Sequence record: MT586120.1
Reading direction: 5' to 3' (one strand)
DNA: 64,000 bases
Shown one piece after another: positions 1 through 64,000 of this stretch (positions are counted from its first letter, which is position 1; each line of letters starts with the position of its first letter). The translations under genes were made by a program, and so were the position numbers. The notes beneath the pieces are model-generated. The model worked only from the letters and a program-made list of their open reading frames with translations. It was not told the origin of the DNA and did not search any database.

Positions 1-2
1 GA

Positions 3-998
3 GAGGATGTTTTTGATATAGATCTTCCTGAAATAAATTATTCTTTCGATTCTGTTTTTGCAGAACTTAAGGGTGAGTTGAAGGAAGGTAGTATCAGAAA
101 CTCCAAAAAAATTAAAAAGCGGGCACCACCCAAGCCAAAGAAAACTGTAGTAGAGCAAAAACATACCTTACGTAGTGTAGAAGATATTGCATCTAAGTTG
201 GATAGGCTTGAAAGAACGCATCCAACTATAACTGAAAACACAAATGATCCATTAGCATTATCCAACACTCCCGAGTATATGACTCAAAGGGAGTTTCAGA
301 AGCATTATAAGTTACTATTAGATCGCGTACAGATACAGTTAGGTTCATTAGGTGGCGGTGGTGCTGTTGCTATCCGAGATATGGAGGATGTTGAAACAGC
401 TTTCATAACGGATCCAGCAACATTAGATGGCGCAACGATGAAGATGCGCTATAACTCAACTCAAAAAGTATTGGAGTTTTATGGTGATAATACTACATTA
501 TTAGATCAAAGAACTATATCTGGTACGGCAGATATTAATGTTAATTTCCTCAATAATAATTTTGAAATTTCATTGAGTGAGAGTATAACACTTCCAGGTA
601 CACTTAATACCATTGGAATCACCTCATTAGCTTCAAGTGGTGCAGATACTAATATTGGTGGAGATATTCTAGTAACAGGAATGGCAAAAGCTACTAAATT
701 TACTACAACTTCAGATGAAAGATTAAAAACTAATATTGCAAAGATTGAAGATCCACTTGAGGTTATTTCACATCTTGAGGGTGTTAAGTTTAACTGGATT
801 TCTGATGGTAGTGATGATGTTGGACTAATCGCTCAGGATGTTGAGAGGTGTTTACCTGAAGCTGTTACAGAACATAAAGATGTTAAGAGTGTTAATTACA
901 ATGGGGTAGTAGGATTGCTTGTGGAATCTGTTAAGGAGTTGTCGAAAGATAATCAATTACTGAGGATGGAGATTGAATCATTAAAGAGAAGACTCTGA
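3..998 (+). CDS. Virion/tail-fibre-associated protein with C-terminal S74 intramolecular chaperone domain; 5' truncated by the window edge
   Basis: Frame is open from base 3 (EDVFDIDLPE...). C-terminal TSDERLKTNI...LEGVKFNW...VGLIAQDVE...VNYNGVVGLLVESVKEL is the S74 chaperone signature. Confidence 0.75.
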   Translation, partial: EDVFDIDLPEINYSFDSVFAELKGELKEGSIRNSKKIKKRAPPKPKKTVVEQKHTLRSVEDIASKLDRLERTHPTITENTNDPLALSNTPEYMTQREFQKHYKLLLDRVQIQLGSLGGGGAVAIRDMEDVETAFITDPATLDGATMKMRYNSTQKVLEFYGDNTTLLDQRTISGTADINVNFLNNNFEISLSESITLPGTLNTIGITSLASSGADTNIGGDILVTGMAKATKFTTTSDERLKTNIAKIEDPLEVISHLEGVKFNWISDGSDDVGLIAQDVERCLPEAVTEHKDVKSVNYNGVVGLLVESVKELSKDNQLLRMEIESLKRRL

Positions 999-1010
999 TA
1001 TACATATTTT

Positions 1011-1018
1011 TATAAATA
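1011..1018 (+). promoter_or_regulatory. T4-type late promoter TATAAATA
   Basis: Exact gp55 late consensus upstream of the tail-fibre gene. Further exact copies at 7494, 7617, 22947, 24910, 25329, 31462, 54392, 55987 and 62045; relaxed CTAAATA copies at 3490, 33124 and 34798. Confidence 0.75.
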
Positions 1019-1100
1019 TTAACCGTATTCCCATGTTTAATTGGGGGGAATATGCTACATCATGTGTACGTACTCGTGTAGTGTATAAAAGAAGGTAAAG

Positions 1101-3440
1101 ATGTCATACGAAATTAACGAAGTCGTCATTATTGACGGAAGTCGTAATATTGTAAACGCTGGTGTTGGTACTTTTACTAAAGTTCACCCAGCAGAATTAG
1201 AAGTTGGAACCTCAGGACTAGCTATCTCTGATGTTCTAAACGAGACAGATCTAAGTAGTGATAGTGCATCAGCACTACCTACCCAACACGCCGTTAAGGC
1301 ATATGTTGATGCTGCAATCTCAACTGTTCAGTCAGATATAGATGCTAATGAACTAGCTTCCGACAACGCAGAATCTGCTTTGTCTGGTCGTCTAGACACT
1401 CTAGAAGCTGATCCAACAACAGCAACTGCTCTAGCAGCAGTTCAGGCTGATGTGGATGCCAATGAACTAGCTTCCGATAATGCTGAATCAGCATTGTCTG
1501 GTCGCCTAGACACCCTTGAGGCTGATCCAACAACTCAGACTCTATTGACTGCCGAGGCAAGTGCCCGCACTAGTGCGGATTCAGCATTGTCTGGTCGCCT
1601 AGACACCCTTGAGGCTGATCCAACAACTCAGACTCTATTGACTGCCGAGGCAACTACTAGAGCTTCTGCAGATGCGTCCGAGACTTCAGCTCGTCAAGTT
1701 GCAGATAATGCACTTTCTGGTCGCCTAGACACACTTGAGGCAGATCCAACAACCCAAACATTGTTGGATAGCGAAGCATCTACTCGCTCCGCTGCTGATG
1801 TTCTATTGAATGCGGCAGTTAGTAATGCTAATCTAGCTATTGCTGCTAACGAAGATCATATTGATAACCTAGCCACACTTTCTGGTGTTGCTAAAGATGC
1901 AGAAAATCTTGGTTCCTTCACTGGTTCCACGATTTCTGATAACATCACAATCAAAGCTGCTCTACAAGATCTAGAGACTGGTGTTGATAACGCTCTTGGT
2001 GGTGGCGCTGCTGCTTCTTCTGTAGAGACAGTCACACTATCTACTGATGCTACTCACTATCTAACGTTTGTTAACGCAGACAACGGTACAGGCACTCAGG
2101 AGAATCTCTATACCGATGCTGGTATCCAGTACAACCCATCATCCGACATTCTAACTGTTGGTGAAGTTGTTATCTCAGGTAACCTAACCGTTAATGGTAC
2201 TCAAACCATTTTCGATACTACGGTTATTCAGGCACAGGATAAGAACATCACTCTTGGTGTTACTACTGCTCCTACTGATGCTGGTGCAGACGGTGGTGGT
2301 TTGACCCTTATGGGAACCACTAACAAGACCTTTAACTGGATCAATGCAACTGATGCTTTCACAGCTTCAGAGCACATCAGCATTGCTGCTGGTAAGGAGT
2401 ATCGTATCGATGGCGTTAAAGTTATCGAGTCCGGCGCTCTAGGTGCATCCATTGTTAGTTCATCACTACAGACTGTTGGAACTCTTGCTAGTCTAACTGT
2501 TTCTGGTGATATTACAGCTAATGGAAACATCACTGGTGATAACTTTACAGATATCACTGGCATCAGAACGATGCACTCTCAGTTCATTACGATTGATAAT
2601 GTCAATCTAACTGCTAGTGCTACTGAGCTTAACTATCTAGATGGCTCCACTCCAGGTGCTGCAACTGCTGGTAATGCAGTAGTACTAGACTCTAGTAAAG
2701 ATGTAACTGGTATCAACCAGCTACAGGCTACTTCACTAGTTGGTGAGCTTACAGGTAATGCTGATTCTTCTGATCAGGTTAAGACAGTAAGAGTCACCAC
2801 AAATAGTGCTCACTATCTAACTTTCGTTGATGGTGATAATAGTAGTCAGACTAATGAGGAACTAAACACCTCACTACTAGCAACCTTCAATCCTTCTGAC
2901 GGTAGCCTAGTAGCTAACAAGCTAACTGCATCTAGCAACTTCTACCTAGGTCTAACCGAGGTTACTGCTAGCGGAACCGAGCTAAACTACCTAGATGGCT
3001 CACTAACCGGAACCGCAGTTGCTTCCAAGGCAGTTGTTCTAGATGCTAGCAAGGACATCGCAGGTATCAATAACATTGATATCGCTGGTGACCTAGTTGG
3101 TGATGGCGCATCTAACATCAGTGGTATCAACACAGTTACTGCTGCTGGTAAGATGTATGCTCTATCATACACCTCTACTTCTGACGCTTCCCTAAAGGAA
3201 AACGTTGAGAAGATTGAAGGTGCTGTTGAGAAAGTTGAAGCCATCCGTGGTGTAACTTTCGACTGGAAAGATGGTTCTGGCTCTACTGCTGGTATCATCG
3301 CTCAAGAAGTTGAAGCAGTAATGCCGATGCTAGTTGAGAGTGGCGAGATCAAGCGCGTTGATTACAACGGGTTAGTCGGTCTTCTTATTGAAGCCGTCAA
3401 GGAACTCTCTGCTGAAGTCAAAGAGCTAAAAGCTAACTGA
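1101..3440 (+). CDS. Tail fibre protein with S74 chaperone domain
   Basis: 779 aa, Ala/Thr/Ser/Gly-rich, with internal repeats; C-terminal TSDASLKENV...IRGVTFDW...GIIAQEVE...VDYNGLVGLLIEAVKEL. Confidence 0.8.
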   Translation: MSYEINEVVIIDGSRNIVNAGVGTFTKVHPAELEVGTSGLAISDVLNETDLSSDSASALPTQHAVKAYVDAAISTVQSDIDANELASDNAESALSGRLDTLEADPTTATALAAVQADVDANELASDNAESALSGRLDTLEADPTTQTLLTAEASARTSADSALSGRLDTLEADPTTQTLLTAEATTRASADASETSARQVADNALSGRLDTLEADPTTQTLLDSEASTRSAADVLLNAAVSNANLAIAANEDHIDNLATLSGVAKDAENLGSFTGSTISDNITIKAALQDLETGVDNALGGGAAASSVETVTLSTDATHYLTFVNADNGTGTQENLYTDAGIQYNPSSDILTVGEVVISGNLTVNGTQTIFDTTVIQAQDKNITLGVTTAPTDAGADGGGLTLMGTTNKTFNWINATDAFTASEHISIAAGKEYRIDGVKVIESGALGASIVSSSLQTVGTLASLTVSGDITANGNITGDNFTDITGIRTMHSQFITIDNVNLTASATELNYLDGSTPGAATAGNAVVLDSSKDVTGINQLQATSLVGELTGNADSSDQVKTVRVTTNSAHYLTFVDGDNSSQTNEELNTSLLATFNPSDGSLVANKLTASSNFYLGLTEVTASGTELNYLDGSLTGTAVASKAVVLDASKDIAGINNIDIAGDLVGDGASNISGINTVTAAGKMYALSYTSTSDASLKENVEKIEGAVEKVEAIRGVTFDWKDGSGSTAGIIAQEVEAVMPMLVESGEIKRVDYNGLVGLLIEAVKELSAEVKELKAN
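1341..1760 (+). repeat. Intragenic tandem repeats encoding LSGRLDTLEADPTT (four copies)
   Basis: About 70 nt identical at 1491-1560 and 1584-1653 (93-nt period); near-identical DANELASDNAESA unit at 1341 and 1455 (114-nt period). Confidence 0.9.
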
Positions 3441-3460
3441 TATTAGTTCAGTTTAATTCT

Positions 3461-3486
3461 AGACTCCCTTCGGGGGGTCTTTTTTT
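3461..3486 (+). terminator. Rho-independent terminator
   Basis: AGACTCCC-TTCG-GGGGGTCT followed by a T-tract. Confidence 0.85.
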
Positions 3487-3526
3487 ATGCTAAATAATAC
3501 TGTGAAGAAAATATAATTCTCTAAAA

Positions 3527-4579
3527 ATGACGATTGTAAATACAACTTTTCGAGCTTTTGTAGAAAAGCTTGGTGATACAGAAGCAGCTACTTTTATTGG
3601 TAATGAAGGTGACTTATTTTATGACCCTAATACAGCATCACTAAGAGTTTCTGATGGTACCACTCCTGGTGGAGTTGCTGTTACTGGAGTAACCACAGTT
3701 TCTGGTCCAATTCAATCCAGCCTTATTCCAGATTCTGACGGCACACTTGACCTTGGATCACCCACCAATCAGTGGAGAGATATCTACGCAACTGGAAATA
3801 CACTATATCTTGGCGGTACTGCGGTTTCTGCTAATGCTAGTACTCTAGCTGTTGATGGTGAAGATCTAGCAAAGACCAGCGAAGTCCAGGAGATTGCTTC
3901 TTCGGACGCTAGTGCTTCTAGACTAATCGTCAATACTGACCGTCGCGTATATACCGACGCAACTCCTGGAGCCATCAACCCCAACGCAAACTCTGGTGGT
4001 TGGTATCATAGAACTACTGCTGGTAGCTACATCCGTTGGAACTTCTGGACACCCAAGCCCAATGCTGAAGGTGAAGCAGTTGGTTTGCTAGGTAATCTAC
4101 AGAGTGGTTGGTGTCTATTTACTCCTTGGTCTGCTAATACAACATATCCATACTTCCAGTTCTACACTGCACCTAAAGCAGCTTTGGGTAATGAAGAGAC
4201 CTGGTACCGTTCTAAAGTCACATACTCTAGGGCACCTGAGGCACATACACCAGGCACACCCGTACTATTGTACTTTGGTGTAGATCCTACTGATGTATTC
4301 CCTGGTGTTCCTCGTAGAGAGATGACGCTTGATCCATTGAATACCGCAGGTCCACAGGCTGCTGATGAGTTTATCTATTCTTCATATCTCAGCACCTCAA
4401 CGGGACTACCTGATGGTGACCTAGACTTCTCAACAGTTGGCGTTGGATTTAGATATGATGGTAAGAACTTTGGTTACAGCTTGTATGCTGTTCCCGAAGA
4501 TACTGGTCTTACAGCAACAGAGGTTATTGCTGGCAGAACTTTAGAAATTGTTAACGGTCAAATCATTTCAGTTACCTGA
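3527..4579 (+). CDS. Putative tail-fibre/structural protein with Mtd_N-like N-terminus
   Basis: FIGNEGDLFYDPNTASLRVSDGTTPGG N-terminal motif; IPDSDGTLDLGSPTNQWRDIY fibre motif; late promoter upstream. Confidence 0.5.
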   Translation: MTIVNTTFRAFVEKLGDTEAATFIGNEGDLFYDPNTASLRVSDGTTPGGVAVTGVTTVSGPIQSSLIPDSDGTLDLGSPTNQWRDIYATGNTLYLGGTAVSANASTLAVDGEDLAKTSEVQEIASSDASASRLIVNTDRRVYTDATPGAINPNANSGGWYHRTTAGSYIRWNFWTPKPNAEGEAVGLLGNLQSGWCLFTPWSANTTYPYFQFYTAPKAALGNEETWYRSKVTYSRAPEAHTPGTPVLLYFGVDPTDVFPGVPRREMTLDPLNTAGPQAADEFIYSSYLSTSTGLPDGDLDFSTVGVGFRYDGKNFGYSLYAVPEDTGLTATEVIAGRTLEIVNGQIISVT

Positions 4580-4615
4580 TACTGTGCTATTATACGGGAA
4601 GCGAAAGCAACCCAT

Positions 4616-5140
4616 ATGAATATCTTTTGTACCGAACAGGATCCTAGGGGAAGTGCCCTAGTACTTCCAGACAAGCATATCGTCAAGATGCCTCTTGAAT
4701 GCTGTCAGATGGTATCTGTGATTTACTCACATTGGTACCGTGACTGCGGTCAAGTCTTCAAGGCTGATGGAACCCCATACAAAACAACGGGAGGTTTTCG
4801 TAACCACCCCTGTACTGTATGGGCTTCTTTATGCGATGAAAACCTAGCGTGGCTCATCGCACACGGTCACGCTCTATGTGCCGAGTATACCCACCGCTAC
4901 GGTAAGCATCACGCCTGTGAGAAGTCCCTGATCGGCGCAGAAGAAGTTTTTGTTAGGACCACAGGTAAGCCAATTACGTGCTATAATGGGGCACGTGGGT
5001 TCGCCCGTGCTATGCCTGATGAGTTCAAGCTAGACCAATCAATCTCTACCTTTGAGGCATACAAGATGTATATCTCCTCAAAGCCCTGGGTCTCAGCCAA
5101 CTATCTCCGCAAACCTGAACGCAAGCCCTCATGGGTTTGA
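4616..5140 (+). CDS. Pyrimidine-dimer DNA glycosylase (DenV)-like protein
   Basis: MNIF...LPDKHIVKMPLECCQM and HPCTVW motifs typical of this cyanophage family. Confidence 0.55.
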   Translation: MNIFCTEQDPRGSALVLPDKHIVKMPLECCQMVSVIYSHWYRDCGQVFKADGTPYKTTGGFRNHPCTVWASLCDENLAWLIAHGHALCAEYTHRYGKHHACEKSLIGAEEVFVRTTGKPITCYNGARGFARAMPDEFKLDQSISTFEAYKMYISSKPWVSANYLRKPERKPSWV

Positions 5141-5161
5141 TTACTTTATTATCTTTTTATT

Positions 5162-6112
5162 ATGAGAGAACGCACTGACTTCATTTGGACCGAAAAATAT
5201 CGCCCACAGAAGATCGATGACTGCATCCTCCCCGACAACATCAAAGCAACATTCAAGCAGTTTGTAGAGAAGGGAGAGATCCCTAACCTATTACTTGCTG
5301 GTCCTCCTGGTGTTGGTAAAACAACCATCGCCAAGGCACTTTGTAATGAGATTGGTGCTGATTATTATGTGATCAACGGCTCTGATGAAGGTCGCTTCCT
5401 TGATACTGTCCGCAACCAAGCCAAGAACTTCGCTTCCACTATGTCTTTGACTAGTGAAGCCAAGCACAAGGTCATCATCATTGATGAGGCAGACAATACG
5501 GGCAACGATGTTCAGCTCCTTCTACGTGCAAATATTGAGGCATTCCAAAAAAACTGTCGCTTTATCTTTACTTGTAACTACAAGAACAAGATTATTGAGC
5601 CCCTCCACAGTCGCTGTGCTGTCGTTGAGTTTAGCCTCAAGGGTAAAGACAAGCAGCAGGTTGCTGCTGCCTTCTTCAAGCGCCTCACAGGCATCTTAGA
5701 GCAGGAACGTATTGAGGCAGAGCCCAAGGTTCTAGCCGAGTTAGTCCAAAAGCACTTCCCAGACTTCCGCCGTGTCCTCAATGAGGTTCAGCGTTATTCT
5801 TCTGGCGGTAAGATTGACTCTGGTATTCTCGCTTCATTCTCCGAGATCAAGGTTGAGGATCTTATGCGGGATCTTAAGTCAAGTAACTTTACCGAAGTCC
5901 GTAAGTGGGTTGTCTCTAATCTAGACAACGATACAAATGCTATTCTCCGTAAGGTATATGATGCCTTGTATTCCCACCTTCAAGGACCATCTATCGCTGC
6001 TGCTGTTCTCATTATTGCGAAATATCAATATCAAAGTAGCTTTGTTGCTGACCAGGAAATCAACCTCCTAGCAGCTCTAACTGAAATTATGATCGAGTGT
6101 GAATTCTCATGA
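5162..6112 (+). CDS. g44: Clamp loader large subunit gp44
   Basis: WTEKYRPQ, Walker A GPPGVGKT, Walker B IIDEAD, and SRC motif. Confidence 0.97.
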   Translation: MRERTDFIWTEKYRPQKIDDCILPDNIKATFKQFVEKGEIPNLLLAGPPGVGKTTIAKALCNEIGADYYVINGSDEGRFLDTVRNQAKNFASTMSLTSEAKHKVIIIDEADNTGNDVQLLLRANIEAFQKNCRFIFTCNYKNKIIEPLHSRCAVVEFSLKGKDKQQVAAAFFKRLTGILEQERIEAEPKVLAELVQKHFPDFRRVLNEVQRYSSGGKIDSGILASFSEIKVEDLMRDLKSSNFTEVRKWVVSNLDNDTNAILRKVYDALYSHLQGPSIAAAVLIIAKYQYQSSFVADQEINLLAALTEIMIECEFS

Positions 6113-6345
6113 ATACTATTGTTTTATATACTAACGGTGGGCAAGAGTCTGACCGTTGCCGTGATCTACTTATCAGCCTTAATGGTGAGTTTCTAGAATA
6201 TCAACTAGATGAAGACTTCAATGATCGCCAATTCCGATCCGAGTTTGGTGAGAGGGCTGAATACCCACAGGTTGCCGTTGGCTATGAGCACATCGGCGGT
6301 CTAAAAGAAACATTACACTATCTAAAAGAAGAAGGACTTATTTAA
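6109..6345 (+). CDS. Glutaredoxin-like protein lacking CxxC
   Basis: YPQV...HIGGLKETL glutaredoxin C-terminal pattern; overlaps the g44 stop. Confidence 0.6.
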   Translation: MNTIVLYTNGGQESDRCRDLLISLNGEFLEYQLDEDFNDRQFRSEFGERAEYPQVAVGYEHIGGLKETLHYLKEEGLI

Positions 6346-6347
6346 TT

Positions 6348-6641
6348 ATGAACGTAAAACTTATCCGTATGCATTCTGGTGAGGATGTTATTGCCGATCT
6401 AATCAAAGAGCAGGCTGATGAATTGATCATAAACAATCCTATTGTGTTAGTCCCAGGACGAGATGGCACTGTTGGTTTTGCACCTTGGTCCCCAGTAATC
6501 TCCCCTGATGTAAAGGAACTCCGCATTAGGGCAAACTATGTCGTATATGTAACAGATCCAAACGAAGATGTAGTTAGAAACTATAATGAGATCTTCTCTA
6601 CTATTATCACCCCCCAAAACGCAGGTAAAATTATCACATGA
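6348..6641 (+). CDS. Conserved T4-like hypothetical protein
   Basis: VKLIRMHSGEDVIADL pattern; sits in the g44-g62 operon. Confidence 0.7.
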   Translation: MNVKLIRMHSGEDVIADLIKEQADELIINNPIVLVPGRDGTVGFAPWSPVISPDVKELRIRANYVVYVTDPNEDVVRNYNEIFSTIITPQNAGKIIT

Positions 6642-7048
6642 GCATTGATCTCAAAGATTGGCTAAACAGTATCAACCTCTCCAAGGAAAATCTTATTGAT
6701 GAGGATCCTGCTGTTGAGAAAGAGTATCCCCCCTTCATTATCAACAAATGCCTCTCTGGTCAAATGGATTCTCTCATGCAATCTAATGAGATGAATAAGT
6801 TCCCTAACCTAGATAAACGTCTCCAATATGACTTTTTTATAAATAGTCTTAGGAAGAGGAAGAGATTCTCTCCCTGGTTGAGGAAAGATAAGATAAAAAA
6901 CCTAGAAGCAGTGCGTAAGTACTACGGTTTCTCCACCGAAAAGGCAGAACAAGCTTTGAATATCTTATCTAATGAACAACTCGATTACATTTATGAAAAA
7001 CTTAACACAGGGGGATTAAATCCATGCAAACCGACGAGAGGGGGCTAG
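6638..7048 (+). CDS. g62: Clamp loader small subunit gp62
   Basis: LKDWLNSIN, YPPFIINKCLS, LQYDFFINSLRKRKRFSPW. Confidence 0.93.
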   Translation: MSIDLKDWLNSINLSKENLIDEDPAVEKEYPPFIINKCLSGQMDSLMQSNEMNKFPNLDKRLQYDFFINSLRKRKRFSPWLRKDKIKNLEAVRKYYGFSTEKAEQALNILSNEQLDYIYEKLNTGGLNPCKPTRGG

Positions 7049-7446
7049 TATTTTGGGAACCTTCCCAAATGGTAGAAATTTTTCTATCTGAGCCTGACGA
7101 TTTCTTAAAAGTAAGAGAGACACTTACTCGTATTGGTGTTGCTTCTCGTAAAGAGAAGAAAATCTATCAATCATGCCACATTCTACACAAGCAAGGTCGC
7201 TACTTTATTGTACACTTTAAAGAGCTATTTGCTCTTGACGGTAAGCATACCAATATCACTCAAAACGATATTCAAAGACGTAACCGCATCACTAAACTAC
7301 TTTCCGACTGGAACTTAGTTGGGATTGCTAACGAAGATGAGATTCGGGATATTGCACCCCTTAATCAAATCAAAGTTCTCTCATATAAGGAGAAGGGTGA
7401 ATGGATCTTGGAGCCAAAGTATAACATTGGCGGTCGTAGGTCTTGA
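7024..7446 (+). CDS. regA: RegA translational repressor
   Basis: DDFLKVRETLTRIGVASRKEKKIYQSCHILHKQGRYFIVHFKELFALDG. Confidence 0.96.
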   Translation: MQTDERGLVFWEPSQMVEIFLSEPDDFLKVRETLTRIGVASRKEKKIYQSCHILHKQGRYFIVHFKELFALDGKHTNITQNDIQRRNRITKLLSDWNLVGIANEDEIRDIAPLNQIKVLSYKEKGEWILEPKYNIGGRRS

Positions 7447-7574
7447 TACACTAACAAAATACACTAATATATGTAACAAAAAACAATTTCTCTTATAAAT
7501 AATAGTGAGTTTAGGCTCGTGTGTTAAGATAAGTAGAAGTAGGATACCTATATTATTGTTGTTTGTTATTGTGG

Positions 7575-7604
7575 GGGGGGTTCGGATTTCCGAGCCCCCT
7601 TTTT
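7575..7604 (+). terminator. Rho-independent terminator
   Basis: GGGGGGTTCGG-ATTT-CCGAGCCCCC followed by TTTTT. Confidence 0.8.
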
Positions 7605-7678
7605 GATGCTTTAAATTATAAATAGTGGTGGTTGCCTTCGGGGACCAAATACTATATCTCGCTTTCGAGGAGAAACAA

Positions 7679-8104
7679 ATGAAAATGTACGGAGCAGGTG
7701 ATCTCGACAAGTTCGTCAGAGACATCGAAAAATATACCATTGGTATGGATGAATGGCTACATCGAATGGGTGCCGTTCACGAATCAACCCAAAACTATCC
7801 ACCATACAACTTAATCAAAACAAGTAGCATTACTTTCAGATTAGAAGTTGCTTTGGCGGGATTCAAACAAGATGAAGTAAAGGTATTCACTGAAAACAAT
7901 AAGCTATTCGTTGAGGGGCATAGTACCCGCGATGATGAAGCAATTGAATATGTTCATAAAGGTTTAGCTTCTAGGGACTTCACCCGAGTATGGACTATTT
8001 CTGATGATGTTATTATTGAAAATGTAGATTATACGGATGGTGTATTGATTGTTGATTTGAGGAGAGTAATCCCAGATCATCAGAAGCGTAAAGATTGGTT
8101 ATAA
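7679..8104 (+). CDS. hsp20: Small heat-shock protein Hsp20
   Basis: NYPPYNL...LEVALAGF...HKGLASRDFTR...DGVL alpha-crystallin pattern; ATG 7679 follows GAGGAG. Confidence 0.93.
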   Translation: MKMYGAGDLDKFVRDIEKYTIGMDEWLHRMGAVHESTQNYPPYNLIKTSSITFRLEVALAGFKQDEVKVFTENNKLFVEGHSTRDDEAIEYVHKGLASRDFTRVWTISDDVIIENVDYTDGVLIVDLRRVIPDHQKRKDWL

Positions 8105-8129
8105 ATAAAGTATATCGTCGTCGCATAAC

Positions 8130-8179
8130 GGGGGGTCTTGGCAAAAACCAAGGTTGCCCCCTTTTTTATGTGCTATAAT
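8130..8179 (+). terminator. Terminator followed by an extended -10 promoter (TGCTATAAT, 8171-8179)
   Basis: GGGGG..CTTGG-AAAAA-CCAAGG..CCCCC then a T-tract. Confidence 0.7.
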
Positions 8180-8199
8180 GCTATGAGCCACAGAATTTT

Positions 8200-8559
8200 A
8201 TGAATAACGATTATGATAGAGGTGAAGAGCCTCGTTATACTATGACTAGCTTTAATAAGGAGATTTCCCCCATAGAAATTTCAGAACCCATCCCAACAGT
8301 AAGATTGTTACTATTGAAGAGTGGTGAGACTGTTATTAGTATAGTTGAGGAGAGTCTTTGTGGAACTAAACTTACTCTCGTAAATCCACGAATAGTCTTA
8401 ATTGAGTCTGCTGGTGATAATAATACCACTGTGATGTTTGGTGATTGGATGCCTCTAGCACAAAATAGGACTTTTGATATTAGGACGGACTATGTAGTCA
8501 CTTCTACATATCCCCTAGATAGTTTAATTGAAAGCTACTTGGAGAAAGATAATGGATGA
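8200..8559 (+). CDS. Hypothetical protein
   Basis: 119 aa; VRLLLLKSGETVIS pattern resembles the 6348 ORF. Confidence 0.65.
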   Translation: MNNDYDRGEEPRYTMTSFNKEISPIEISEPIPTVRLLLLKSGETVISIVEESLCGTKLTLVNPRIVLIESAGDNNTTVMFGDWMPLAQNRTFDIRTDYVVTSTYPLDSLIESYLEKDNG

Positions 8560-8833
8560 GATGATTAGAGTCCTCCTCTTGAAGGATGGTCGCACCATTG
8601 TGACAAAATTAGAAGAGGTCACAGACCACGACATTGGTGAGCCCGACTGTGTTATGATTGATCCAGTGATTTATGATACCTCTGTTGAGGAATATGTTGA
8701 TGCTCTATCACGCTTTCCTGGGGCAAAGATAACATCAGAAACTAAGATGGCTATCTTATCAGATAACATCCTTACTATGGTTACTCCCGCAACAGCACTC
8801 CTCGCAGAATACCTCGTTACTATTGGTGATTAA
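8552..8833 (+). CDS. Hypothetical protein (ORF track start 8528)
   Basis: IRVLLLKDGRTIVT pattern; stop codon abuts the g43 start. Confidence 0.6.
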   Translation: MDEMIRVLLLKDGRTIVTKLEEVTDHDIGEPDCVMIDPVIYDTSVEEYVDALSRFPGAKITSETKMAILSDNILTMVTPATALLAEYLVTIGD

Positions 8834-11436
8834 TGTCTAAGAACAAATTCTACACGAATGTCCAGATGTATGGAAACTCTATTCTCCTCCGAGGATATGA
8901 GGACGGTAAGCGTTTCAATGTTAGGCAGAATAACTTCCAGCCCACATTGTTTGCTACCAGTAAAAAAGCTAGTGATTGGAAGACATTAGATGGAGAATAT
9001 GTTAAGGAGATTCAGCCAGGTAGTATTAAGGAGTGTCGTGAGTTCATCAAAACCCACGAGAATATAGATAACTTCAATGTGTATGGTAATGAGAGATTTA
9101 TCTTTCAGTTTATTGCCGACACATATCCTGGTGAGATTAAGTTTGATACATCTTTAATGAAGATGATCACTGTTGATATTGAGGTTGAATCAGAGCACGG
9201 ATTCCCAGACCCAGAATCAGCAGCAGAAGAAGTCCTACTCATCACTGTACAGGACTACAACACCAAGAAAATCATCACTTGGGGTCAAACCAAGCACGGT
9301 GACTTTGAGAACAAGCAGGATAATGTAGACTTCCGCCCTTGTTATGATGAGCACCACCTTCTAAACTCATTTATTGATTGGTGGTCACGGGACACCCCAG
9401 ATGTTGTTACTGGTTGGAACTTGGAATATTATGATATTCCATACCTATGTAACCGTATTGAGCGCCTACTAGGCTCCAAGACAATGAAAACATTGTCCCC
9501 CTGGAAGCTAGTATCCGAAGAGAAGCACTTTATCAAGGGGCAGGAGAAGCTTTACTTTGATATTGCTGGTGTTACTCAACTTGATTACCTGAACCTCTAT
9601 AAGAAGTTCACATATACTAACCAAGAAAGCTATCGCCTAGATCACATTGCTGATGTGGAGCTAGGGCAGAAGAAGCTGGATCACAGTGAGTTTGAGACGT
9701 TCAAAGACTTCTATACAGATGGCTGGCAGAAGTTTGTTGAATACAACATCATTGACGTGGAACTAGTTGACCGTTTGGAAGATAAGATGAAACTTATCGA
9801 CCTCGCTCTAACTATGGCGTTTGACGCCAAGGTAAACTTCCGTGACGTATTCTATCAAGTACGTATGTGGGATACTATTATCTACAACTATCTCCGTGAG
9901 AAGAATATTGTTATTCCTCCCAAGGTAAAGATTGATAAGGACGCCAAGTATGCGGGTGCTTATGTTAAGGAGCCCAAGCCAGGTAAGTATGATTATGTTG
10001 TGAGTTTTGACCTTAACTCACTATATCCCCACTTGATTATGCAATATGCGATCTCGCCCGAGACGCTTATTACTATGGATGATCTAAACATTATGATCCA
10101 TAATGCACAGAATGATCCATCATATGACCAAGAGAAGCTAGAAGCTATGCTCCAAGTCAGGCAGCTATCAGGCAAGATTAATGTCTATAAGGTCCTGGAT
10201 ATGGAGCTAGACTTATCTCCATTGAAGGTTCTTGACTGGACTATGACTGCTAACGGTGCTATTTACCGTCGTGTTAAGGGAATGTTGCCCGAACTAATGG
10301 AGAAGATGTATGCAGAACGAGTTATCTTTAAGAAGCGAATGCTCGCAGCCAAACAGCTCAATGAGACGAAGCCTTCTAAAGCACTTGAAAAGGAGATCTC
10401 CCGCTGTAACAACATTCAAATGGCGAAGAAGATTTCTCTTAACAGTGCTTATGGTGCTATTGGTAATCAATACTTCAGGTATTTCAAACTAGCAAATGCT
10501 GAAGCCATCACACTATCAGGTCAGACTTCTATTCGCTGGATTGAGAACAAACTCAATGAGTATATGAATAAGACGCTAGGTACCGATAAGGTTGATTATG
10601 TTATTGCGTCAGACACTGACTCAATTTATCTACATATGGGACCAATTGTTGATAAGGTGTTTGGTGATAAGGATGTATCTAAAGAGAAGATTGTTGATGC
10701 ACTAGATGGCTTCTGTCAAGCTAAGATTGAGCCTTTTATTGATAATTCATATCAAGAGCTTGCTCACTATGTGAATGCATATGACCAGAAGATGCAGATG
10801 AAGCGAGAGAATATCGCAGACCGTGGTATTTGGACCGCTAAGAAGCGTTACATTCTGAATGTATGGGATAGTGAGGGTGTGCGCTATGCTCAACCTAAGC
10901 TCAAAATGATGGGCATTGAGGCAGTCAAATCATCCACTCCTGCCCCGTGTAGGTCAATGATTAAAGAGGCACTCAAGCTTGTTATGGTGGGCACTGAGGA
11001 TCAAGTTATTGACTATATTGATAGCTGTAGGCTTCAGTTTAAGATGCTTCCACCAGAGCAAATATCATTCCCAAGATCTGTTAGTGATGTTGTTAAATAC
11101 AAGTCACCCGTAAGCATTTACGCTAAGGGAACTCCCATCCATTGTCGCGGAGCACTTCTATTCAATCATCACATCAAAAAGAATGGGCTAGATAAGAAGT
11201 ACTCATTGATTAATAATGGGGAGAAGATCAAGTTCTGCTACTTAAAAGTTCCTAATAAGATTGGAGAGAATGTTATTTCATTCATTTCAGACTTCCCTAA
11301 GGAGCTAAATCTAGAGCGGTACATTGATTATGACTTACAGTTCAGCAAAAGTTTCTTGGAACCTCTAAAAATCATTCTTGATTCTATTGGCTGGCATTCT
11401 GAGAAAACAGTTACATTAGAATCGTTTTTTGGATAA
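8833..11436 (+). CDS. g43: Family B DNA polymerase gp43
   Basis: Exonuclease DIEVE and TGWN motifs; polymerase SFDLNSLYP, KISLNSAYG and SDTDS motifs. Confidence 0.98.
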   Translation: MSKNKFYTNVQMYGNSILLRGYEDGKRFNVRQNNFQPTLFATSKKASDWKTLDGEYVKEIQPGSIKECREFIKTHENIDNFNVYGNERFIFQFIADTYPGEIKFDTSLMKMITVDIEVESEHGFPDPESAAEEVLLITVQDYNTKKIITWGQTKHGDFENKQDNVDFRPCYDEHHLLNSFIDWWSRDTPDVVTGWNLEYYDIPYLCNRIERLLGSKTMKTLSPWKLVSEEKHFIKGQEKLYFDIAGVTQLDYLNLYKKFTYTNQESYRLDHIADVELGQKKLDHSEFETFKDFYTDGWQKFVEYNIIDVELVDRLEDKMKLIDLALTMAFDAKVNFRDVFYQVRMWDTIIYNYLREKNIVIPPKVKIDKDAKYAGAYVKEPKPGKYDYVVSFDLNSLYPHLIMQYAISPETLITMDDLNIMIHNAQNDPSYDQEKLEAMLQVRQLSGKINVYKVLDMELDLSPLKVLDWTMTANGAIYRRVKGMLPELMEKMYAERVIFKKRMLAAKQLNETKPSKALEKEISRCNNIQMAKKISLNSAYGAIGNQYFRYFKLANAEAITLSGQTSIRWIENKLNEYMNKTLGTDKVDYVIASDTDSIYLHMGPIVDKVFGDKDVSKEKIVDALDGFCQAKIEPFIDNSYQELAHYVNAYDQKMQMKRENIADRGIWTAKKRYILNVWDSEGVRYAQPKLKMMGIEAVKSSTPAPCRSMIKEALKLVMVGTEDQVIDYIDSCRLQFKMLPPEQISFPRSVSDVVKYKSPVSIYAKGTPIHCRGALLFNHHIKKNGLDKKYSLINNGEKIKFCYLKVPNKIGENVISFISDFPKELNLERYIDYDLQFSKSFLEPLKIILDSIGWHSEKTVTLESFFG

Positions 11437-11440
11437 TAAT

Positions 11441-11617
11441 ATGAATGATACAGAATTACTAGCTTTGGACCTCTTTATAGAATCCGTCATAAAGGTGGAC
11501 GAAGATCTGAGGTCCCAAGCTAGGGATCAAAAATGTTTGGATGAGTTGATCAATATCCGTGTAGATGTGCTAGAATACCTCTATGAACTTAGGAGAAAAT
11601 CTAATGGCACTGTCTAA
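11441..11617 (+). CDS. Hypothetical protein (ORF track start 11429)
   Basis: Small ORF in operon position. Confidence 0.55.
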   Translation: MNDTELLALDLFIESVIKVDEDLRSQARDQKCLDELINIRVDVLEYLYELRRKSNGTV

Positions 11618-11834
11618 GAGTGTGTTGGAGTCCTTAGAAGAGGCTCAAGGCGCACTCAGAAATGCCCTAGCATATGCTGCTAGGAATGAGCGTCCTATGA
11701 TATGCGAAAGCATTGCTAAGATTCTCAGTTCTATTGATACTATTGAGTCTAGTGAATCTATTATGGATACACTAGACAAATATAAGAACACGGGTGGAGA
11801 TGGTGAAAGCCCATTTGGTAAATTTGACTTTTAA
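11604..11834 (+). CDS. Conserved cyanophage hypothetical protein
   Basis: MALSKSVLESLEEAQGALRNALAYAARNERP. Confidence 0.65.
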   Translation: MALSKSVLESLEEAQGALRNALAYAARNERPMICESIAKILSSIDTIESSESIMDTLDKYKNTGGDGESPFGKFDF

Positions 11835-11842
11835 AACTAACT

Positions 11843-12850
11843 ATGGATTTTCTAAAGGATATTGTAAATGAAATTGGTGGCGACTACTCTAAGATTGCGT
11901 CAGACATTGACGAAACAGAAACATTCGTTGATACTGGTTCGTTCATCTTTAATGCTCTTGTATCTGGGTCTTTGTACGGTGGTGTTTCTGGCGATAAAAT
12001 TACTGCAATTGCTGGGGAAAGCTCTACTGGTAAGACTTTTTTCTCACTCGCCGTCGTCAAGAACTTTCTGGATTCTAATCCCGATGCATCTTGCATTTAT
12101 TTTGATACTGAAGCAGCAGTCAATAAGTCACTTCTATCATCACGTGGTATCGACCTCAACCGTTTGGCTGTCGTCAATGTCGTAACAATCGAAGAGTTCC
12201 GCACCAAGGCACTTAAGATTGTAGATATGTATCTAAAGACACCAGAGGCAGACCGCAAGCCTTGTATGTTTGTGCTAGACTCCCTCGGTATGCTCTCCAC
12301 TAATAAGGAGATCAACGATGCTCTAGATGATAAGCAGGTCCGCGATATGACCAAATCACAGCTAATCAAAGGAGCATTCCGTATGCTAACATTGAAGCTG
12401 GGTCAAGCTAAAATCCCAATGCTCGTTACTAATCACACATATGACGTTATCGGTGCTTATGTTCCTACAAAGGAAATGGGTGGTGGCTCTGGTCTTAAGT
12501 ATGCCGCTTCTACTATCATTCATCTCTCGAAGAAGAAAGAGAAGGATGGAACAGAGATTGTTGGAAACATTATCAAGGCAAAGACTGCTAAGTCGCGTTT
12601 AAGTAAAGAGAATATGGACGTAGGCGTCCGTTTGTATTATGATGAGCGAGGACTTGATAAGTACTTCGGTCTTCTAGAGCTAGGTGAAAAGGGTGGTATG
12701 TGGAAAAACGTTGCTGGTCGTTACGATCTAGGCGATGGTAAGAAGATCTACGCTAAAGCCATTCTCAAAGACCCCGAGCAATACTTCACACCAGAAGTTA
12801 TGGAAAAGCTAGAGGTAATTGCTAAAGGAACATTCTCATACGGAAACTAA
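11843..12850 (+). CDS. uvsX: UvsX RecA-like recombinase
   Basis: AGESSTGKT, YFDTE, LDSLGML and MGGGSGLKYAAS motifs. Confidence 0.96.
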   Translation: MDFLKDIVNEIGGDYSKIASDIDETETFVDTGSFIFNALVSGSLYGGVSGDKITAIAGESSTGKTFFSLAVVKNFLDSNPDASCIYFDTEAAVNKSLLSSRGIDLNRLAVVNVVTIEEFRTKALKIVDMYLKTPEADRKPCMFVLDSLGMLSTNKEINDALDDKQVRDMTKSQLIKGAFRMLTLKLGQAKIPMLVTNHTYDVIGAYVPTKEMGGGSGLKYAASTIIHLSKKKEKDGTEIVGNIIKAKTAKSRLSKENMDVGVRLYYDERGLDKYFGLLELGEKGGMWKNVAGRYDLGDGKKIYAKAILKDPEQYFTPEVMEKLEVIAKGTFSYGN

Positions 12851-12862
12851 TTAGGACATTTA

Positions 12863-14245
12863 ATGGAAAGAATTGAAAACCTTATTCTACGATCATTAGT
12901 ATATAATGAAAACTACTCACGCAAAGTCATTCCATTTATTGAACCTGACTATTTCCACGATTCATCAGAGCGAGTCCTCTTTGAGGAGATTGCCCAATAC
13001 ATGGTCAAGTACAACGCTCGCCCATCTAAAGAAGCACTTGGAATCGAGGTAGAGGCACGTAATAACCTCTCTGAAACTGATGTTCAAAACATCCGTACCA
13101 TCCTTACAACATTTGATGATGTAACAGGTACTGATGAGTGGATGCAAGATACCACCGAGAAGTGGTGTAAGAAGCAAGCCATCTACAATGCCCTTATGGA
13201 GTCCGTAGGTATTGCTAATGGAGACAGTAAGCAGAAGACCGAGGACGCTATTCCAAGCATCCTCTCAAGTGCTCTGGCTGTCTCATTTGATAGTAATGTA
13301 GGACACGACTACATTGAAGATGCCTCCGAACGTTTTGACTTCTATACACGTAAGGAAGACAAGATTCCATTTGATATTGAGCTACTCAATAAGATCACCA
13401 AGGGTGGTCTAACTAACAAGTCACTCAACATTGCCCTAGCTGGTACTGGTGTTGGTAAGTCACTCTTTATGTGTCACGTGGCTGCCGCGTCTCTAATGCA
13501 AGGCAAGAATGTTCTATACATTACTGCCGAGATGGCTGAGGAGAAGATTGCGGAACGTATTGACGCCAACCTACTCAATGTAAATATCCAAGATATTTCA
13601 AGCCTATCCAAGAAAATGTTTGAGGATAAGGTGACCAAGGTAGCCAAGAAGGTTCAAGGTTCCCTTATTATTAAGGAGTATCCAACAGCACAGGCACACT
13701 CAGGTCACTTCAAGGCACTTCTAAATGAGCTACAACTCAAGAAGAACTTCCGCCCAGACATCATCTTCATTGACTACCTAAACATCTGTGCTTCCAGCCG
13801 TATCAAGTCTGGCTCTAACGCCAACTCATACACCCTTGTGAAGAGTATTGCAGAGGAGTTGCGTGGTCTAGCGGTAGAGTTCAATCTACCCATCGTCAGC
13901 GCCACCCAGACGACCCGTAGCGGCTATGGAAACAGTGATGTGGATATCACAGATACTTCCGAGTCTTTCGGGCTTCCAGCCACTGCTGACCTTATGGTAG
14001 CGCTCATCTCAACAGAGGAGCTAGAAGGTCTAGGACAAATTATGGTAAAACAACTCAAGAACAGATACAATGATCCCACCATCCACAAGCGTTTTGTTGT
14101 CGGTATTGACCGCGCCAAGATGCGCCTTTATGACTGCGAGCAATCAGCTCAAGATGATATTATGGGAGGAGGGGAAGAAGAGTATGAGAACTCTGATGAC
14201 TCATCCAAACCATTTAAGGAAAAGTTCGCCAAACTAAACTTCTAA
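12863..14245 (+). CDS. g41: Replicative helicase gp41
   Basis: AGTGVGKS, IFIDYLN, SATQTTRSG and KQLKNRY motifs. Confidence 0.97.
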   Translation: MERIENLILRSLVYNENYSRKVIPFIEPDYFHDSSERVLFEEIAQYMVKYNARPSKEALGIEVEARNNLSETDVQNIRTILTTFDDVTGTDEWMQDTTEKWCKKQAIYNALMESVGIANGDSKQKTEDAIPSILSSALAVSFDSNVGHDYIEDASERFDFYTRKEDKIPFDIELLNKITKGGLTNKSLNIALAGTGVGKSLFMCHVAAASLMQGKNVLYITAEMAEEKIAERIDANLLNVNIQDISSLSKKMFEDKVTKVAKKVQGSLIIKEYPTAQAHSGHFKALLNELQLKKNFRPDIIFIDYLNICASSRIKSGSNANSYTLVKSIAEELRGLAVEFNLPIVSATQTTRSGYGNSDVDITDTSESFGLPATADLMVALISTEELEGLGQIMVKQLKNRYNDPTIHKRFVVGIDRAKMRLYDCEQSAQDDIMGGGEEEYENSDDSSKPFKEKFAKLNF

Positions 14246-14251
14246 TATTAT

Positions 14252-14274
14252 GGGGGCTCAATGCCCCCTTTTTT
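14252..14274 (+). terminator. Rho-independent terminator
   Basis: GGGGGC-TCAAT-GCCCCC-TTTTTT. Confidence 0.85.
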
Positions 14275-14307
14275 AATGATAAATATTATTAACTTGGTTA
14301 TATATTT

Positions 14308-15438
14308 GTGGCTTCTTTATCCGGCAACTCTACTAATGGTATCCCAAACTGGGACAAGTATGTAAAAAACCAGAATAGCTTGAGTAGTATTAAGTATGAT
14401 ATCGAAAAGCCAGCCTTTTTATATAAAGGAATTTCAAATACAAAGGAAAGTGATATTTTAGGTCTTCTTCCTGTAGGGACGCTGGTTAATATAGTATCCC
14501 CTACCATATATAATATTAGTGTATCTAAAGGTGCGGGAAAGGCATTCAGTAGTAAGCCAGCAGCTAAAGTTAGATATGATGGAAAATCTGGTTATGTCTT
14601 AATTACATTAATTAGAAAGCCTACAAAGGCTCCTGATTCCGTAGAAAAGAGGACGATTGATATAACACAAACAACTTTAAATTCATACAAGCAAGTTTCT
14701 GGTGTAGGTAGAGGTCCTAAAGCTGGTATTAATATTGAAGTTGAAGGTGTTGGTGTAATACAAAATGTATCTACAGTATCTAAAGTCCCCGAGAGAGTGA
14801 ATAATAGAGAAGCAAAAGCTGATATTGTTTTGAAGGATACGAAAGGTACACCATTATTCTACATATCACACAAGGCGGGTGGTGGTGCCAAGGCTTTCCA
14901 GCAGTATGGTGGTGTATCTAAAAAAGCAGGAAGTAGAAGCAATCCCGCATTGATATATAATGATCCAGAGACACAGCAATATTTGAACGACCTTTGGAAT
15001 TTTTACCAGGATGCCCTAGCAGGAGCACTACAATATGGAGAGGCTAATCCATTTAAGTCAGATGGTCTTCTAAAATACGGTAGGATATACAGGTTTGTAA
15101 AATCAGACGAACTTATTGGTAAGGCAGTATTTGGACCTGATTATGGTGGAGCATTTGGTATTGACAATGTAAACCTAATCGGTCAAGGTAATTTCCTATT
15201 CAAGCCATATATGAATTCCGAGGAAGACATTGCTATTAGACTTAGATTTGAAAACTTTGAAATTAACGGAGATATATCCGAGTTTAGAAAGGGTGACTAT
15301 AGGGCAATCTTTGTATCCAGGTCTTCCTCAGATAGGAAAACTGAAACACCGTCTGGTAATATTCCAAAACTTAGGACTGGTATATTCAATATGTCTTACC
15401 TATCTGGTCAGTCCGAAAACATTGACGCCCTACTCTAA
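14308..15438 (+). CDS. Putative PD-(D/E)xK (restriction-endonuclease-like) nuclease
   Basis: KADIVL...YISHK...FQQYGG motif; AT-rich codon style. Confidence 0.45.
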   Translation: MASLSGNSTNGIPNWDKYVKNQNSLSSIKYDIEKPAFLYKGISNTKESDILGLLPVGTLVNIVSPTIYNISVSKGAGKAFSSKPAAKVRYDGKSGYVLITLIRKPTKAPDSVEKRTIDITQTTLNSYKQVSGVGRGPKAGINIEVEGVGVIQNVSTVSKVPERVNNREAKADIVLKDTKGTPLFYISHKAGGGAKAFQQYGGVSKKAGSRSNPALIYNDPETQQYLNDLWNFYQDALAGALQYGEANPFKSDGLLKYGRIYRFVKSDELIGKAVFGPDYGGAFGIDNVNLIGQGNFLFKPYMNSEEDIAIRLRFENFEINGDISEFRKGDYRAIFVSRSSSDRKTETPSGNIPKLRTGIFNMSYLSGQSENIDALL

Positions 15439-15458
15439 ACCTGCTACAATAAGCAGGT
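15422..15458 (+). promoter_or_regulatory. Sigma70-type promoter with a palindrome over the -10 box
   Basis: TTGACG-17nt-TACAAT; ACCTG-N10-CAGGT at 15439-15458. Confidence 0.7.
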
Positions 15459-15480
15459 CTCAAGATAAAAAAAAAACATT

Positions 15481-15888
15481 ATGAGTCAAGTCGACTTCAA
15501 CCGCTATCTAGAGTTTGTAGATGGCGTAACCAGTGAGCCTTCAAAGGACACCGAAGCATTTGTCTACCGTGTACAAGAGCTAGCAGGACAAGATTGTGAT
15601 ATCCAACGCCTCCTAACCGCTTCCGTAGGTGTCTGTGCCGAGGGTGGTGAGTTTATGGAGATTGTAAAGAAGATGGCTTTCCAAGGTAAGCCTTACAACG
15701 AAGATAATGTATATCATATGAAGCGTGAGCTTGGTGATATTATGTGGTATATGGCTCAAGCCTGTATTGCCCTTGATGTGACATTTGAAGAACTGGTCGA
15801 AATGAACGTAGCAAAGCTAGAAGCACGCTATCCTGGTGGAAGCTTCAACGTTCATAGCAGTGAAGTACGTGTAGAGGGGGACATTTGA
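15481..15888 (+). CDS. mazG: MazG nucleoside triphosphate pyrophosphohydrolase
   Basis: AEGGEFMEIVKK...KRELGDIMWY...NVAKLEARYP. Confidence 0.93.
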   Translation: MSQVDFNRYLEFVDGVTSEPSKDTEAFVYRVQELAGQDCDIQRLLTASVGVCAEGGEFMEIVKKMAFQGKPYNEDNVYHMKRELGDIMWYMAQACIALDVTFEELVEMNVAKLEARYPGGSFNVHSSEVRVEGDI

Positions 15889-16121
15889 ACTTCCTAGAAA
15901 AGTGGTATGATACGTGGTGGTGGGCTATTTCTGAAAGGATGAATCCACTACACCCATTAGCAGATTGGGAACCAGACTTCTTTGAATACATCAATGAGGG
16001 CTGGTTAGATATGTACTACGAGCCACCAACAGACCAAGAGCGTAAGGATGCGTTCATCAAGTCTATCACCATCAACAGCAACCCGTACTACAACGAGAAG
16101 TACTACGACTATGAAGTTTGA
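15885..16121 (+). CDS. Hypothetical protein
   Basis: TTG start overlaps the mazG stop; Trp/Tyr-rich. Confidence 0.55.
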   Translation: MNFLEKWYDTWWWAISERMNPLHPLADWEPDFFEYINEGWLDMYYEPPTDQERKDAFIKSITINSNPYYNEKYYDYEV

Positions 16122-16269
16122 CCTAGACCTAGAAGACTTCACAATCATCCAAAATGCTCTACACTACTACAAACACGTAGAGAAACGAGGCAACTTCCAA
16201 CAATACGACATCCCTAGATGCGAAGCTCTTAGAGACAAACTATCACAACAACTAATGGAGAATGAATGA
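16111..16269 (+). CDS. Hypothetical protein
   Basis: MKFDLDLEDFTIIQNALHYYK; start refined from the ORF track. Confidence 0.6.
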   Translation: MKFDLDLEDFTIIQNALHYYKHVEKRGNFQQYDIPRCEALRDKLSQQLMENE

Positions 16270-16475
16270 GTAACCCAAAGCCAATCACACTTGAAGAATA
16301 CGCAGACGTAGGACCTGAGTTCTTTGCTAAATTTAACTATGTAAAGACACAACTACCTGCCGAGTCAGACGTAGAAGAAGTCCTAACTATTATGGAAACT
16401 CTTGCTGGTCTTGTATTGATTAAGCGAGATGAAGATGAAGAAGACGACCGCCCCGCTATTGGATTTAACAAATGA
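16266..16475 (+). CDS. Hypothetical protein
   Basis: ATGA-coupled ORF. Confidence 0.6.
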   Translation: MSNPKPITLEEYADVGPEFFAKFNYVKTQLPAESDVEEVLTIMETLAGLVLIKRDEDEEDDRPAIGFNK

Positions 16476-16672
16476 CAAACGAACAAGAAGTATTACAACA
16501 GTTCATCACCAAGCGCATTCAATTGTTGCGCTCTTCTGAGGAGTTGCGTCAGCAACTACAACAGCAGGCAGAGCTTCTGCTACGTGTAGAAGGAGCCATT
16601 GAGGCATTTGGTCTCATCGGTATTGAAATTACCCCAGCAGAGGGACCAGAGCCAGCAGAAAGCCCCGAATGA
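16472..16672 (+). CDS. Small coiled-coil hypothetical protein
   Basis: ATGA-coupled; Gln-rich helix. Confidence 0.6.
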   Translation: MTNEQEVLQQFITKRIQLLRSSEELRQQLQQQAELLLRVEGAIEAFGLIGIEITPAEGPEPAESPE

Positions 16673-17385
16673 TTATTGATATTAGAGACTTCCCTGTCTA
16701 TTATATAAACCTAGATTCACAACCAGACCGTAGAGAGTCTACGGTAAATACATTAACGAGTCTTGGGTTTAGTAGGATTCATAGAGTCTCTGGTATCCAA
16801 CACCAAAAGCCAGCGGTAGGATGTGCTCTATCCCATCTAAAAGTTATGGAGAACAAATCAATACAAGCCCCATTCCTTTTAGTTGAGGATGATATCCAAT
16901 ACACTGGAAATGAAAAACTAGTTTATGAAGTCCCCGAAGATGCCGATGCGCTATTTTTGGGGACTTCTATATGGGGTAGATTCCTAAACTTTAACGGGCA
17001 GTTTGTTCAGTATAGAAAAGTAAATGAAGATATTGTAAGAGTATACAATATGCTATCTGCCCACGCTATACTACATCTAAACAATGGGTATAAGGAGCAT
17101 CTCAGTAGAGTTGCTTACCATAGTGCCTACGAGATACAAGACCATATGGATGTTGGCTACGCAGAGACTCAAAAATACTATAATGTATACTCTGTGAATA
17201 GACCAGTATTCACTCAAAATACTCACCAGGAAGCTTCTACATCAACACCCATAACTGAAATGGGTATGGACCCAGAAGAATCCAAGAGGTTCTTTGAGTC
17301 TAAAAAGTGGAATCTACAACTGTCTGGTATCAAAACTATCTCTGGTTGGGATAGTAACTATGACCCAAAGCATTGGTTTAAATAA
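16669..17385 (+). CDS. Glycosyltransferase, GT25-like
   Basis: YYINLDSQPDRR, GCALSH and LLVEDD motifs. Confidence 0.8.
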   Translation: MIIDIRDFPVYYINLDSQPDRRESTVNTLTSLGFSRIHRVSGIQHQKPAVGCALSHLKVMENKSIQAPFLLVEDDIQYTGNEKLVYEVPEDADALFLGTSIWGRFLNFNGQFVQYRKVNEDIVRVYNMLSAHAILHLNNGYKEHLSRVAYHSAYEIQDHMDVGYAETQKYYNVYSVNRPVFTQNTHQEASTSTPITEMGMDPEESKRFFESKKWNLQLSGIKTISGWDSNYDPKHWFK

Positions 17386-17386
17386 T

Positions 17387-18304
17387 ATGAAAGTTCTATT
17401 CTATACAGATGTTACTTGGTCACTGGGTAATATCCACAACAACTTGGTAAAGGAGTTCTGTAAGAGGGGCATATACTCCAATATGCTTAACTGGGATTTT
17501 GATTACTCTGTTAGGGAGTTTGATTATCTCAATAAGATATATGATGTATTTGTAACTCTTCCAGGTCCTTGTGTGAATCTATTGATTAGTAAGGGTATTC
17601 CTGCTAATAAGATTATCTGTGTAGCTCATAGTCGCTTTGATGTGAAGCATGGTGTAGACTCCAATATTCCCTGGGCATCTCTACGCAGTGTTGTAGCAAT
17701 CTCACCAGACCTAGTGAAGACCCATAAGATTCTTGGGGTTGATGTGAATGTTAAGTTGGTCCAAAATGGTATAGACTTTGAGCTATTCCATAGAGAGCCA
17801 GCAACTGAACTAACCAGGCTTGGATACTTTGGTTCAGACTTTGCCCCAGATGTTCTTGCTGGAACAGGAGACTGTAAAAGGAAGCATCTAGCAGAGTCAA
17901 TCTCAACCATTACAGGACTACCTCTAATAGGCACAGGAAGCAAGCTAGTGAACCTGTGTATGCCTACGCTATATGAGACCATAGATAGTCTTATAATGCC
18001 TTCCAGCTCCCCAGAAGCCTGTGGGCTGCCTTATATGGAAGCAGCAGCGGCAGGTAGGCTCCCTATCAGCAGTTCTGTTGGAATCATTGACCATCTAGGT
18101 AAGCCTGCTGGTCTAGTTCTACGAATGGATGAAGAGTCTTTTGTAGAGCAAGCTGTATTCCAAATCAATGAACTGGTTGCCTCTCCTAAGAGGTTCCGCT
18201 CATTATGTGTAGAAGCGCAAGACTTCGCACGCCACTACTATGATTGGTCTGCCGTTATTGGTAGATGGATTGATGTTCTAACTAAACTTGATAACAACCT
18301 TTGA
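17387..18304 (+). CDS. Glycosyltransferase, GT4-like (GT-B fold)
   Basis: VKLVQNGID and EACGLPYMEA (E-x7-E) motifs; ATG 17387 follows the upstream stop. Confidence 0.75.
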   Translation: MKVLFYTDVTWSLGNIHNNLVKEFCKRGIYSNMLNWDFDYSVREFDYLNKIYDVFVTLPGPCVNLLISKGIPANKIICVAHSRFDVKHGVDSNIPWASLRSVVAISPDLVKTHKILGVDVNVKLVQNGIDFELFHREPATELTRLGYFGSDFAPDVLAGTGDCKRKHLAESISTITGLPLIGTGSKLVNLCMPTLYETIDSLIMPSSSPEACGLPYMEAAAAGRLPISSSVGIIDHLGKPAGLVLRMDEESFVEQAVFQINELVASPKRFRSLCVEAQDFARHYYDWSAVIGRWIDVLTKLDNNL

Positions 18305-18305
18305 T

Positions 18306-19106
18306 ATGTCTTTTTCATTCAACCATTTAGGTAATCACGGGCATTTGGGGAACCAGATGTTCCAATATGCTGCCCTAGTGGGCTTATCTATTAAGCACAA
18401 TAGACCTTTTTGTATTCCCCACGAAGGTGTATTTGGGAAGCATTATTACACAGAACTCCGTAGTAATATCTACGATGCTTTTGATATCAATCCTATCAAG
18501 GGTATTAGTTCTTATCCAACAGTAAATGAGCCAAGCTTTGAGTTTAGTCAGGCTTTCTTTGAGAACCCACCTACCCAGAATATCAATCTATTAGGTTTTT
18601 ATCAGAGTGAGAAGTGGTTTGCTCACGCATCAGATTTGGTCCGTAAGGAGTTTACTTTCAAGCAACAATACAGAGAGATTGCCGAAGAGATTGCCGAGGA
18701 GATGCGTAAGCATTTGAGTGGTGAAGTAATCTCACTTCACATCCGAAGGACTGACTATGTAAATAATGCTAACCACGATTGTGTTGGTTTGGATTATTAT
18801 GGAGAAGCATTGAAGCTTGTCCCAGAAGAATGTAAAGTAATCATCTTCACTGACGACCCAGAGTGGGCAAAGGCACAGGAACTATTCCCAGATGATAGGT
18901 TCTTTGTATCAGAAACCAATTGTCCATATATCGATATGTGCCTAATGACTTTGTGTGATTATCATATTGTCGCTAATAGTAGTTACAGCTGGTGGGGTGC
19001 CTGGTTGTCTAATAGTAAAAAGGTAATTACTCCAAAGACTTGGTTTGGTCCTGGACTAAATCATAATACAAAGGACATTTATTGTGATGGATGGGTTATA
19101 GTATGA
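18306..19106 (+). CDS. Alpha-1,2-fucosyltransferase-like GT11 (copy 1)
   Basis: GHLGNQMFQYA, GFYQSEKWF, SLHIRRTDY and ANSSYSWWGAWL motifs. Confidence 0.88.
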   Translation: MSFSFNHLGNHGHLGNQMFQYAALVGLSIKHNRPFCIPHEGVFGKHYYTELRSNIYDAFDINPIKGISSYPTVNEPSFEFSQAFFENPPTQNINLLGFYQSEKWFAHASDLVRKEFTFKQQYREIAEEIAEEMRKHLSGEVISLHIRRTDYVNNANHDCVGLDYYGEALKLVPEECKVIIFTDDPEWAKAQELFPDDRFFVSETNCPYIDMCLMTLCDYHIVANSSYSWWGAWLSNSKKVITPKTWFGPGLNHNTKDIYCDGWVIV

Positions 19107-19276
19107 TTGTTGCCGTTGATTATGCCCTCCTTCTAGGTGAGATTGAGGGTGTTTATGCTAAACTAAAACAGCTAGGGACCACCGAGGAACTAGCGTATGT
19201 TGAGGCTATGAAGAAGAAGTATTACAAAGAATACTTCGCACTACTCCGAGAAGAAAGGGCAGCCGAACAGGCTTGA
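19103..19276 (+). CDS. Hypothetical protein
   Basis: ATGA-coupled small ORF. Confidence 0.55.
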   Translation: MIVAVDYALLLGEIEGVYAKLKQLGTTEELAYVEAMKKKYYKEYFALLREERAAEQA

Positions 19277-19310
19277 CCTAATCACCAAGACCTGTTATAC
19301 TAAACAGGTC
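19273..19310 (+). promoter_or_regulatory. Sigma70-type promoter with a palindrome over the -10 box
   Basis: TTGACC-17nt-TATACT; GACCTGTT/AACAGGTC inverted repeat. Confidence 0.75.
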
Positions 19311-19315
19311 ACCAA

Positions 19316-19389
19316 GCCTCAGTAGCTCAGTGGAATAGAGCATCGCTCTTCTAAAGCGTGTTGCGCTGGTTCGAATCCAGCCTGAGGCG
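19316..19389 (+). tRNA. tRNA-Arg(TCT)
   Basis: GCCTCAG/CTGAGGC acceptor stem; loop CT-TCT-AA; GCTGG-TTCGAAT-CCAGC T arm. Confidence 0.9.
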
Positions 19390-19415
19390 TCGTCCAATTA
19401 CTAACATATATAACA

Positions 19416-19571
19416 ATGGGATTACTTTCAGAAAGCGATTACACTCACGCAATTCAAGCACTTGAATACTACCTTGAAGTTTGGGGTAGTCAGTTGAGTG
19501 ATGTTGAGTATATGGAAAAGGAAGCTCTTCTCCGTTGGCTCTACATCAGCAAATCAAAACTAAGTAGCTGA
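19416..19571 (+). CDS. Hypothetical 51-aa protein (not in ORF track)
   Basis: MGLLSESDYTHAIQALEYY...KLSS, read manually. Confidence 0.5.
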   Translation: MGLLSESDYTHAIQALEYYLEVWGSQLSDVEYMEKEALLRWLYISKSKLSS

Positions 19572-19629
19572 TTACACAAGACGATCATCCATATTTACGC
19601 TATACTATCCACATACACAACAAAGACAG

Positions 19630-19821
19630 ATGGCTAAGCAACTCCGTATGGATCTCATTGATGAGTATTACAAGCTATACCGTGAGCGGACTCTATGCCG
19701 TCACACCAAAGATTTTAGAGACAACTACGAAAAGATTAGTGAGCTGTGGGTAGATTTTTCAGAAGAAGAGCGTATCGCAATCAATATACGCTTCATCCAA
19801 GACAACTTGAATAAGTTCTAA
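19630..19821 (+). CDS. Hypothetical protein
   Basis: 63-aa ORF between tRNA genes. Confidence 0.55.
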   Translation: MAKQLRMDLIDEYYKLYRERTLCRHTKDFRDNYEKISELWVDFSEEERIAINIRFIQDNLNKF

Positions 19822-19850
19822 TCTTGTGATATAATACGGTCAACAGACCT

Positions 19851-19923
19851 GCTCCTTTAGCTCTCTGGTGAAAGCACTCCGCTCATAACGGAAGAAAGGT
19901 CAGTTCGATCCTGACAAGGAGCA
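19851..19923 (+). tRNA. tRNA with CAT anticodon (elongator Met or Ile2)
   Basis: GCTCCTT/AAGGAGC acceptor stem; loop CT-CAT-AA; lacks the three G-C pairs of initiator tRNA; own promoter TTGAAT-17-TATAAT at 19807-19835. Confidence 0.85.
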
Positions 19924-19964
19924 TTGACAATCATCACCTTCTCTGGTATGATTGTTTCATCTTC

Positions 19965-20037
19965 GGGGAATTAGCTCAGTTGGTAGAGCGCCTGCTTTGC
20001 AAGCAGGATGTCAACGGTTCGAGTCCGTTATTCTCCA
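19965..20037 (+). tRNA. tRNA-Ala(TGC)
   Basis: GGGGAAT/ATTCTCC acceptor with G3:U70; loop TT-TGC-AA. Confidence 0.95.
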
Positions 20038-20077
20038 TTGACAATCATCACCTTCTCTGGTATGATTGTCTCATCTT

Positions 20078-20149
20078 CGGGGTGTAGCGCAGCGGTAGCG
20101 CATCGCTTTTGGGAAGCGAGGGTCGCAGGTTCGATCCCTGCCACCCCGA
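20078..20149 (+). tRNA. tRNA-Pro(TGG)
   Basis: CGGGGTG/CACCCCG acceptor stem; loop TT-TGG-GA. Confidence 0.93.
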
Positions 20150-20187
20150 TTGACAATCATCACCTTCTCTGGTATGATTGTCGCATA

Positions 20188-20314
20188 AGAGAAGCACCTG
20201 TTAGGATGGTGGTCGCCTAGAATTCAAGGTGGCAGAGGCGGATTACCTCCCGTCCGAGACGAAGCGTTTAAGTTAGTCCTTTGGTAAATGGCAGTTCAAA
20301 TCTGCCCTTCTCTT
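20188..20314 (+). ncRNA. tRNA-like RNA with acceptor stem, T arm and expanded interior
   Basis: AGAGAAG/CTTCTCT stem and GGCAG-TTCAAAT-CTGCC T arm enclosing about 95 nt with at least four hairpins; no canonical anticodon loop. Confidence 0.7.
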
Positions 20315-20320
20315 AAAAAT

Positions 20321-20405
20321 GGAGAGGTGGTCGAGTGGTTTATGGCTCTGGTCTTGAAAACCAGCGAGGTGAAAGCCTCCGTGAGTTCAAATCTCACCCT
20401 CTCCG
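20321..20405 (+). tRNA. tRNA-Ser(TGA)
   Basis: GGAGAGG/CCTCTCC acceptor stem; loop CT-TGA-AA; long variable arm. Confidence 0.95.
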
Positions 20406-20409
20406 CTTT

Positions 20410-20482
20410 GCCTTTGTAGCTCAGTTGGTAGAGCGCGGCTTTTGTAAAGCCGATGTCGCAAGTTCAAATCTTGTCGAAGGCT
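20410..20482 (+). tRNA. tRNA-Thr(TGT)
   Basis: GCCTTTG/CGAAGGC acceptor stem; loop TT-TGT-AA. Confidence 0.93.
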
Positions 20483-20512
20483 TCTATGTATATCATATAC
20501 ATAGTTTTGAAT

Positions 20513-20586
20513 GGGGGATTAGTTCAGTGGCAAAACACCCGCCTCCGACGCGGGAGTCATCGGTTCGAGTCCGTTATTCTCCACCA
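20513..20586 (+). tRNA. tRNA with CCG (Arg) anticodon on an Ala-type body; CCA encoded
   Basis: GGGGGAT/ATTCTCC-A-CCA acceptor with G3:U70; CCCGC-CTCCGAC-GCGGG anticodon arm. Confidence 0.8.
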
Positions 20587-20591
20587 ACCAT

Positions 20592-20664
20592 TGCTCTGTA
20601 ATTCAATCGGTAGAATGCCAAGCTGTTAACTTGGAGGTTGCAGGTTCGAGTCCTGCCGGAGCAG
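20592..20664 (+). tRNA. tRNA-Asn(GTT)
   Basis: TGCTCTG/CGGAGCA acceptor stem; loop CT-GTT-AA. Confidence 0.93.
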
Positions 20665-20679
20665 TTTAAACTTAATATT

Positions 20680-21204
20680 ATGGTAAATTCACACTACGAA
20701 TCAATCCTTTCTAATAGAATCATATTAGACCTCCAAGGATATGCGTATGAAGCTGATTATCAGCCCATTCAGCAAGAGTATATGGGGGAAATTTATCAGA
20801 GTGTGAGTGCCCATAGATTACCCAAAGCTCATCCATTAGAGAAGCATATTGTTAAGTCTTTTCTTGCCTTCAATAAAGAATATTTTAATTATGATCTATG
20901 GGGTTCATTTGAGATTCAATTTTTAAAATATACCCCAGGTGGTCATTACAATTGGCATTGTGACTATGGTATTTCAGAAGTAGGTGCTAGAAAGTTAAGT
21001 ATGTCTATCCAGTTAAGTTGTGCCTGGGATTATACTGGCGGCGACCTTCTCGTTAGAGATTGGCATAACAGAAAACAATATATCAGTAAAGAAATAGGTA
21101 ATGTAGTTGTGTTCGATTCTCGCGTTCCACATAAGGTAGAACCCATTGTTGATGGGGAAAGATACGCAATTGTTGCCTGGGCTCACGGTCCAGAACTACG
21201 CTAA
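20680..21204 (+). CDS. 2OG-Fe(II) oxygenase (prolyl-hydroxylase-like)
   Basis: WHCD...RKLSMS...HKVEP..DGERYAIVAW (HxD..H..R). The ORF-track start overlaps tRNA-Asn, so ATG 20680 is used. Confidence 0.88.
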   Translation: MVNSHYESILSNRIILDLQGYAYEADYQPIQQEYMGEIYQSVSAHRLPKAHPLEKHIVKSFLAFNKEYFNYDLWGSFEIQFLKYTPGGHYNWHCDYGISEVGARKLSMSIQLSCAWDYTGGDLLVRDWHNRKQYISKEIGNVVVFDSRVPHKVEPIVDGERYAIVAWAHGPELR

Positions 21205-21220
21205 TTAATAAAAAAAAACT

Positions 21221-21667
21221 ATGCTTGACTTTGAGTATGCCCTCTTCACCAAAGAGGACCCAATTAAATTATTGAAAGACGCATCATCCAAACTTCCAAT
21301 TCATAGGAAATTTAAGATTGCTCCACATATTCGCAGAGCTAATGCTGCTGTTAATAAGTGTAAAAAATTCAGAGACATTGTTACTAGTGAAGATAATGTA
21401 GTCTGTATTGATATTGGTACAACCTTCGCATCCTATTTCGGTCGGAAAGTTGATAAAGGCATCTACTTGGCTATTCCAAAATCAGCAGCAAAGGAATATA
21501 TTGAATTTTTAGAAGACTCTTGTAAGGATACTATTAAGAGTGATAAATATATGGAGAGTATTACTAAACTACTTCTCTACCACTCTGATTATATTGATGC
21601 ATTTGTGAAAGCATTTTTAAGCATTCGATTAGCACAGGGCGAACTGGATAAATTAAAATCTAATTGA
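21221..21667 (+). CDS. Hypothetical protein
   Basis: 148-aa ORF. Confidence 0.6.
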   Translation: MLDFEYALFTKEDPIKLLKDASSKLPIHRKFKIAPHIRRANAAVNKCKKFRDIVTSEDNVVCIDIGTTFASYFGRKVDKGIYLAIPKSAAKEYIEFLEDSCKDTIKSDKYMESITKLLLYHSDYIDAFVKAFLSIRLAQGELDKLKSN

Positions 21668-21668
21668 G

Positions 21669-22934
21669 ATGAAATCCTTTTTAAATTTTCTATTTGAAGC
21701 CAAGCAATCCAAAGCCGTTCAGCAAGCCACTAAAATGGGTTTGCGAAGTGACGGTCACGGTGGCTGGTATGATGAGCGTGGTGAGTTTGTCGCCAAGACT
21801 GTTGGTGATGGTTTGGAGTTCTTCAACTCAAATCAAGCCACTGGCGAGAGAGACCCAAACCAGAGCGCAGCTGATAAAGCTACTTCAGGTAATGAAGCTG
21901 CTGGTGGTGCTGCCCTAGGGACCCGTGTAAAGGACACAGAAGGCGCTACACAAGCCCAAGCTAATAATGGAGCAGTAGCACCCGAAGCAACCGCACAGGA
22001 TGCTGCCGCTGCCCCAGCGCAAGCTCAGCAAGCAGCTGCCGCTGCTGCTCCCACAGAGCAACAGGCACCTGCTGATGTACCCAAAACGAAGGGCACACTC
22101 ACTCTTGCTTTTGGGCGCTTCAACCCACCTACCGTGGGACACCAGAAGCTTATGGATAAGGTCGCTTCTAGCTCTGATGATAATGACTATATGATTATCC
22201 CTTCTCGTTCCGAAGACAAGAAGAAAAATCCATTAGGAGTTGATCGTAAAGCTGCTCTAATGCGTCAGCTATACCCAGACCACGCAGAAAAGATTGTAAA
22301 TGATGCGGCAAACCGTACCATTTTTGATGTTATGCGTAAGGCACACAACGATGGCTATGCTAATGTTCGTGTTGTAGGTGGTGGAGATAGAGTAAAGGAA
22401 TATGAAAAGCTAATCAATAAGTACAACGGATCTACATATCAGTTTGATAATATTGAAGTTGTAAATGCTGGTGACCGCGATGCAGATTCAGATGATACTG
22501 ACGGTATGTCTGCTTCCAAGATGCGTAAAGCAGCCAAGGATAATGACTTCCGAGGCTTTATGAAGGGTATGCCTAAGGGTATGGACCCTGATGTTCTTAT
22601 GGGGATCTTCACGGAACTCCAAGACGCTATGGGCGTAAAGCCCAAAGAACCAGCAGTCGCTGAGAACTGGGAGGTTGCTCCTAGACTATATCTTAGAGAC
22701 CTACGAGAGGAGTATGTGAATGAGAATGTCTTCAATATCGGAGATATTATCACCCACGACCCCACTGGAATGGTTGCTGAGATTGTAAGAAAAGGTGCTA
22801 ATCACCTTATCTGCGTCACAGAAGACGATAAAATGTTTAAGACTTGGACTCAAGATGTTAGTTATAACAATCCAATCATTGAGCCCCCTGCTAAAATTAA
22901 TAGCTTTAAGCGATTTTTAAGGAATTTTTCCTAG
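21669..22934 (+). CDS. Cyanophage cytidyltransferase-like (HxGH nucleotidyltransferase) protein
   Basis: FGRFNPPTVGHQKL, VGGGDRV and GMSASKMR motifs. Confidence 0.85.
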   Translation: MKSFLNFLFEAKQSKAVQQATKMGLRSDGHGGWYDERGEFVAKTVGDGLEFFNSNQATGERDPNQSAADKATSGNEAAGGAALGTRVKDTEGATQAQANNGAVAPEATAQDAAAAPAQAQQAAAAAAPTEQQAPADVPKTKGTLTLAFGRFNPPTVGHQKLMDKVASSSDDNDYMIIPSRSEDKKKNPLGVDRKAALMRQLYPDHAEKIVNDAANRTIFDVMRKAHNDGYANVRVVGGGDRVKEYEKLINKYNGSTYQFDNIEVVNAGDRDADSDDTDGMSASKMRKAAKDNDFRGFMKGMPKGMDPDVLMGIFTELQDAMGVKPKEPAVAENWEVAPRLYLRDLREEYVNENVFNIGDIITHDPTGMVAEIVRKGANHLICVTEDDKMFKTWTQDVSYNNPIIEPPAKINSFKRFLRNFS

Positions 22935-22994
22935 ATCAATAACTATTATAAATAAAACTACGAAGAAACACCACGCCCTGTTTATTTTAGATAC

Positions 22995-24914
22995 ATGGAA
23001 TTCCAAATCACTGAGGCAATTGAGCTAGTAAAAACTCTTGCCGAGACTGAAAATCTAACTCATACTGAAGCATTGACTGCTTTCTTTTATGAAGCTGATA
23101 TGAGCATTGAGGATGCTGCTATGCTAAAGGCAGCATTCTTTGAGAGCTATACTCTACAGGAAATGGCTGTGGATTCCCTAACAAACGCACTACACAATGT
23201 ATTTGTTGGTGGTCTATCTGAGGAGTCAGAAGAACTATCAGAAGTTGATACTAAAGAAACTGGTGAAGGTACCAAGTATAAGGTTCGTGTAAAGGATCGC
23301 GCATCTAACTCAAGCTATGTTCGCTACGCTACTCGTGAGAAGATTGCCGAGCTTCGCGCTAATCCAAATATCTCTTCTGTTGAGTTGACCGACCACGGTA
23401 CAACTGGCGAGGACGATAGAGGTGAGCGCACATCAGCTGCTAAACGTGGTGATCGCGATGGTGATGGTAAGGTTGAGTCTGGTTCCAAAGAGCATGCTGG
23501 TGTAGTACACAATGCTATCCAACGCAAGACGGGCGGCACACCTGACGGACAGGACACCCGTAAGGAAGAGTTTGAGCTAGATGAGGCAGAAAAGCGCATC
23601 AAGAGTGGTAAGAGATATCACGATGGTAAAAGGAAGATGTCTGATGAAGGTGGACCAGCCAAAATTGTAGATCCAAAAAAAATGCATAGTGAGGACTATG
23701 AGCTAGAGGAAGGCAAAAAAGAAGCTGACCTAGGTAAGATGAGGCGTCAGTCAAACAAGCATATGAAAGATGCTGTTGGTAAGCGCACCAAGAGCGACAG
23801 CGACAGCAAGAATAAGTCCTTTAAGATGGACGGTATCCGCAGATCTATTGAGCGTGGTGAAGATCCCCGCCGCGATACTTATGGTGGTAAGAGGACTGGT
23901 AAGGACGGCACACATCCCCCAGAAGACCACAGATCCAATTTTTCATATAATATGAAGGACCGCCCTGCTAAGGAGCCTGGTGTTAAGAAGGAATCTGCTT
24001 GGGATGCTTACCTAGAACTCCGTGAGAACCGTCGTGCTGCTCGTGCTGCTGGTGGTTACAAGGATGACTCAAAGAAGCAAACCGATCCTTCTAAAGAAGG
24101 TTTCACTGGAATCTCCAACAGCATTGCTGATATTATGAAGCAAAACAAGGAGATTGAGGCTAAGAAAAAAAAAAGAGTAGCTGAAGACTTCCTACCTGAA
24201 GCTGGTAAGAGTGACGCTGGTGTCCGTAGTAGAATGAAAATTTCTGGCTATGAGCCACCTACCAACTGGGATCCCGAAGCAAACCAAGGTAAAGGTGCTA
24301 CTGTAAGCGCCAAGCAATCTGAAAAGCGTCGTCGTAAGGCACTCCGTAAAGAAGACTTCCTACCTGAAGCTGATCTAGTTGATGCTGGTCGCGAAAACCA
24401 AAGTCAGCGCGACAAGAAAAAGCTAACTGGTAAGGGTGTTGATAACAAGTCAAACATCAAGCTAATGCCTAGTATTAACGAGACTGTAGTAACAGAGCAT
24501 CCTAGCAAATCACTAGATTCTGTTTCTGCTGAAGCTAATGTAAACGAATCAATTCGCGCCAAGATCCAAGAAATGGGTCGTTTGGATGAAGAGTGTTGCC
24601 CTAAGTGTGGAACTCCCGAGTGTGTCTGTGAAGGCAAGAAAGAGGAGAAGCCTAAAAAGAAAAAGGCAAAGATTGATGAATCAGGTATGCCTATTCTAGA
24701 GTACAGTCGTAACAACGCACGTCCAGGTCCTAGCCCTGAGATGATTAACCCAGGTAAAGATCCTGAAGGTGACGTAGGGCATATGAATCCAAAGGGTAAG
24801 CCCAAGCGTTATAAGAACAAAGGTGAAGCTCCTGGAGACCGTAGACCTAATGACCCCAGTGGTCCTGACCTACCTCTAGAGAAAGGTGTGGTTCCTAACG
24901 GTTCTGGTGTATAA
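22995..24914 (+). CDS. Large charged low-complexity protein, probable head-internal/virion protein
   Basis: Late promoter at 22947; repeated EEFELDEA, EDYELEEG and EDFLPEA motifs. Confidence 0.6.
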   Translation: MEFQITEAIELVKTLAETENLTHTEALTAFFYEADMSIEDAAMLKAAFFESYTLQEMAVDSLTNALHNVFVGGLSEESEELSEVDTKETGEGTKYKVRVKDRASNSSYVRYATREKIAELRANPNISSVELTDHGTTGEDDRGERTSAAKRGDRDGDGKVESGSKEHAGVVHNAIQRKTGGTPDGQDTRKEEFELDEAEKRIKSGKRYHDGKRKMSDEGGPAKIVDPKKMHSEDYELEEGKKEADLGKMRRQSNKHMKDAVGKRTKSDSDSKNKSFKMDGIRRSIERGEDPRRDTYGGKRTGKDGTHPPEDHRSNFSYNMKDRPAKEPGVKKESAWDAYLELRENRRAARAAGGYKDDSKKQTDPSKEGFTGISNSIADIMKQNKEIEAKKKKRVAEDFLPEAGKSDAGVRSRMKISGYEPPTNWDPEANQGKGATVSAKQSEKRRRKALRKEDFLPEADLVDAGRENQSQRDKKKLTGKGVDNKSNIKLMPSINETVVTEHPSKSLDSVSAEANVNESIRAKIQEMGRLDEECCPKCGTPECVCEGKKEEKPKKKKAKIDESGMPILEYSRNNARPGPSPEMINPGKDPEGDVGHMNPKGKPKRYKNKGEAPGDRRPNDPSGPDLPLEKGVVPNGSGV

Positions 24915-24942
24915 ATAAAGGTGCAGTTTATAGGTAACCCCT

Positions 24943-25119
24943 ATGTCTAAGCTAGTAGAACTTTGTAAGCCCGTTCTAATGTGGTTGTATGAATCTGCTG
25001 AAGTTAAAAAGCTCGTAGTAGAATTACTTGAGCGTTATTCTGCCTCCACCGATAATACCGTTGATGACCTAATCGTCGCAACTGTACGCAAGGCACTTCT
25101 TCCTGAAGAGGCTAAGTGA
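24943..25119 (+). CDS. Hypothetical 58-aa protein (not in ORF track)
   Basis: MSKLVELCKPVLMWL...STDNTVDDLIV; late promoter at 24910. Confidence 0.65.
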   Translation: MSKLVELCKPVLMWLYESAEVKKLVVELLERYSASTDNTVDDLIVATVRKALLPEEAK

Positions 25120-25292
25120 TCGAATGTTTTGCCTCAACCCACGGGTTGTTCTGGATTCTCACCGGTCTTCTATTAATATCAGAAGCTCTTGGTGAGACTA
25201 AACTAGTAAAGGCAAATGGAGTACTATCCTTTCTATTCGAGATATTAGAGCAATTTTCTAAGCTTATTAGAAAAATAATGTTCGGTAGATAA
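25116..25292 (+). CDS. Small hydrophobic 58-aa protein (not in ORF track)
   Basis: GTGA-coupled; GLFWILTGLLLISEALG hydrophobic segment. Confidence 0.55.
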   Translation: MIECFASTHGLFWILTGLLLISEALGETKLVKANGVLSFLFEILEQFSKLIRKIMFGR

Positions 25293-25299
25293 CTTTAAA

Positions 25300-25326
25300 G
25301 GCTCAGCGAAAGCTGGGTCTTTTTTT
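25300..25326 (+). terminator. Rho-independent terminator
   Basis: GGCTCAGC-GAAA-GCTGGGTC followed by a T-tract. Confidence 0.8.
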
Positions 25327-25371
25327 ATTATAAATAAAGCTACGGTAATTAAATTACAAAAGGAATTACAA

Positions 25372-25938
25372 ATGGCACTCTGGGGAAATCAAGACAATTT
25401 AGTAGGAGGTGATTTTTCTCCTGCCGCTCCAACATCCGTAGTGGTTGTCGGTACTGCTAGCTCTGACTTCTGGACAGCAGAAGGAACAACCTTCGCTGGT
25501 GTATCAACTGGAACTACAATCCTACTAGGAACAGAGCCTGGTGAAGATGGCTTCCTAGTAATCGAATCACTATTGAGTGATGATCTAGCACGTTGTGGTA
25601 AGATGTCTGCTGTTGCTGCAGGCACATATGACGCAACATATTCCACTCAACCTATTAGTCTAAAGAACGATCCTGCATATGCTGAAAGTGCAGCAAATAC
25701 TCTAACTGGTATCTCAACAATTAGAACTCAGGTTATTGCTGGCATTTCTACAGCAGGTATTGATGCTATTGAGCCTACTGGTACTGCTGGAACTAGCACA
25801 ACAATTCCTGGTGGAATCCACGCTGGTTGGGTCGGCATTATGACCTACGTTGATATGCACGGTGAGCTTCGTACCAAGACTGAGACTTTTGTCGCAGCAT
25901 CTGGTATTGAGACTGGTAATCGCCCATTCCCTGCCTGA
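25372..25938 (+). CDS. Putative virion structural protein
   Basis: MALWGN start and HAGWVG...GELRTKTETFVA end, typical of cyanomyovirus late proteins; late promoter at 25329. Confidence 0.65.
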   Translation: MALWGNQDNLVGGDFSPAAPTSVVVVGTASSDFWTAEGTTFAGVSTGTTILLGTEPGEDGFLVIESLLSDDLARCGKMSAVAAGTYDATYSTQPISLKNDPAYAESAANTLTGISTIRTQVIAGISTAGIDAIEPTGTAGTSTTIPGGIHAGWVGIMTYVDMHGELRTKTETFVAASGIETGNRPFPA

Positions 25939-25968
25939 TAGGTAGCTTGGATATAATATAGGGGGATT

Positions 25969-26349
25969 ATGAGATTTAACGAACTGAATGATGATAATTA
26001 TCTCCTATTTGCGATCAAGTTTTACGATAATCCCCATGCGGTTACTCGTGAAGACTTTGATGACGATTTGAAAAAGATCAAATATGTGAAGCGTCTACTA
26101 AGGCGCTACATTAATACTAATACACTGAAGACACACTTGATTCTTAATCATCTGACAGTGCTCTTCAATGTATTTGGGGATGCTGCGGTTCCACTACTCT
26201 TCTATAACTTAGAAAGAGACTTGTGGTCATCTATAAAAAGCTTTCTTGTCTTCTTAAATAAACTCCCAGAGTTCCCTAGAAGCATGATTGACGATATAGA
26301 GCTGGATCAAAACTGCCTAGATCAACTGGAGATTATCGATGGAGAATAA
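25969..26349 (+). CDS. Conserved T4-like hypothetical protein
   Basis: ELNDDNYLLFAIKFYDNP...LILNHLTVLFNVFG. Confidence 0.75.
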   Translation: MRFNELNDDNYLLFAIKFYDNPHAVTREDFDDDLKKIKYVKRLLRRYINTNTLKTHLILNHLTVLFNVFGDAAVPLLFYNLERDLWSSIKSFLVFLNKLPEFPRSMIDDIELDQNCLDQLEIIDGE

Positions 26350-26605
26350 AGTAGACAAAATCCTAGAGTGCTATAGGCGTCTTAAGGAAGAGATGGGTGC
26401 TGGTGCTGCCGTTGGTGGTATGACTACCCAATCTTCTCCTGGGAAACCTGGTTTTTCTGGTGCTGCTGACTCCAAAGGTCCAGTTGCTGGCTATGATGCT
26501 CCAGTAGACTTCCGCAAACGCAAATACAAGAAGCTCAATATGTTTTACCGTCAAGCTGTAAAACCTACCAAAGGAGCAAAAAATGCTAGAAAGGGACCCC
26601 GATAA
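26339..26605 (+). CDS. Hypothetical protein
   Basis: Overlaps both neighbours; Gly-rich centre. Confidence 0.6.
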   Translation: MENKVDKILECYRRLKEEMGAGAAVGGMTTQSSPGKPGFSGAADSKGPVAGYDAPVDFRKRKYKKLNMFYRQAVKPTKGAKNARKGPR

Positions 26606-26969
26606 CATTAAGTTAGCAGTCCTTGAAGAAAAGTTGGGTAACATGGTAGAGGTTATCTCTCGCTTGGATGCTACAATTGAAAAATTGAGTGATCTAAGTG
26701 TAAACGTAAGTAGAATGCTTGCTGTCCACGAGGAAAAACTAGACTTCGCTCGCGAAACTGCCGCCGAAACGGCTAAGGATATCGATGAGTTAGAAGAACG
26801 GTTGGATGAGAAGATGGAAGCTTATTCCGTCAGACTCCGATCAGTAGAACGTCGAGTTTGGGTTGGGTTAGGTGTCGCTCTTGCTGTGACACTTATACTA
26901 CAGTCCCCCATCGTGTTCAATATGCTTCATCATACGGATAAATCTGCTATAATGGTTCCAAGGAACTAA
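26583..26969 (+). CDS. Coiled-coil protein with C-terminal transmembrane helix
   Basis: Heptad pattern followed by RVWVGLGVALAVTLIL. Confidence 0.65.
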   Translation: MLERDPDNIKLAVLEEKLGNMVEVISRLDATIEKLSDLSVNVSRMLAVHEEKLDFARETAAETAKDIDELEERLDEKMEAYSVRLRSVERRVWVGLGVALAVTLILQSPIVFNMLHHTDKSAIMVPRN

Positions 26970-26983
26970 GCTCTAACTTCATA

Positions 26984-27961
26984 ATGGATTTTGTTGATTC
27001 AAAATATGTGAACTTGGTCTCCTCTCGTTTGGAAAAGTTCAAAAGAACAAAGGCGGATCTTTTTAATTTCCGCTGCCCCATCTGTGGGGACTCTTCTAAG
27101 AACAAAACCAAAGCGAGAGGCTACCTCTACACAGTAAAAAACAATACTAATTTTAAGTGTCATAACTGTCAATCCAGTATGTCACTAAACAATTTCATTA
27201 AGAAGTTGGATCCAGTCCTTCATAAGCAATATGTTATGGAGAAGTTTAAGGAAGGTCACACAGGCAAAAACTTCTCTACACCAACTCCCAAACTTGACTT
27301 CAAGGCACCCACTTTCACTAGAAAGACAAAGATTAGATTACCTAAAGCATCCGAGAACGAGCAAGCTAAAGCCTATTTGGTAAATCGTAAGTTAGACCCA
27401 GACAAGTTTTACTATACCGCAGGATTTAAGAAGTGGGCAAACACACTTACCAAAGCATTTAGCAATACTCAATATGATGACGCACGTATTGTAATCCCTT
27501 TATATACAGCAGATGGAGACTTGTTTGGTTTCCAAGGAAGAGCCCTTGGTCCTAGTAAGGTTAAATACATTACTATCATGCTCAATGATGACCATCCCAA
27601 AGTGTATGGGATGGATACAGTAGACACGAACAAGACTGTCTACGTGGTAGAGGGACCATTTGACTCTACTTTTATCAATAACGGTATCGCAATGTGTGGT
27701 GCTGATGTTGACCTAGATACTCTACAAATAAAAGATCTAGTATACGTTTACGATAACGAACCAAGAAACAAAGAAATCTGTGCCCGTATTGAGAAGGCAA
27801 TTAAACAAGGTAAAAAGGTTGTTATTTTCCCGTCACGTATTATAGAAAAAGACTTAAACGATATGGTTCTACAAGGCATAGACGCTAATTCTATGCTAGA
27901 ATCAAATACATACCAATCACTCACAGCAACAATTAAGTATAACGAATGGAAACGATTATGA
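26984..27961 (+). CDS. g61: DNA primase gp61
   Basis: Zn ribbon CPICGDS...CHNC; VEGPFDS; YDNEPRN. Confidence 0.96.
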   Translation: MDFVDSKYVNLVSSRLEKFKRTKADLFNFRCPICGDSSKNKTKARGYLYTVKNNTNFKCHNCQSSMSLNNFIKKLDPVLHKQYVMEKFKEGHTGKNFSTPTPKLDFKAPTFTRKTKIRLPKASENEQAKAYLVNRKLDPDKFYYTAGFKKWANTLTKAFSNTQYDDARIVIPLYTADGDLFGFQGRALGPSKVKYITIMLNDDHPKVYGMDTVDTNKTVYVVEGPFDSTFINNGIAMCGADVDLDTLQIKDLVYVYDNEPRNKEICARIEKAIKQGKKVVIFPSRIIEKDLNDMVLQGIDANSMLESNTYQSLTATIKYNEWKRL

Positions 27962-30258
27962 ACAGCGACATCAAGGTAATCAAAAGATCTGGTGCTAGTG
28001 AGCCTCTTGATATCAATAAGCTACATGTAATGGTAGAAGCTGCCTGTGAAGGATTGGCTGGCGTATCTGTATCCCAAGTTGAAATGACTTCGGAGATTCA
28101 GTTCTTTGATGGTATTACTACTGATCAGATCCAACGTATTCTTGTTAGTTCTGCCTCCAATCTAATTGACTTGGAGCACCCAAACTATCAGTTCGTAGCT
28201 GCCCGTCTAATGCTGTTTGCTCTACGTAAGCAGGTTTATGGTAAGCTTCATGAATTGATCACTGTGAAGGAGCAGGTAGAGCGCTGTGTAGAGGCTGGTG
28301 TGTATGATGAGGAGATCCTATCTCTATATTCTGATGAAGAGTTCGCTGAGTTTGATCGCATCATCGACCATGATCGTGACTATATCTTTACCTTTGCTGG
28401 TCTTCGTCAAGTAGTTGACAAGTACCTAGTCCAAGATCGTACATTTGATAAGATGTATGAGACTCCACAATTTATGTACCTTTTGGTTGCGGCGACTATG
28501 TTCTCCCGCTATCCTAAGGCAACCCGCATGTCCTATGTAAAACGATATTATGACGCAACATCAAAGCACCGTATCAATATTCCAACGCCTATTATGGCAG
28601 GTGTTAGAACGCCCCTTAGGCAGTACGCTAGCTGCGTTCTTATTGATTCCGACGACAGTCTCGATTCTATCTTTAGCTCTGATATGGCTATTGGCAGATA
28701 CGTTGCGCAAAGAGCTGGAATCGGGATCAACGCTGGCAGAATCCGTGGACTCAACAGTTCGATCCGTGGTGGCGAGGTCAGCCATACCGGGGTAATTCCA
28801 TTCCTAAAGAAGTTTGAAGCTACTGTCCGCTGCTGTACCCAGAATGGTATTCGTGGTGGATCTGCTACAGTTCACTTCCCCATCTGGCACCAAGAGATCC
28901 ACGATATTATCGTTCTTAAGAACAATAAGGGTACTTCTGATAATAGAGTACGTAAGTTGGACTACTCTATTCAGTTCAGTAAGATCTTCTATGAGCGCTT
29001 TATTCAGAATGGAGATATCACATTGTTCTCTCCTCATGATGTTCCTGGTTTATATGAGGCATTTGGTACAGAGGATTTTGATACTCTATACAGAATGTAT
29101 GAACTCAATGATATGACCCCTAAGAAGACTGTTAAAGCACAGGAGCTTATCCTAGAGCTACTCAAAGAGAGGGCAGAGACAGGTCGTATCTACATCATGA
29201 ACATTGACCACTGTAATAGTCATAGTTCTTTCCTAGATAAGGTTGAGATGTCTAACCTCTGCCAAGAGATTACACTTCCCACTCGCCCTTTAGACCATAT
29301 TGATAGTACTGAAGGTGAGATTGCCCTCTGTATCCTCTCTGCCGTCAACGTAGGCAAGCTACGTAACTTGGAAGAGATGGAAGAGTTATGTGACCTAGCA
29401 GTCCGTGGACTCGATGAACTCATTGACTTTCAGGGATACCCAATCAAAGCAGCGGAGATTGCCACCAAGAACCGCCGTAGTCTCGGTATTGGTTACATTG
29501 GACTAGCACACTACCTAGCCAAGCACCACGCCAACTATGCCGACCCAGAAGCCTTACAGCTAGTCCACGATCTTACAGAGCACTTCCAGTACTACCTCAT
29601 CAAAGCTACAACTAATCTCGCTAAAGAGAAAGGAGCTTGTGGTTGGTCTCATCGCACCAAGTACCATCACGGTATTCTCCCCATCGACACATACAAGAGT
29701 GATGTTGATGGTCTAGTTCCTAACAATCTCTCACTGGACTGGGAAGCCCTACGAGCCGACTGTATCAAGTATGGGGTACGCAACTCCACATTAAGCGCAC
29801 AGATGCCCTCTGAAAGCTCTTCAGTGGTCTGTAACGCAACTAACGGTATCGAACCACCCCGTGGATATCTATCCGTTAAGAAGAGCAAGAAAGGACCTCT
29901 CACGCAGATCGTTCCTTCTTATCAAACTCTTAAGCAGTATTACACATTGTTGTGGGATATGAAGAGCAATGAAGGTTACATCAACATTGTAGCTGTTATG
30001 CAGAAGTTCTTCGATCAAGCTATCAGTGGGAACTGGAGCTATAACCCCAAGAACTATCCTGATGGTGAAGTTCCTGTATCTGTTATGGTAAATGATTGGC
30101 TGAATACATATAAGTATGGTTGGAAGACTTCTTATTACCAAAATACATACGATACATCTAACGACGGCACAGAAGAAGCTCCCAAAGAGGAGACTATGGA
30201 AGATATCCTAGCCGAAGCAGAGTATTCTGATGATGATTGCGACTCTTGCAAGATTTAG
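27958..30258 (+). CDS. nrdA: Class Ia ribonucleotide reductase alpha subunit
   Basis: ATP-cone N-terminus; QYASCVL, SNLCQEI and C-terminal CDSCKI motifs. Confidence 0.98.
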   Translation: MNSDIKVIKRSGASEPLDINKLHVMVEAACEGLAGVSVSQVEMTSEIQFFDGITTDQIQRILVSSASNLIDLEHPNYQFVAARLMLFALRKQVYGKLHELITVKEQVERCVEAGVYDEEILSLYSDEEFAEFDRIIDHDRDYIFTFAGLRQVVDKYLVQDRTFDKMYETPQFMYLLVAATMFSRYPKATRMSYVKRYYDATSKHRINIPTPIMAGVRTPLRQYASCVLIDSDDSLDSIFSSDMAIGRYVAQRAGIGINAGRIRGLNSSIRGGEVSHTGVIPFLKKFEATVRCCTQNGIRGGSATVHFPIWHQEIHDIIVLKNNKGTSDNRVRKLDYSIQFSKIFYERFIQNGDITLFSPHDVPGLYEAFGTEDFDTLYRMYELNDMTPKKTVKAQELILELLKERAETGRIYIMNIDHCNSHSSFLDKVEMSNLCQEITLPTRPLDHIDSTEGEIALCILSAVNVGKLRNLEEMEELCDLAVRGLDELIDFQGYPIKAAEIATKNRRSLGIGYIGLAHYLAKHHANYADPEALQLVHDLTEHFQYYLIKATTNLAKEKGACGWSHRTKYHHGILPIDTYKSDVDGLVPNNLSLDWEALRADCIKYGVRNSTLSAQMPSESSSVVCNATNGIEPPRGYLSVKKSKKGPLTQIVPSYQTLKQYYTLLWDMKSNEGYINIVAVMQKFFDQAISGNWSYNPKNYPDGEVPVSVMVNDWLNTYKYGWKTSYYQNTYDTSNDGTEEAPKEETMEDILAEAEYSDDDCDSCKI

Positions 30259-30311
30259 ATCTTGCGGGGTCTCCCCTTTCCTGCTATAATTAACACCTCT
30301 TGTAGAATCCT

Positions 30312-31466
30312 ATGACTGCCCATAACATCGATGGAATGACTGTATTTAATTCCAACGAAGTTGATACTAAAAAACAACCTATGTTCTTTGGACAACCTTT
30401 GGGTGTCCAAAGATATGATTCATATAAGTATCCTATTTTTGAGAAGCTAACACAGCAACAACTAGGATTCTTTTGGAAACCTGAAGAGGTTTCTCTCCAA
30501 AAAGATCGTTCTGATTACCAAAAGCTTCGCCCAGAACAGAAGCATATCTTTACATCTAACCTAAAATATCAAATCCTCCTTGATTCTGTTCAGGGTCGTG
30601 GTCCTAGTATGGCTTTTGCTCCATACTGTTCCCTACCTGAACTAGAAGGTTGTATGAAAGCGTGGGAGTTTATGGAGATGATCCATTCACGTTCCTACAC
30701 ATATATTATTAAGAACATCTATTCAGATCCTTCTGAAGTATTTGATACTATCCTTAAGGATGATCGTATCCTAGAACGTGCTACTGCCGTTACTGCTGCT
30801 TATAATGAGTTTATCAACGCAGCGCACGACTACGACTCCCGTAAAGTGTATGAGCAGGCACAGGAAGATGTGTCTGTTGCCCAGGAAGAGCGCCGTGAGC
30901 TTAAGCGTAAGCTCTATCGTGCTGTAGCAAATGTTAATATCCTAGAAGGTATTCGTTTTTACGTATCATTTGCTTGTAGTTTTGCCTTTGGTGAGCTAAA
31001 GCAGATGGAAGGTTCAGCTAAAATCATTAGTTTAATTGCTCGTGATGAGTCACAACACCTGGTAATCACCCAGAATATTCTAAAAAACTGGGAGAAGGGT
31101 GACGATCCCGAGATGGTTGATATTGCTCGGGAAGAGAAGGAGTGGGTCATCAACACATTCCGTGCTGCTGTTCAGCAAGAGAAAGAGTGGGCAGAGTACC
31201 TATTCAAAGATGGTTCTATGATTGGTCTCAATGAGAAGCTTCTAGCCAACTATGTTGAGTGGGTTGCTAATCGACGTATGAAGGCAATTGGTTTAGAGCC
31301 AATCTTTGATGTACCAGCCAAGAACAATCCTCTCCCTTGGACAGAGCACTGGCTCAACTCCAAGAGCGTACAGGTTGCTCCACAGGAAACAGAGATTACC
31401 TCATACATTGTTGGTGGTCTTAAACAGGATATGAAAGAAGATCAGTTCTCTGGATTCTCCTTATAA
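30312..31466 (+). CDS. nrdB: Ribonucleotide reductase beta subunit
   Basis: LLDSVQGR, MIHSRSY, ILEGIRFY, RDESQH and APQETE motifs. Confidence 0.98.
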   Translation: MTAHNIDGMTVFNSNEVDTKKQPMFFGQPLGVQRYDSYKYPIFEKLTQQQLGFFWKPEEVSLQKDRSDYQKLRPEQKHIFTSNLKYQILLDSVQGRGPSMAFAPYCSLPELEGCMKAWEFMEMIHSRSYTYIIKNIYSDPSEVFDTILKDDRILERATAVTAAYNEFINAAHDYDSRKVYEQAQEDVSVAQEERRELKRKLYRAVANVNILEGIRFYVSFACSFAFGELKQMEGSAKIISLIARDESQHLVITQNILKNWEKGDDPEMVDIAREEKEWVINTFRAAVQQEKEWAEYLFKDGSMIGLNEKLLANYVEWVANRRMKAIGLEPIFDVPAKNNPLPWTEHWLNSKSVQVAPQETEITSYIVGGLKQDMKEDQFSGFSL

Positions 31467-31470
31467 ATAC

Positions 31471-31495
31471 AGGCTCCCTCAGGGGAGCTTTTTTT
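31471..31495 (+). terminator. Rho-independent terminator
   Basis: GCTCCC-TCAG-GGGAGC followed by T7. Confidence 0.85.
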
Positions 31496-31531
31496 ATGTC
31501 TAAATAGTTTTATAAAGTATTCATTAAAATA

Positions 31532-31975
31532 ATGTCTAGGGAAGAACTTATTGAATTGGCACTACAAGGTTCTGTAATTGCAGAGCAAATCGAAGAATCT
31601 GCAGACATTTACATCGATATTGCAGAGCATCTACTAGCATCTGGTCACGCATCTACAATCGGAGAGATTGACGTAATCCTTAGGGGAATGACTGTTGAGT
31701 CTGCTTCTGGTATTTTGGATGCCGTAGAGGGCACTCGGACGCTCTCTGAGGGGCACAAAAAGATTGCTGCTGGATTGGAAGCTGACCCAGAGGGATATAT
31801 GGTACTGCGCCAGATAGCCACCGCAGAGAACGCTTGCCTGCGCATCAAGACTTACATTGGTGGAGACAAGATGCTCCAACTACCAGCGTGGGTTCAGGCT
31901 AAAATGTCTATCGCAGCTGCTGACCTAGATACTATTGCTGATTACTTACTATCAGATACAGAAGCTACTGAGTGA
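31532..31975 (+). CDS. Hypothetical late protein
   Basis: TAAATA upstream; LPAWVQAKM motif. Confidence 0.6.
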   Translation: MSREELIELALQGSVIAEQIEESADIYIDIAEHLLASGHASTIGEIDVILRGMTVESASGILDAVEGTRTLSEGHKKIAAGLEADPEGYMVLRQIATAENACLRIKTYIGGDKMLQLPAWVQAKMSIAAADLDTIADYLLSDTEATE

Positions 31976-31981
31976 TTTATT

Positions 31982-32425
31982 ATGAGCACTGTTATTGCTG
32001 AAAACTTTATAACACCTAATGGAACAGGACTAGTCCCTATAGGTACTGTTATTATGTACTATGGTGCTACTGCTCCCACTGGGTACTTGGAATGTGATGG
32101 ACAGTCTACAGCTGCCTATGAGGATTTATTAGCACTAATTGGTCCCAACACCCCAGACCTTCGCGGTGAATTCGTAAGAGGTTGGGATAACGGTAGAGGT
32201 GTTGATACTGGTCGTGCTTTAGGTAGTACTCAAGATGATGAGTTTAAAGAACATCAACATACGATTGATGGATATCTTCTCCAAGATGGAGCGAACTATT
32301 CTCAAGCAAAAATCATAGCTGATGACGATAGAACTGATAGTGCTATAAGCAAAACCACTAATAATGAAGGTGGGACCGAGACTCGCCCACGTAACGTAGC
32401 TCTGATGTACTGTATTAAGCATTGA
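31982..32425 (+). CDS. Phage tail collar domain protein
   Basis: PIGTVIMY..ATAPTGYLECDG...PDLRGEFVRGWDNGRGVD...ETRPRNVALMYCIK. Confidence 0.9.
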   Translation: MSTVIAENFITPNGTGLVPIGTVIMYYGATAPTGYLECDGQSTAAYEDLLALIGPNTPDLRGEFVRGWDNGRGVDTGRALGSTQDDEFKEHQHTIDGYLLQDGANYSQAKIIADDDRTDSAISKTTNNEGGTETRPRNVALMYCIKH

Positions 32426-32430
32426 TATAG

Positions 32431-32470
32431 GGACCTCTTACTTGACAAGAGGTCTTTTTTTGTGTATAAT
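32431..32470 (+). promoter_or_regulatory. Terminator hairpin with an embedded sigma70 promoter
   Basis: GACCTCTT/AAGAGGTC stem plus T-tract; TTGACA at 32442, 17-nt spacer, TATAAT at 32465. Confidence 0.8.
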
Positions 32471-32533
32471 CAGCCTTGTCGAGGGTGATAAGTGACTTTA
32501 AGTACTAAATAAATGATAATAGCTCTCAATAAT

Positions 32534-32689
32534 ATGGCTTTTAGAATATGGCATTCACCTGTAAAGAGTACTGTAGTTGAGACTTGGGAAGAAGTTTTTG
32601 TTTATTATCAGGTTCAACTAGCTACTGTAGGACATCAGCCAGATTATTGGGAAGAGATTTCAGAAGAAGAATATATAAAGAAGCGGTAA
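32534..32689 (+). CDS. Hypothetical 51-aa protein (not in ORF track)
   Basis: MAFRIWHSPVKSTVVETWEEV..., read manually. Confidence 0.45.
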   Translation: MAFRIWHSPVKSTVVETWEEVFVYYQVQLATVGHQPDYWEEISEEEYIKKR

Positions 32690-32698
32690 ACCACTTTA

Positions 32699-33127
32699 AT
32701 GGTAGATTACGAGAATCCCTGGATGTATAAAGGGAGACCTTTTACTACCGAAAAGATAAAAAATTATTATGGGTTCTTATACCTTATTGAGAATAAGCTC
32801 ACCGGTAGAAAGTATGTGGGTAGAAAGTATTTCGTTCAGAAGAGAAAACCAAAAGGTGGTAAGCGTAGAGTAACTTCTGAAAGTGATTGGAAAAAATATT
32901 ATGGTTCTAACGACCAGTTAAAAGCTGATGCGAAAGAGTTTGGTAAAGAGAACTTCAGTAGAAAGATATTATCCCTACACGAAACTGTAGGTAAAACTAA
33001 CTACGCAGAGACAGAAGCACTCTTTAAATACAATGTTTTAAGAGCCAAGATGAAGGATGGTACTCCTGCTTATTATAATATGAATATCTTATCAAGATAT
33101 TTTAAGAAGGACTATTGGGTGGACTAA
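32699..33127 (+). CDS. GIY-YIG-like nuclease family protein
   Basis: YGFLYLIENKLTGRKYVGRK and SDWKKYYGS motifs. Confidence 0.75.
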   Translation: MVDYENPWMYKGRPFTTEKIKNYYGFLYLIENKLTGRKYVGRKYFVQKRKPKGGKRRVTSESDWKKYYGSNDQLKADAKEFGKENFSRKILSLHETVGKTNYAETEALFKYNVLRAKMKDGTPAYYNMNILSRYFKKDYWVD

Positions 33128-33150
33128 ATAAACCACCTGGTCTTTTTATT

Positions 33151-33858
33151 ATGAAGATTGAACTTAAAAACTTTTTTAAGTATTACAATGATGGCTTACC
33201 CCACCACAAAAATTCTGTTGATAAACTAGCTGAAAAAATTGCTAAATTAGCACCAGAACTTTTGGAAGATGATGCCGAGTGGGTTTCTATCTACAGAAAT
33301 CAATCTGTTGATAACGATGGCGACCAAGAATTAGTATTACCTGTTCTCTACTACCCGCAGACAGACAACTACACACAGCCCGAGAGGACGTGTAATTCAT
33401 CCGCTTGTGCTATGGCTTTGGAATACTTCAAGCCAGGTACTCTACACGGTCCTAAAGGCGATGATGAGTATATTAGGGAGGTCTTCCAAGTAGGAGATAC
33501 TACCGACCATTGGGTACAGACAGAGATTTTAAGAAATCACGGCATTGAATCTACATTCAAATATGATTTAGATTTTGATGACCTTGATAAAGAATTAGAA
33601 AACCGTAGACCTGTTGTTATTGGTATCCTCCACAGGGGACCTCTATATGCCCCGTCAGGCGGTCATATGATTGTTGTGATTGGTAGAACCGAGAAAGGTG
33701 ACTACATCGTTCACGACCCATATGGAGACCTCTACGATGGATATACAAGCACCGTATATAATGGTAGCTCTGCTGTATACGAAAGAAGAGTATTAGAAAA
33801 GAGATGGACGTGCGACGGTAGTCGTTCAGGATGGGGTAGAGTTTTTTTTCCACAGTAG
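33151..33858 (+). CDS. C39-like cysteine peptidase (putative cell-wall peptidase); 0-frame product
   Basis: YYPQTDN...TCNSSACAM (Gln/Cys), GHMIVVIG (His), VHDPYG (Asp); CTAAATA at 33124. Confidence 0.8.
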   Translation: MKIELKNFFKYYNDGLPHHKNSVDKLAEKIAKLAPELLEDDAEWVSIYRNQSVDNDGDQELVLPVLYYPQTDNYTQPERTCNSSACAMALEYFKPGTLHGPKGDDEYIREVFQVGDTTDHWVQTEILRNHGIESTFKYDLDFDDLDKELENRRPVVIGILHRGPLYAPSGGHMIVVIGRTEKGDYIVHDPYGDLYDGYTSTVYNGSSAVYERRVLEKRWTCDGSRSGWGRVFFPQ

Positions 33859-33888
33859 AACCACCTAACTCTATCTTAGGGGTTCTAC
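33843..33888 (+). other. Candidate -1 programmed ribosomal frameshift signal
   Basis: T_TTT_TTT (33843-33849), spacer CCACA, hairpin GTAGAACC-a-CCTAA-ctctatc-TTAGG-GGTTCTAC. Confidence 0.7.
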
Positions 33889-34367
33889 CAAATTCAGGCA
33901 TACAACTAATCAAAGAATTTGAGGGGCTTCACGTCCTAAGAAACGATGGGTATATTCATGCCTATCCAGACCCACTCTCAGGAAATCTACCAATCACTAT
34001 TGGCTGGGGTTCCACTAGAAAGCTGAATGGTTATCCGTTCAAGCTTGGAGATAAAATAACCAGGTCTGATGCTGATGAATTACTAATAAATCAGTTGAAG
34101 GATGAATACTTATCTACTCTAGAAAGAGAAGTACCTTACTGGAGAGAAATGAACGACAACCAGAGAGGAGCTTTGTTGAGCTTCGCATATAATCTGGGAG
34201 CACATTTCTATGGTAGTGCTGGTTTCAGCACAATAAGCCGTGTTCTTCGGGAAAAGGAGTGGAATAAAGTCCCTGATGCGCTATACTTATACCGAAACCC
34301 AGGCACAAGCGTAGAGGCAGGCTTGACCCGCAGACGCATTGCCGAAGGTGATCTTTGGAAATCTTAA
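33849..34367 (+). CDS. GH24 lysozyme domain with no start codon, in the -1 frame of the peptidase
   Basis: Frame open 33840-34367: IKEFEG...AYPDP...ITIGWGST...ALLSFAYNLG...GLTRRRIAE. First ATG/GTG/TTG is at 34095, downstream of all catalytic residues. Confidence 0.85.
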   Translation, partial: STVEPPNSILGVLPNSGIQLIKEFEGLHVLRNDGYIHAYPDPLSGNLPITIGWGSTRKLNGYPFKLGDKITRSDADELLINQLKDEYLSTLEREVPYWREMNDNQRGALLSFAYNLGAHFYGSAGFSTISRVLREKEWNKVPDALYLYRNPGTSVEAGLTRRRIAEGDLWKS

Positions 34368-34368
34368 T

Positions 34369-34788
34369 ATGTTATTACCACTGTTTAAAGAAAGGTTCCA
34401 GGGCTTCTGGAACAACCAACGCCAAGCATACAATGACCCTCGGGGGCAGGCATTAGTTCATGTTATCCATGAGTTTGATGTTGATAGGTATCTATGTTCT
34501 TATAGGTATCGCCGTCAAAAAAATCCATACAGATATTTTGAAGCAACATTACACGATAACGATGGTCAGGTTATTTTAAAAAACCCCGTCCACGATATTA
34601 TGTTTTATGTTCAGAATGGATGTTTTGTAACCAAGTCTAATTTCATTAGCCGTGGTGTGCGTTATATCAATGAAGCCTATCTAGGTGAAAACTATTACCA
34701 CGTCAAAGACCAAGGTTTTGATTTAAAAACTGGGAAGCAAATTTGGGGTCTTGAAGGTGATAACTTCTATGAGTTTGATAGGACTTAA
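34369..34788 (+). CDS. cpeT: CpeT/CpcT-like bilin lyase
   Basis: FQGFWNNQRQAYNDP...NPYR...KDQGFD..TGKQIWG..YEFDR matches the T-type lyase pattern. Confidence 0.75.
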   Translation: MLLPLFKERFQGFWNNQRQAYNDPRGQALVHVIHEFDVDRYLCSYRYRRQKNPYRYFEATLHDNDGQVILKNPVHDIMFYVQNGCFVTKSNFISRGVRYINEAYLGENYYHVKDQGFDLKTGKQIWGLEGDNFYEFDRT

Positions 34789-34983
34789 TCCTCTCTTCTA
34801 AATATTTGATGCAGTCGTCTAAGTTGTTAATTCTTTTGTAATCCATAAGTAGACGCTTATAGTACTGTCACACATCGCATATTATATGCGAGTTCATATG
34901 CTATTATTTATATGTTCTTTAATTGAACCGTGGTGTGTTGAGGGGGTTGTTCCCCCATCAAATGTCGAATTCTATTACTTAAC

Positions 34984-35607
34984 TTGAAATTACTTACTCA
35001 ATTTGCAGCAGTTGCAACTTCACTAACTCTGTCTAGCCTAGCTACATCAACTGTCCCTCAGCTACCCGCTATGGCAGTTGAGACCGAAGAAAAGGCTACT
35101 GTTGTTGAAGCTGAGCCTGTTGTAGAAACTGAAACGCGGTGGGTTCTCCCTACAGCTAATCATGCAGAGACTAAAGTTCTCAATGCATTACAAGATCGTG
35201 GTATTGAAGACCGAAATGCTCTTGCTACTGTTATGGGAAACATCAAGCAAGAGTCAAAGTTTAACTCCAACATCTGTGAAGGTGGTGCTCGGGTGTCTTA
35301 TCATGGTTGCCGTAGTGGTGGTTATGGTCTAATTCAATGGACCAGCATTGGACGCTATCGTGGTTTAGGTAGTCACGCTTATCGTATTGGGATGGATCCG
35401 TCCACGGTAGATGCTCAAATTTCGTTTCTCTTTACCGAAAGGCAATGGAGAGGAATCGAGCCATCACTCAAAACCAATGGTCAAAGCATTGGTTTCTATA
35501 TGGGAAAAACATATTACTGGCTTGGCTGGGGTATACATGGTAATCGTACTACTTACGCTTATCAATATGCTTCAAGGCTTACTAGCATTGAGGTTCCCGT
35601 CACATAA
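34984..35607 (+). CDS. Phage tail-lysozyme-like (Phage_lysozyme2) cell-wall hydrolase with N-terminal signal-like segment
   Basis: ALATVMGNIKQES...GGYGLIQWT motif; TTG start. Confidence 0.7.
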   Translation: MKLLTQFAAVATSLTLSSLATSTVPQLPAMAVETEEKATVVEAEPVVETETRWVLPTANHAETKVLNALQDRGIEDRNALATVMGNIKQESKFNSNICEGGARVSYHGCRSGGYGLIQWTSIGRYRGLGSHAYRIGMDPSTVDAQISFLFTERQWRGIEPSLKTNGQSIGFYMGKTYYWLGWGIHGNRTTYAYQYASRLTSIEVPVT

Positions 35608-35629
35608 ATAATGCAGCTTATGCTTTTCT

Positions 35630-36016
35630 ATGGGACCTAAGTATGATGTCGAATTCTATTTTGGAGTTCGACCTGTAAGAACAATTCATTTATACATAAC
35701 TGCCATCTTTTTGAGCTTGGCAGTTAGTTTAATATCTCATTACACAAAAGCAGATAAAAAAAATCTCTGGCTTATTGTTGATGAGATAGGAAAAAAGTAT
35801 AACATTAGAGTTATTAACAAACTAATCCTTTCTGTTCCTGAACTTTTATCAGGACGTATTGACAATGAGATTGATAAAGCTATTGATGAATACAATAGTG
35901 TGCTAGAATTAGAAGAACCTCATAACACACCAATCTTTACAGAAGAAAGTGAAGGTGAAACTTCTCTTGGTGGTGAAATGAGACTTCGTTCTCCCTGGAA
36001 TACAACTGACGATTAA
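35630..36016 (+). CDS. Hypothetical protein with N-terminal transmembrane helix
   Basis: LYITAIFLSLAVSLI hydrophobic segment. Confidence 0.55.
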   Translation: MGPKYDVEFYFGVRPVRTIHLYITAIFLSLAVSLISHYTKADKKNLWLIVDEIGKKYNIRVINKLILSVPELLSGRIDNEIDKAIDEYNSVLELEEPHNTPIFTEESEGETSLGGEMRLRSPWNTTDD

Positions 36017-36021
36017 TTATT

Positions 36022-36183
36022 ATGTCACGCTACGATCAAATTTTAAAAAATCTAAAAGAAGCAATCTCCAATCCCCATCTATACAATGAGGAAGAGATTC
36101 GTTTTATGAAGACACAGCTTCGCGAACTAACAGAATCAAAGCAACAATTTCTAAGAGAAGATAAGAATGGATTTGGCTCTTAA
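36022..36183 (+). CDS. Hypothetical 53-aa protein (not in ORF track)
   Basis: MSRYDQILKNLKEAI...NGFGS; overlaps the def start. Confidence 0.55.
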   Translation: MSRYDQILKNLKEAISNPHLYNEEEIRFMKTQLRELTESKQQFLREDKNGFGS

Positions 36184-36604
36184 AATTGTAGGTGAAACTT
36201 GCCTTACTGAACCATCAATAGTAATTGATGAAATTACTGACGATATTATCAATCTCTCCAACAAAATGAAAGAGAAGATGGTTCAGTGGGACGGTATAGG
36301 ATTAGCTGCACCTCAAGTTGGACACAACATCCGTCTTATTGTTATTCGTTTCAGCAGCGGCAAAATACAGGAAATGATTAATCCTAGGATTAGTTGGACT
36401 TCTGAAGTGCGAAAGAAAAGCCAAGAGGGATGCCTAAGCATTCCAGGAGAAACTATTTGGGTTGAAAGACCATCTAAGGTCCGTGTGAAATTTCAGACTG
36501 CCGAAGGTGAGTTTAGATACTGGTGTCTCCATAAGATGGATGCCCGAGTATTCTTACACGAGTATGATCACCTTGAAGGTATTTTAATGACTGACCGACT
36601 ATGA
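36167..36604 (+). CDS. def: Peptide deformylase
   Basis: GIGLAAPQVG, EGCLSIP and HEYDHLEG motifs. Confidence 0.95.
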   Translation: MDLALKIVGETCLTEPSIVIDEITDDIINLSNKMKEKMVQWDGIGLAAPQVGHNIRLIVIRFSSGKIQEMINPRISWTSEVRKKSQEGCLSIPGETIWVERPSKVRVKFQTAEGEFRYWCLHKMDARVFLHEYDHLEGILMTDRL

Positions 36605-36744
36605 GTTACTGGGAATTAGAAACAGAAGAATGGGAAACTGTCCCTGATAATTATGATGGTGCCGAGAGTATCACAGTTCGTGGTAGGCTTGAGCACCTAG
36701 AAAGATCATATTGTATTGAGTTTCGTTACGAAGAGTATGAGTAG
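36601..36744 (+). CDS. Hypothetical acidic 47-aa protein (not in ORF track)
   Basis: MSYWELETEEWETVP..., read manually. Confidence 0.45.
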   Translation: MSYWELETEEWETVPDNYDGAESITVRGRLEHLERSYCIEFRYEEYE

Positions 36745-36799
36745 ATACAACATTATCTATACTATACTATATAATACATACACCATTATTATTAATTAA

Positions 36800-37123
36800 A
36801 TGGAAGAACGTGAATTTAGCGACCTGAAGATGGAACGTAAGGAGTGCGGCAAGTGCGGCGCTACTTGGATCAACGGTCAGCATATGTGGCATACCGGAAA
36901 CAAAGGAAGTGAAGCAGACCTTGCCGGTCTTGTCTGTAATAAACTAGGTGACTCTCAGTGTATCAACCCACTACGTGGCGATGAGAGTGGTGATACTTGG
37001 GAAGTCCGCGAAGGAGATCTTAGAGTTGGTTTCGATGCGAAGCGCGACCGTATGGAAGACCAGAGAGCACGTTTCAAGGAAGAGTATGGTGAAGACCCAC
37101 ACTTTGACGATCCACTTAAGTAA
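36800..37123 (+). CDS. Conserved cyanophage hypothetical protein
   Basis: ECGKCGATWINGQHMW...LAGLVCNKLG...CINP. Confidence 0.7.
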   Translation: MEEREFSDLKMERKECGKCGATWINGQHMWHTGNKGSEADLAGLVCNKLGDSQCINPLRGDESGDTWEVREGDLRVGFDAKRDRMEDQRARFKEEYGEDPHFDDPLK

Positions 37124-37204
37124 GTCTTAATTATGTGAAGCGATTAGCACACAGTAAACGCTTCATAAACTGGCACACCACTCTTTGCATGGGGTGGTTT
37201 TTTA

Positions 37205-37456
37205 TTGTATGATGACTACAGTTCAAACAAACTAATGACTAATTTTATCTTGGATAAAGTTGCACCACCTGTCTTTTTTTTGGTGGTTGGTTTTGCCGCT
37301 ATTTCTTCTTTATTGCACTGGATTATGGATCCTATTCAAGCTACTGATGAGTTACAAACCATTCTCAAGAATGAATGTGGTATGGAATACTCTACACAAG
37401 AGGTTAGGAGAAACGGTAAAAATCTTTCACGCATTTGTGGACTGAAAAAGAACTGA
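37205..37456 (+). CDS. Hypothetical membrane protein
   Basis: PPVFFLVVGFAAISSLL hydrophobic segment. Confidence 0.5.
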   Translation: MYDDYSSNKLMTNFILDKVAPPVFFLVVGFAAISSLLHWIMDPIQATDELQTILKNECGMEYSTQEVRRNGKNLSRICGLKKN

Positions 37457-37460
37457 CCCC

Positions 37461-37497
37461 TTCACAAACCCCCATTAACCTGCTATAATAACTAGGT
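37461..37497 (+). promoter_or_regulatory. Sigma70-type promoter with a palindrome over the -10 box
   Basis: TTCACA-17-TATAAT; ACCTG-N10-TAGGT. Confidence 0.65.
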
Positions 37498-37511
37498 AAT
37501 CAATCAAGGAT

Positions 37512-37727
37512 ATGAGCCAACTCAGAACCAAGTTTCGTAAGTCTATCGGAATCTTCCAAGATGCCGTTAACCGAACCATCGAGTTAGACTACTCTCAACC
37601 CAAGCTATATAAGAAGGTAAAGCGATTTTATGAAGAAGAAGGAGTTCGCTTCACAGGCGACTCCGTTGAAGACTACCAAATCATTTTAGATTGCATTCAA
37701 GAAGACCTTACCGTAGGTGCTGTTTAA
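37512..37727 (+). CDS. Conserved cyanophage hypothetical protein
   Basis: LDYSQPKLYKKVKRFYEEEGVRFTGD. Confidence 0.7.
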   Translation: MSQLRTKFRKSIGIFQDAVNRTIELDYSQPKLYKKVKRFYEEEGVRFTGDSVEDYQIILDCIQEDLTVGAV

Positions 37728-37966
37728 TGAAAACATTACTAGAACGCGAAGGTTACAGGTTTGTCGAAGCTGGTATTATCGAACTAAATGGTAAGCCAGA
37801 TTATCGTCTCCAAAAACAAGACTTCTATACGAAGCGTTGGAATGACGAGTATCTATTCGATAATCAAATGCAATGTAGTATTGCTATGGAAGATATAGAG
37901 TATGCAAAATGGCTCTGTGGTGATCCAGCATACGTGAGAGATGTAGTAGTTAGTCCATATAACTAG
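37727..37966 (+). CDS. Conserved cyanophage hypothetical protein
   Basis: MKTLLEREGYRFVEAGIIELNGKPDYRLQK. Confidence 0.7.
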   Translation: MKTLLEREGYRFVEAGIIELNGKPDYRLQKQDFYTKRWNDEYLFDNQMQCSIAMEDIEYAKWLCGDPAYVRDVVVSPYN

Positions 37967-38018
37967 TCTCGGTAAGACTATAAAAGAGACCTAACCGAGT
38001 CCTCTTACTTTTACTCCA

Positions 38019-38243
38019 ATGAAAGCCACATCTTTTTTACGCTACATCGGAAATACATTACTCGTAATAGGACATTTCACACTACTCTGGGGAAGCACAG
38101 AGCCTGCATTAATTATCAAAATCATTGGCGGTGCGCTTATTCTTCCCTTTGCCGTAGGTTTAGCTCTATGGGATGTAGTTGCCTTAGAGTTAGTCTTTGG
38201 TTCTATGGACGTTACTAAATTGTATCAAGTCCTAGTTTCTTAG
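38019..38243 (+). CDS. Small membrane protein
   Basis: Two to three hydrophobic helices. Confidence 0.6.
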   Translation: MKATSFLRYIGNTLLVIGHFTLLWGSTEPALIIKIIGGALILPFAVGLALWDVVALELVFGSMDVTKLYQVLVS

Positions 38244-38255
38244 TTCTATAAAAAC

Positions 38256-38422
38256 TAAGTGGTGGAGTCAACTTGACCCTTATGCCCTTGTCGGATGGGC
38301 TTTATAAATGCCGACTGGCGCGTCGTATGCAAAGGTTTCTCACTCTTCCTTAAAGAGTGAGTGGTGCGGATGATTTCATCGCATGGTTTTGCGATTCCAT
38401 TTAAAGATCGTATGGCGAGCAT
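38256..38422 (+). ncRNA. wcaG-RNA-like structured RNA in tandem form
   Basis: Four UGGYG motifs (38260, 38316, 38362, 38413) with intervening hairpins and pseudoknot pairings; lies upstream of the gmd/wcaG island. Identity with the wcaG motif is from recall. Confidence 0.6.
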
Positions 38423-38449
38423 GTTAATATACCCAATCATTTTTTGATG

Positions 38450-38473
38450 CCCCCTTCGGAAAGGGGTTTTTTT
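38450..38473 (+). terminator. Rho-independent terminator
   Basis: CCCC-TTCGGAAA-GGGG followed by T7. Confidence 0.7.
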
Positions 38474-38504
38474 ATGCTATAATATATAATGTATTATTTG
38501 TGTA

Positions 38505-39380
38505 ATGGTAATGTATCATGAACGTATGAAGTTACGAAAAGATGCTTATTCTAAAAAGTTAGACAATGTAACATCGAGGTGCTATTTTGCAAATGGATTT
38601 GCAACTAGGATTAAAAATATTGTAAGTTGCCACAGAATTGCAAATAACGTTCAAGTTTATTGGGATGCAAATTGTAAACCATTTTACTATAAAAAATTAA
38701 ATGAATACTTCCCTGATCTAGTGGAAACCGATGAGTATGTCTCAAAGACATGGAGACAAGGATGGAGATTAGCCACTTTTCCTGGAGAAATTGGGGAAGG
38801 TTTTTCAAATAAAGACGCAATTTTTGAAGAGTTTGATAGTCCAATTGTTATCCCATCTCATGGAAAGGGTCGTTGTATTGATTATGAATATCATAGAATT
38901 CCCCAACCAATTATCGATGACTATCTTAAAATATTCTCTGAGTTGAGAATTAAAGATTCTTTTCTTGAGACTGCGGATAAGTTTGCTAAGGAAAATTTTA
39001 ATTCTGAAACTGTTTCTGTGCATATTAGAAATTGGGTTGACTTTGCACCTAGAGGAAAAATGCACACCCTATCTCCCTTCATTGACTTGATGGCAGAGCA
39101 TCCAACATCAAAGTTTTTTGTTTCTACGGATAGTCCCAATAATATCAAAATCCTAAAAGAAACGTTTGGTGATGATCGCATTATTAGCTATTGTGGAACA
39201 GATCCATCATTTGATGTCTTTATTGATTTACTTCTCTTATCGAAGAATCGTAATTTAATTGGTTCTGTAATGAGCACTTTTAGTGAAGTTGCTTGGTGGT
39301 TAGGTGAAGCTACGGCAAAGGTTAAAATTGCTTATGGTCCCAAGACAATGAAGTATATGTACCCAAAACATCACATTTAA
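38505..39380 (+). CDS. Putative fucosyltransferase-like glycosyltransferase (GT23/O-FucT-like)
   Basis: VSVHIR, FFVSTDS, DLLLLSK and GSVMSTFS motifs. Confidence 0.55.
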   Translation: MVMYHERMKLRKDAYSKKLDNVTSRCYFANGFATRIKNIVSCHRIANNVQVYWDANCKPFYYKKLNEYFPDLVETDEYVSKTWRQGWRLATFPGEIGEGFSNKDAIFEEFDSPIVIPSHGKGRCIDYEYHRIPQPIIDDYLKIFSELRIKDSFLETADKFAKENFNSETVSVHIRNWVDFAPRGKMHTLSPFIDLMAEHPTSKFFVSTDSPNNIKILKETFGDDRIISYCGTDPSFDVFIDLLLLSKNRNLIGSVMSTFSEVAWWLGEATAKVKIAYGPKTMKYMYPKHHI

Positions 39381-39420
39381 ACCATTTGTGCTATAATGTA
39401 TTTGTAGCAATCCATTTGTA

Positions 39421-40422
39421 ATGAAAGTAGCACTTATTACTGGGATCACGGGGCAAGATGGATCTTACCTAGCTGAACTTCTCCTCCAAAAAGGATATAC
39501 AGTTCACGGTATTATCCGTCGTGCTTCTATGATTAACACCCACAGAATTGACCATATCTTTGACCGCATCACTCTCCATTATGGAGACCTTACCGATGCT
39601 TTGAGTATCGTATCTATTATTAAAACAGTTCAACCAGATGAAATCTATAACCTAGGGGCTCAGAGTCACGTTAAGGTTTCATTTGATCAGCCTGAATACA
39701 CAGCACAGACCGACGCATTGGGCACTCTAAGGGTGCTAGAAGCCGTCCGTCTTCTTGGTATGGAATCATACGTAAGAATCTACCAAGCGAGCACCAGTGA
39801 GCTTTATGGGCTAGTTCAGGAGACACCCCAGAAAGAAACCACTCCAATGTATCCACGATCCCCTTATGGAGTTGCTAAACTATATGGGTTCTGGATCATC
39901 AAAAACTACAGGGAAAGCTATGACATACATGCCTCTAGCGGTATTCTATTCAATCACGAAAGCTCACGCAGAGGAGAGACGTTCGTCACACGCAAGATCG
40001 TCCGAGCCTTGTCCCGAATTAGTGTGGGACTCCAAAGTGATCTACAGCTTGGAAACCTCAATGCCCGACGTGACTGGGGACACGCCAAAGACTACGTAGA
40101 GGCTATGTGGTTGATGCTTCAGCAAGAGAAGCCAGATGATTATGTGATCGCAACTGGTGAGCAGTATTCTGTAAAGGACTTTGTTAATGCTGCAGCACCA
40201 TACTTTGGGTTCAATATTGAATGGAGAGGTGAAGGTCTTGATGAGTTTGGATTCTGTCTCAATACTGGTAGAACAGTTGTAAAAGTCAATCCTAAATATT
40301 TCAGACCCGCAGAAGTAGAAACTCTTCTCGGTGATCCCACTAAAGCAAAGGAAGTTCTTGGATGGACTCCTACTTATACATTTAATGAACTAGTTGAAGA
40401 GATGGTACTTAATGGACAATAA
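39421..40422 (+). CDS. gmd: GDP-mannose 4,6-dehydratase
   Basis: [28 protein letters not shown] and RDWGHAKDY motifs. Confidence 0.97.
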
Positions 40423-41335
40423 TTCCACAGTTGCAATTTTTGGGTCTGGTGGTCTAGCTGGAGGAGCAATCACCAGACAGTTTATAAACAAAAGACATAA
40501 ACTACTACTACCCCGCAGTAAAGATTTAGATTTACGAGAACAAGCTGATGTTCGTGCTTGGTTCAAAGCCAATAAAGTTGATTATGTAATCCTAGCTGCT
40601 GCCCTAGTCGGCGGCATTATGGCTAACAAGACTCGCAAAGCGGAGTTCTTACACGACAATCTAATGATGCAGTGTAATGTAATTGACTCTGCTTACTATT
40701 CAGGTGTTAAGAAGCTCCTATTCCTAGGAACATCTTGCATCTATCCTGCTGGACGCCAACACCCACTAAAAGAAAATGAACTCCTTACGGGGGCTCTTGA
40801 GCCTACTAACGACGCTTACGCCATCGCAAAGATCGCAGGAATCAAACAATGTGACTTCTACAGGGAGCAATATGGATTTGATGCTATCTCTATTATGCCT
40901 CCTAATCTATATGGTCCTGGAGACAATTTCCACGAGGGATCAGGTCACGTCCTCGCATCGTTGATGAACCGCTTCCACAACGCCAAGGTGGCTGGTGAAG
41001 CCACTGTAGCTTGCTGGGGTGACGGAACACCTATGAGAGAGTTTCTCTTCTCTGAAGACCTAGCAGAAGCCTGTGCGTTCTTTATGGATAACTACAGTGA
41101 CTACGGTCACGTCAATGTTGGAACTGGTGAAGACATCACCATCAAACACCTAGCAGAGAGTATTGCAAAGGTTGTTGGTTTTGAAGGAGAGATCCTATGG
41201 GACACTTCAAAACCAAATGGAAATCCTCGCAAATTACTTGACAGCACTGTGGCTAATGAGTTAGGATGGAAGCCCAAGACCAGTTTTGAAGATGGTCTAC
41301 AGAAAACTTACAACTGGTATTTAAACAATGTATGA
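40412..41335 (+). CDS. fcl: GDP-L-fucose synthase / ColC-like epimerase-reductase
   Basis: [21 protein letters not shown] and [10 protein letters not shown] motifs. Confidence 0.93.
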
Positions 41336-42479
41336 TTGGAAATTAATGGATGATACGGTCACACTTCGTGATCGTATGAAGATGGCTAAGTTTGTTCTAA
41401 CTACTAGCCGACTAACACAAGGACCACAAGTTCGTAAATTTGAGGAGCATTGGAGTGACTGGCTTGGAGTTAAACATTCTCTTTTTGTTAGTAGTGGTAG
41501 TACTGCCAACAGTCTTTTGGTATCTGCTTGGAAAGATCTAAATGATATTCCAGATGGTGCAAAGGTTATTGTTCCTGCCTGCACTTGGGTGACTAACATT
41601 GCACCAATCATTCAAAACAATCTAACCCCAGTATTTTGTGATATCAATCTAAAGGACTTTAGCTTTGATATTAGTTCTCTTCAGACTATTGCATGTGAGC
41701 ATAAAGATATCCGGGCAATCTTCGTCACACACCTACTAGGTTTCCCTGCACGGGTAGAGGAGTTTCATAAGATCTTCCCTAACGCAGACATCCTAGAAGA
41801 CGTTTGCGAGAGCCACGGTGCCGTTATTGAAGGTGGGACTATGGCTGGTACATATGATGTAGGAGGGACATTCAGCTTCTACTTTGGTCATCATATGACT
41901 ACTGTTGAGGGTGGCATGGTATCCACTAACAATAGTGATATGTATGACTTGATGCGTATGAAGCGCTCTCACGGTTTATCTCGTGAGTCGGTTCATTCTA
42001 AAGAGTATGCGAAGATGTATCCCGAGATCAATCCACAGTTCCTCTTTATGACTGATGGTTATAACTTCCGTAATAATGAGATTGGTGCTGTATTGGGTCA
42101 GTCTCAACTAAAGCGTTTGGATAATATGATCGTCAAGCGTAATGATAATTATAAGACATACTTCGAGATTGTATCTCTATACTCCCATCTATTCCATGTT
42201 CCTGCTTACATTCCAAATCGTATTAGTAGCTTCTGCTTCCCTCTAATCTCTAGGGACAAAGCAACTCATCTAAGACTACAGGAGTTGTTGACTGAGTATC
42301 GTGTAGAGTATCGCCCAGTTGTAGGTGGAAACTTACTCAAGCAGCCTTTCTTATCTGCTTATCACGCAGACTGCCCTAACGCAGACATCCTCCACGACCG
42401 TGGATTGTATGTTGGAAACAGTCACTTTGTTGGTGTAAGCCACTTACTAATGCTTGAAGAAATTTTGGAGCAACTTTGA
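41328..42479 (+). CDS. PLP-dependent DegT-family enzyme of ColD type (His in place of catalytic Lys)
   Basis: VSSGSTAN, EDVCESHG and SFYFGHHMTTVEGG motifs; 383 aa. Confidence 0.85.
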   Translation: MYDWKLMDDTVTLRDRMKMAKFVLTTSRLTQGPQVRKFEEHWSDWLGVKHSLFVSSGSTANSLLVSAWKDLNDIPDGAKVIVPACTWVTNIAPIIQNNLTPVFCDINLKDFSFDISSLQTIACEHKDIRAIFVTHLLGFPARVEEFHKIFPNADILEDVCESHGAVIEGGTMAGTYDVGGTFSFYFGHHMTTVEGGMVSTNNSDMYDLMRMKRSHGLSRESVHSKEYAKMYPEINPQFLFMTDGYNFRNNEIGAVLGQSQLKRLDNMIVKRNDNYKTYFEIVSLYSHLFHVPAYIPNRISSFCFPLISRDKATHLRLQELLTEYRVEYRPVVGGNLLKQPFLSAYHADCPNADILHDRGLYVGNSHFVGVSHLLMLEEILEQL

Positions 42480-42480
42480 T

Positions 42481-43275
42481 ATGACTATTTCTTTTAATTA
42501 TTTGGGTAACCTGGGACACTTGGGAAACCAAATGTTTCAGTATGCCGCATTGATGGGTCTTAGCTCCAAGTATAATAGAACCTTTTGTATTCCACATCCC
42601 GATACATTTTCAACTGCGAGTTATCAAGAAAATAGAAGCAGTATCTATAGCGCCTTTGATATCAAACCTCCGCATGTTGGGATGAGTAAATTCAAACCAG
42701 TTTCAGAGGCACACTTTCATTTTGATAACAACTTATTTGAGAACCTTCCACCCCAAGATATTGATCTTCGTGGATACTTTCAATGTGAAAAGTGGTTTAA
42801 GCATATTGAAGATGATGTGAGAAAGGCATTCACATTCAAGCCCGAGTATATGGAAGTAGCTCAGTTGATGCGAGATCAGTTAGATGGTGAAGTAATTTCT
42901 CTTCATATTAGAAGAACAGATTACATCACCAACCCAAATCATTACTGTATGCATATGGGTTACTATTTGAAAGCATTAAAAGTTATGCCTTCTGAGCCAA
43001 AGGTAATCATTTTTAGTGATGATACTGAATGGGCAATGGATCAGAAAGAGTTTCCTGATGATAGGTTCCTTGTATCCGAGACAAATTGTCCATACACAGA
43101 TATGGCTCTGATGACTTTATGCGACTACCACATCAATGCAAACAGCTCCTTCTCTTGGTGGGGTTCTTGGCTATCTAACAGCAAGAAAGTAACAGCTCCA
43201 AGTGATTGGTTTTCTGGTCCACTAACTAGTAATAACTTATCTGATATTTATTGTGATGGATGGGAAGTAATCTAA
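42481..43275 (+). CDS. Alpha-1,2-fucosyltransferase-like GT11 (copy 2)
   Basis: GHLGNQMFQYA, SLHIRRTDY and ANSSFSWWG motifs. Confidence 0.88.
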   Translation: MTISFNYLGNLGHLGNQMFQYAALMGLSSKYNRTFCIPHPDTFSTASYQENRSSIYSAFDIKPPHVGMSKFKPVSEAHFHFDNNLFENLPPQDIDLRGYFQCEKWFKHIEDDVRKAFTFKPEYMEVAQLMRDQLDGEVISLHIRRTDYITNPNHYCMHMGYYLKALKVMPSEPKVIIFSDDTEWAMDQKEFPDDRFLVSETNCPYTDMALMTLCDYHINANSSFSWWGSWLSNSKKVTAPSDWFSGPLTSNNLSDIYCDGWEVI

Positions 43276-44045
43276 TGGGAAAAAATTTAGTATGTCAGAT
43301 CTTTTTTGATAAAAAATTGATTACTGATTATAAAGTTCATGAAAAAGATCAGACAAGAGGTGAGGTTGTAACATCTAAACATTTAGATAATGAGTTGTTT
43401 CAACATTCTCAAATACTTGCTAAAAGATACGCAGAGCGTGTAGGTGCGGATTACATCCTATTTGATAAACCACATATCAATTTTTATAATCCATCTCAAG
43501 AAAGATTTAGATTGATGGAAGAAGACCATTGGGCAGAGACATATGATAATATATTATATGTTGACTGTGATGCGTTTATCTACAACGAATGCCCCAATAT
43601 CTTTGAGGAGTATCCACAAGAAAATTTAAGGATTGCTAGGGATATGAACCCAGCTATTCCTAATCAGGAGAATGTAATTGTTAGTGAGGTTGGTCTTGAT
43701 AAAGTGCGCCAATCATATTTCAATGCTGGAATTCTATTGATGCACTCATCCACACTTAGGGAATTAAAAAAGGTCATCAAATATAAGGAAAGATTTTCTC
43801 TCTTACCTTATGGTGATCAGTCCGAGTTAAATTACTGCACATTGAAGTATGACATCCCCCATACAGTAATGGACCAAAGATTCAACTCATATGACAGAGA
43901 TGCATTTATCGGTCATCTATACGGTACGCAAAAGTTTGATGGACTATTCCATAGTGCATATCACCTGAAGAAAGCTAAAGAGCAAGCACTAGGTATCAAA
44001 CCGAAGAAAAAGAAGCTACCATTCACAGTAAAAACTAATTATTAA
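43275..44045 (+). CDS. Glycosyltransferase, GT8-like
   Basis: YVDCD (DxD), YFNAG and GDQSELN motifs. Confidence 0.75.
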   Translation: MGKNLVCQIFFDKKLITDYKVHEKDQTRGEVVTSKHLDNELFQHSQILAKRYAERVGADYILFDKPHINFYNPSQERFRLMEEDHWAETYDNILYVDCDAFIYNECPNIFEEYPQENLRIARDMNPAIPNQENVIVSEVGLDKVRQSYFNAGILLMHSSTLRELKKVIKYKERFSLLPYGDQSELNYCTLKYDIPHTVMDQRFNSYDRDAFIGHLYGTQKFDGLFHSAYHLKKAKEQALGIKPKKKKLPFTVKTNY

Positions 44046-44049
44046 ACCA

Positions 44050-44619
44050 ATGACTGTTGATGTAAACTATTGGAGTACTTTCTACTCATCAAATCACACT
44101 CTAGATTCCTCCAACTTCTGTAGGTTTGTATTAGAGTACTTTAAAAATCAGTCTTCACTACGCATCCTAGATGCTGGCTGTGGTAATGGTAGAGATAGCT
44201 ATGCCCTATCCAAATTACACATAGTAACTGGTATAGATACTGCCGACTATGTTCCTGAGTCAACAGAGACTTGCTCATTTGAGACTGGAGATTTCTGCAC
44301 ACATGATAAAGATTCTTACGATATTGTGTATTCTAGATTTACTCTACACTCAATTACAGATGAGCAACAGGTAGAATTCATCAAGTCTATTGTAAATGCT
44401 GGGACTTTCTTATGCATTGAGTGTAGAAGTGATGGAGACATTGATACTGTAAGGGAGCATGGTGATGACCACTATAGAAACTTTGTAAGCTTTGTTCGCC
44501 TTCAGAGTATATTGTTGGAGAATGGATTTATAGTGCATGTTGCTGAAGAAAGTAGGGGATTTGCACCATACAAAGCAGAAGATCCAGTTTGTGTACGATT
44601 CATTGCGGAGAAAAATTGA
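44050..44619 (+). CDS. Class I SAM-dependent methyltransferase
   Basis: ILDAGCGNGRD and YSRFTLHSI motifs. Confidence 0.88.
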   Translation: MTVDVNYWSTFYSSNHTLDSSNFCRFVLEYFKNQSSLRILDAGCGNGRDSYALSKLHIVTGIDTADYVPESTETCSFETGDFCTHDKDSYDIVYSRFTLHSITDEQQVEFIKSIVNAGTFLCIECRSDGDIDTVREHGDDHYRNFVSFVRLQSILLENGFIVHVAEESRGFAPYKAEDPVCVRFIAEKN

Positions 44620-45149
44620 TGGCAGGTTATCCTGAAAAAGCAGAAAAGCTAAACACCACACTACTCTGGACTCTCGATCTTCTTGAGACTAGAGGTATTG
44701 ATAAGTGGTTTGTATCTTATGGTACTTTATTGGGTTTGATTCGTGATGGATCATGTATTGATGGTGATGATGATGTAGACATCTGCATTGACAAAGATTG
44801 TTGGGATGATGTATATGATCCAATCAAAAAATTGAATAGACTCAATGAGCAGTATGTAAAAGAGAACATTATCATCACCAAAAGAACTGCGACATACTCA
44901 CAAGTAGATTTTTATTGCTGTGATGTAAATGAGCAAGGTGACTTCAATGATACATGGGAAGATGTTATTTGGAGTAGATGCTATAATGAGTCTGACAAAA
45001 TTCCAACCATTGAGTTTCAGGGAAGACATTTGAATGTTCCTCATAATGCAATTGAAAAACTTTCTAAGCGTTATGGTTCTACTTGGAATCAGAGAATCAA
45101 AAGAGGAACTGAAGCCGGAGATGGTTATCGTAAAATAAAAGTATTATGA
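44619..45149 (+). CDS. LicD-family nucleotidyltransferase-fold phosphotransferase
   Basis: YGTLLGLIRDG..IDGDDDVDI motif. Confidence 0.8.
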   Translation: MAGYPEKAEKLNTTLLWTLDLLETRGIDKWFVSYGTLLGLIRDGSCIDGDDDVDICIDKDCWDDVYDPIKKLNRLNEQYVKENIIITKRTATYSQVDFYCCDVNEQGDFNDTWEDVIWSRCYNESDKIPTIEFQGRHLNVPHNAIEKLSKRYGSTWNQRIKRGTEAGDGYRKIKVL

Positions 45150-45964
45150 AAAATGAAGTTATGAGACACGACCTAAAAGACACTACATTTATTATACCTC
45201 TACGCATTGAGAGTGGAGACAGAATGCGTAATGTAATTACTTCATTATGTTATATACTATCAAACTTTGATACTCATATCATTGTAAAGGAGGGTGATAC
45301 CTCTTCTATATTTCTTGAGGATGTTCTTCCACAAGTAAAAGATTTCCTGGAAGTAGATGAGATTCCTAATCTATTACATGTCTTTGAGGACACGAGTGCT
45401 TCTGAGTTCCATAGAACTAGGTATCTTAATGAGATGACTCATATGGCTACAACAAAGGTTGTGGTTAATTATGATTGTGATATCATCCTTCCCGTGGAGT
45501 CCTACATAAAAGCACAGGCAATGATTATTGATGGACCTTCTGATGTGGTCTATCCATATGGATTCGGTAACTATGCTAAAATGGTAACCGTAGATGATTC
45601 AATTGTCTCTGAATTCCTAACTGAAGGATTCAGTATTAATCTCCTAGAAAAAACTACAAAGCTAAACAATGCTCGTTTTGGTTTCTGTCAGTTCTTTGAT
45701 AGAGAGGTTTACATCAGTGGTGGCGGGGAAAACGAAAAGTTCATTGCATATGCTCCTGAAGATGAAGAGAGGGCATTTAGATTTATTACTTTGGGATATA
45801 AAGTAGATCGTATTGATCAATTTGTATATCACCTAGAGCATTCAAGGACACCCAATTCGTGGTATAATAATCCTCATATGCAGAACAATTTTGCCTTATG
45901 GGAAGTTTTACAGAAAATGGACAAGCATCAACTAATTGAGCACTACAACTTATACAATGGATAA
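45146..45964 (+). CDS. Glycosyltransferase (GT-A fold, GT2/GT7-like)
   Basis: VNYDCD, GGENEKFIAYAPEDEE and YHLEH motifs. Confidence 0.78.
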   Translation: MKNEVMRHDLKDTTFIIPLRIESGDRMRNVITSLCYILSNFDTHIIVKEGDTSSIFLEDVLPQVKDFLEVDEIPNLLHVFEDTSASEFHRTRYLNEMTHMATTKVVVNYDCDIILPVESYIKAQAMIIDGPSDVVYPYGFGNYAKMVTVDDSIVSEFLTEGFSINLLEKTTKLNNARFGFCQFFDREVYISGGGENEKFIAYAPEDEERAFRFITLGYKVDRIDQFVYHLEHSRTPNSWYNNPHMQNNFALWEVLQKMDKHQLIEHYNLYNG

Positions 45965-46784
45965 AAACAAAGCAATCGGAAAACTACGAGGAATCCCTAG
46001 GATCTTCTACATAAATCTGGACGACCATACAGAACGTCGTCAGTATATGGAAGACCAGTTTGAATACTGGGGTATTCCTGAGGACAACTATACGAGAGTT
46101 CCTGCCCACGATGGTAGGGGTGATAATGATTTGGGTGATGTCCTAAAAGGTAAGTATCCAGAGCTAATGACTTCCAGTGAAGTTGGATGTACCGTATCAC
46201 ACTTAAAGGCACTTAAGTACTGGGTTGATAACTATCCAGAGGAAGAGTATCTTGTGGTTATGGAAGATGATTGTGACATTTCAACAGCTGGCTACTGGGG
46301 CTTTACATGGAATGATTTTGCGCGTAAAGTACCTTATCACTTTGATGTAATTCAACTTGCCGTCATCAATCCCATTGAGATTAATGTTAAGCTTCATCTG
46401 AGATTCGTCAATGACTTCTCAACTGCCTGCTATATTATCCGTAAGCATCACGCAGAGAAGTTAGTCAAACTTCATTGTCGTGGTGATAAGTATAAGCTTG
46501 ACCAGAACGTTAAGCCTCGTGCTGTTGCTGATGACTTAATCTACAACTCTGGTTTATCCTTTGCTATCCCCCTGTTCTTATATAAGATTGCTTTGGGTTC
46601 TAGCATCCATGATATTCACGTGAATACATTCCACAAAAGTAGTCATGATGGTCTATGGCAGTTCTGGAAAGAACAAGCACCAACCATCCCAGATTGGTCA
46701 CAGTTCTTTGAGTATGATCCATACTATGGGACACTTCCACCCAGCCTAGTTGCTAAACAAGCTATCGAAGACCATAATAAATAA
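45957..46784 (+). CDS. Glycosyltransferase, GT25-like
   Basis: YINLDDHTERR, EVGCTVSH and VMEDD motifs. Confidence 0.8.
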   Translation: MDKNKAIGKLRGIPRIFYINLDDHTERRQYMEDQFEYWGIPEDNYTRVPAHDGRGDNDLGDVLKGKYPELMTSSEVGCTVSHLKALKYWVDNYPEEEYLVVMEDDCDISTAGYWGFTWNDFARKVPYHFDVIQLAVINPIEINVKLHLRFVNDFSTACYIIRKHHAEKLVKLHCRGDKYKLDQNVKPRAVADDLIYNSGLSFAIPLFLYKIALGSSIHDIHVNTFHKSSHDGLWQFWKEQAPTIPDWSQFFEYDPYYGTLPPSLVAKQAIEDHNK

Positions 46785-46822
46785 GGTAGCAGGAACTAAA
46801 AAAATACACTCTTCTTTATATT

Positions 46823-51022
<4,200 letters not shown>

Positions 51023-51056
51023 ATAAGATATATCAAAGTACTGATACCATTACATC

Positions 51057-53240
51057 ATGGCAGCCTTTAATTTTCCAGCAAACCCAAGTGTAGGGGACCA
51101 AGTAACCAATGGAGGAGTTACTTATACTTGGGATGGTTACAAATGGAACACCACAACCGCACCATTTAGTGTAGGTGCTACTGGTGCTACGGGTCCATTG
51201 GGGTTTGGTATCTATGCCTTTTGTAGGACTACATCTACTGGTGTCTTACTTCCAAATTATGGTAGTGGTATTTTAGGTGTAAACAGAGTATCAACGGGTG
51301 TTTATAGATATACACTTTCTCAACCATATAATAGCGCGGATTATATGGCTCAGGTTTCATTAGTATCCTCGGGTAATATTAATCCATCCGATTGGAATGT
51401 TATTGTTGAAAATATTACACCAACAACATTTGATGTATTCACATATAGAGCAAACAATACTCCAATCAACCTAGAACACGCCGTTACTGTATATGGTGTA
51501 GATGGTCCTACAGGTACTGGTAGTGCCTATCAGTCTTGGTTGGAAGTTGGTAACTTTGGAACAGAACAGGATTTCATCAATTCACTACAAGGTCCTACAG
51601 GAGGATCTGGTGGGCAAGGCAGCACTGGTGCTACTGGTCCCATTGGTCCCAATGGAGCCACTGGTCCCCAAGGTTTGGATGGAACATCCGTTGCTCTAAA
51701 AGGTACGGTTGATGATGCTAGTGACCTACCATCAATCCCAGGTACTGTTGAGGGTGATTTGTATGTTGTTCTTAATACTGGTGGTGGTTTTAATGCTGGT
51801 GATGGTGCTGTAAAAAATGACCTAACCACAGGCACTCTGGCTGATTGGAGTAATGTAGGTCCTCTACAAGGTCCTCAAGGAAATATCGGTCCAATAGGCG
51901 CAACTGGTCCCATAGGTTCTACTGGTCCCCAAGGTATTCCTTCTACTGATGGTGGCTTCTTTGTTCTTTCAGGTGAGAGAAGCGGACCTCCCGCTCTTAA
52001 TCAATTCTTTGCGTGGGGTAATGGAGACAGTGCTGATAATGGAGTTCAAATCCAGGAAGGATGTTTCCTTGATTATGTTTCTATAACAGCAGAAAGACCA
52101 TTTGGAACTATTCCAGTTGAAGTTACTGCCTATGTAAATGGATCTGCTACTATAGTTAAAGCTATTGGTACCACTGGATCAAAAACATCAACATCATCTG
52201 GTAGCCCTGTTGAGATTTTCCCAGGAGATTATGTAAATATTAGATGTTCTCAAACTGGTAACAACTCAACTGCTGGCGGAACTGTTGGTGGTTGTGTGGG
52301 TTCACTACTATTCTCTACCGCAGGTGCGCGTGGTGCTACTGGAGAGCAAGGTCCTCCTGGTCCCCCTGATGGCGCTACTGGTGATACTGGTCCTGTAGGT
52401 CCTCTTGGTCCTGTTGGTCCTACTGGTCCTCTTGGTGCTACTGGTCCCGTTGGTCCTACTGGTATTGGTGCTCCTGGTCCTGATGGTCCCACTGGAGCTA
52501 CTGGTCCTAATGGTCCTGCTGGTCCCGTTGGTACTGTTGTGTTGGGTACTGTTGCTGATATTGCTAGCCTGCCCCCATCTGCTAATGTTGGTGAAGGTTT
52601 TGTAGTAACTGCCGAAGCTAATGATGTATATGTTTGGAATGGTTCTTCCTGGAATAGTATTGGACCAGTTCAAGGTCCCGAAGGTCCTGCTGGTCCTGCT
52701 GGTCCTCAAGGTGCTACTGGTATTAAAGAGCAGTCTTATATCAAGTCAACATTCCTAACCGAGTCAACTGTAAACTCATCAACAACATTCCAGTCATTCA
52801 ACATACTCAATGATTCTGCTATCCTTGAAGCAGGTGGATATAGATATGCCGCAGAGATACCTGGAAGACAAGGTATTGGTGCTGGTGGTATTATTGTCCC
52901 AGAAACTGGGATCTATATGATTACTGCCTCACTATACTTCACAACACCTAGTGTGCAGAGAGCTAGTATTGGATTGAGATTTGCTATCGCAGAACTAGCA
53001 GATCCAGAAAATACAAATGCCGAGGGAGTTGCTTTACCAGAAACAGGAGCTATGGGATACATTAGATCTGGTTCAGGTCATAATGAAGCATCAGTCACCC
53101 TTACAACTATCGCTAGCTTGGAAGTAATTCCTGGTGTTAGGGAAGATCAGGTTCAAATACAGTTGGCTAGATTGGCTTCGAGTGGTACTGTTAGTGTAGA
53201 AGCTAATCGTAGTATTATTACCATTACAAAAATTGCCTAA
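51057..53240 (+). CDS. Collagen-like fibre protein with C1q-like C-terminus
   Basis: FPANPSVGD...YTWDG N-terminus; GATGP repeats; GIYMITASL motif. Confidence 0.78.
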
Positions 53241-53266
53241 ATATTTTATGAAGAATAAAGTATGAT

Positions 53267-53857
53267 ATGGCTATACAAATACACCGAGGGATATTGGGGT
53301 CACATTCTCCTTTGATTTTATTCACGGGAAGAGCATCAGATGGAACCACTTCCGCTAATGGGGCAAATAGAATAAATGGGATAAGCGTACAGTATAATAC
53401 TGATGATGCAGACTATGTTGATGTTATTGATGATAGTTTGACCACTTCAAACAATCATACAACATTTGATTTATATAAAGTTCATTATAGTGAATGGTTG
53501 GATATTGATGGTAATTCTTTTGGCTCTGCCGAGAATGTTGTTCAGTATATTGAGCAACAAATAACAGCATCCCAAGACCGGATATCATTTTCTCAAGCAA
53601 CAGCACACACACTTACTGGTATTCCAGAGACCGTCAGTGCTTCTGTTGGTGTTGCATTCACATATAATGCAAACTACTACAATGGCGTTTCATACTTCTG
53701 GGATGAGGAATCTTTCCCATCTGGTGTGGAAGTTTCTCGTTATGATCGGAGGAGGATTAGTGGTATCGTCACACAGACCGGTTCATATACAATCAACTTC
53801 CAAGTAGCAAATCACAATGGGACTATCCCAACTAGCGTGATTGTTGATGTAACCTAA
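53267..53857 (+). CDS. Hypothetical protein with Ig-like C-terminal domain
   Basis: FPSGV...ISGIVTQTGSYTINFQVANHNG resembles He_PIG-type Ig repeats. Confidence 0.55.
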   Translation: MAIQIHRGILGSHSPLILFTGRASDGTTSANGANRINGISVQYNTDDADYVDVIDDSLTTSNNHTTFDLYKVHYSEWLDIDGNSFGSAENVVQYIEQQITASQDRISFSQATAHTLTGIPETVSASVGVAFTYNANYYNGVSYFWDEESFPSGVEVSRYDRRRISGIVTQTGSYTINFQVANHNGTIPTSVIVDVT

Positions 53858-53900
53858 AAGATGTGCTATAATATCCAGGTACTTAACAAAAGATCATATT

Positions 53901-54017
53901 ATGTTCGGTTTTACTCCTGAAGCAGAAATCCTTAATGCTCGTCTAGCAATGCTAGGTTTCGTCATCGCAGTCGGAACCTACGCAACTACTGGTCAAATTA
54001 TCCCCGGCGTATTCTAG
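53901..54017 (+). CDS. hli: High-light inducible protein (not in ORF track)
   Basis: MFGFTPEAEILNARLAMLGFVIAVGTYATTGQIIPGVF; chlorophyll-binding ExxNxRxAM motif; TGCTATAAT upstream. Confidence 0.93.
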   Translation: MFGFTPEAEILNARLAMLGFVIAVGTYATTGQIIPGVF

Positions 54018-54050
54018 GATACAGTCTAAAAAAAACTAAATAGATATAAT

Positions 54051-54076
54051 AAGAGGGATGTATACCCTCTTTTTTT
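54051..54076 (+). terminator. Rho-independent terminator
   Basis: AAGAGGG-ATGTATA-CCCTCTT followed by a T-tract. Confidence 0.8.
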
Positions 54077-54183
54077 GTAGGGAAAAATAATGGTCTTATT
54101 GCTTTGCTTCTTACCCCTTATAATAATCTTTATATTAATGAAGTTTATTTTATTGGTAGAAGAGTCCCATAAAGAAATTACCT

Positions 54184-54390
54184 ATGTACGACAAGAACCA
54201 ACCAGAGAACGAACATTTTTGGAAAACGTCTATGAAGACCTTGATGGCGAGGAAGATTGTGATTGATATTGAGGAGAAACTCCCAGGTCTCCTTGATGAG
54301 TGGTACCGTGAGCACGGACTAGATACTCCACCGTGGAGACAAAATAAGCCATACTTTGATGATGATGGAAACATCATCAGACCTGATTAG
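54184..54390 (+). CDS. Hypothetical protein
   Basis: 68-aa ORF. Confidence 0.5.
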   Translation: MYDKNQPENEHFWKTSMKTLMARKIVIDIEEKLPGLLDEWYREHGLDTPPWRQNKPYFDDDGNIIRPD

Positions 54391-54426
54391 ATATAAATAT
54401 CTCTGAAGAGAAGATTATATCTTACA

Positions 54427-55980
54427 ATGTCTCAAATTATATTCCCGAGTAACCCATCAGTTGGTGAATTTTATAATGTGGGTGATGTTACATATAAGTG
54501 GGATGGATCTAAATGGATCTCTACCAGCGTAGCCCCAGTAAATATTGGAGCAACTGGACCATCTGGTCCTGCTGGACCTACTGGAGCTACAGGATCAACT
54601 GTTGTTGATGGTAGTGATATCTCTGCTGGTGTAGTGACCGCAACAGAATTTGACGGTAATCTCAGTGGAAATGTCGCTGGCGATACTACTGGTATCCATA
54701 ATGGGGATGTATATGCTAGAGATGGATCTAAAATTATATTAGAAACTGCTATTAATAATGGTGATACAGCACACTATACAGGCACAGTAACTGGCGACGT
54801 AACTGGAGATACAACAGGAACACATTACGGAACCAATACCGGTCAGCAGCACGGAGATGTGTACACCAATGACGGTGGTCAGCAAGTCATAGATACTGCT
54901 GCTATTCCATCTCCCCTATTCAAAGGTGATGCGGAAGGTTTAGATGGTGACCCAAATATACAAGTAACTAACCTAACAGTAGTTGGCTTAACTAATGTTG
55001 GCGTTGTAACTGCTGCCGAAATAACTACAGATGATCTTAATGCTGATAGTGTAATTGCTGGGTTTGTTACATCAGTAAACTCATATACTAGTGGAATCGC
55101 TACTGCTGGAAAGTTTTATGGTGATGGTTCAAACCTAACTGGAATAGCAACACAGTCTGGTGCTACTGGAGCCACTGGTCCCCAAGGTTCTCAAGGTGCT
55201 ACTGGTATTCCTGGTCCTTTTGGTCCATATGGAATCACAGGAGCTACTGGTGCAACTGGTGTTGATGGTCCTGTTGGTTCTACTGGAGCCACAGGTGATC
55301 CTGGTTTAGCTGCTATGTGCTTCACATATAGGTATGATAGTGATACTGATACTAACGATGAGCCATTGAGTGGTCGCATCAGCTTCAACAATTCAAACCC
55401 AGAAAATGCAACTGTTATTGCGATCAATGATACTAATGGAGATGCTGTTGATATCTCAAACTTCTTTGGTCTATTTGGTGCTGGATCTAAAGTTTATATT
55501 CAAGAGGAGAGAGATGCTAGTAGCTTTATTCTTCTCACACTAAACGCAGGAGCTTCTGATCAAGGTGGTTGGTATAAGTTCACCAACTTTACAGTCAACA
55601 TATCTGGTAATGTTACCTTTACTAACCTCAATAAGTTGATGGTTTGTGTTCAGCCACAAGGTCCAGCTGGTCCAACGGGCGCAACGGGTCTTACTGGAGC
55701 TGGAACTTCGGCAACATCATTCCAGTGGAACGATCATATCATCCCAGATTCAACGGAGTCTTATGATATAGGTTCAGCAGAATATAAAGTTCGCCACCTA
55801 TTTTTAAGTGATAACTCTGTTTATACTGATAGTGGGGAGGTTAGAGTTGGCTTCTCAACCCAAGTTGGAACATCAACCAAGATGCTAAAAGGAACAAAAC
55901 TACAAGAGATTGTGGCTAATTCTGTTGACTTCGCAGACTTTAAAGTTAAGATGGCTTCGGAGGATTTTGGTTCCTTATGA
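54427..55980 (+). CDS. Fibre-like structural protein with short collagen segments
   Basis: FPSNPSVGE...YKWDG N-terminus; GATG repeats; [14 protein letters not shown] motif; late promoter at 54392. Confidence 0.7.
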
Positions 55981-56024
55981 ATGGAGTATAAATAACCTTA
56001 GGGAATCCATAGTATTATTACAAG

Positions 56025-59000
56025 ATGGCTTACAAGATTAATGGCGTCATTCGCTTAGCAGATAACGGAGACGCAAATTTAGGTTTAGTAACCGCAACCA
56101 ATATTAACTCCACTGGTGTAGCCACGGCTACGGAGTTTGATGGTAAGGTATCAAAGAAGGCTATAACCGAGCAGACCGAAGGTGATGATTCTAATGTTAC
56201 TGGTGCCGATGAACTTCTAATTTATGATCAACAGACCGATTCCCTATTAAGAGTGTCTGTTGATGATTTTATTAGTGCGTCTGGTATTGGTACTTTAGTT
56301 AATGATTTTAATCATATTGATAGTGACTCACTAGTCGTAACTGGACTATCAACTATTGGTGGAGTTGAGATTGGTGCTGGTATTATTACAGCATCTGCAG
56401 GGGTTGGAGTTGTAACATTCTATGGTGATGGTAGTAATTTAGAAGGAGTTATTACTACACCTTCCATTGTTTCTACCACAGAGCCAACCACTAGACCCAA
56501 TGGTGATGACCTAGAACAGGGTGACCTATGGTTCTCTAGTGCTGCTGGCGAAGGGCAATTAAGACAATATACTTATTATAATGGTGCTTGGATTGATTCC
56601 AACCCAATGAATGGTGGTACTTCTGTATATGCTGCAGTAGCTGGTGTATCTACTAATGTAAATGGAACTGGAATTGTAACTGCTAGCCAAGGTAATTTTA
56701 GTGGTATTGTAACTGCAGGTTCTTTTATTGGCGATGGGTCAGGTCTAACTGGTTTAGGTGATTTGACTGGAGCCACTGGTGCAACTGGTGCAGATTCAAT
56801 TGTTCCAGGTCCCCAAGGTTCTACTGGTGCTACTGGTCCTAAAGGTGATCAAGGTGATGCAGTAATTGGAGCCACTGGATCCACTGGTCCCCAAGGAGAT
56901 ATTGGTGCTTCTGGTGCTACTGGTCCTAAAGGAGACCAAGGTGATGCCGTAATTGGTGCTACTGGCGCTACTGGTGACCAAGGTGATGAGGGTCCTGTAG
57001 GAGCTTCTGGTGCTACTGGTCCCAAAGGTGACCAAGGTGATGCAATTATTGGTGCTACTGGCGCTACTGGTGACCAAGGTGATGAGGGTCCTGTAGGAGC
57101 TTCTGGTGCTACTGGTCCCAAAGGTGACCAAGGTGATGCAGTAATCGGTGCTACCGGTCCTCAAGGTGATATTGGTGCCTCTGGTGCAACTGGTCCTCAA
57201 GGTGATATTGGTGCCTCTGGTGCTACTGGTCCTAAAGGAGACCCAGGTTCTGCTGGGGTTTCTGCTACATTAACAGCAGGTACATATCTATCCGGTGATT
57301 CATATAACGGCAGCACTAGTAGAACTTGGACAGTAGATGCTACTTCATCAAATACTGCGTCTAAAGTTGTTGCTAGAGATGCTAGTGGTAATTCTAGTTT
57401 TAAGAAAATAACAGTAGATACTGATTCCGATACTGATGGACAGGTAGCTGCACATTTCTATGGTGCGAATGGGTCTACGAATCGCGGTCTTGAAGTACGC
57501 CTTTCTTCGGCGGGTTCTATAGATAATGCTAAGGTTATTTTAGATGCCAAACAAGCTGCAGATGGTGAACTTTGGATTGCTACTAGGGGTGTAGAAAGAG
57601 CTGCATTTGATAGTGGATCTTTTAAAATGGGTGCGAATGTTGGCACTTCGCCAGAAGTTCTGATTAATAGCTCTGGTGATGCCACCTTCGCTGGCGATAT
57701 CACCGCAGCTAGTTTTAGTGGTGATGGTTCTGGTCTAACCAACCTACCTGGTGGTGGTAGTCCCGGAGATCCTTCTGCTGCTTCTGCTGATAAACTAACA
57801 ACATCTAGAACCTTATGGGGTCAAAGCTTTGATGGTACTGCTAATGTATCAGGTAATCTTACTGGTGTGACCAATATTACCTTATCAGGTACTGTTGATG
57901 GTCGTAATGTATTGGATGATGGTCAAGCTGGTGATAACCTAATAACATTAAGTGGTGTTGCTCGCGATGCTACTAATCTAGGAACCTTCACAGGCGCTAC
58001 TATTTCTGATAATGACACCATTAAAGGAGCTTTACAAGACCTAGAGACCGCATTGGAATCAACTCCAGGCTCTCCCAGCGGTCCTACTGGTGGTGAGGCA
58101 GATAGTCTATTGCTAGCAGCACGTAATAGTACCAATGCAACTCACTATCTAACATTCGCAACCGCACGGACTGGACAGCAGTCTCAATATACTGATACTG
58201 GATTAACATATAACCCAAGCACAAATACTCTTAGTGCAACATTTAGTGGTAATGGTTCTAGTCTAACTTCACTCAATGCATCTAATCTTGGTTCTGGAAC
58301 CATTCCCAACGATAGATTCCCTGCTGTATTACCAACAGTTAGTGGAGAAAATCTAACTAACTTACCTGGTAGTGGATCCCCAGGCGCTCCTGGTGCCGCT
58401 ACGATTGCAGTAACTGACGAATCATCTGACACAGAAAACTTCCTAGTATTCACTAATGATGCTGTAGGTAATGAGCTTCCAAAGACTGGAAGTAATTTAA
58501 CATTTAATGCATCTACAGGACGGCTAACAGCCACTAGCTTTAGTGGTAATGGTTCTAGTCTAACTTCACTCAATGCATCTAATCTTAGTTCTGGAACCAT
58601 TCCCAACGATAGATTCCCTGCTATATTACCAGTAGCTGATGGTTCTAACTTAACTAACATTAGTCGTTCTGACGTATCAACTAGTGTACAAGTAATTACA
58701 AATAATACTGCTAACGAAACTGTATTTATTACCTTTTCTGACGGTCAATCAGGAACCCAAAGAATAGAAACTGATGTCGATCTTACTTACAATCCTTCGA
58801 CAAATACTCTCAGTGCAACATTCTCTGGTAATGGTTCTAATCTAACTAACCTAACTTCAGGTAACCTAGTGGGTGCTTTGCCTGCTATTGATGGTTCTTC
58901 TCTTACTGGAATTAATGCAGCAAAGGATGGTATATTCTACGAAAACGGCACAAATGTTACGCAGAATTATACAATCACTTCAGGCAAAAATGCTATGAGT

Positions 59001-59072
59001 GCTGGTCCAATCACTATTAATACCGGAGTAACCGTAACAGTTCCTACTGGATCTGAGTGGACAGTTGTGTAA
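56025..59072 (+). CDS. Tail-fibre-like protein with collagen tract and repeated fibre modules
   Basis: GATG repeats; 96-nt tandem units at 56955 and 57051; F.GNGS.LT.L repeats; C-terminal [28 protein letters not shown]. Confidence 0.78.
58242..58622 (+). repeat. 84-nt direct repeat (58242-58325 and 58539-58622, one mismatch)
   Basis: Both copies encode [16 protein letters not shown](G/S)[11 protein letters not shown]. Confidence 0.9.
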
Positions 59073-59117
59073 TTTATGATATACTATATACTTTATAATT
59101 GAAGTATAATCATTACA

Positions 59118-59291
59118 ATGAACAAGGACAGACGATTTTTCGTCGAAATACAAGAAGACGTTGCCTCTGGTGACCTTATTGTTAGTATTCCCCCAGAAAT
59201 CCTCAACGAGTATTGCTGGTATGAGGGTGCTGAGTTAGAATGGGCACTGGAGGGTGACGAAGTGATCCTCCGCGAATCAACTAATGACTGA
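59118..59291 (+). CDS. AbrB/MazE-like small DNA-binding protein (not in ORF track)
   Basis: GDLIVSIPPEILNEYCWYEGAELEWALEGDEVIL swapped-hairpin pattern. Confidence 0.6.
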   Translation: MNKDRRFFVEIQEDVASGDLIVSIPPEILNEYCWYEGAELEWALEGDEVILRESTND

Positions 59292-59469
59292 TACAATCTA
59301 TCACATTTACATGAACAACACTTGTATTCGGGCTTGCCTAAGTGAGTCTGAATTCAAAAAGGAAATGGTCGGCATCAAAACATATTTGGAGTTGACCAAT
59401 CACAGTAAAGATGCTACACTTGAATACGTAGAGTGCGAAGCGCCTACTTATACAGATGCTTCGTACTAA
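59284..59469 (+). CDS. Hypothetical protein
   Basis: 61-aa ORF overlapping the upstream stop. Confidence 0.6.
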   Translation: MTDTIYHIYMNNTCIRACLSESEFKKEMVGIKTYLELTNHSKDATLEYVECEAPTYTDASY

Positions 59470-59515
59470 CTACAGTACTAGTATTAATTGAAACGTTTCA
59501 TTATTATCGAATATT

Positions 59516-60283
59516 ATGGCTAAAGGATTTACCGTCAAAGCAAAAGAACCACCCAAGGGTAAGGTTGCTGATCAAGTTGAAGAGTGGGATTATGCAAAGG
59601 CAAAGGAGATGCTCAGAGGTAAGAGCATTGTTTTCTGCCTCCCTGGTCGTGGCGTAAGCTATACCTACCTAAAGAACTTTGTTCAAATGTGTTTTGACCT
59701 AGTTCAAATGGGAGCATCTATTCAGATCTCTCAAGACTACAGTTCAATGGTCAACTTTGCACGTTGTAAGTGTCTTGGTGCTAACGTTCTACGTGGACCC
59801 GACCAGATTCCCTGGGACGGTAAGCTTAAGTATGACTACCAGCTCTGGATTGATAGCGACATCGTATTCAACACCCAGAAGCTACTCCAACTCGTTCTTA
59901 TGGACAAGGACATTGCTACTGGTTGGTACTCTACTGAAGATGGTCGCACCACTTCCGTAGCTCACTGGCTAGAAGAAGATGACTTCGCCAAGAACGGTGG
60001 TGTTATGAACCACGAAATGGTTGAAGGAATCTCCAAGCGTAAGAAGCCTTTCACTGTTGACTATGCTGGCTTCGGTTGGATCCTACTTAAGAACGGTGTG
60101 TTTGAGCACCCCGAGATGAAGTACCCCTGGTTCGCTCCCAAGATGCAAGTCTTTGATTCAGGCGCTGTACAAGATATGTGTGGTGAAGATGTTAGCTTCT
60201 GCCTAGATGCTATCGCTGCTGGCTTTGAGATCTGGTGTGATCCTCGCATCCGCGTAGGACACGAAAAGACCCGAGTCATCTGA
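59516..60283 (+). CDS. Conserved cyanophage glycosyltransferase-like protein (GT-A fold)
   Basis: LWIDSDIVF, GEDVSFC and CDPRIRVGH motifs. Confidence 0.75.
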   Translation: MAKGFTVKAKEPPKGKVADQVEEWDYAKAKEMLRGKSIVFCLPGRGVSYTYLKNFVQMCFDLVQMGASIQISQDYSSMVNFARCKCLGANVLRGPDQIPWDGKLKYDYQLWIDSDIVFNTQKLLQLVLMDKDIATGWYSTEDGRTTSVAHWLEEDDFAKNGGVMNHEMVEGISKRKKPFTVDYAGFGWILLKNGVFEHPEMKYPWFAPKMQVFDSGAVQDMCGEDVSFCLDAIAAGFEIWCDPRIRVGHEKTRVI

Positions 60284-60301
60284 TCACTTTATAAACTGTC
60301 C

Positions 60302-60328
60302 ACCACCTCCTACGGGGGGTGGTTTTTT
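60302..60328 (+). terminator. Rho-independent terminator
   Basis: ACCACCTCC-TAC-GGGGGGTGGT followed by a T-tract. Confidence 0.85.
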
Positions 60329-60360
60329 AATGTATAATAACTCTGTTCGAGTAAATTCCT

Positions 60361-60570
60361 ATGTCTAAAGGCATCACAAATCTATTAGTTCAAGTAGATC
60401 ATTCCGATGGTCATAAATATACCTTCACAAAAGATTTTCATGGCATCAAAATTAAATATACGTCTGATCTAATTTCTGAAGATTTGCCCCGAGAGGTATT
60501 CATCCCAGATAATTCTGTATCAGCTATTATTCATGCTTTGAGCCTCATCTCTCAAAATCCAGAATACTGA
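60361..60570 (+). CDS. Hypothetical protein
   Basis: TATAAT -10 box upstream. Confidence 0.55.
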   Translation: MSKGITNLLVQVDHSDGHKYTFTKDFHGIKIKYTSDLISEDLPREVFIPDNSVSAIIHALSLISQNPEY

Positions 60571-60578
60571 AAAATATT

Positions 60579-61073
60579 ATGTATACACACAACGAACATC
60601 CTGGGTTCTACGATAAGTGGTTTAAGATTTGGTCTGACTGCACCCCAGAAGTACTAGACGCCACTGCTATTATCCGTGTAATGGAATGCACTAATGGTTG
60701 CGTTCAGTATGGTTTTCGTGGAGAAAGCCCCAACGCACTATCGGTAGAACAGACCCGTGAGTGTATGAAGGTCTCTATGGGGGCTATAAAGAGCAAGAAG
60801 CTGCCTCTACCAACAGGGGAGGTAATCTATATGCCCGAAGAAGCAATCCCCCTTATGAACGAAGCTAGGGACCTCTACCAGAAAATGAAGGCAAGAGACA
60901 TTGATGCTTATGATGAGTTCTTTGCTCTATCCACAGCACACTTCCATGTCCTAGGCAAGAAGATTATTGACGAGAAGTTTGCATTCTTAACAGAACATTT
61001 TGGTGATGTCTTCACTGAGTATTGGATTGATAGGGGTAGGGAGTATATCTATGATGCTCTAAGTCCAGCCTAA
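60579..61073 (+). CDS. Hypothetical protein
   Basis: 164-aa ORF with the phage codon style. Confidence 0.65.
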   Translation: MYTHNEHPGFYDKWFKIWSDCTPEVLDATAIIRVMECTNGCVQYGFRGESPNALSVEQTRECMKVSMGAIKSKKLPLPTGEVIYMPEEAIPLMNEARDLYQKMKARDIDAYDEFFALSTAHFHVLGKKIIDEKFAFLTEHFGDVFTEYWIDRGREYIYDALSPA

Positions 61074-61097
61074 ATAACTATAACAGCCTGTATCATC

Positions 61098-61277
61098 ATG
61101 TCTGAATCTGCCTCACGTGTTTATGATGCCGTTACTCAGGCTGGTATGAGTATCACTCCCGAAGCCATTGCTGCTGCTATTAGGTGTGCCGCAATGGAAT
61201 GTCGGGATGATCAAGGCAACATTAGCCTAGCTAAGATGTACGAATTAACCTGTGAATTAGAAACTATTTTATTATGA
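61098..61277 (+). CDS. Hypothetical 59-aa protein (not in ORF track)
   Basis: MSESASRVYDAVTQAG...; stop overlaps the next ATG. Confidence 0.5.
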   Translation: MSESASRVYDAVTQAGMSITPEAIAAAIRCAAMECRDDQGNISLAKMYELTCELETILL

Positions 61278-61534
61278 ATCCAATTTATTATCTCGATGCC
61301 GTACTTGTTATCATTGTAGTTATTGCTATTATGGATGCTAATGTGGCTCCTTGGTTAGGGCTACAGTTTAAGGTATTGACTGTGGAATTACGTAGGCAGT
61401 GGCTTCTTCTTAAGATGAAGCCCGATCTATGGCTAATGAAGTGGAGAATGAAAAGAGTTCTTAAGAAACTACAGCAGGATGCAGAGCTTCAGGCTATAAT
61501 CAAAGAACATTATGAACAAGAGAAAAAAGAATGA
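61274..61534 (+). CDS. Hypothetical membrane-anchored protein
   Basis: N-terminal AVLVIIVVIAIM segment. Confidence 0.6.
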   Translation: MNPIYYLDAVLVIIVVIAIMDANVAPWLGLQFKVLTVELRRQWLLLKMKPDLWLMKWRMKRVLKKLQQDAELQAIIKEHYEQEKKE

Positions 61535-61710
61535 TACTTTTAGCGGCAGCAGCCACAACAATGCTCACTTGTGCCCAAGTGCAGCACGTTGAGAAGGGTG
61601 TTTTAGTACACCCTCTCCTCACATACACCCAAAGAGCAGAGATTATATTAGAGCTTGATATCGCAACAAACGAAGAATGTGATTTGGGTTATAACAATGG
61701 GGATGTTTGA
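61531..61710 (+). CDS. Hypothetical 59-aa protein (not in ORF track)
   Basis: ATGA-coupled; MILLAAAATTMLTCAQV. Confidence 0.45.
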   Translation: MILLAAAATTMLTCAQVQHVEKGVLVHPLLTYTQRAEIILELDIATNEECDLGYNNGDV

Positions 61711-62053
61711 TGAGGTAAAATGCTCTGCCCCCATTGGAGAGCTTACTAATGTCTTAACACAGACAAAGGATATATCAGATGATTACTGGGAGGGGGGCAC
61801 AATGTCCTTCTACTGGATTGACCCATCTGGTCATATGTGGGCAACCGATTACTCTGGTACATATGATTTTGTCTTTGATGGGACAAGATATACTACAGTA
61901 AGAACTAAAAATAGGGGTAAATTATTTCCAATGAGCATCACTCGAAGTATAGAAATATACAATTGTAAGATGCAAGCCGATGGGTATGTTGATACTACGC
62001 TGTGTGAGCTTAGGATATGCGAAGGGAAGCTAATAAATTACAAGTATAAATAA
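61697..62053 (+). CDS. Hypothetical protein
   Basis: MGMFDEVKCS...YWIDPSG. Confidence 0.6.
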   Translation: MGMFDEVKCSAPIGELTNVLTQTKDISDDYWEGGTMSFYWIDPSGHMWATDYSGTYDFVFDGTRYTTVRTKNRGKLFPMSITRSIEIYNCKMQADGYVDTTLCELRICEGKLINYKYK

Positions 62054-62077
62054 ACCATACGGATTTATTTTGTTACG

Positions 62078-63538
62078 ATGGACCTCAATTCTTATATTCA
62101 GCTCAAAGAGGCATACTCTCAGGTAGGTAAGCCACAACAACTAACCGAGAATGTTGACTCTATCTGGGAAGAAGTTGAAGCATTTGCTCACGCCCTAGTA
62201 GAAGAGGAGGGGCTTGACCTAAGTGATATGACTTGGGATGAGGTCCGTGATGCATATTTACAAGAGCAGGGTAGTGGTCAAAGAGGCAGCGCAAGAAGAA
62301 ATGCTGCGGCACGCGCAAACAGAGATCCAGAAGCTGGTAGGACGAGAAGCCAGCAGCAGATGGACGCCAAGATTGATAAAGAATTTGGTAGTAAGAATCC
62401 AAAAACAGGTCTAGCCAACTTAGGATCAAATTACGCTGCTCAAGAGAAAGCCGCAGCAAAAGCAGCAGAAGCATCTAGAGGATCAGGTGGATCAAGTCTT
62501 TCTTCTGCTGTTGCTGAAAAACAGGCTAAAGCTAAAGCTAAACTAGAAGCACAAAGGAATAGTGGCGGAACTGGTGCTACTAGTAATAGTAAGACAACAG
62601 CCAAGACAACAACCAAGCCAGAAACCAAGACAACAACTCAGACAACAACCAAGACATCTACTCCAGCAGCTAAGACCCAGCCTGCTGCTCCTGCTAAAGA
62701 TCGTATGGCTGGTGCTTCCAAGGCTGACCGTATGGGTGCTTGGGCGAAAGCTAATCCAAAACTAGCTGCTGCTCAAAAGCAAAGAGCTGCTACAAGAGGA
62801 ACTAGTGCGACAACTAACCCAATGATGAAGGACTTGGCTAAGCGTATGCCCAAGCCTGCTGCTCCTAATAAGCCTTCTGGTGGTGGATTGTCTGCAGTAA
62901 AACCACAGAGTTTCAATACTTCTGTTGCCGCAGGAAGCGCAATGAAGTCAGCTGCCTCTAAGCCAACACCAAAACCAGCTGCTCCTAGTTTCGGTGCTGG
63001 TATTAAGGCTGGGTCTATGCTTAAGAAAGAAGAGTTTAGTGATTTTGATATCATCCTAACCCACCTAATTGAGCAAGGTTTTGGTGATGACGAAGCTCTC
63101 ACTCTTATGGTCAATATGACCGAAGAGAAGCGTGAAGAGATCCTAGAGAACCGTCGTGCTGCTCGCGCTGCTGGTGGCTACAAAGATGACTCTAAGAAGC
63201 AAACTGATCCATCCAAGGATGGTTTCACTGGTATCTCTGGTTCTATCAAAGATATTATGAGGCAAAGTGCTGCTATGGATAAGAAGAAGAAGCAGAAAAC
63301 CCAAAAGGAAGAAACTGATTCTCTCTACCAGGCATATCTCTCTATGATGAGTGAGGAAGAGTCTGATAAGCGTAATGACAAGCACCTAGAAAGCGGCGGA
63401 CACGCAGCTAAGACCGACTACAGCAAGCCTCCTGCTACTGGTAACGACTTCGGTAAGAAGAAGCCTTTGAGTGATGAGGAGCGCAGTGCTGCTATGGCTA
63501 AGATTGTAGCTAAACTTAAAAAGCAAGGTGGTAAGTAG
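62078..63538 (+). CDS. Ala/Lys/Thr-rich low-complexity late protein, probable head-internal protein
   Basis: Late promoter at 62045; EEVEAF..LVEEEGLDLSDMTWDE module; shares a 31-aa block with ORF 22995. Confidence 0.6.
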   Translation: MDLNSYIQLKEAYSQVGKPQQLTENVDSIWEEVEAFAHALVEEEGLDLSDMTWDEVRDAYLQEQGSGQRGSARRNAAARANRDPEAGRTRSQQQMDAKIDKEFGSKNPKTGLANLGSNYAAQEKAAAKAAEASRGSGGSSLSSAVAEKQAKAKAKLEAQRNSGGTGATSNSKTTAKTTTKPETKTTTQTTTKTSTPAAKTQPAAPAKDRMAGASKADRMGAWAKANPKLAAAQKQRAATRGTSATTNPMMKDLAKRMPKPAAPNKPSGGGLSAVKPQSFNTSVAAGSAMKSAASKPTPKPAAPSFGAGIKAGSMLKKEEFSDFDIILTHLIEQGFGDDEALTLMVNMTEEKREEILENRRAARAAGGYKDDSKKQTDPSKDGFTGISGSIKDIMRQSAAMDKKKKQKTQKEETDSLYQAYLSMMSEEESDKRNDKHLESGGHAAKTDYSKPPATGNDFGKKKPLSDEERSAAMAKIVAKLKKQGGK

Positions 63539-63569
63539 GACTAAATAAACTGTCCAACTGGAGTGTCTT

Positions 63570-63728
63570 ATGACCGTTCCACGCAATTACTTAATGAGAT
63601 ATTGTGTGATAGGTTACAAAGACGATAAAAAACGCGAAGAGTTCTTTAATTCAGGTAGAGATGCCTGGATTATGGAGAGCTACTTAAAGCGGAATGGTTA
63701 CCGTGGTGTTAGAATCTCGGTCAAATAA
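63570..63728 (+). CDS. Hypothetical 52-aa protein (not in ORF track)
   Basis: MTVPRNYLMRYCVIGY..., read manually. Confidence 0.45.
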   Translation: MTVPRNYLMRYCVIGYKDDKKREEFFNSGRDAWIMESYLKRNGYRGVRISVK

Positions 63729-63733
63729 ATAGA

Positions 63734-63758
63734 GCCTCCCTATGTGGGAGGTTTTTTT
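63734..63758 (+). terminator. Rho-independent terminator
   Basis: GCCTCCC-TATGT-GGGAGGT followed by a T-tract. Confidence 0.8.
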
Positions 63759-63814
63759 ATGTGTTATAATGAACATAAGGGTATCCCTAAATAAAATATA
63801 CGCAAGTATAACTT

Positions 63815-64000
63815 ATGAATACTTATGGTTCTCCAGAAGGTTACCTATATAACCTTCATACCTGCTCCCCATCGGAAGCAAAGAGGATGTGGAAGAAAGC
63901 TATTAAAGAACAATGGGGTAATAAATGCGCTTACTGTGGCTCAGATACAAACCTAACATTAGATCATATAGTTCCACGTTCAAAAGGAGGTAGTAACCAT
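63815..64000 (+). CDS. HNH endonuclease, 3' truncated by the window edge
   Basis: KCAYCG...LTLDHIVPRSKGGSN. Confidence 0.88.
   Translation, partial: MNTYGSPEGYLYNLHTCSPSEAKRMWKKAIKEQWGNKCAYCGSDTNLTLDHIVPRSKGGSNH

What the first reader, a model, noticed from the sequence alone, without database searches (positions are those of the whole stretch)
20188..20314. 127-nt tRNA-like RNA with an expanded multi-hairpin core in a tRNA slot
Seen: behind the third promoter repeat, where the other two repeats have a tRNA, lies an RNA closed by AGAGAAG/CTTCTCT (extendable to 8-9 bp) stacked on a canonical T arm GGCAG-TTCAAAT-CTGCC. The interior has a D-like hairpin CACC/GGTG with a GG-containing loop (20195-20211), GTCGCC/GGTGGC (20212-20233, loop TAGAATTCAA), GAGG/CCTC (20235-20249), CGTC/GACG (20251-20261) and an approximately 28-nt unpaired stretch. 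There is no standard 7-nt anticodon loop. Established: acceptor/T-arm mimics are substrates for RNase P, RNase Z and CCA-adding enzyme (tmRNA, Y RNAs, viral tRNA-like structures). Inference: a processed, stable tRNA-mimic ncRNA of unknown function, such as a decoy for tRNA-targeting defences or a synthetase/EF-Tu ligand. The possible 8/5 acceptor/T fold and a TCA in one loop recall tRNA-Sec, but the loop geometry does not fit.
Basis: partly seen in the sequence, partly recalled or inferred. Interest (0 to 1): 0.75.

Follow-up and report, generated by a model that had tools for sequence, protein, structure and literature searches.

The report
Conserved tRNA-shaped RNA in cyanophage tRNA array
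A marine cyanophage carries, among its tRNA genes and behind the same strong promoter, a conserved 127-base gene for an RNA that has the ends of a tRNA but no anticodon loop; it is a cyanophage counterpart of the still unexplained 'species 1' RNA of phage T4.

Summary
Window 20188-20314 (+), in Synechococcus phage S-CAM7, has a perfect 7 bp closing stem (extendable to 9), a canonical T arm, a D-like hairpin with GG, and extra hairpins. It lies behind the third copy of a near-consensus promoter; the other two copies drive tRNA-Ala and tRNA-Pro. ARAGORN and Rfam find nothing.

I found 20 copies with 8 haplotypes: two of three S-CAM7 isolates, the unrelated phage S-SKS1, and 17 uncultured marine contigs, one with S-TIM5-like flanks. 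Every copy has the promoter upstream and sits in a tRNA array, but with varying neighbours. Only 8 of 127 sites vary, against 9 of 38 in its own promoter (p=0.0045), and conservation stops sharply at the stem ends. It is as conserved as the neighbouring tRNAs, so it is not a decaying remnant.

Structural support is thermodynamic plus four pair-preserving one-sided changes. There is no compensatory covariation, and no divergent homologue was found.

The closest known thing is T4 species 1 RNA (rnaC), which shares the design but not the sequence and has no known function. The most likely reading is a non-decoding tRNA mimic matured by the tRNA-processing enzymes. A decoy role is inference only.

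The parts
20150..20178 (+). Sigma-70-type promoter cassette: TTGACA, 17 nt spacer, TATGAT, with TG before the -10 hexamer. It is the third of three repeats in the window.
   Evidence: 11 of 12 hexamer matches; the same cassette at 19924 and 20038; the cassette lies directly upstream of all 20 copies of the element, and elsewhere upstream of tRNA-Pro or tRNA-Ala.
20179..20187 (+). Initial transcribed region and short leader (TGTCGCATA). The expected start is near A20185, which leaves a leader of about 3 nt. Only position 20183 varies (G/C/T).
   Evidence: The start site is inferred from the usual -10 to +1 spacing and was not measured.
20188..20314 (+). The tRNA-like RNA gene: 127 nt including the putative discriminator T20314.
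   Evidence: There are 20 copies of exactly 127 nt, with 8 variable sites and no indels.
20188..20194 (+). 5' strand of the acceptor-like stem (AGAGAAG). It pairs with 20307-20313.
   Evidence: Invariant in all copies. Ensemble pairing probability 0.95.
20195..20211 (+). D-like hairpin CACC/GGTG with a 9-nt loop, UGUUAGGAU, that contains GG. No 2-nt linker separates it from the acceptor stem.
   Evidence: P 0.97. The G/A polymorphism at 20200 lies in the loop.
20212..20233 (+). Hairpin 2: a 7 bp stem (with U-G and G-U pairs) and the 8-nt loop AGAAUUCA, a GAAUUC palindrome flanked by A on each side. It occupies the anticodon-arm position but has no 7-nt anticodon loop.
   Evidence: P 0.94-0.99. 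G20215A changes G-U to A-U in one contig (L026). The A20226G polymorphism lies in the loop.
20237..20254 (+). Hairpin 3: a 5 bp stem GRCGG/CCGUC with the loop AUUACCUC. The stretch GGAUUACCUCC resembles the 3' tail of 16S rRNA.
   Evidence: G20238A changes G-U to A-U. (P 0.36 in the window haplotype, 0.83 in the commonest one). The 16S resemblance is about a 1% event and was noticed post hoc.
20255..20289 (+). Distal region with one long interrupted hairpin or two short ones, followed by a 5-nt linker before the T arm. The register is unresolved.
   Evidence: The polymorphisms at 20264 (G/A) and 20285 (T/C) each fit a different alternative.
20290..20306 (+). Canonical T arm GGCAG-UUCRAAU-CUGCC.
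   Evidence: The A/G polymorphism at 20298 falls at the purine-variable T-loop position. C20305T keeps the pair as G-U.
20307..20314 (+). 3' strand of the acceptor-like stem (CUUCUCU) plus the putative discriminator U. No CCA is encoded.
   Evidence: The neighbouring tRNA genes read here (Ala, Pro, Ser) likewise encode no CCA after the discriminator.
20315..20406 (+). A 6-nt variable spacer followed by tRNA-Ser(TGA), probably co-transcribed with the element. No terminator lies between them.
   Evidence: The spacer varies between copies from the second base after the discriminator.

Best explanation
This is a gene for a non-decoding, tRNA-shaped stable RNA that belongs to the phage's tRNA array.

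Proposed mechanism:
1. Host RNA polymerase starts at the element's own near-consensus promoter and probably reads on into tRNA-Ser, Thr, Arg and Asn.
2. The RNA folds so that its two ends form a 7 bp acceptor-like stem stacked on a canonical T arm. The GG of the D-like loop is available to dock on the T loop.
3. That minihelix is the feature recognised by RNase P, by the 3' trimming enzymes and by the CCA-adding enzyme. The RNA would therefore be cut out of the precursor and finished like its tRNA neighbours.
4. The anticodon arm is replaced by a 7 bp / 8 nt hairpin, and two or three extra hairpins are inserted. It therefore cannot read codons in the normal way.
5. I think it most likely works as a tRNA mimic. 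It would occupy or distract a protein that recognises the tRNA elbow or acceptor end, such as a tRNA-directed host nuclease, a modifying toxin or a synthetase. The conserved extra loops would be the specific contact surface.

What is shown: the gene, its conservation, its promoter, its placement and its tRNA-like ends.
What is inferred: transcription, processing, stability, and above all the decoy function.
For: Sequence features:
- Perfect closing stem, T arm and D-like GG loop.
- It is the only orphan site of this kind in 64 kb, against 0.23 expected.
- Strand-specific fold with G-U pairs.
- The promoter cassette is identical to those driving tRNA-Ala and tRNA-Pro, and it precedes all 20 copies.

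Distribution:
- It is always inside a tRNA array but with changing neighbours. Upstream it has Ala, Pro or Asn; downstream it has Ser, Gln or Leu.
- It occurs in S-CAM7 (Kyanoviridae), S-SKS1 (Llyrvirus) and a contig with S-TIM5-like flanks.

Conservation:
- 8 of 127 sites vary, against 9 of 38 in the adjoining promoter (p=0.0045), or 8 of 26 promoter sites outside the hexamers (p=0.0013).
- The trailer varies from the second base after the discriminator.
- S-CAM7 against S-SKS1: element 96.1% identical, against 91.8-98.8% for four shared tRNAs and 89.5% for the promoter.
- All 4 substitutions in predicted stems keep the pair, and the other 4 lie in loops or linkers.

Not a decoder: no call from ARAGORN at default or lowered thresholds (-ps, -ps95), with or without introns allowed, nor as tmRNA, and none from Rfam's tRNA, tRNA-Sec or tmRNA models at E up to 10.

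Precedent:
- T4 rnaC is 139 nt, lies in the T4 tRNA cluster, and has a T arm next to a terminal closing stem.
- It is a validated transcript whose function is still unknown.

Context for the decoy idea: tRNA-targeting defences, and phage tRNAs that evade them, are documented (PMC10264068, PMC11555353). tRNA supply decides cyanophage resistance in a marine Synechococcus (PMC11726456).
Against: - There is no expression, end-mapping or binding data.
- There is no compensatory covariation. 4 of 4 pair-preserving transitions has a chance probability of about 0.1.
- The family is narrow and nearly invariant, so recent horizontal spread of the whole tRNA cassette explains part of the conservation.
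- The D-like stem abuts the acceptor stem without the usual two linker bases, so an L-shaped fold is not guaranteed.
- The predicted leader is only about 3 nt, so the 5' end may come from initiation rather than from RNase P.
- One S-CAM7 isolate (0910CC49) lacks the element together with four tRNAs and is viable, so the element is accessory.
- Nothing identifies a target for a decoy.
Confidence: 0.55

Rival explanations
1. It is an unusual but chargeable tRNA relative, perhaps derived from the adjacent type II tRNA-Ser. It would be aminoacylated and used either for non-standard decoding or as an amino-acid donor.
For: - Its acceptor and T arm are closest to the neighbouring tRNA-Ser(TGA): 23 of 31 positions by hand count after correcting register, against at most 20 for 106 other tRNAs. 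Both acceptor differences are compensated.
- MAFFT aligns it collinearly with tRNA-Ser. The GAGG...CCUCC stretch falls on the Ser variable arm, and a roughly 38-nt block appears as an insertion before the T arm.
- SerRS ignores the anticodon (established knowledge).
- The loop contains UUCAA, as in tRNA-Sec and opal-suppressor loops.
Against: - Interior similarity to tRNA-Ser is not significant (377 of 1000 shuffles score as well).
- No 7-nt anticodon loop can be drawn around UCA.
- ARAGORN still finds no tRNA after in-silico removal of the insert.
- No tRNA or tRNA-Sec model hit at E up to 10.
- The discriminator is U, not the G of tRNA-Ser.
- The six same-frame ORF junctions in the window are not evidence of read-through: the four in the annotated part I fetched are boundaries between separately annotated genes; the other two were not inspected.
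Confidence: 0.12
2. It is a base-pairing or loop-loop regulatory RNA that uses a tRNA scaffold only for excision and stability. Its active parts would be the AUUACCUC loop, which resembles the anti-Shine-Dalgarno sequence, or the palindromic GAAUUC loop.
For: - GGAUUACCUCC matches the 16S 3' tail GGAUCACCUCC at 10 of 11 positions. 15 of 3000 shuffles and 11 of 1006 window segments do as well.
- An 11-mer complementary to this loop lies at window 60817-60827.
- The 6-nt palindrome flanked by A in an 8-nt loop has the form of a kissing-dimer loop.
- These loops are invariant in all copies.
Against: - The 16S match was noticed post hoc, and the reference was recalled from memory.
- The 38-nt comparison with helix 45 plus the tail is not significant (153 of 3000 shuffles).
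- No complementary match longer than 12 nt occurs elsewhere in the window, and the number of 11-12-mers is near expectation.
- The metagenome search pattern itself required AGAATTC, so the invariance of that loop is partly an effect of how copies were found.
Confidence: 0.15
3. It is a hitch-hiking relic: a tRNA gene disrupted by insertions that persists only because the whole tRNA cassette spread recently among cyanophages.
For: - All copies are at least 95% identical and no divergent homologue exists.
- There is no compensatory covariation.
- It is dispensable in isolate 0910CC49.
Against: - It is significantly less variable than its own adjoining promoter.
- There are no indels in 20 copies.
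- The boundaries of conservation are sharp.
- It is retained, always with a promoter, while its neighbours are reshuffled across at least six array architectures and three phage lineages.
- The closing stem and T arm are perfect.
Confidence: 0.08
4. It is a cis-acting first module of the Ser-Thr-Arg-Asn precursor. It would act as a structured 5' cap or an entry site for processing enzymes and have no role in trans.
For: - It is the first unit behind the promoter.
- Only 6 nt separate it from tRNA-Ser.
- No terminator follows.
Against: - The same promoter drives tRNA-Ala and tRNA-Pro directly, without such a module.
- The downstream gene differs between copies (Ser, Gln, Leu).
- Sequence conservation of the loops is not needed for a mere cap.
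Confidence: 0.07
5. It is an intron-containing tRNA-Leu(UAA), as ARAGORN proposes when its threshold is lowered to 80% and introns are allowed.
For:: ARAGORN with -ps80 -i reports tRNA-Leu(taa) with a 47-nt intron, spanning 20187-20315.
Against: - There is no call at default or 95% thresholds.
- The proposed anticodon stem has a mismatch, and the D stem is mostly G-U.
- The 'intron' enters before the loop rather than after position 37.
- 47 nt is far too short for a bacterial group I intron.
- The G20215A variant would break this model's stem but improves hairpin 2.
Confidence: 0.02

Closest known systems
Bacteriophage T4 species 1 RNA (rnaC / RNA C)
   Same: - It is encoded inside a phage tRNA cluster and is of similar size (139 against 127 nt).
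- It has a canonical T arm (CCGGG-UUCGAAU-CCCGG) immediately before a 7-nt 3' strand that pairs with the 5' end.
- Its core has several hairpins and no anticodon loop.
- Rfam has no family for it.
- Its function is unknown.
   Different: - There is no detectable sequence or covariance-model similarity.
- The T4 closing stem has two U-U mismatches.
- T4 rnaC lacks an obvious D-like GG hairpin.
- T4 RNA C is classed as a late RNA (PMC9697503), whereas this element has an early-type sigma-70 promoter.
- The hosts and phage lineages are unrelated.
Type II tRNAs (tRNA-Ser) and tRNA-Sec
   Same: - Acceptor stem, T arm and a D loop with GG.
- A long region between the 'anticodon' hairpin and the T arm.
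- The acceptor and T arm are most like the adjacent tRNA-Ser(TGA).
- An 8-9 bp acceptor is possible, as in tRNA-Sec.
   Different: - No 7-nt anticodon loop.
- A 7 bp stem with an 8-nt loop.
- No linker at positions 8-9.
- 56 nt instead of at most about 22 nt between the arms.
- No hit to RF00005 or RF01852 at E up to 10.
tmRNA tRNA-like domain, including phage-borne tmRNA genes
   Same: - An acceptor/T-arm mimic that is matured like a tRNA.
- Another cyanophage, Sf-FS3, carries a permuted tmRNA gene in its tRNA cluster.
   Different: - No G3-U70 pair.
- No tag reading frame.
- No pseudoknots.
- Far too short.
- ARAGORN's tmRNA mode finds nothing.
Bacterial Y RNA YrlA (partner of Ro/Rsr)
   Same: A non-coding RNA with a tRNA-like module (T arm, D arm) that is thought to engage tRNA enzymes (own knowledge; PMC7824862 mentions phage Ro proteins with a tRNA-like partner).
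   Different: - In YrlA the RNA ends form the Ro-binding stem and the tRNA-like part is internal. Here the ends form the acceptor stem.
- No Rfam hit.
- I did not look for a Ro/TROVE gene in this phage.

Membership tests
Canonical tRNA (Rfam RF00005) | Cloverleaf with a 5 bp anticodon stem and a 7-nt anticodon loop, detectable by tRNA finders. | tested here: not met
   ARAGORN at default and lowered thresholds (-ps, -ps95) gives no call. Rfam gives no call at the gathering threshold or at E up to 10. None appears even after in-silico deletion of the inserted block.
Canonical tRNA (Rfam RF00005) | 7 bp acceptor stem stacked on a 5 bp T stem with a UUCRANY T loop. | tested here: met
tRNA-Sec (RF01852) | 8/5 or 9/4 acceptor/T geometry, a 6 bp D stem with a 4-nt loop, and a UCA anticodon in a 7-nt loop. 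| tested here: not met
   An 8-9 bp acceptor is possible. But the D stem has 4 bp with a 9-nt loop, UCA lies off-centre in an 8-nt loop, and there is no RF01852 hit at E up to 10.
tmRNA | G3-U70 pair, a tag-peptide frame with a resume codon, and pseudoknots. | tested here: not met
   The third pair is A3-U70. ARAGORN -m finds nothing. No Rfam tmRNA hit.
Intron-containing tRNA | Joining the exons gives a normal cloverleaf, and the intron lies at the canonical anticodon-loop site with a known splicing mechanism. | tested here: not met
   The only call comes at -ps80 and has a mismatched stem and a non-canonical insertion point. The G20215A variant contradicts it.
T4 species 1 RNA (rnaC) type of phage tRNA-cluster stable RNA | Located within a phage tRNA gene cluster, on the same strand as the tRNAs. 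| tested here: met
T4 species 1 RNA (rnaC) type of phage tRNA-cluster stable RNA | About 120-140 nt, with a terminal closing stem adjoining a canonical T arm and a core that is not an anticodon arm. | tested here: met
T4 species 1 RNA (rnaC) type of phage tRNA-cluster stable RNA | Sequence or profile homology to T4 rnaC. | tested here: not met
   Covariance model R1 finds nothing in the T4 locus. blastn of the element finds only its own near-identical copies.
T4 species 1 RNA (rnaC) type of phage tRNA-cluster stable RNA | Accumulates as a discrete stable RNA excised from the tRNA precursor. | not testable with these tools
   No transcript data are available here. The T4 RNA is validated by Northern blot (PMC9697503).
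Bacterial Y RNA (YrlA) | The 5' and 3' ends form a Ro-binding helix, the tRNA-like module is internal, and a Ro/Rsr gene is present. | tested here: not met
   The ends form the acceptor stem, and there is no Rfam hit. The presence of a Ro gene was not tested.

The most novel reading that the evidence does not exclude
The element would be the first tractable example of a class of phage 'tRNA-array riders': tRNA-shaped RNAs that do not decode. Instead they would neutralise a host factor that attacks or measures tRNAs, for instance a nuclease or nucleotidyltransferase toxin that recognises the acceptor end or elbow. Alternatively they would be charged and used off the ribosome. If so, it would also suggest what the 50-year-old T4 species 1 RNA does.
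Probability: 0.2. Interest if true: 0.8.

Novelty: new variant of a known kind. Interest (0 to 1): 0.55.

Why it matters
Phage tRNA genes are being reinterpreted as weapons against tRNA-targeting bacterial immunity, and tRNA supply has been shown to decide cyanophage resistance in marine Synechococcus. A strongly conserved, promoter-equipped, non-decoding tRNA look-alike travels with tRNA cassettes between unrelated cyanophages. That makes it a concrete candidate for an RNA-based counter-measure or regulator in one of the ocean's main virus-host systems.

It also shows that the T4 'species 1 RNA' design is not a T-even oddity. It recurs, without sequence homology, in marine phages. This offers a second system in which to ask what such RNAs do, and a natural deletion isolate (S-CAM7 0910CC49) is available for comparison.

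If the element turns out to be inert, the practical value is smaller: an unannotated RNA gene that should be added to cyanophage annotations and to Rfam.

Tried and rejected
Known families and alternative identities:
- Rfam at the gathering threshold and at E up to 10 gives nothing better than chance matches.
- ARAGORN was run in tRNA, intron, mitochondrial and tmRNA modes. The only call is at 80% threshold with an intron, and I rejected it.
- Cutting out the inserted block in silico (180 variants) gives no tRNA call.
- Protein coding is rejected: stops occur in all six frames.
- A minus-strand RNA is rejected: it folds worse and loses the G-U hairpin.

Search for divergent homologues:
- blastn of the element against 50,697 phage records at E up to 10 finds only four records, all at least 96% identical.
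- Five IMG/VR pattern scans, including loop-anchored and stem-free designs, find the same three contigs plus chance hits L009, L038 and L039.
- One metagenome scan finds 14 true copies, all near-identical, and 4 chance hits.
- One scan of 185,579 bacterial and archaeal genomes finds only 4 matches of the wrong spacing, none in cyanobacteria.
- Covariance model R1 was run over T4 and five other cyanophage tRNA clusters and finds nothing.
- A structural scan for other orphan 'T arm plus closing stem' sites in those clusters finds none. T4 rnaC itself is missed because of its two U-U mismatches.

Origin, targets and recoding:
- Derivation from tRNA-Ser is suggestive for the acceptor and T arm but not significant for the interior.
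- Mimicry of the 16S rRNA 3' end is about a 1% coincidence found post hoc, and I kept it only as a lead.
- Antisense targets in the window: none beyond chance. The three 12-mer hits are same-sense copies in a coding repeat.
- Stop-codon read-through genes that would call for a suppressor: of the six same-frame junctions, the four in the annotated region I fetched are ordinary gene boundaries; the two at 31973 and 48661 were not inspected.
- A neighbouring tRNA-processing enzyme: the nearby 'cytidylyltransferase' is of the CTP_transf_like type, not a CCA-adding enzyme.

Full report
**Where the window comes from.** The window is 100% identical to Synechococcus phage S-CAM7 isolate 0809CC03 (MT586120.1), a T4-like cyanomyovirus of the Kyanoviridae. 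Window position 1 corresponds to record position 124001. The finding lies in an unannotated 170-nt gap between tRNA-Pro (20077-20150) and tRNA-Ser (20321-20406), within a run of seven consecutive tRNA genes; an eighth tRNA lies about 460 nt upstream beyond two small ORFs.

- AGAGAAG (20188-20194) pairs perfectly with CTTCTCT (20307-20313). Two further pairs are possible outside this stem.
- The stem abuts a canonical T arm, GGCAG-TTCAAAT-CTGCC (20290-20306).
- A CACC/GGTG hairpin with a GG-containing 9-nt loop follows the 5' strand directly.
- Next comes a 7 bp hairpin with the 8-nt loop AGAATTCA.
- Three copies of a near-consensus promoter (TTGACA, 17 nt, TATGAT, with TG upstream) start at 19924, 20038 and 20150. 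They precede tRNA-Ala, tRNA-Pro and the element.
- A scan for T-arm motifs closed by a perfect 7 bp stem 95-260 nt upstream finds nine T arms in the window: eight in called tRNAs and this one. This is the only long-range closed orphan. Shuffled windows give 0.23.
- The + strand folds to -41.4 kcal/mol (z -2.06; z -2.46 for the commonest haplotype). The - strand folds worse and loses the G-U-containing hairpin.
- All six reading frames contain stops.

**It is not any catalogued RNA.**
- ARAGORN finds nothing in tRNA, intron, tmRNA or mitochondrial modes.
- Rfam 15 finds nothing at the gathering threshold or at E up to 10.
- ARAGORN reports a 'tRNA-Leu(taa) with a 47-nt intron' only at an 80% threshold with introns allowed. 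That model has a mismatched anticodon stem, a mostly G-U D stem and a non-canonical intron site. It is also contradicted by a natural variant.
- An Rfam miss is weak evidence of novelty. The long-known T4 species 1 RNA has no Rfam family either.

**Relatives.** I found 20 copies, all exactly 127 nt, in 8 haplotypes with 8 variable sites. All the changes are transitions and there are no indels.
- The copies are in S-CAM7 isolates 0809CC03 and 0910SB42, in S-SKS1, in three IMG/VR contigs and in 14 marine metagenome contigs.
- S-SKS1 is a Llyrvirus, outside the Kyanoviridae.
- One contig (L016) has flanks about 73% identical to S-TIM5-like cyanophages. Another (L014) resembles a different region of S-SKS1.
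- The third S-CAM7 isolate, 0910CC49, lacks the element together with tRNA-Pro, Ser, Thr and Arg. The 3' ends of tRNA-Ala and tRNA-Arg(CCG) share a 28-nt repeat (family D3). Recombination between these repeats would produce exactly this deletion; this is inference. The element is therefore accessory.
- No bacterial genome carries it.

**Evidence for selection.**
- Every copy has the promoter cassette immediately upstream.
- Every copy sits in a tRNA array, but the neighbours change. Upstream they are Ala, Pro or Asn; downstream they are Ser, Gln or Leu. There are at least six array architectures.
- Across the 20 copies the element has 8 variable sites in 127. Its own promoter has 9 in 38 (Fisher p=0.0045), or 8 in 26 outside the hexamers (p=0.0013).
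- The 3' trailer diverges from the second base after the discriminator.
- Between S-CAM7 and S-SKS1 the element is 96.1% identical. Four shared tRNAs are 91.8-98.8% identical and the promoter is 89.5%.

There are two caveats. The metagenome pattern fixed 21 positions, which slightly inflates apparent conservation. The promoter copies may also exchange by recombination. Even so, a decaying pseudogene is unlikely.

**Structure.** The RNAalifold consensus and ensemble probabilities support the following helices. Positions are numbered within the element; add 20187 for window coordinates.

| Helix | Element positions | Ensemble probability |
|---|---|---|
| Acceptor-like stem | 1-7 / 120-126 | 0.95 |
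| D-like hairpin | 8-11 / 21-24 | 0.97 |
| Hairpin 2 | 25-31 / 40-46 | 0.94-0.99 |
| Hairpin 3 (loop AUUACCUC) | 50-54 / 63-67 | 0.36 (window haplotype), 0.83 (commonest) |
| T arm | 103-107 / 115-119 | 0.51-0.86 |

- The region 68-102 has two competing folds.
- Four of the eight polymorphisms lie in predicted stems, and all four keep the pair (G-U to A-U three times, G-C to G-U once). The other four lie in loops or linkers, including the purine-variable position of the T loop.
- There is no compensatory double change, and 4 of 4 has a chance probability of about 0.1. Comparative support is therefore consistent but weak.
- All attempts to find more divergent homologues failed.

**Possible origin.** The acceptor and T arm are most like the adjacent tRNA-Ser(TGA). 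My hand count after register correction is 23 of 31 positions, with both acceptor differences compensated; other tRNAs reach at most 20. MAFFT lays the element collinearly on tRNA-Ser, with the GAGG...CCUCC stretch on the Ser variable arm and about 38 nt inserted before the T arm. The interior similarity is not significant. Descent from a duplicated type II tRNA is therefore a lead, not a result.

**How it probably works.**
- *Shown:* a conserved gene with tRNA ends, a tRNA-type promoter and a place in tRNA arrays.
- *From established knowledge:* RNase P, 3' trimming enzymes and the CCA-adding enzyme recognise the acceptor/T-arm minihelix. No CCA is encoded here or in the neighbouring tRNA genes whose 3' ends I read (Ala, Pro, Ser), so the host enzyme must add it.
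- *Inferred:* the RNA is excised and finished like a tRNA. Because it lacks a 7-nt anticodon loop and has a 7 bp 'anticodon' stem, it does not decode. It acts as a tRNA mimic whose invariant extra loops contact a partner.
- *Most likely partner, in my view:* a decoy or competitor role towards a tRNA-recognising host factor. tRNA-targeting defences and evading phage tRNAs are documented (PMC10264068, PMC11555353), and tRNA supply governs cyanophage resistance in Synechococcus (PMC11726456). Nothing here identifies the partner.
- *Rivals:* a chargeable unusual tRNA, a scaffolded base-pairing RNA, a cis-acting processing module, a relic, and an intron-containing tRNA. Each is scored in the rival section.

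**Comparison with what is known.** The nearest precedent is T4 species 1 RNA (rnaC).
- It is 139 nt and lies in the T4 tRNA cluster.
- A canonical T arm sits next to a terminal closing stem, around a multi-hairpin core.
- It is a validated transcript whose role is still unknown.
- The present element shares this design and placement but shows no detectable homology to it.

I therefore say it works like a T4 RNA C-type molecule and is a new, unrelated family of that kind. It fails the membership tests for tRNA, tRNA-Sec, tmRNA, intron-containing tRNA and YrlA.

**Verdict.** This is a real, unannotated, selected tRNA-like RNA gene. It is a new variant of a known kind and of moderate interest (0.55). 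Its function is open, and the proposed tests are straightforward in laboratory cyanophage-host pairs.

Noticed in passing
L035:3079-3406 (+) = Synechococcus phage Sf-FS3 PV340856.1, about 20801-21128: ARAGORN calls a permuted (two-piece) tmRNA gene inside this cyanophage's tRNA cluster. The tag is AKTSDVAANNIVAFSRTRELATA* and a G3-U70-type acceptor is present. The record does not annotate it. ARAGORN's second, overlapping tmRNA call at 2752-3169 looks spurious.
   Followed up: partly
L011:455-790 (also L015, L019, L005): A small ORF with an HNH-endonuclease-like motif is inserted right after a 5' fragment of tRNA-Ser(TGA), immediately downstream of the element. A complete tRNA-Ser follows. This recalls the homing endonuclease segB in the T4 tRNA cluster.
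   Followed up: partly
window 19316-19389 (+): ARAGORN and the GenBank record label this tRNA-Pyl(cta), which would be an amber suppressor. That model needs a mismatched 6-pair stem. The alternative stem CGCT/AGCG with loop CTTCTAA gives anticodon TCT (Arg), which is how the sister isolates annotate it. The suppressor label is probably an artefact.
   Followed up: partly
window 20010-20037 and 20556-20583: The 3' ends of tRNA-Ala and tRNA-Arg(CCG) share a 28-nt repeat, 96% identical. Recombination between the two copies would give exactly the array of S-CAM7 isolate 0910CC49, which lacks Pro, the element, Ser, Thr and Arg.
   Followed up: partly
window 38331-38426 (+): A full-length match to the wcaG RNA motif (RF01761, 77 bits), a cyanophage-associated cis-regulatory RNA candidate.
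   Followed up: no
window 1499-1510, 1592-1603, 1718-1729 (+): The 12-mer TGGTCGCCTAGA, identical to element positions 23-34, occurs three times in a repeat inside the 779-aa ORF 1101-3440. The copies are same-sense, so only a minus-strand transcript would be complementary to the element. This is probably chance multiplied by the repeat.
   Followed up: no
window 20165-20171 within the promoter spacer: The promoter spacer of the S-CAM7-type cassette contains CTTCTCT, the same heptamer as the element's 3' acceptor strand. A read-through transcript could therefore offer the 5' strand an alternative partner. S-SKS1-type cassettes have CACTTCT there instead, so this is probably coincidence.
   Followed up: no
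window 14308-15438 (+): The record annotates a CviJI-type type II restriction enzyme in this phage genome, between the gp41-like helicase and small hypothetical genes.
   Followed up: no
window 20240-20250 (+): GGATTACCTCC in hairpin 3 matches the universal 16S rRNA 3' tail GGATCACCTCC at 10 of 11 positions. This is about a 1% event in shuffles and in other window segments. It was noticed post hoc against a reference recalled from memory.
   Followed up: partly

What the first reader, a model, noticed from the sequence alone, without database searches (positions are those of the whole stretch)
20513..20586. tRNA with alanine identity elements but an arginine (CCG) anticodon: candidate mistranslating tRNA
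Seen: acceptor GGGGGAT/ATTCTCC has G3:U70 and discriminator A73, and the 3' 23 nt (CGGTTCGAGTCCGTTATTCTCCA) are identical to the genuine tRNA-Ala(TGC) at 19965. The perfect 5-bp anticodon stem encloses CT-CCG-AC, which reads CGG. D-loop position 20 reads as C, not A. It is the only tRNA in the cluster with an encoded CCA. Established: AlaRS recognises G3:U70 and ignores the anticodon; bacterial ArgRS depends strongly on A20 plus C35. Inference: this RNA would be charged with Ala and insert it at CGG Arg codons. CGG appears uncommon in these phage genes (present, e.g. g44 5867 and regA 7345) and is expected to be more frequent in a GC-richer picocyanobacterial host, so it could selectively damage host proteins. 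It could instead be a decoy for anticodon nucleases or a decaying tRNA-Ala duplicate (T50:T64 and C13:A22 mismatches, G5:U68).
Basis: partly seen in the sequence, partly recalled or inferred. Interest (0 to 1): 0.85.

Follow-up and report, generated by a model that had tools for sequence, protein, structure and literature searches.

The report
Phage tRNA: alanine identity, arginine anticodon
A marine cyanophage (S-CAM7) carries a real but strain-specific tRNA gene, databased as tRNA-Arg(CCG), that has the alanine charging signals and lacks the key arginine one, so it could put alanine at rare CGG codons, but it looks more like a dispensable product of recombination in an unstable tRNA array than a proven weapon.

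Summary
Window 20513-20583 (+CCA) is a tRNA (ARAGORN; Rfam 57 bits) with anticodon CCG, acceptor GGGGGAT/ATTCTCC (G2:C71, G3:U70, G4:C69, A73), C20 instead of the arginine determinant A20, and a 3' 23 nt identical to the neighbouring tRNA-Ala(TGC).

The window is Synechococcus phage S-CAM7 isolate 0809CC03, where the gene is annotated tRNA-Arg(ccg). Isotype profiles place it with Ala/Gly and not Arg. G3:U70 occurs in 19/19 viral Ala tRNAs and at most 2/433 others. CGG is nearly the rarest phage codon (1.2 per 1000), against about 17 per 1000 in GC-rich Synechococcus-type DNA.

No homologue exists outside two S-CAM7 isolates. A third isolate lacks exactly the 546 nt between the two 23-nt repeats. 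A preprint reports laboratory-coevolved S-CAM7 losing 3-4 adjacent tRNA genes. Other tRNAs of the array are intragenic mosaics. The cloverleaf is weak (-14.6 kcal/mol).

Best reading: a mosaic Ala-scaffold tRNA made by recombination, probably an AlaRS substrate and a low-level Arg(CGG)->Ala mistranslator, dispensable and not shown to be adaptive. Charging and expression are untested.

The parts
20513..20583 (+). tRNA body (71 nt), annotated tRNA-Arg(ccg) in GenBank MT586120. Acceptor 20513-20519/20576-20582, D arm 20522-20536, anticodon arm 20538-20554, variable loop 20555-20558 (4 nt), T arm 20559-20575, discriminator A 20583.
   Evidence: ARAGORN; Rfam tRNA 57.2 bits; annotation
20545..20547 (+). 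Anticodon CCG (reads CGG), in loop CTCCGAC with U33 and A37
20515..20515 (+). G3, which pairs with U70 at 20580. This is the major AlaRS determinant. It is flanked by G2:C71 and G4:C69, with A73 at 20583.
   Evidence: sequence; identity set from PMC9976931; 19/19 Ala versus at most 2/433 non-Ala viral tRNAs carry it
20531..20531 (+). Position 20 is C. The arginine determinant A20 is absent.
   Evidence: A20 in 24/26 viral Arg tRNAs; the phage's own tRNA-Arg(UCU) at 19316-19389 has A20
20561..20586 (+). 3' 23 nt identical to tRNA-Ala(TGC), plus encoded CCA. This is the right-hand copy of the direct repeat.
   Evidence: Cyanophage Ala genes followed by CCA are seen in L003, L027 and L039.
20015..20037 (+). 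Left-hand copy of the 23-nt repeat, the 3' end of the genuine tRNA-Ala(TGC) at 19965-20037
   Evidence: Isolate 0910CC49 lacks exactly the 546 nt between the repeats.
20150..20178 (+). Nearest upstream sigma70-like promoter (TTGACA-17-TATGAT), third copy of a repeated promoter cassette. It probably drives X-Ser-Thr-CCG-Asn.
   Evidence: consensus match only; co-transcription is inferred
20484..20504 (+). AT-only hairpin CTATGTATAT-C-ATATACATAG followed by TTTT, in the 30-nt spacer just upstream of the tRNA. It is a possible processing site or weak terminator, and it is found only in the two isolates that carry the tRNA.
20592..20664 (+). tRNA-Asn(GTT), 8 nt downstream. It shows a compensated stem change between isolates, so it is under selection, and it must be released from the same precursor.

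Best explanation
This is a genuine tRNA gene found only in some S-CAM7 isolates. Its scaffold belongs to the marine-phage Ala/Gly tRNA family, its acceptor helix and 3' end are those of a tRNA-Ala, and its anticodon is CCG. It is not an arginine-type tRNA; the database name follows the anticodon only. It most likely arose by patchwise recombination or gene conversion inside a recombination-prone tRNA array.

Proposed working, all of it inferred:
- It is co-transcribed from the promoter at 20150 with X, Ser, Thr and Asn, and cut out by the host tRNA-processing enzymes.
- Host AlaRS reads only the acceptor end and charges it with alanine. ArgRS charges it poorly or not at all, because A20 is missing.
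- At the ribosome it competes with host tRNA-Arg(CCG) for CGG codons, giving low-level Arg->Ala substitution.
- This touches few phage codons (24 in 19,462) and many more host codons.
- It is dispensable and probably neutral to mildly costly, a by-product and not a selected weapon.
For: The gene is real.

Identity elements: G2:C71, G3:U70, G4:C69 and A73 are present and A20 is absent (identity sets). G3:U70 marks 19/19 viral Ala tRNAs and at most 2/433 others. A20 is in 24/26 viral Arg tRNAs.

Isotype models: in isotype HMMs, the seven neighbouring tRNAs are each classed correctly. The CCG tRNA scores Ala 50.1, Gly 44.9 and Arg 27.0 with the anticodon masked. In covariance models it scores Ala 60.1 versus Arg 47.0, and ranks 6th of 8 on the Arg model.

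Scaffold: the whole acceptor helix GGGGGAT/ATTCTCC, the short D arm and the 4-nt variable loop recur in 41 IMG/VR tRNA-Ala(TGC) genes.

Recombination:
- The 3' 23 nt are identical to the neighbouring Ala gene, while the other 48 nt differ from it at 14 bases plus two single-base gaps (about 68% identity).
- Isolate 0910CC49 lacks exactly the 546-nt repeat-to-repeat interval.
- tRNA-Arg(UCU) alleles in the same array are intragenic mosaics with an S-SKS1-like T arm.
- The Pro cassette is an indel between promoter repeats.

Dispensability: the tRNA is absent in one natural isolate, and coevolved S-CAM7 lost 3-4 adjacent tRNA genes (bioRxiv 10.64898/2026.10.08.757702).

Not codon compensation: CGG is 1.23 per 1000 codons and tied second-rarest in the phage, versus 16.7 per 1000 in four GC-rich Synechococcus-type loci. 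GC-rich Synechococcus carry the full tRNA repertoire, in which CCG is not listed as absent (PMC3152331).
Against: - There are no expression, processing or charging data.
- The cloverleaf is only -14.6 kcal/mol, against -22 to -31 for the neighbours, and it is not the minimum-energy fold. The U50:U64 mismatch lies in the T-stem region that, from general knowledge, tunes EF-Tu binding. The RNA may therefore be unstable or poorly delivered.
- C35, G36 and A73 are arginine determinants, so some ArgRS charging cannot be excluded.
- On the Ala covariance model it scores no better than Thr or Pro do. Only the acceptor/T end is Ala-specific.
- Two compensated stem pairs (11:24 and 29:41, relative to the neighbouring Ala) and intact universal nucleotides are compatible with a longer functional history and a selected role that cannot be seen with only two identical copies.
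- The hosts used for codon counts are proxies, not WH7803.
Confidence: 0.5

Rival explanations
1. Inert recombination scar or pseudo-tRNA. The gene is transcribed only as a passenger of the operon. The RNA misfolds, is degraded or is not aminoacylated, and it has no effect on translation.
For: It has the weakest cloverleaf of the array and this is not the minimum-energy fold (z = +0.78). It carries C13:A22 and U50:U64 mismatches. It is an orphan, with no relatives in phage records, IMG/VR, JGI metagenomes or GTDB genomes. It is lost in one isolate, and tRNA loss is reported in laboratory lines.
Against: It scores 57 bits on the general tRNA model, above the array's Ser (54) and Met (48). All universal tertiary nucleotides are intact (U8, A14, G15:C48, G18G19, A21, U33, T54-C56, A58). 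The acceptor helix and weak D stem are the same as in 41 natural Ala tRNAs. A U50:U64 mismatch also occurs in two IMG/VR Trp tRNAs. The anticodon stem is a perfect 5 bp.
Confidence: 0.25
2. A working tRNA-Arg(CCG), as annotated. It is charged by ArgRS through C35, G36 and A73, and it supplies or replaces CGG decoding, for example if the host lowers its own tRNA-Arg(CCG) as a passive resistance.
For: The anticodon determinants C35 and G36 and the discriminator A73 fit arginine identity. Host tRNA shortage is a documented resistance route in marine Synechococcus, shown for Leu-TAA (PMC11726456).
Against: It has no A20. G3:U70 is present. Its Arg-model score is lower than those of four non-Arg neighbours. 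CGG is the second-rarest phage codon, so there is little to gain. Other cyanophage Arg tRNAs in the sample are UCU, ACG or UCG, never CCG.
Confidence: 0.12
3. Selected, codon-targeted mistranslator. Ala-tRNA(CCG) is made to corrupt CGG-rich host proteins newly made during infection, possibly defence proteins, while sparing the CGG-poor phage proteome.
For: The Ala identity set is combined with a CCG anticodon. The phage/host CGG contrast is about 14-fold. In yeast, Arg->Ala was the substitution class whose growth impact rose most steeply with the amount of mistranslation (10.1101/2022.11.23.517754). Two stem pairs are compensated and the anticodon stem is perfect.
Against: There is no conservation beyond two identical copies. 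It is lost naturally, and tRNA loss is reported in the laboratory. Essential phage genes contain CGG: DNA polymerase twice, gp44, regA and RNR beta. CGG rarity matches all G-ending codons (2-6%), so there is no specific purge. No partner enzyme lies nearby.
Confidence: 0.12
4. Decoy or bait for a host tRNA-targeting nuclease, or another non-translational tRNA-like role.
For: Phage tRNAs with altered anticodon loops have been proposed to counter anticodon nucleases (PMC10264068). Five of the 7 loop bases differ from the Ala relative while the stem is kept.
Against: No nuclease that targets tRNA-Arg(CCG) is known in these hosts. The published cases keep the cognate anticodon and identity. Nothing here tests this idea.
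Confidence: 0.05

Closest known systems
tRNA-Ala anticodon variants that mistranslate (engineered in yeast, natural in humans; 10.1101/2022.11.23.517754, PMC12084884)
   Same: An Ala acceptor identity (G3:U70) is combined with a non-Ala anticodon. Because AlaRS ignores the anticodon, Ala is inserted at the codon read by the new anticodon. Variants with C34 mistranslated only G-ending codons.
   Different: Those are point mutants of otherwise normal tRNA-Ala genes in eukaryotes, and misincorporation was measured. This one is phage-encoded, is only about 68-78% identical to any Ala tRNA outside its 3' end, is a mosaic, and is untested.
tRNAProX family (tRNAProA/T/N) of Streptomyces and other bacteria (PMC10404621)
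   Same: A naturally encoded bacterial-type tRNA with the identity of one amino acid and the anticodon of another, annotated by anticodon and therefore misnamed in databases.
   Different: tRNAProX is conserved across genomes and tRNAProA is encoded with a dedicated ProRSx. Here there is no conservation and no partner enzyme. The amino-acid pair also differs (Ala identity with an Arg anticodon).
Marine-phage tRNA-Ala(TGC) genes: the neighbouring gene at 19965-20037, and the short-D-loop form in IMG/VR (e.g. L028 3552-3623, L042 7944-8015)
   Same: It shares an identical 3' 23 nt with the former. With the latter it shares an identical acceptor helix (including G5:U68), a 7-nt D loop, the AAAC D-stem strand and a 4-nt variable loop.
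   Different: The anticodon is CCG, not TGC. Five of 7 loop bases differ. It has C13:A22 and U50:U64 mismatches.
Codon-compensating cyanomyovirus tRNAs (PMC3152331)
   Same: It sits in the same kind of array in a T4-like cyanophage.
   Different: Those mostly have T-starting anticodons for AT-rich codons that are frequent in the phage and rare in the host. This one reads a GC-rich codon that is rare in the phage and common in the host.

Membership tests
tRNA (Rfam RF00005) | Cloverleaf with conserved core nucleotides, scoring above the family threshold | tested here: met
   57.2 bits against a gathering score of 29; ARAGORN call
Bacterial-type tRNA-Arg (ArgRS substrate) | A20 in the D loop (main determinant) | tested here: not met
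   Position 20 is C. A20 is in 24/26 viral Arg tRNAs. Determinant taken from PMC9976931.
Bacterial-type tRNA-Arg (ArgRS substrate) | C35, G/U36 and A/G73 | tested here: met
   Anticodon CCG and discriminator A
Bacterial-type tRNA-Arg (ArgRS substrate) | Overall resemblance to Arg tRNAs (isotype model) | tested here: not met
   Arg HMM 26-27 bits, against 41-50 for Ala. Arg covariance model 47.0 bits, 6th of 8, below Asn, Ala, Thr and Pro.
Bacterial-type tRNA-Ala (AlaRS substrate) | G3:U70 wobble pair | tested here: met
   G 20515 / T 20580. It is specific: 19/19 Ala versus at most 2/433 non-Ala tRNAs.
Bacterial-type tRNA-Ala (AlaRS substrate) | A73, G2:C71, G4:C69 | tested here: met
   Sequence; identity set
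Bacterial-type tRNA-Ala (AlaRS substrate) | G20 (minor element) | tested here: not met
   C20 here. However, 16/18 viral Ala tRNAs in the sample have U20, so G20 is not kept in this group either.
Bacterial-type tRNA-Ala (AlaRS substrate) | Actual aminoacylation with alanine | not testable with these tools
   Needs an enzyme assay or charged-tRNA sequencing
Bacterial-type tRNA-Gly | U73, C2:G71, G3:C70, C35, C36 | tested here: not met
   It has A73, G2:C71, G3:U70 and G36; only C35 fits, despite a Gly-like D arm and T-stem strand.
Naturally encoded dual-identity (mistranslating) tRNAs | Identity elements of one amino acid with the anticodon of another | tested here: met
   Ala set plus CCG anticodon
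Naturally encoded dual-identity (mistranslating) tRNAs | Measured misincorporation, and conservation of the gene | tested here: inconclusive
   Misincorporation is not testable here. For conservation, only two identical copies were found in S-CAM7 isolates and none elsewhere.
Codon-compensating phage tRNA | Reads a codon more used by the phage than by the host | tested here: not met
   CGG is 1.23 per 1000 in the phage and 16.7 per 1000 in proxy hosts.

The most novel reading that the evidence does not exclude
A phage-encoded, codon-selective mistranslator. Alanyl-tRNA(CCG) is made during infection to replace arginine by alanine at CGG codons. These codons are about 14 times more frequent in GC-rich Synechococcus-type genes than in phage genes, so host proteins made after infection (for example induced defences) are crippled while the phage proteome is largely spared.
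Probability: 0.12. Interest if true: 0.9.

Novelty: new variant of a known kind. Interest (0 to 1): 0.55.

Why it matters
If the RNA is charged with alanine, it would, as far as the searches here show, be the first phage-encoded sense-codon mistranslator. It would also be a natural bacterial-world counterpart of the human and engineered tRNA-Ala anticodon variants. That would open the idea that viruses exploit codon-usage differences to mistranslate host proteins selectively.

If it is only a by-product, two things still matter:
- Anticodon-based annotation ('tRNA-Arg') misnames identity-conflicted tRNAs, so codon-compensation analyses that count phage tRNAs by anticodon inherit such errors.
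- Cyanophage tRNA arrays evolve by intragenic recombination that can create tRNAs with conflicting identity. This is a route both to new isoacceptors and to potentially toxic ones, and it may explain why parts of the array are lost quickly.

Tried and rejected
Searches for homologues that found nothing useful:
- BLAST of the 5' 53 nt against 50,697 phage records gave only the two S-CAM7 copies. The next best hits were cyanophage tRNA-Gly at about 78%.
- IMG/VR exact or degenerate patterns for the anticodon arm plus T arm and for the D arm gave 0 hits.
- The bare anticodon arm gave 12 hits, none of them a tRNA.
- The JGI metagenome scan gave one chance hit in a coding region.
- The GTDB genome scan for the anticodon arm followed by a T loop gave 0 hits, so no cellular donor of the arm was found.
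- One IMG/VR scan was wasted on a miscounted gap.
- Fetching relatives through the downstream 2OG-Fe(II) oxygenase gave 4 loci, none with a usable upstream array.

Host data: a PstS-based genome scan returned only four Synechococcus-type loci. These served as codon-usage proxies. No host tRNA-Arg(CCG) and no WH7803 DNA was obtained.

Hypothesis revised: I first read the gene as a simple Gly(5')/Ala(3') chimera joined in the T loop. I dropped this as the sole account for three reasons. IMG/VR Ala(TGC) genes have the same acceptor helix, D arm and variable loop. The same 5' third also occurs in Trp(CCA) tRNAs. The nearest neighbours of all three isotypes tie at about 75% identity. The U50:U64 mismatch can be either a junction or a point mutation.

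Weak tests: the covariance isotype models were built from few sequences and discriminate weakly, since Thr and Pro score like the CCG tRNA on the Ala model. The Gly HMM set is biased, because its loci were fetched with a pattern taken from this tRNA.

Missing source: the preprint's supplementary Table S5, which would name the tRNAs lost, is not held.

Full report
WHAT IS THERE.

The window is 100% identical to Synechococcus phage S-CAM7 isolate 0809CC03 (MT586120.1; Kyanoviridae, Mazuvirus; host WH7803). Window position equals record position minus 124,000.

Positions 19316-20665 hold eight tRNA genes on the + strand. All eight are confirmed by the Rfam tRNA model.

The finding is the seventh gene, at 20513-20583 with CCA at 20584-20586. 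GenBank annotates it as tRNA-Arg(ccg). Its parse is:

GGGGGAT TA GTTC AGTGGCA AAAC A CCCGC CTCCGAC GCGGG AGTC ATCGG TTCGAGT CCGTT ATTCTCC A CCA

- G3:U70, G5:U68 and A73.
- C at position 20.
- A perfect anticodon stem around CU-CCG-AC.
- C13:A22 and U50:U64 mismatches.
- The only encoded CCA in the array.
- A 3' 23 nt identical to tRNA-Ala(TGC) at 19965-20037.

IDENTITY AUDIT.

The published bacterial identity sets (PMC9976931) are:
- Ala: A73, G2:C71, G3:U70, G4:C69 (and G20).
- Arg: A20 as the main determinant, plus C35, U/G36 and A/G73.
- Gly: U73, C2:G71, G3:C70, C35, C36.

This tRNA has the whole acceptor-end Ala set. It has three of the Arg elements but lacks A20. It fails Gly.

- G3:U70 occurs in 19/19 distinct Ala tRNAs and at most 2/433 non-Ala tRNAs.
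- A20 occurs in 24/26 Arg tRNAs.
- The phage's own tRNA-Arg(UCU) at 19316 has A20.

As a stand-in for tRNAscan-SE isotype models, I built isotype HMMs from by-catch viral tRNAs, leaving out S-CAM7.
- They classify all seven neighbours correctly.
- They give the CCG tRNA Gly 43.3, Ala 41.2 and Arg 26.0.
- With the anticodon masked they give Ala 50.1, Gly 44.9 and Arg 27.0.
- The Gly set is biased by the way its loci were fetched.

Covariance models give Ala 60.1 against Arg 47.0.
- On the Arg model it ranks below Asn, Ala, Thr and Pro.
- On the Ala model it scores only like Thr and Pro, far below the true Ala at 99.

So it is clearly not an Arg-type tRNA. Its Ala character is concentrated where AlaRS looks, in the acceptor/T end.

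RELATIVES AND ORIGIN.

No homologue exists outside S-CAM7.
- Only isolates 0809CC03 and 0910SB42 carry it, and their copies are identical.
- Phage GenBank records, IMG/VR, JGI metagenomes and GTDB genomes gave nothing.
- CCG is absent from the other 846 viral tRNAs examined.

Its parts have different nearest relatives:
- The 3' 23 nt plus CCA match the S-CAM7/S-SKS1 tRNA-Ala. Cyanophage Ala genes are often followed by CCA.
- The acceptor helix, the short D arm and the 4-nt variable loop match a short-D-loop tRNA-Ala(TGC) found 41 times in IMG/VR. The same 5' third also occurs in two Trp(CCA) tRNAs.
- The T-stem 5' strand ATCGG matches cyanophage Gly(UCC) and one Ala that pair it with CCGAT.
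- The anticodon stem is the neighbouring Ala's stem with one compensated pair (29:41 U:A to C:G), yet 5 of the 7 loop bases differ.

Whole-length identities to Ala, Gly and Trp relatives tie at about 75%. I conclude that the gene is a mosaic.

The array demonstrably evolves this way:
- The tRNA-Arg(UCU) gene has three alleles among S-CAM7 isolates. One combines the S-CAM7 acceptor and D arm with an S-SKS1-like T arm.
- A promoter-plus-Pro cassette is an indel between 40-nt promoter repeats.
- Isolate 0910CC49 lacks exactly 546 nt, which is the distance between the two 23-nt repeats. This leaves tRNA-Ala followed by CCAACCATT and tRNA-Asn.

A 2026 preprint reports that coevolved S-CAM7 lines lost '3 to 4 adjacent tRNA genes'. 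That number is what repeat-mediated deletion predicts for the array without Pro (3) and the array with Pro (4). This is my inference, because the table naming the genes is not held.

CODONS.

In the 84 annotated CDS of the window, CGG occurs 24 times in 19,462 codons.
- That is 1.23 per 1000 and 3.0% of Arg codons, tied for second-rarest sense codon.
- It occurs in DNA polymerase (twice), gp44, regA and RNR beta.
- The rarity matches all G-ending codons (2-6% of their boxes), so there is no sign of a specific purge.

In four GC-rich (57-64% GC) Synechococcus-type genome loci, used as host proxies, CGG is 16.7 per 1000 and 24.5% of Arg codons.

Cyanomyovirus tRNAs normally have T-starting anticodons for AT-rich codons. 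GC-rich Synechococcus carry the full cyanobacterial tRNA repertoire, in which CCG is not among the anticodons listed as missing (PMC3152331). Codon compensation therefore does not explain this gene.

STRUCTURE AND EXPRESSION CONTEXT.

The canonical cloverleaf is worth -14.6 kcal/mol, against -22 to -31 for its neighbours and for a Gly relative. It is not the minimum-energy fold.

Even so, the universal core nucleotides are intact, and the weak D stem and G:U-rich acceptor are shared with many natural Ala tRNAs.

Five strong sigma70-like promoters precede earlier members of the array, and none lies directly upstream of this gene. It would be read from the promoter at 20150 through X, Ser and Thr.

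An AT-only hairpin followed by TTTT sits in the 30-nt spacer before the tRNA. tRNA-Asn lies 8 nt downstream and shows a compensated stem change between isolates, so it is functional. Transcription therefore probably passes through the CCG gene.

No synthetase or tRNA enzyme is encoded next to the array.

MECHANISM AND RIVALS.

Most likely (confidence 0.5): a mosaic, Ala-identity tRNA produced by recombination.
- It is processed and charged by host AlaRS.
- It competes with host tRNA-Arg(CCG) at CGG codons.
- It causes low-level Arg->Ala substitution that barely touches the phage.
- It is dispensable and not demonstrably selected.

Every step after 'the gene exists and has these determinants' is inference.

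Rivals:
- An inert scar (0.25).
- A real Arg tRNA (0.12).
- A selected host-directed mistranslator (0.12).
- A nuclease decoy (0.05).

COMPARISON WITH WHAT IS KNOWN.

It works like the tRNA-Ala anticodon variants shown to mistranslate in yeast and human cells (PMC12084884). It is also analogous to the bacterial tRNAProX family.

It differs from both in being phage-encoded, mosaic, unconserved and without a partner enzyme. I found no paper describing an identity-conflicted tRNA in a phage.

VERDICT.

This is a new variant of a known kind. It is moderately interesting and cheaply testable by aminoacylation assays and by comparing natural isolates with and without the gene.

Noticed in passing
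window 20188-20317 (+), with promoter 20150-20178: A tRNA-like element of about 130 nt with its own strong promoter. It starts AGAGAAG and ends with a T arm (GGCAG TTCAAAT CTGCC) and CTTCTCT. Default ARAGORN does not call it and Rfam finds nothing at E<=1. Relaxed ARAGORN proposes a weak 'tRNA-Leu(taa) with 47-nt intron'. It is 97% identical, promoter included, to phage S-SKS1, which belongs to a different genus (L004:2688-2862).
   Followed up: partly
window 19316-19389 (+): ARAGORN and GenBank MT586120 call this gene tRNA-Pyl(cta), an apparent amber suppressor. That is a register error. The Rfam alignment gives loop CUUCUAA, which is tRNA-Arg(UCU) with A20 and a U27:U43 mismatch, and the other isolates annotate it Arg-TCT. 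The gene has three alleles among S-CAM7 isolates, one with an S-SKS1-like T arm (intragenic mosaic).
   Followed up: yes
window 19924-19964, 20038-20076, 20150-20190 (+): Three copies of a promoter cassette of about 40 nt (TTGACAATCATCACCTTCTCTGGTATGATTGT...) precede Ala, Pro and element X. Isolate 0910SB42 lacks exactly one cassette plus tRNA-Pro, so the array appears to be built from promoter-tRNA modules that recombine.
   Followed up: partly
window 20484-20508 (+): A hairpin of 10 A-T pairs around a single C (CTATGTATAT-C-ATATACATAG), followed by TTTT, between tRNA-Thr and the CCG tRNA (z = -3.0). It is found only in the two isolates that carry the CCG tRNA. It may be a processing site, a weak terminator or a recombination scar.
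   Followed up: partly
window 20622 and 20630 (tRNA-Asn anticodon stem): There is a compensated pair change between isolates (G..C in 0809CC03, A..T in 0910SB42 and 0910CC49). This shows that tRNA-Asn is under structural selection.
   Followed up: no
L144:6870-6943 and L176:4769-4842 (IMG/VR contigs): Two tRNA-Trp(CCA) genes share the 5' 24 nt of the Ala scaffold. The L144 copy has G1:U72 and G3:U70 with G73, which makes it another possible identity-conflicted viral tRNA. Both contigs also carry a CTA (amber-reading) tRNA, and every tRNA in them has an encoded CCA.
   Followed up: no
window 14308-15438 (+): This CDS is annotated as a CviJI-like type II restriction enzyme in a cyanophage genome. 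I did not examine it.
   Followed up: no

Follow-up and report, generated by a model that had tools for sequence, protein, structure and literature searches.

A peptidase and a lysozyme domain in two reading frames of one cyanophage gene, probably joined by programmed frameshifting

We examined a 64,000-nucleotide window of Synechococcus phage S-CAM7 isolate 0809CC03 (MT586120.1, 100% identity; Kyanoviridae, Mazuvirus; window coordinate plus 124000 gives the record coordinate), in which a two-frame peptidase-lysozyme gene lies on the plus strand at 33151..34367. The gene has one change of reading frame between its two domains and no internal stop within either. The frame-0 open reading frame (33151..33858, +) encodes 235 aa from the ATG that is used by all homologues and ends ...GWGRVFFPQ with TAG. 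The -1 frame is open from 33840 to 34367 (+) for 175 codons and encodes an interdomain linker followed by a GH24 (T4-type) lysozyme domain. Its first ATG, GTG or TTG is at 34095, 58 codons after the catalytic Glu codon (EFEG) at 33921. A run of eight T lies within the 19-nt overlap of the two open frames, in phase with the upstream frame as U_UUU_UUU, and a 13-bp hairpin (8 bp, one bulged A, 5 bp and a 7-nt loop; 33855..33888, +) starts 5 nt after it. Folding with ViennaRNA gave a dG of -16.7 kcal/mol and a z of -4.06, with 0 of 200 shuffles folding as well, and no T tract follows the hairpin. The observation in the first-pass annotation is correct in every detail. We note that runs of eight T occur at 8 places in the window, and that the significance of this one therefore comes from its context and conservation rather than from the run alone.

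Profile searches assigned the first piece to Peptidase_C39_2 (PF13529; 1.2e-11, 45.8 bits against a cut-off of 24) and the second to Phage_lysozyme (PF00959; 2.5e-19, 70.3 bits against a cut-off of 22.3). In the peptidase, C81, C86, H161 and H172 are invariant across the aligned homologues, and in the lysozyme the E-G, D and T-I-G columns are invariant in 22 fused homologues and are present in the window. A sequence search of the peptidase against solved structures returned nothing, but a medium-confidence AlphaFold model (pLDDT 71) resembled papain-like cysteine peptidases in Foldseek searches, including staphopain, C39 peptidases and the PeiR pseudomurein endoisopeptidase (E about 1e-4, TM about 0.45). 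PHROG families, including phrog_10051, and GenBank records of relatives carry the label 'endolysin', although this assignment rests on annotation only.

To establish whether this layout could reflect an assembly error or a dead remnant, we next compared it with other S-CAM7 isolates and with metagenomic relatives. The three other S-CAM7 records share the layout and annotate only a truncated 72-90-aa 'lysin' or hypothetical protein. A protein search with the peptidase piece showed that the five closest clusters (75-88% identity) are all exactly 235 aa and peptidase-only; their contigs come from at least eight independent metagenome or read-archive assemblies, and the run, the codons that follow it, the TAG and the -1-frame lysozyme are the same in every one. 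Gene callers assign the lysozyme part 110, 108, 144, 163 or 187 aa in different contigs, and there is thus no conserved start. The 175-codon lysozyme frame is gapless and intact in five of six clade members, whereas one contig (L264) carries a deletion in it. Pairwise Nei-Gojobori estimates gave a dN/dS of 0.08-0.17 for the lysozyme frame at a dS of 0.56-2.0, as low as that of the peptidase (0.12-0.18), demonstrating strong purifying selection on a domain that lacks its own start. The junction is also the most conserved 30-nt window of the gene, at 97% against a mean of 78%. A metagenome pattern scan for variants of the run length found only 2 contigs, both with the same layout, and was thus uninformative about population variation; the IMG/VR pattern scan found 1. 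Although the truncated annotation, the deletion in L264 and the single-frame fusions found in the nearest relatives outside the clade could each suggest inactivation or a miscalled run, identical layouts in isolates and in independent Illumina-era assemblies at up to 25% protein divergence, together with the dN/dS of the downstream frame, lead us to reject both explanations.

Phage ACG-2014f and many metagenomic relatives encode a single protein of 398-412 aa with both Pfam domains. The frame-0 piece of S-CAM7 aligned without gaps to residues 1-232 of the 405-aa ACG-2014f protein and the -1-frame piece to residues 231-405, and the two pieces covered positions 1-232 and 238-405 of one 405-position profile, phrog_3617. 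In a low-confidence model of a natural 405-aa fusion (pLDDT 66), which we used for this purpose only, the junction maps to a coil of about 15 residues between the last strand of the peptidase and the first helix of the lysozyme. In-frame fusion without a conserved hairpin, which the first-pass annotation had named as evidence against its frameshifting hypothesis, is found only in these next-nearest relatives and not within the S-CAM7 clade.

To discover how the two domains are connected across the wider family, we collected 240 IMG/VR loci using three peptidase queries, as well as cultured phages, located each domain separately by tblastn and classified 113 distinct junctions. In 74 of these the lysozyme is in the -1 frame with an in-phase X_XXY_YYZ heptamer inside the overlap of the open frames, representing 68 A_AAA_AAG, 1 A_AAA_AAA and 5 U_UUU_UUU (the S-CAM7 clade). 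The overlap is 13-19 nt in 60 of them, and the 0-frame stop follows 0, 1 or 2 codons later (54, 15 and 5 cases, respectively). A further 22 junctions are in-frame fusions, 14 are separate genes with an ATGA stop-start overlap, most of which encode a lysozyme with an extra N-terminal segment of about 50 aa, 1 has a GIY-YIG endonuclease gene inserted between the two genes, and 1 (locus L174) has neither a heptamer nor an ATG. The single apparent +1 case (DSL-LC02) has another gene in between, and no genuine +1 arrangement was found in this survey. The lysozyme frame is open for at least 140 codons with the catalytic motif in 66-67 of 68 A_AAA_AAG types and in 5 of 5 T-run types. In S-PM2, a long-standing model cyanomyovirus, A_AAA_AAG is followed by TAA and an 11-bp stem; its record lists p156 and a 72-aa 'putative lysin', p157, and no record annotates slippage.

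The split relatives raise the possibility that the lysozyme is made as a separate protein, from a non-canonical or nearby codon or by reinitiation after the peptidase stop. Loci of the S-SRM01 type have an ATG just after the heptamer, and one member of the S-CAM7 clade (L016/L020) has an ATG in the -1 frame a few codons upstream of the run. In the window, however, the -1 frame has no ATG, GTG or TTG before the catalytic Glu codon, only ATC, ATA and ATC with no visible ribosome-binding motif, and a stop closes the -1 frame immediately upstream. Of the 74 frameshift-type junctions, 62 have no ATG before the catalytic Glu and 31 have no ATG, GTG or TTG at all. The linker codons upstream of any candidate start stay open and colinear with the fusion proteins. 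We consider separate initiation very unlikely.

We next asked whether downstream RNA structure is associated with the two-frame arrangement, and folded the 55 nt after the heptamer, or the equivalent place in other classes, against dinucleotide shuffles. The median z was -3.2 for A_AAA_AAG forms without their own ATG (n=60; 75% below -2) and -3.0 for T-run forms (n=5), compared with 0.0 for A_AAA_AAG forms with an ATG just downstream, -0.4 for fusions and -0.2 for ATGA-split genes. Stems start 2-8 nt after the heptamer and have unrelated sequences in different subfamilies. In one A_AAA_AAG subfamily of 18 sequences, a 14-bp stem has 98.4% of cells paired and four pairs with compensatory double changes, and only 30-48% pair when the register is slid. 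The evidence is weaker in the T-run clade, in which the outer 7 bp are paired in all 7 distinct members with two one-sided changes to G.U and no double change, and each member extends the stem by its own 3-5 inner pairs. The invariant outer arms also encode conserved Val-Glu and Val-Leu residues, and the excess of synonymous-site conservation at the junction is only suggestive (7 of 13 against a background of 0.30, P=0.06).

Taken together, and on comparative evidence without protein, RNA or read-level data, these observations support the proposal of the first-pass annotation that a programmed -1 frameshift yields a peptidase alone and a peptidase-lysozyme fusion; we favour this reading with fair confidence. 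In this model, ribosomes reach the in-phase U_UUU_UUU and are held up by the stem-loop, the presumed stimulator. Most stay in frame and terminate two codons later at UAG, releasing the 235-aa cysteine peptidase, whereas a fraction slips back one base, with both Phe-tRNAs re-pairing perfectly, and reads on to produce a 405-aa peptidase-muramidase. The further suggestion that recoding sets the stoichiometry of lytic activities remains a hypothesis; every architecture (fused, split or frameshifted) supplies both activities and differs only in linkage and ratio. Slippage of RNA polymerase on the T run would give the same protein and is not excluded for this clade, although we regard it as unlikely. 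It is favoured by the homopolymer itself, as rU:dA hybrids are probably slippage-prone, and by the observation that U_UUU_UUU is a comparatively weak ribosomal shift site in E. coli, in which A_AAA_AAG is far shiftier than runs of A or U (PMC5009743). However, a hairpin at the canonical 5-nt spacing has no role in polymerase slippage, eight T is shorter than the nine or more that appear typical of used slippage sites, and the sister branch solves the same problem using A_AAA_AAG, with only six A, and covarying hairpins.

The arrangement can be compared with several known frameshifts. E. coli dnaX (tau/gamma) also places an in-phase tandem-slippage heptamer a few nucleotides upstream of a stable stem-loop to make two products that share an N-terminal part, and its heptamer, A_AAA_AAG, is the one used by the branch that includes S-PM2. 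In dnaX, however, shifted ribosomes terminate at once and give the shorter product, whereas here they make the longer product by adding a whole enzyme domain; the S-CAM7 clade uses U_UUU_UUU, and no upstream Shine-Dalgarno-like stimulator was established. In the tail assembly chaperone genes of long-tailed phages (lambda G/GT type), a -1 shift near the end of ORF1 likewise extends it into an overlapping ORF2 without its own start, giving a short and a long product at a fixed ratio, but that gene family acts in virion assembly rather than cell-wall hydrolysis; here there is a strong downstream hairpin, and both fused and split architectures also exist among close relatives. In IS3-family OrfA/OrfAB, a -1 shift, often on A_AAA_AAG with a downstream structure, fuses two functional domains encoded in overlapping frames, although the product is a mobile-element transposase whose ratio regulates transposition and the proteins are not homologous. 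The mechanism proposed here is known; the gene class, cell-wall hydrolases, would be an addition to the short list of phage genes that use it. We found no report of frameshifting in a cyanophage lysin or in any endolysin gene in the literature searched, which lacks most subscription journals, or in a term search of the 2016 recoding review. The existing annotation of the lysozyme in S-CAM7 and S-PM2 as a truncated, catalytically meaningless fragment needs correction, and gene callers will systematically mis-split this gene in marine and freshwater viromes. Close relatives with fused, frameshifted and split versions make it a good system for asking why a fixed ratio of a short and a long product is selected.

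To study the origins of these architectures, we built a neighbour-joining tree of the peptidase domain, which is rough as it rests on about 220 residues. The T-run clade is monophyletic and nested among marine in-frame fusions that mostly lack any slippery heptamer, whereas A_AAA_AAG forms dominate the other main branch (S-PM2, freshwater and estuarine contigs). At least two independent origins of frameshifting at the same linker are the simplest reading. It is somewhat more likely than not that T4-like cyanophages evolved -1 ribosomal frameshifting at least twice at the linker of a bifunctional peptidase-muramidase, and that lineages switch repeatedly between fused, frameshifted and split states, with recoding acting as an evolvable dial for the ratio of two cell-wall-degrading activities. 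On this view, it would be the first programmed frameshift described in a phage lysis enzyme, overlooked in the annotation of a model phage since 2005, and ACG-2014f-type fusions may run the same signal in reverse, shifting to a nearby stop. The A_AAA_AAG-dominated branch shows repeated switches to split or fused states, and two fused junction types in it still keep the hairpin.

The two-frame peptidase-lysozyme gene is also present in the model phage S-PM2 (NC_006820.1; genes p156 and p157, positions 1195-2378 of the extracted locus), in which it carries A_AAA_AAG, TAA and an 11-bp stem. The record lists a 231-aa hypothetical protein and a 72-aa 'putative lysin'. Among single-frame fusions, the gene of phage ACG-2014f (KJ019107.1; locus 1315-2532), as well as those of two further loci (L043 and L045), carry an in-phase A_AAA_AAG in the linker. 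In these fusions the -1 frame has a stop one codon later, and an 8-bp hairpin sits at a 5-nt spacer (dG -11 to -15). This may be the reverse, dnaX-like arrangement, in which shifting would give the short peptidase; the z-scores are modest (-1.2 to -2.5). One member of the T-run clade (L264, a contig from JGI 3300068284; gene region 1280-2384) keeps the run, stop and hairpin but has a deletion of roughly 110 nt in the lysozyme part that removes its N-terminal catalytic region, and is either a decayed variant or an assembly artefact.

The peptidase ORF ends in TAG, and we note that the first gene of a tRNA cluster at 19316-20665 of the window (19316-19389, + strand) is a well-formed tRNA (Rfam tRNA model, 64 bits) with anticodon CUA, which would read the UAG stop; GenBank labels it tRNA-Pyl(cta). 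Only 5 of 51 long + strand ORFs in the window end in TAG. Read-through of the peptidase stop in frame 0 meets further stops within 16 codons and thus cannot reach the lysozyme domain.

Immediately upstream of the peptidase gene lies a SegE-type GIY-YIG endonuclease gene (32699-33127, + strand; Pfam 1.7e-49). In three freshwater contigs (L081, L083 and L092), a different GIY-YIG endonuclease gene (2318-3091 in L081; Pfam 3.5e-09) is inserted exactly between the peptidase and lysozyme genes. In the window, a second muramidase-like gene (34984-35607, + strand; Pfam Phage_lysozyme2, 'phage tail lysozyme', 1.8e-14) with a hydrophobic N-terminal segment lies 600 nt downstream, and a CpeT-like gene (34369-34788) sits in between. 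Across the whole window, runs of eight or more T (or A) number 13 overlapping matches at 8 places, against 5.4 expected from shuffles, and most are A runs on the coding (+) strand.

Follow-up and report, generated by a model that had tools for sequence, protein, structure and literature searches.

The largest marine cyanophages owe much of their extra DNA to islands of sugar genes, whose role has been guessed at since 2005. In the marine cyanophage Synechococcus phage S-CAM7, one such island runs into genes for collagen-like fibres, raising the question of what its enzymes glycosylate: the surface of the host, or the phage's own virion. S-CAM7 is in culture on WH7803, a tractable host, and deletion variants of it are available from nature and from the laboratory; because it carries both the island and fibres resembling BclA, it is a good system in which to decide between host-surface remodelling and virion glycosylation. 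We analysed a 64,000-nucleotide stretch of its genome, here called the window (window position equals MT586120 position minus 124000). We explain this stretch best as two modules with separate promoters, combined as a mosaic within the hli-linked hypervariable region of a T4-like cyanophage. Gene identities, modelled fold, motif layout with its conservation, and distribution among genomes could be read directly, and from them we infer the glycan acceptor.

Gene content of the island and fibre stretch

Gene calls and Pfam matches bore out the initial annotation's observation that a ten-gene sugar cluster (38505-46784) directly precedes four collagen-like fibre genes. Neighbouring genes are separated by 4 to 44 nt or overlap. 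As a correction to that annotation, an hli gene intervenes between fibres 2 and 3. The features, all on the + strand, are as follows.

20638-21204, +: 2OG-Fe(II) oxygenase (PF13640), a generic multicopy cyanophage gene, counted outside the system
38451-38483, +: terminator-like hairpin and T-run, then extended -10 box TGCTATAAT 30 nt before 38505
38505-39380, +: fucosyltransferase-superfamily enzyme (NodZ/FUT8/POFUT-like; family profile against PDB, protein atlas lead)
39389-39397, +: extended -10 box 32 nt before gmd, at 29-33 nt in relatives L005-L008
39421-40422, +: GDP-mannose 4,6-dehydratase, Gmd (TIGR01472, 539.7 bits against a cut-off of 415)
40394-41335, +: GDP-fucose synthase/GDP-colitose synthase-like epimerase-reductase, Fcl/ColC-like (NF047922, 422.9 bits, under the cut-off of 500)
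41328-42479, +: ColD-type GDP-4-keto-6-deoxymannose 3-dehydratase (2gms, E 1.6e-49; His-His active site)
42454-43275, +: GT11, alpha-1,2-fucosyl/colitosyl-transferase family (PF01531, 1.8e-23)
43260-44045, +: GT8-like transferase, weak (PF01501, 2e-4, below cut-off)
44050-44619, +: SAM-dependent methyltransferase
44589-45149, +: LicD-like phospho-transferase (PF04991, 2.4e-6; NF045866, 1.1e-12)
45146-45964, +: probable GT-A galactosyltransferase-like enzyme (phrog_1721, PHROG galactosyl transferase, 4.8e-6; Pfam GT7C, 0.024)
45936-46784, +: GT25 glycosyltransferase, conserved last gene of cyanomyovirus sugar islands (PF01755, 6.3e-12)
46823-51022, +: fibre 1, with coiled-coil N-terminus, long Gly-X-Thr collagen, inner globular domain and TNF/C1q-like head; late motif 45 nt upstream
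51057-53240, +: fibre 2, collagen tracts and TNF/C1q-like head; late motif 37 nt upstream
53267-53857, +: 196-aa ORF, weak PKD match; late motif 29 nt upstream
53864-54071, +: early-type unit of extended -10 box, hli (53901-54017) and terminator-like hairpin
54427-55980, +: fibre 3, collagen-like; TATAAATA 35 nt upstream
56025-59072, +: fibre 4, collagen tract with Gly-Pro-Lys triplets and a long repeat-rich C-terminal part; TATAAATA 38 nt upstream

The island thus comprises a GDP-colitose/fucose pathway, about five glycosyltransferases, a methyltransferase and a LicD-like enzyme, its ten reading frames all intact and tightly packed or overlapping. The protein at 38505 had no Pfam match; a profile of its family (22 homologues) compared with the PDB matched NodZ (4.3e-9), FUT8 (1e-5) and POFUT1 (5e-5), which places it in the fucosyltransferase superfamily. 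The Gmd of the GDP-L-colitose pathway was recognised at 39421 above the model's cut-off. The best solved relative of the dehydratase at 41328 is E. coli WbdK/ColD, whose His-His aligns with a His-His pair at the aminotransferase PLP-lysine position. Since the reductase at 40394 scores below the cut-off of the Fcl model, its product could be fucose, colitose or both. None of the ten proteins has a hydrophobic segment, so all are predicted to be soluble, and flippase, polymerase and ligase genes are absent from the island. The Gmd-Fcl-ColD-GT25 backbone retains 65-93% identity across diverged phages, and natural variants have its central part exchanged or lost. Homologues of the GT25 occur in 98 phage records; a pattern-limited search of picocyanobacterial genomes found no close relative.

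All four fibres scored over the cut-off for Pfam Collagen (PF01391), with 146, 45, 28 and 48 Gly-X-Y triplets in fibres 1-4. Threonine, annotated initially as dominating the Y position, is indeed its commonest residue across the four fibres (85/146, 14/45, 15/28 and 14/48). The C1q/BclA-like heads proposed for two of the fibres agree with the fold modelled for those at 46823 and 51057: the AF2 model (pLDDT 79.6) gave a TNF/C1q jelly-roll, in fibres 1 and 2 only, and Foldseek matched it at E about 1e-7 to 4-1BBL, EDA, C1QL and Bacillus ExsFA/BxpB. Pfam BclA_C was sub-threshold on these heads (19.2 bits against a cut-off of 38; BclA_C and TNF both about 1e-3, below cut-off), and comparison with a protein atlas led to BclA_C clusters. 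By analogy, fibres 1-4 are best explained as accessory fibres built like Bacillus BclA around a putatively triple-helical Gly-X-Thr stalk, with a predicted trimeric TNF/C1q-type head on two of the four. Hydroxylysine glycosylation of the animal or mimivirus type (GT25 with lysyl hydroxylase) was considered and rejected, lysine occupying Y only in fibre 4 (5/48).

Promoters and distribution among genomes

Each of the five genes from 46823 to 56025 has the T4-type late motif TAAATA 29-45 nt upstream, and the motif is missing in front of all ten island genes, against a density expectation of 2.7% per gene. The five thus show the TATAAATA-like motif that characterises T4-type late genes, where it stands about 30-45 nt ahead of the start codon, and its positions are kept in the uncultured relatives L005, L006 and L008. 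The extended -10 box, by contrast, stands about 30 nt before 38505 and 39421, and likewise before the RNR small-subunit gene. Because these promoters are sigma-70-like, the island would probably be transcribed early, by unmodified host polymerase. The claim that island and fibres are directly coupled is weakened by this comparison, their promoter types being different and both conserved. The same split recurs elsewhere: in S-CAM7, ACG-2014f and P-SSM2, GT4/2OG genes behind collagen genes carry extended -10 boxes and the collagen genes themselves late motifs, so the split does not discriminate between host and virion as the target.

Taking GT25 as the island marker in a panel of 34 complete cyanomyovirus genomes (S-CAM7 and 33 others), we found it in 16. 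Collagen genes occurred in 4/16 GT25-positive and 0/18 GT25-negative genomes (Fisher p=0.039), an association fully confounded with genome size, as collagen-bearing genomes are all at least 216 kb and GT25-negative ones all below 200 kb. Co-occurrence, named initially as a check, holds in one direction only: in this panel collagen is restricted to GT25-bearing genomes, but 12 of these 16 have no collagen gene at all. Of 31 GT25 loci from IMG/VR that continue downstream for 5 kb or more, 5 contained a collagen ORF.

Direct adjacency of GT25 and collagen is confined to S-CAM7-like contigs; the four collagen fibre genes immediately behind GT25 are unique in comparison with the LPS clusters of other large cyanophages. 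The order GT25-fibre 1-fibre 2 is kept in four diverged uncultured relatives (L005-L008) with fibre-1 identities of 34-48%, and another contig, L023, has a fibre-1-like gene and a Gly-Val-Thr repeat ORF about 2-4 kb after GT25. Elsewhere the two are far apart: the collagen genes of ACG-2014f and P-SSM2 are found towards the other end of the record, about 150-170 kb from the island when counted along it (for ACG-2014f, a circular record, about 70 kb if counted through the origin), and those of S-SCSM2R are about 27 kb away from the closest copy of GT25. Threonine at Y is equally common in island-distant collagens. In ACG-2014f, P-SSM2 and S-T4, GT25 closes the island and is followed by hli, ferredoxin and psbA; ACG-2014f and P-SSM2 have a large fibre-like gene with a late promoter 1-3 kb beyond the island, and no large late gene lies near that of S-T4. 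The S-CAM7 island, starting with gmd and epimerases, ending with GT25 and adjoining hli, has the form of the LPS clusters described near hli03 of cyanophages (PMC3037559). Separately, a contig from an RNA library spans the GT25/fibre-1 junction; it may be DNA.

A second collagen locus in S-CAM7 consists of two collagen genes followed by two GT4 genes and a 2OG oxygenase, and in ACG-2014f GT4 and a 2OG oxygenase directly follow the collagen genes; collagen-linked GT4 was found in 2/4 collagen-bearing and 0/30 collagen-free genomes. This placement suggests that cyanophage collagens are modified. The S-CAM7 collagen-GT4-2OG locus is a better candidate fibre-modifying module than the island. The 2OG hydroxylase annotated at 20680 is present as an oxygenase gene with corrected bounds (20638-21204), but its suggested role in collagen modification was not upheld: the family has 5-9 copies in collagen-free cyanophages and is not collagen-specific. 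As a generic PF13640 gene, it was likewise rejected as a PLOD-type collagen hydroxylase.

Candidate acceptors of the island glycan

The reading we favour, with a probability of roughly 40%, is that the island remodels the host envelope glycan. Gmd, ColD and the ColC/Fcl-like reductase would make GDP-colitose and possibly GDP-fucose; about five transferases (NodZ/FUT8-like, GT11, GT8-like, GT-A and GT25), with the methyltransferase and LicD-like enzyme, would then build a short decorated oligosaccharide, the island acting as a soluble, cytoplasmic glycan-building module. Its acceptor would be non-collagen, as for the 12 islands in collagen-free genomes, and our preferred candidate is a lipid-linked host LPS/LOS-type core that would be built at the inner membrane face and exported by host machinery, so altering or masking the receptor during the long latent period. 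Island and fibres would then lie side by side because each of the two modules follows the same host surface. The gene identities point this way, GT25, GT8, LicD and GT11 forming the LOS/LPS outer-core decoration set of Haemophilus, Neisseria and Helicobacter and colitose being known from O-antigens, as do the lack of hydrophobic segments, flippase, polymerase and ligase, the rarity of collagen beside GT25 (12/16 genomes without it; 5/31 IMG/VR loci with it), the promoter split and the swapped island middle. Further support comes from the conserved neighbours hli, ferredoxin and psbA, shared with hli03-linked LPS clusters (PMC3037559), and from host resistance to S-CAM7, which maps to galE/LPS (bioRxiv 10.64898/2026.10.08.757702). 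Several observations pull the other way: collagen genes occur only in island-bearing genomes, fibre order behind GT25 is kept despite low fibre-1 identity, the promoter split is shared with collagen-GT4/2OG loci, and the picocyanobacterial search gave no close GT25 relative. Moreover, the soluble transferases and sugar-nucleotide pathways of lytic viruses with proven targets (chloroviruses, mimivirus, mycobacteriophages) glycosylate virions, not host envelopes, and the proven phage O-antigen modifiers we know of are membrane proteins of temperate phages. The mycobacteriophage precedent is that of Freeman et al. 2023 as cited in PMC12801897. Modification of the temperate-phage gtrABC/oac type was rejected for the island, in which no protein has a hydrophobic segment.

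That the island enzymes instead act on the collagen fibres of the phage itself, O-glycosylating threonine at Y while the fibres are still unassembled in the cytoplasm, to give a BclA-like glycosylated 'nap' on the virion, is doubtful, though a serious contender; in a variant, the GT4 of the other collagen locus might start a glycan that island enzymes extend. The fuller claim, that in S-CAM7 and its relatives the island decorates the Thr-rich collagen stalks of BclA-like virion fibres with methylated O-glycans that contain colitose/fucose, is unlikely. The fibre glycosylation proposed in the initial annotation retains part of its basis: a good analogy with BclA in Gly-X-Thr collagen, TNF/C1q head and adjoining deoxysugar genes, soluble enzymes throughout, and gaps of 38 nt and 34 nt in an adjacency kept in L005-L008, to which may be added the L023 genes, the 4/16 against 0/18 distribution, the kinship of the 38505 family with protein O-fucosyltransferases as well as NodZ, the GT4 and 2OG genes behind collagens and the possibly DNA-derived junction contig. 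It is weakened by separate promoters, the 12/16 collagen-free islands, distances of tens of kb or more in ACG-2014f, P-SSM2 and S-SCSM2R, the size confounding, and a Y-position threonine content as high in island-distant collagens and prokaryotic collagens generally. Nor did we identify any protein-O-glycosyltransferase hallmark in the island; the collagens already have a dedicated GT4, and colitose is, to our knowledge, not known on proteins. Fibre sugar-coating by island enzymes is therefore plausible but unproven, the island occurring mostly in genomes without a collagen gene and having its own promoters. It is improbable that other virion proteins (capsid, tail or non-collagen fibres) are the targets, with collagen at most one acceptor among several: islands in collagen-free genomes, the late fibre-like genes near those of ACG-2014f and P-SSM2, and the lytic mycobacteriophages and chloroviruses that glycosylate virion proteins would fit, but we identified no candidate acceptor and S-T4 has no large late gene nearby. 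The S-SCSM2R virion proteome also speaks against it, 0/23 reported proteins being named glycosyltransferase and no glycosylation being reported (PMC12801897). Quite improbable is the absence of any functional link, sugar and fibre genes being independent cargo with little selected function at a recombination hot spot. The hot spot near hli03 is documented and 'stuffer' DNA has been raised for the variable region (PMC3037559), the island middle is swapped or deleted in natural variants, and large variable-region deletions arise during S-CAM7 laboratory evolution (bioRxiv 10.64898/2026.10.08.757702); yet ten intact, packed frames, a conserved gmd promoter box and the 65-93% identical backbone argue against this reading.

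Were host LPS changed, as we favour, a lytic marine phage would be shown to mask its receptor. Glycosylated fibres would be without precedent in cyanophages and would lead to a different annotation of these islands; if this were true of S-CAM7 and its relatives, the long-puzzling sugar islands of marine T4-like phages would be systems for glycosylating the virion, not host-surface modifiers.

Comparison with known systems

The closest counterparts of the island are the LPS clusters of P-SSM2, S-SSM7 and S-SM2, whose function is putative: they occupy the same genome position near hli03, share the first gene gmd and the last gene GT25 (54-62% identical), and have GT11 and epimerases in common with it, whereas S-CAM7 and near relatives differ in having the ColD-type dehydratase (colitose route), NodZ/FUT8-like enzyme and LicD. 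In Haemophilus, Neisseria and Helicobacter, the outer-core enzymes Lic2/LpsA (GT25), LgtC (GT8), LicD and FutC (GT11) are soluble or peripheral, use lipid-linked acceptors and have no export genes of their own; S-CAM7 has the same four families, a likeness at family level only. With the E. coli O55/O111 GDP-L-colitose pathway (Gmd, ColD, ColC) it shares a Gmd equivalog and the ColD His-His motif, although its reductase scores as Fcl below cut-off.

Chlorovirus enzymes expressed early act on late virion proteins, and in Bacillus anthracis rhamnose/anthrose deoxysugar genes lie close to the BclA collagen gene. BclA likewise joins a Gly-X-Thr collagen stalk to a TNF/C1q-type trimeric head (modelled in S-CAM7); its glycosylation is proven, with dTDP-rhamnose/anthrose as sugars, whereas the sugars predicted for S-CAM7 are GDP-colitose/fucose. 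The BclA glycan is described in PMC10050317 and PMC6222408. Giant viruses (mimivirus fibrils and collagen, chlorovirus Vp54; PMC9614988) also combine Gmd-type pathways, transferases and collagen-like genes, but they are eukaryotic viruses with unrelated enzymes, and mimivirus collagen is modified on hydroxylysine. Virion O-glycosylation in mycobacteriophages (Freeman et al. 2023, as cited in PMC12801897) likewise involves soluble transferases of a lytic tailed phage; the genes for these belong to the late structural operon, and the enzymes act on capsid and tail-tube proteins, at their C-terminal tails. The S-CAM7 island stands next to fibre genes with an early-type promoter of its own, a layout repeated at the collagen-GT4-2OG locus, and includes a full sugar-nucleotide pathway; host envelope glycan and the fibres are its candidate acceptors.

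The S-CAM7 glycan island and its neighbouring fibres

Over the window, identity to the MT586120 record of Synechococcus phage S-CAM7 is 100%, with window positions running 124000 below those of the record. At this locus S-CAM7, a T4-like cyanomyovirus of 221 kb with host WH7803, carries an island for building a colitose/fucose glycan, with early-type promoters, beside late, BclA-like accessory fibres in a hypervariable hli region:

38505-46784, island of ten sugar-pathway and transferase genes
45936-46784, GT25 transferase gene, the last of the island
46823-51022, collagen-like fibre 1
51057-53240, collagen-like fibre 2
53267 (start), further ORF with a late motif
53864-54071, self-contained hli unit (extended -10 box, 38-aa gene, terminator-like hairpin)
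54427-55980, collagen-like fibre 3
56025-59072, collagen-like fibre 4

ORF listing and family scans of the window confirmed the run of sugar-pathway, glycosyltransferase, LicD and methyltransferase genes that the initial annotation had placed ahead of the fibres. The scans identified 39421 as a clear Gmd equivalog and 40394 as an Fcl/ColC-like reductase; the closest solved relative of the DegT-fold protein 41328 is the colitose enzyme ColD (2gms, E 1.6e-49), whose His-His at the aminotransferase PLP-lysine position is kept in the alignment. There follow GT11, weak GT8-like, methyltransferase, LicD-like, probable GT-A (45146) and GT25 genes. The product of 38505, described earlier as an upstream glycosyltransferase, has no Pfam match; a profile built from 22 metagenomic homologues matched NodZ, FUT8 and POFUT1 in a search against the PDB, which places it in the fucosyltransferase superfamily. 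All ten island proteins lack membrane-like segments. Glycosylation of DNA was rejected as a role, GDP-deoxyhexose enzymes and the transferase families present appearing unsuitable for it.

Metagenome DNA contigs join the endpoints of 42542-45679 and of 43264-45191, one with 37 additional letters at the join; in natural populations of S-CAM7-like phages the gmd-colD genes and GT25-fibre 1 are thus retained, and the transferase genes in the middle are exchanged or lost. Beyond the fibres, a 255-aa ORF at 59516-60283 has a weak PHROG glycosyltransferase match (4.4e-5) and no Pfam match, and may be a further transferase. A 421-aa cytidylyltransferase-like gene at 21669-22934 belongs to the cyanophage-core family T4-GC190, which has been detected in S-SM1 virions (PMC3037559).

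The proposed Thr-rich collagen tracts were borne out: all four fibre genes matched Pfam Collagen, and Thr is the commonest Y residue, occupying 58%, 31%, 54% and 29% of triplets in fibres 1, 2, 3 and 4. For the C-terminal domains of fibre 1 and fibre 2 we built an alignment that included orthologues from uncultured relatives, and then modelled the domains with AlphaFold2; the heads (pLDDT 79.6) matched TNF/C1q jelly-roll proteins, Bacillus exosporium ExsFA/BxpB among them. Sub-threshold Pfam matches to BclA_C and TNF agree with this model, as does the protein atlas, so that the C1q/BclA-like ends ascribed to two fibres hold for these two. Hydroxylysine-type collagen glycosylation was discarded, Lys occurring at Y in fibre 4 only (5/48) and the 2OG oxygenase being a generic PF13640 gene. 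In total S-CAM7 has six collagen-like fibre genes. Its binding to type IV pili is commoner (median 70%) than that of S-PM2 and S-RSM4 (43-44%), in which our genome scans found no collagen genes; the extra S-CAM7 fibres may mediate binding to the host type IV pilus.

Promoter architecture of island and fibres

The initial annotation had called island and fibres directly coupled. Physically this stands, with intergenic gaps of 38 (GT25 to fibre 1), 34 (fibre 1 to 2), 26 (fibre 2 to 53267) and 44 nt (fibre 3 to 4), but their promoter types differ and the two are probably not coupled in regulation. All five genes that start at 46823 to 56025 have a T4-type late core (TAAATA) 29-45 nt upstream; none of the ten island genes has one, and motif density predicts one for 2.7% of genes. 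Upstream of 38505, a terminator-like hairpin is followed by an extended -10 box, TGCTATAAT; gmd has an identical box 32 nt ahead of it, and the RNR small-subunit gene and the hli gene (53901) are preceded by this box as well. Both motif classes hold their position in uncultured relatives with a fibre 1 of just 34-48% identity. The locus thus alternates early-type and late-type units. The self-contained hli unit standing between late fibres 2 and 3 shows that the fibre genes were inserted into an hli hot spot.

A TG(C/T)TATAAT box recurs at 8171, 30282, 37481, 38475, 39389, 53864 and 63762, often directly after a hairpin and T-run and, at five of the seven sites, with a start codon some 30 nt downstream; this cassette has the look of a standard early-type promoter for this phage. 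No RNA run from an infection time course was found to contain this DNA. One RNA-library contig crosses the GT25/fibre-1 junction; it may be DNA, and metatranscriptome contigs are uninformative on timing.

Islands and collagens across cyanophages

GT25, the conserved last gene of cyanomyovirus islands, is present in 98 phage records. IMG/VR, where primase matches were mostly short contigs, yielded 80 loci with a GT25 relative, 31 of them with at least 5 kb of downstream DNA; a collagen ORF lies downstream in 5/31, namely four uncultured S-CAM7-like contigs (L005-L008), in which a fibre-1 homologue begins directly after GT25, and locus L023. The latter carries, about 4 kb after GT25 and behind a fibre-1-like gene, a 1113-aa ORF (L023:14835-18176) with some 250 triplets, of which 183 are Gly-Val-Thr; this ORF may not be a true collagen helix. 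Downstream of the island, ACG-2014f, P-SSM2 and S-T4 have hli, ferredoxin and psbA rather than collagen genes, which agrees with the position close to hli03 given for 'LPS clusters' in the literature (PMC3037559).

Co-occurrence of islands and collagens, which the initial annotation had suggested checking, was found in one direction. We scanned 34 complete genomes whole with Pfam Collagen and Pfam GT25: collagen occurs in 4 of the 16 GT25-positive genomes (S-CAM7, ACG-2014f, P-SSM2, S-SCSM2R) and in 0/18 GT25-negative ones (Fisher p=0.039, lineages not being independent), but is absent from the other 12 GT25-positive genomes (S-T4, S-SSM7, S-SM2, S-SCSM1, B23, Bellamy, P-TIM68, S-SRM01 and four complete uncultured). 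A regular-expression scan likewise found no collagen in S-T4 (whole genome) or S-PM2 (191 of 196 kb). Collagen-bearing genomes are all at least 216 kb and GT25-negative ones all below 200 kb; the association is one-sided and fully confounded with genome size. The main collagen genes lie near the record start in ACG-2014f (13.6-15.6 kb) and P-SSM2 (19-26 kb), and the islands at about 161-171 kb and 193-205 kb; the ACG-2014f record being circular, the shorter way round from its island to its collagen genes is about 70 kb. S-SCSM2R has its collagen gene some 27 kb away from the closest copy of GT25. These distant collagens carry Thr at Y as often as the window's fibres do.

In a pattern-limited search of 185,579 prokaryote genomes, a single-protein GT25 query found no match and an alignment query only four short MAG contigs (52-60% identity), labelled Verrucomicrobiales, Methanobacteriota, Ignavibacteriaceae and Bacteroidota; these contigs, from unrelated phyla, are probably cyanophage DNA binned by mistake.

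A second collagen locus and the acceptor of the island glycan

Outside the window, at about 12.9-20.4 kb of S-CAM7 NC_031927.1 (L119, L179), two Thr-rich collagen genes, of 995 and 640 aa, have a late motif; next, behind an extended -10 box, come genes for two GT4-type transferases and one PF13640 oxygenase. The counterpart locus has a collagen, a small ORF, a GT4 and an oxygenase in ACG-2014f, and collagens, a tail-fibre chaperone-like gene and an oxygenase in P-SSM2; in all three phages late-promoter collagen genes precede enzyme genes with the extended -10 box. The first S-CAM7 GT4 (L179:838-1908) is 86% identical to its ACG-2014f orthologue (NC_026927.1 17331-18398) and has no relative in the other 32 cyanomyovirus genomes; since primases of the two phages are 62% and GT25 67% identical, sequence comparison suggests that it was recently exchanged or is under strong constraint. 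The 2OG oxygenase of the window (20638), put forward earlier as a possible collagen modifier, was dropped as a collagen hydroxylase: with 5-9 family copies in five collagen-free phages, it is uninformative.

We tentatively propose, at a probability of about 0.4, that the island would remodel an LPS/LOS-type glycan of the host, in view of its set of enzyme families, its O-antigen sugar, the islands in collagen-free phages and the LPS receptor. A preprint names galE, an LPS gene, as the route of WH7803 resistance to S-CAM7, and reports that many changes in laboratory evolution of this phage were large deletions in variable regions (bioRxiv 10.64898/2026.10.08.757702). Sullivan 2005 noted both collagen-like ORFs and LPS clusters in P-SSM2, proposed a host-surface change and left the two unlinked (PMC1079782); later papers retained host-surface or DNA-modification readings (PMC7029224, PMC12801897).

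That the window island instead glycosylates the fibres is somewhat doubtful. Adjacency kept within one clade and the one-sided co-occurrence speak for it, as do the BclA analogy and the precedent in other lytic viruses. The promoter split is no timing argument against fibre modification, because the same layout recurs at the second collagen locus. This locus supports the general idea of enzymatically modified cyanophage collagens, shows that this idea does not depend on the window island and is a better candidate for fibre modification than that island. Our literature search found no report of cyanophage virion glycosylation; virion proteomes are published for collagen-free phages and for S-SCSM2R, where 23 proteins were detected and the text is silent on whether a collagen protein is among them (PMC12801897). 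Other virion acceptors for the glycan seem improbable, and a mere neighbourhood, with no selected link between island and fibres, slightly more so.

Fibre glycosylation would be a notable novelty if confirmed by chemistry; the components of island and fibres themselves belong to kinds already known.
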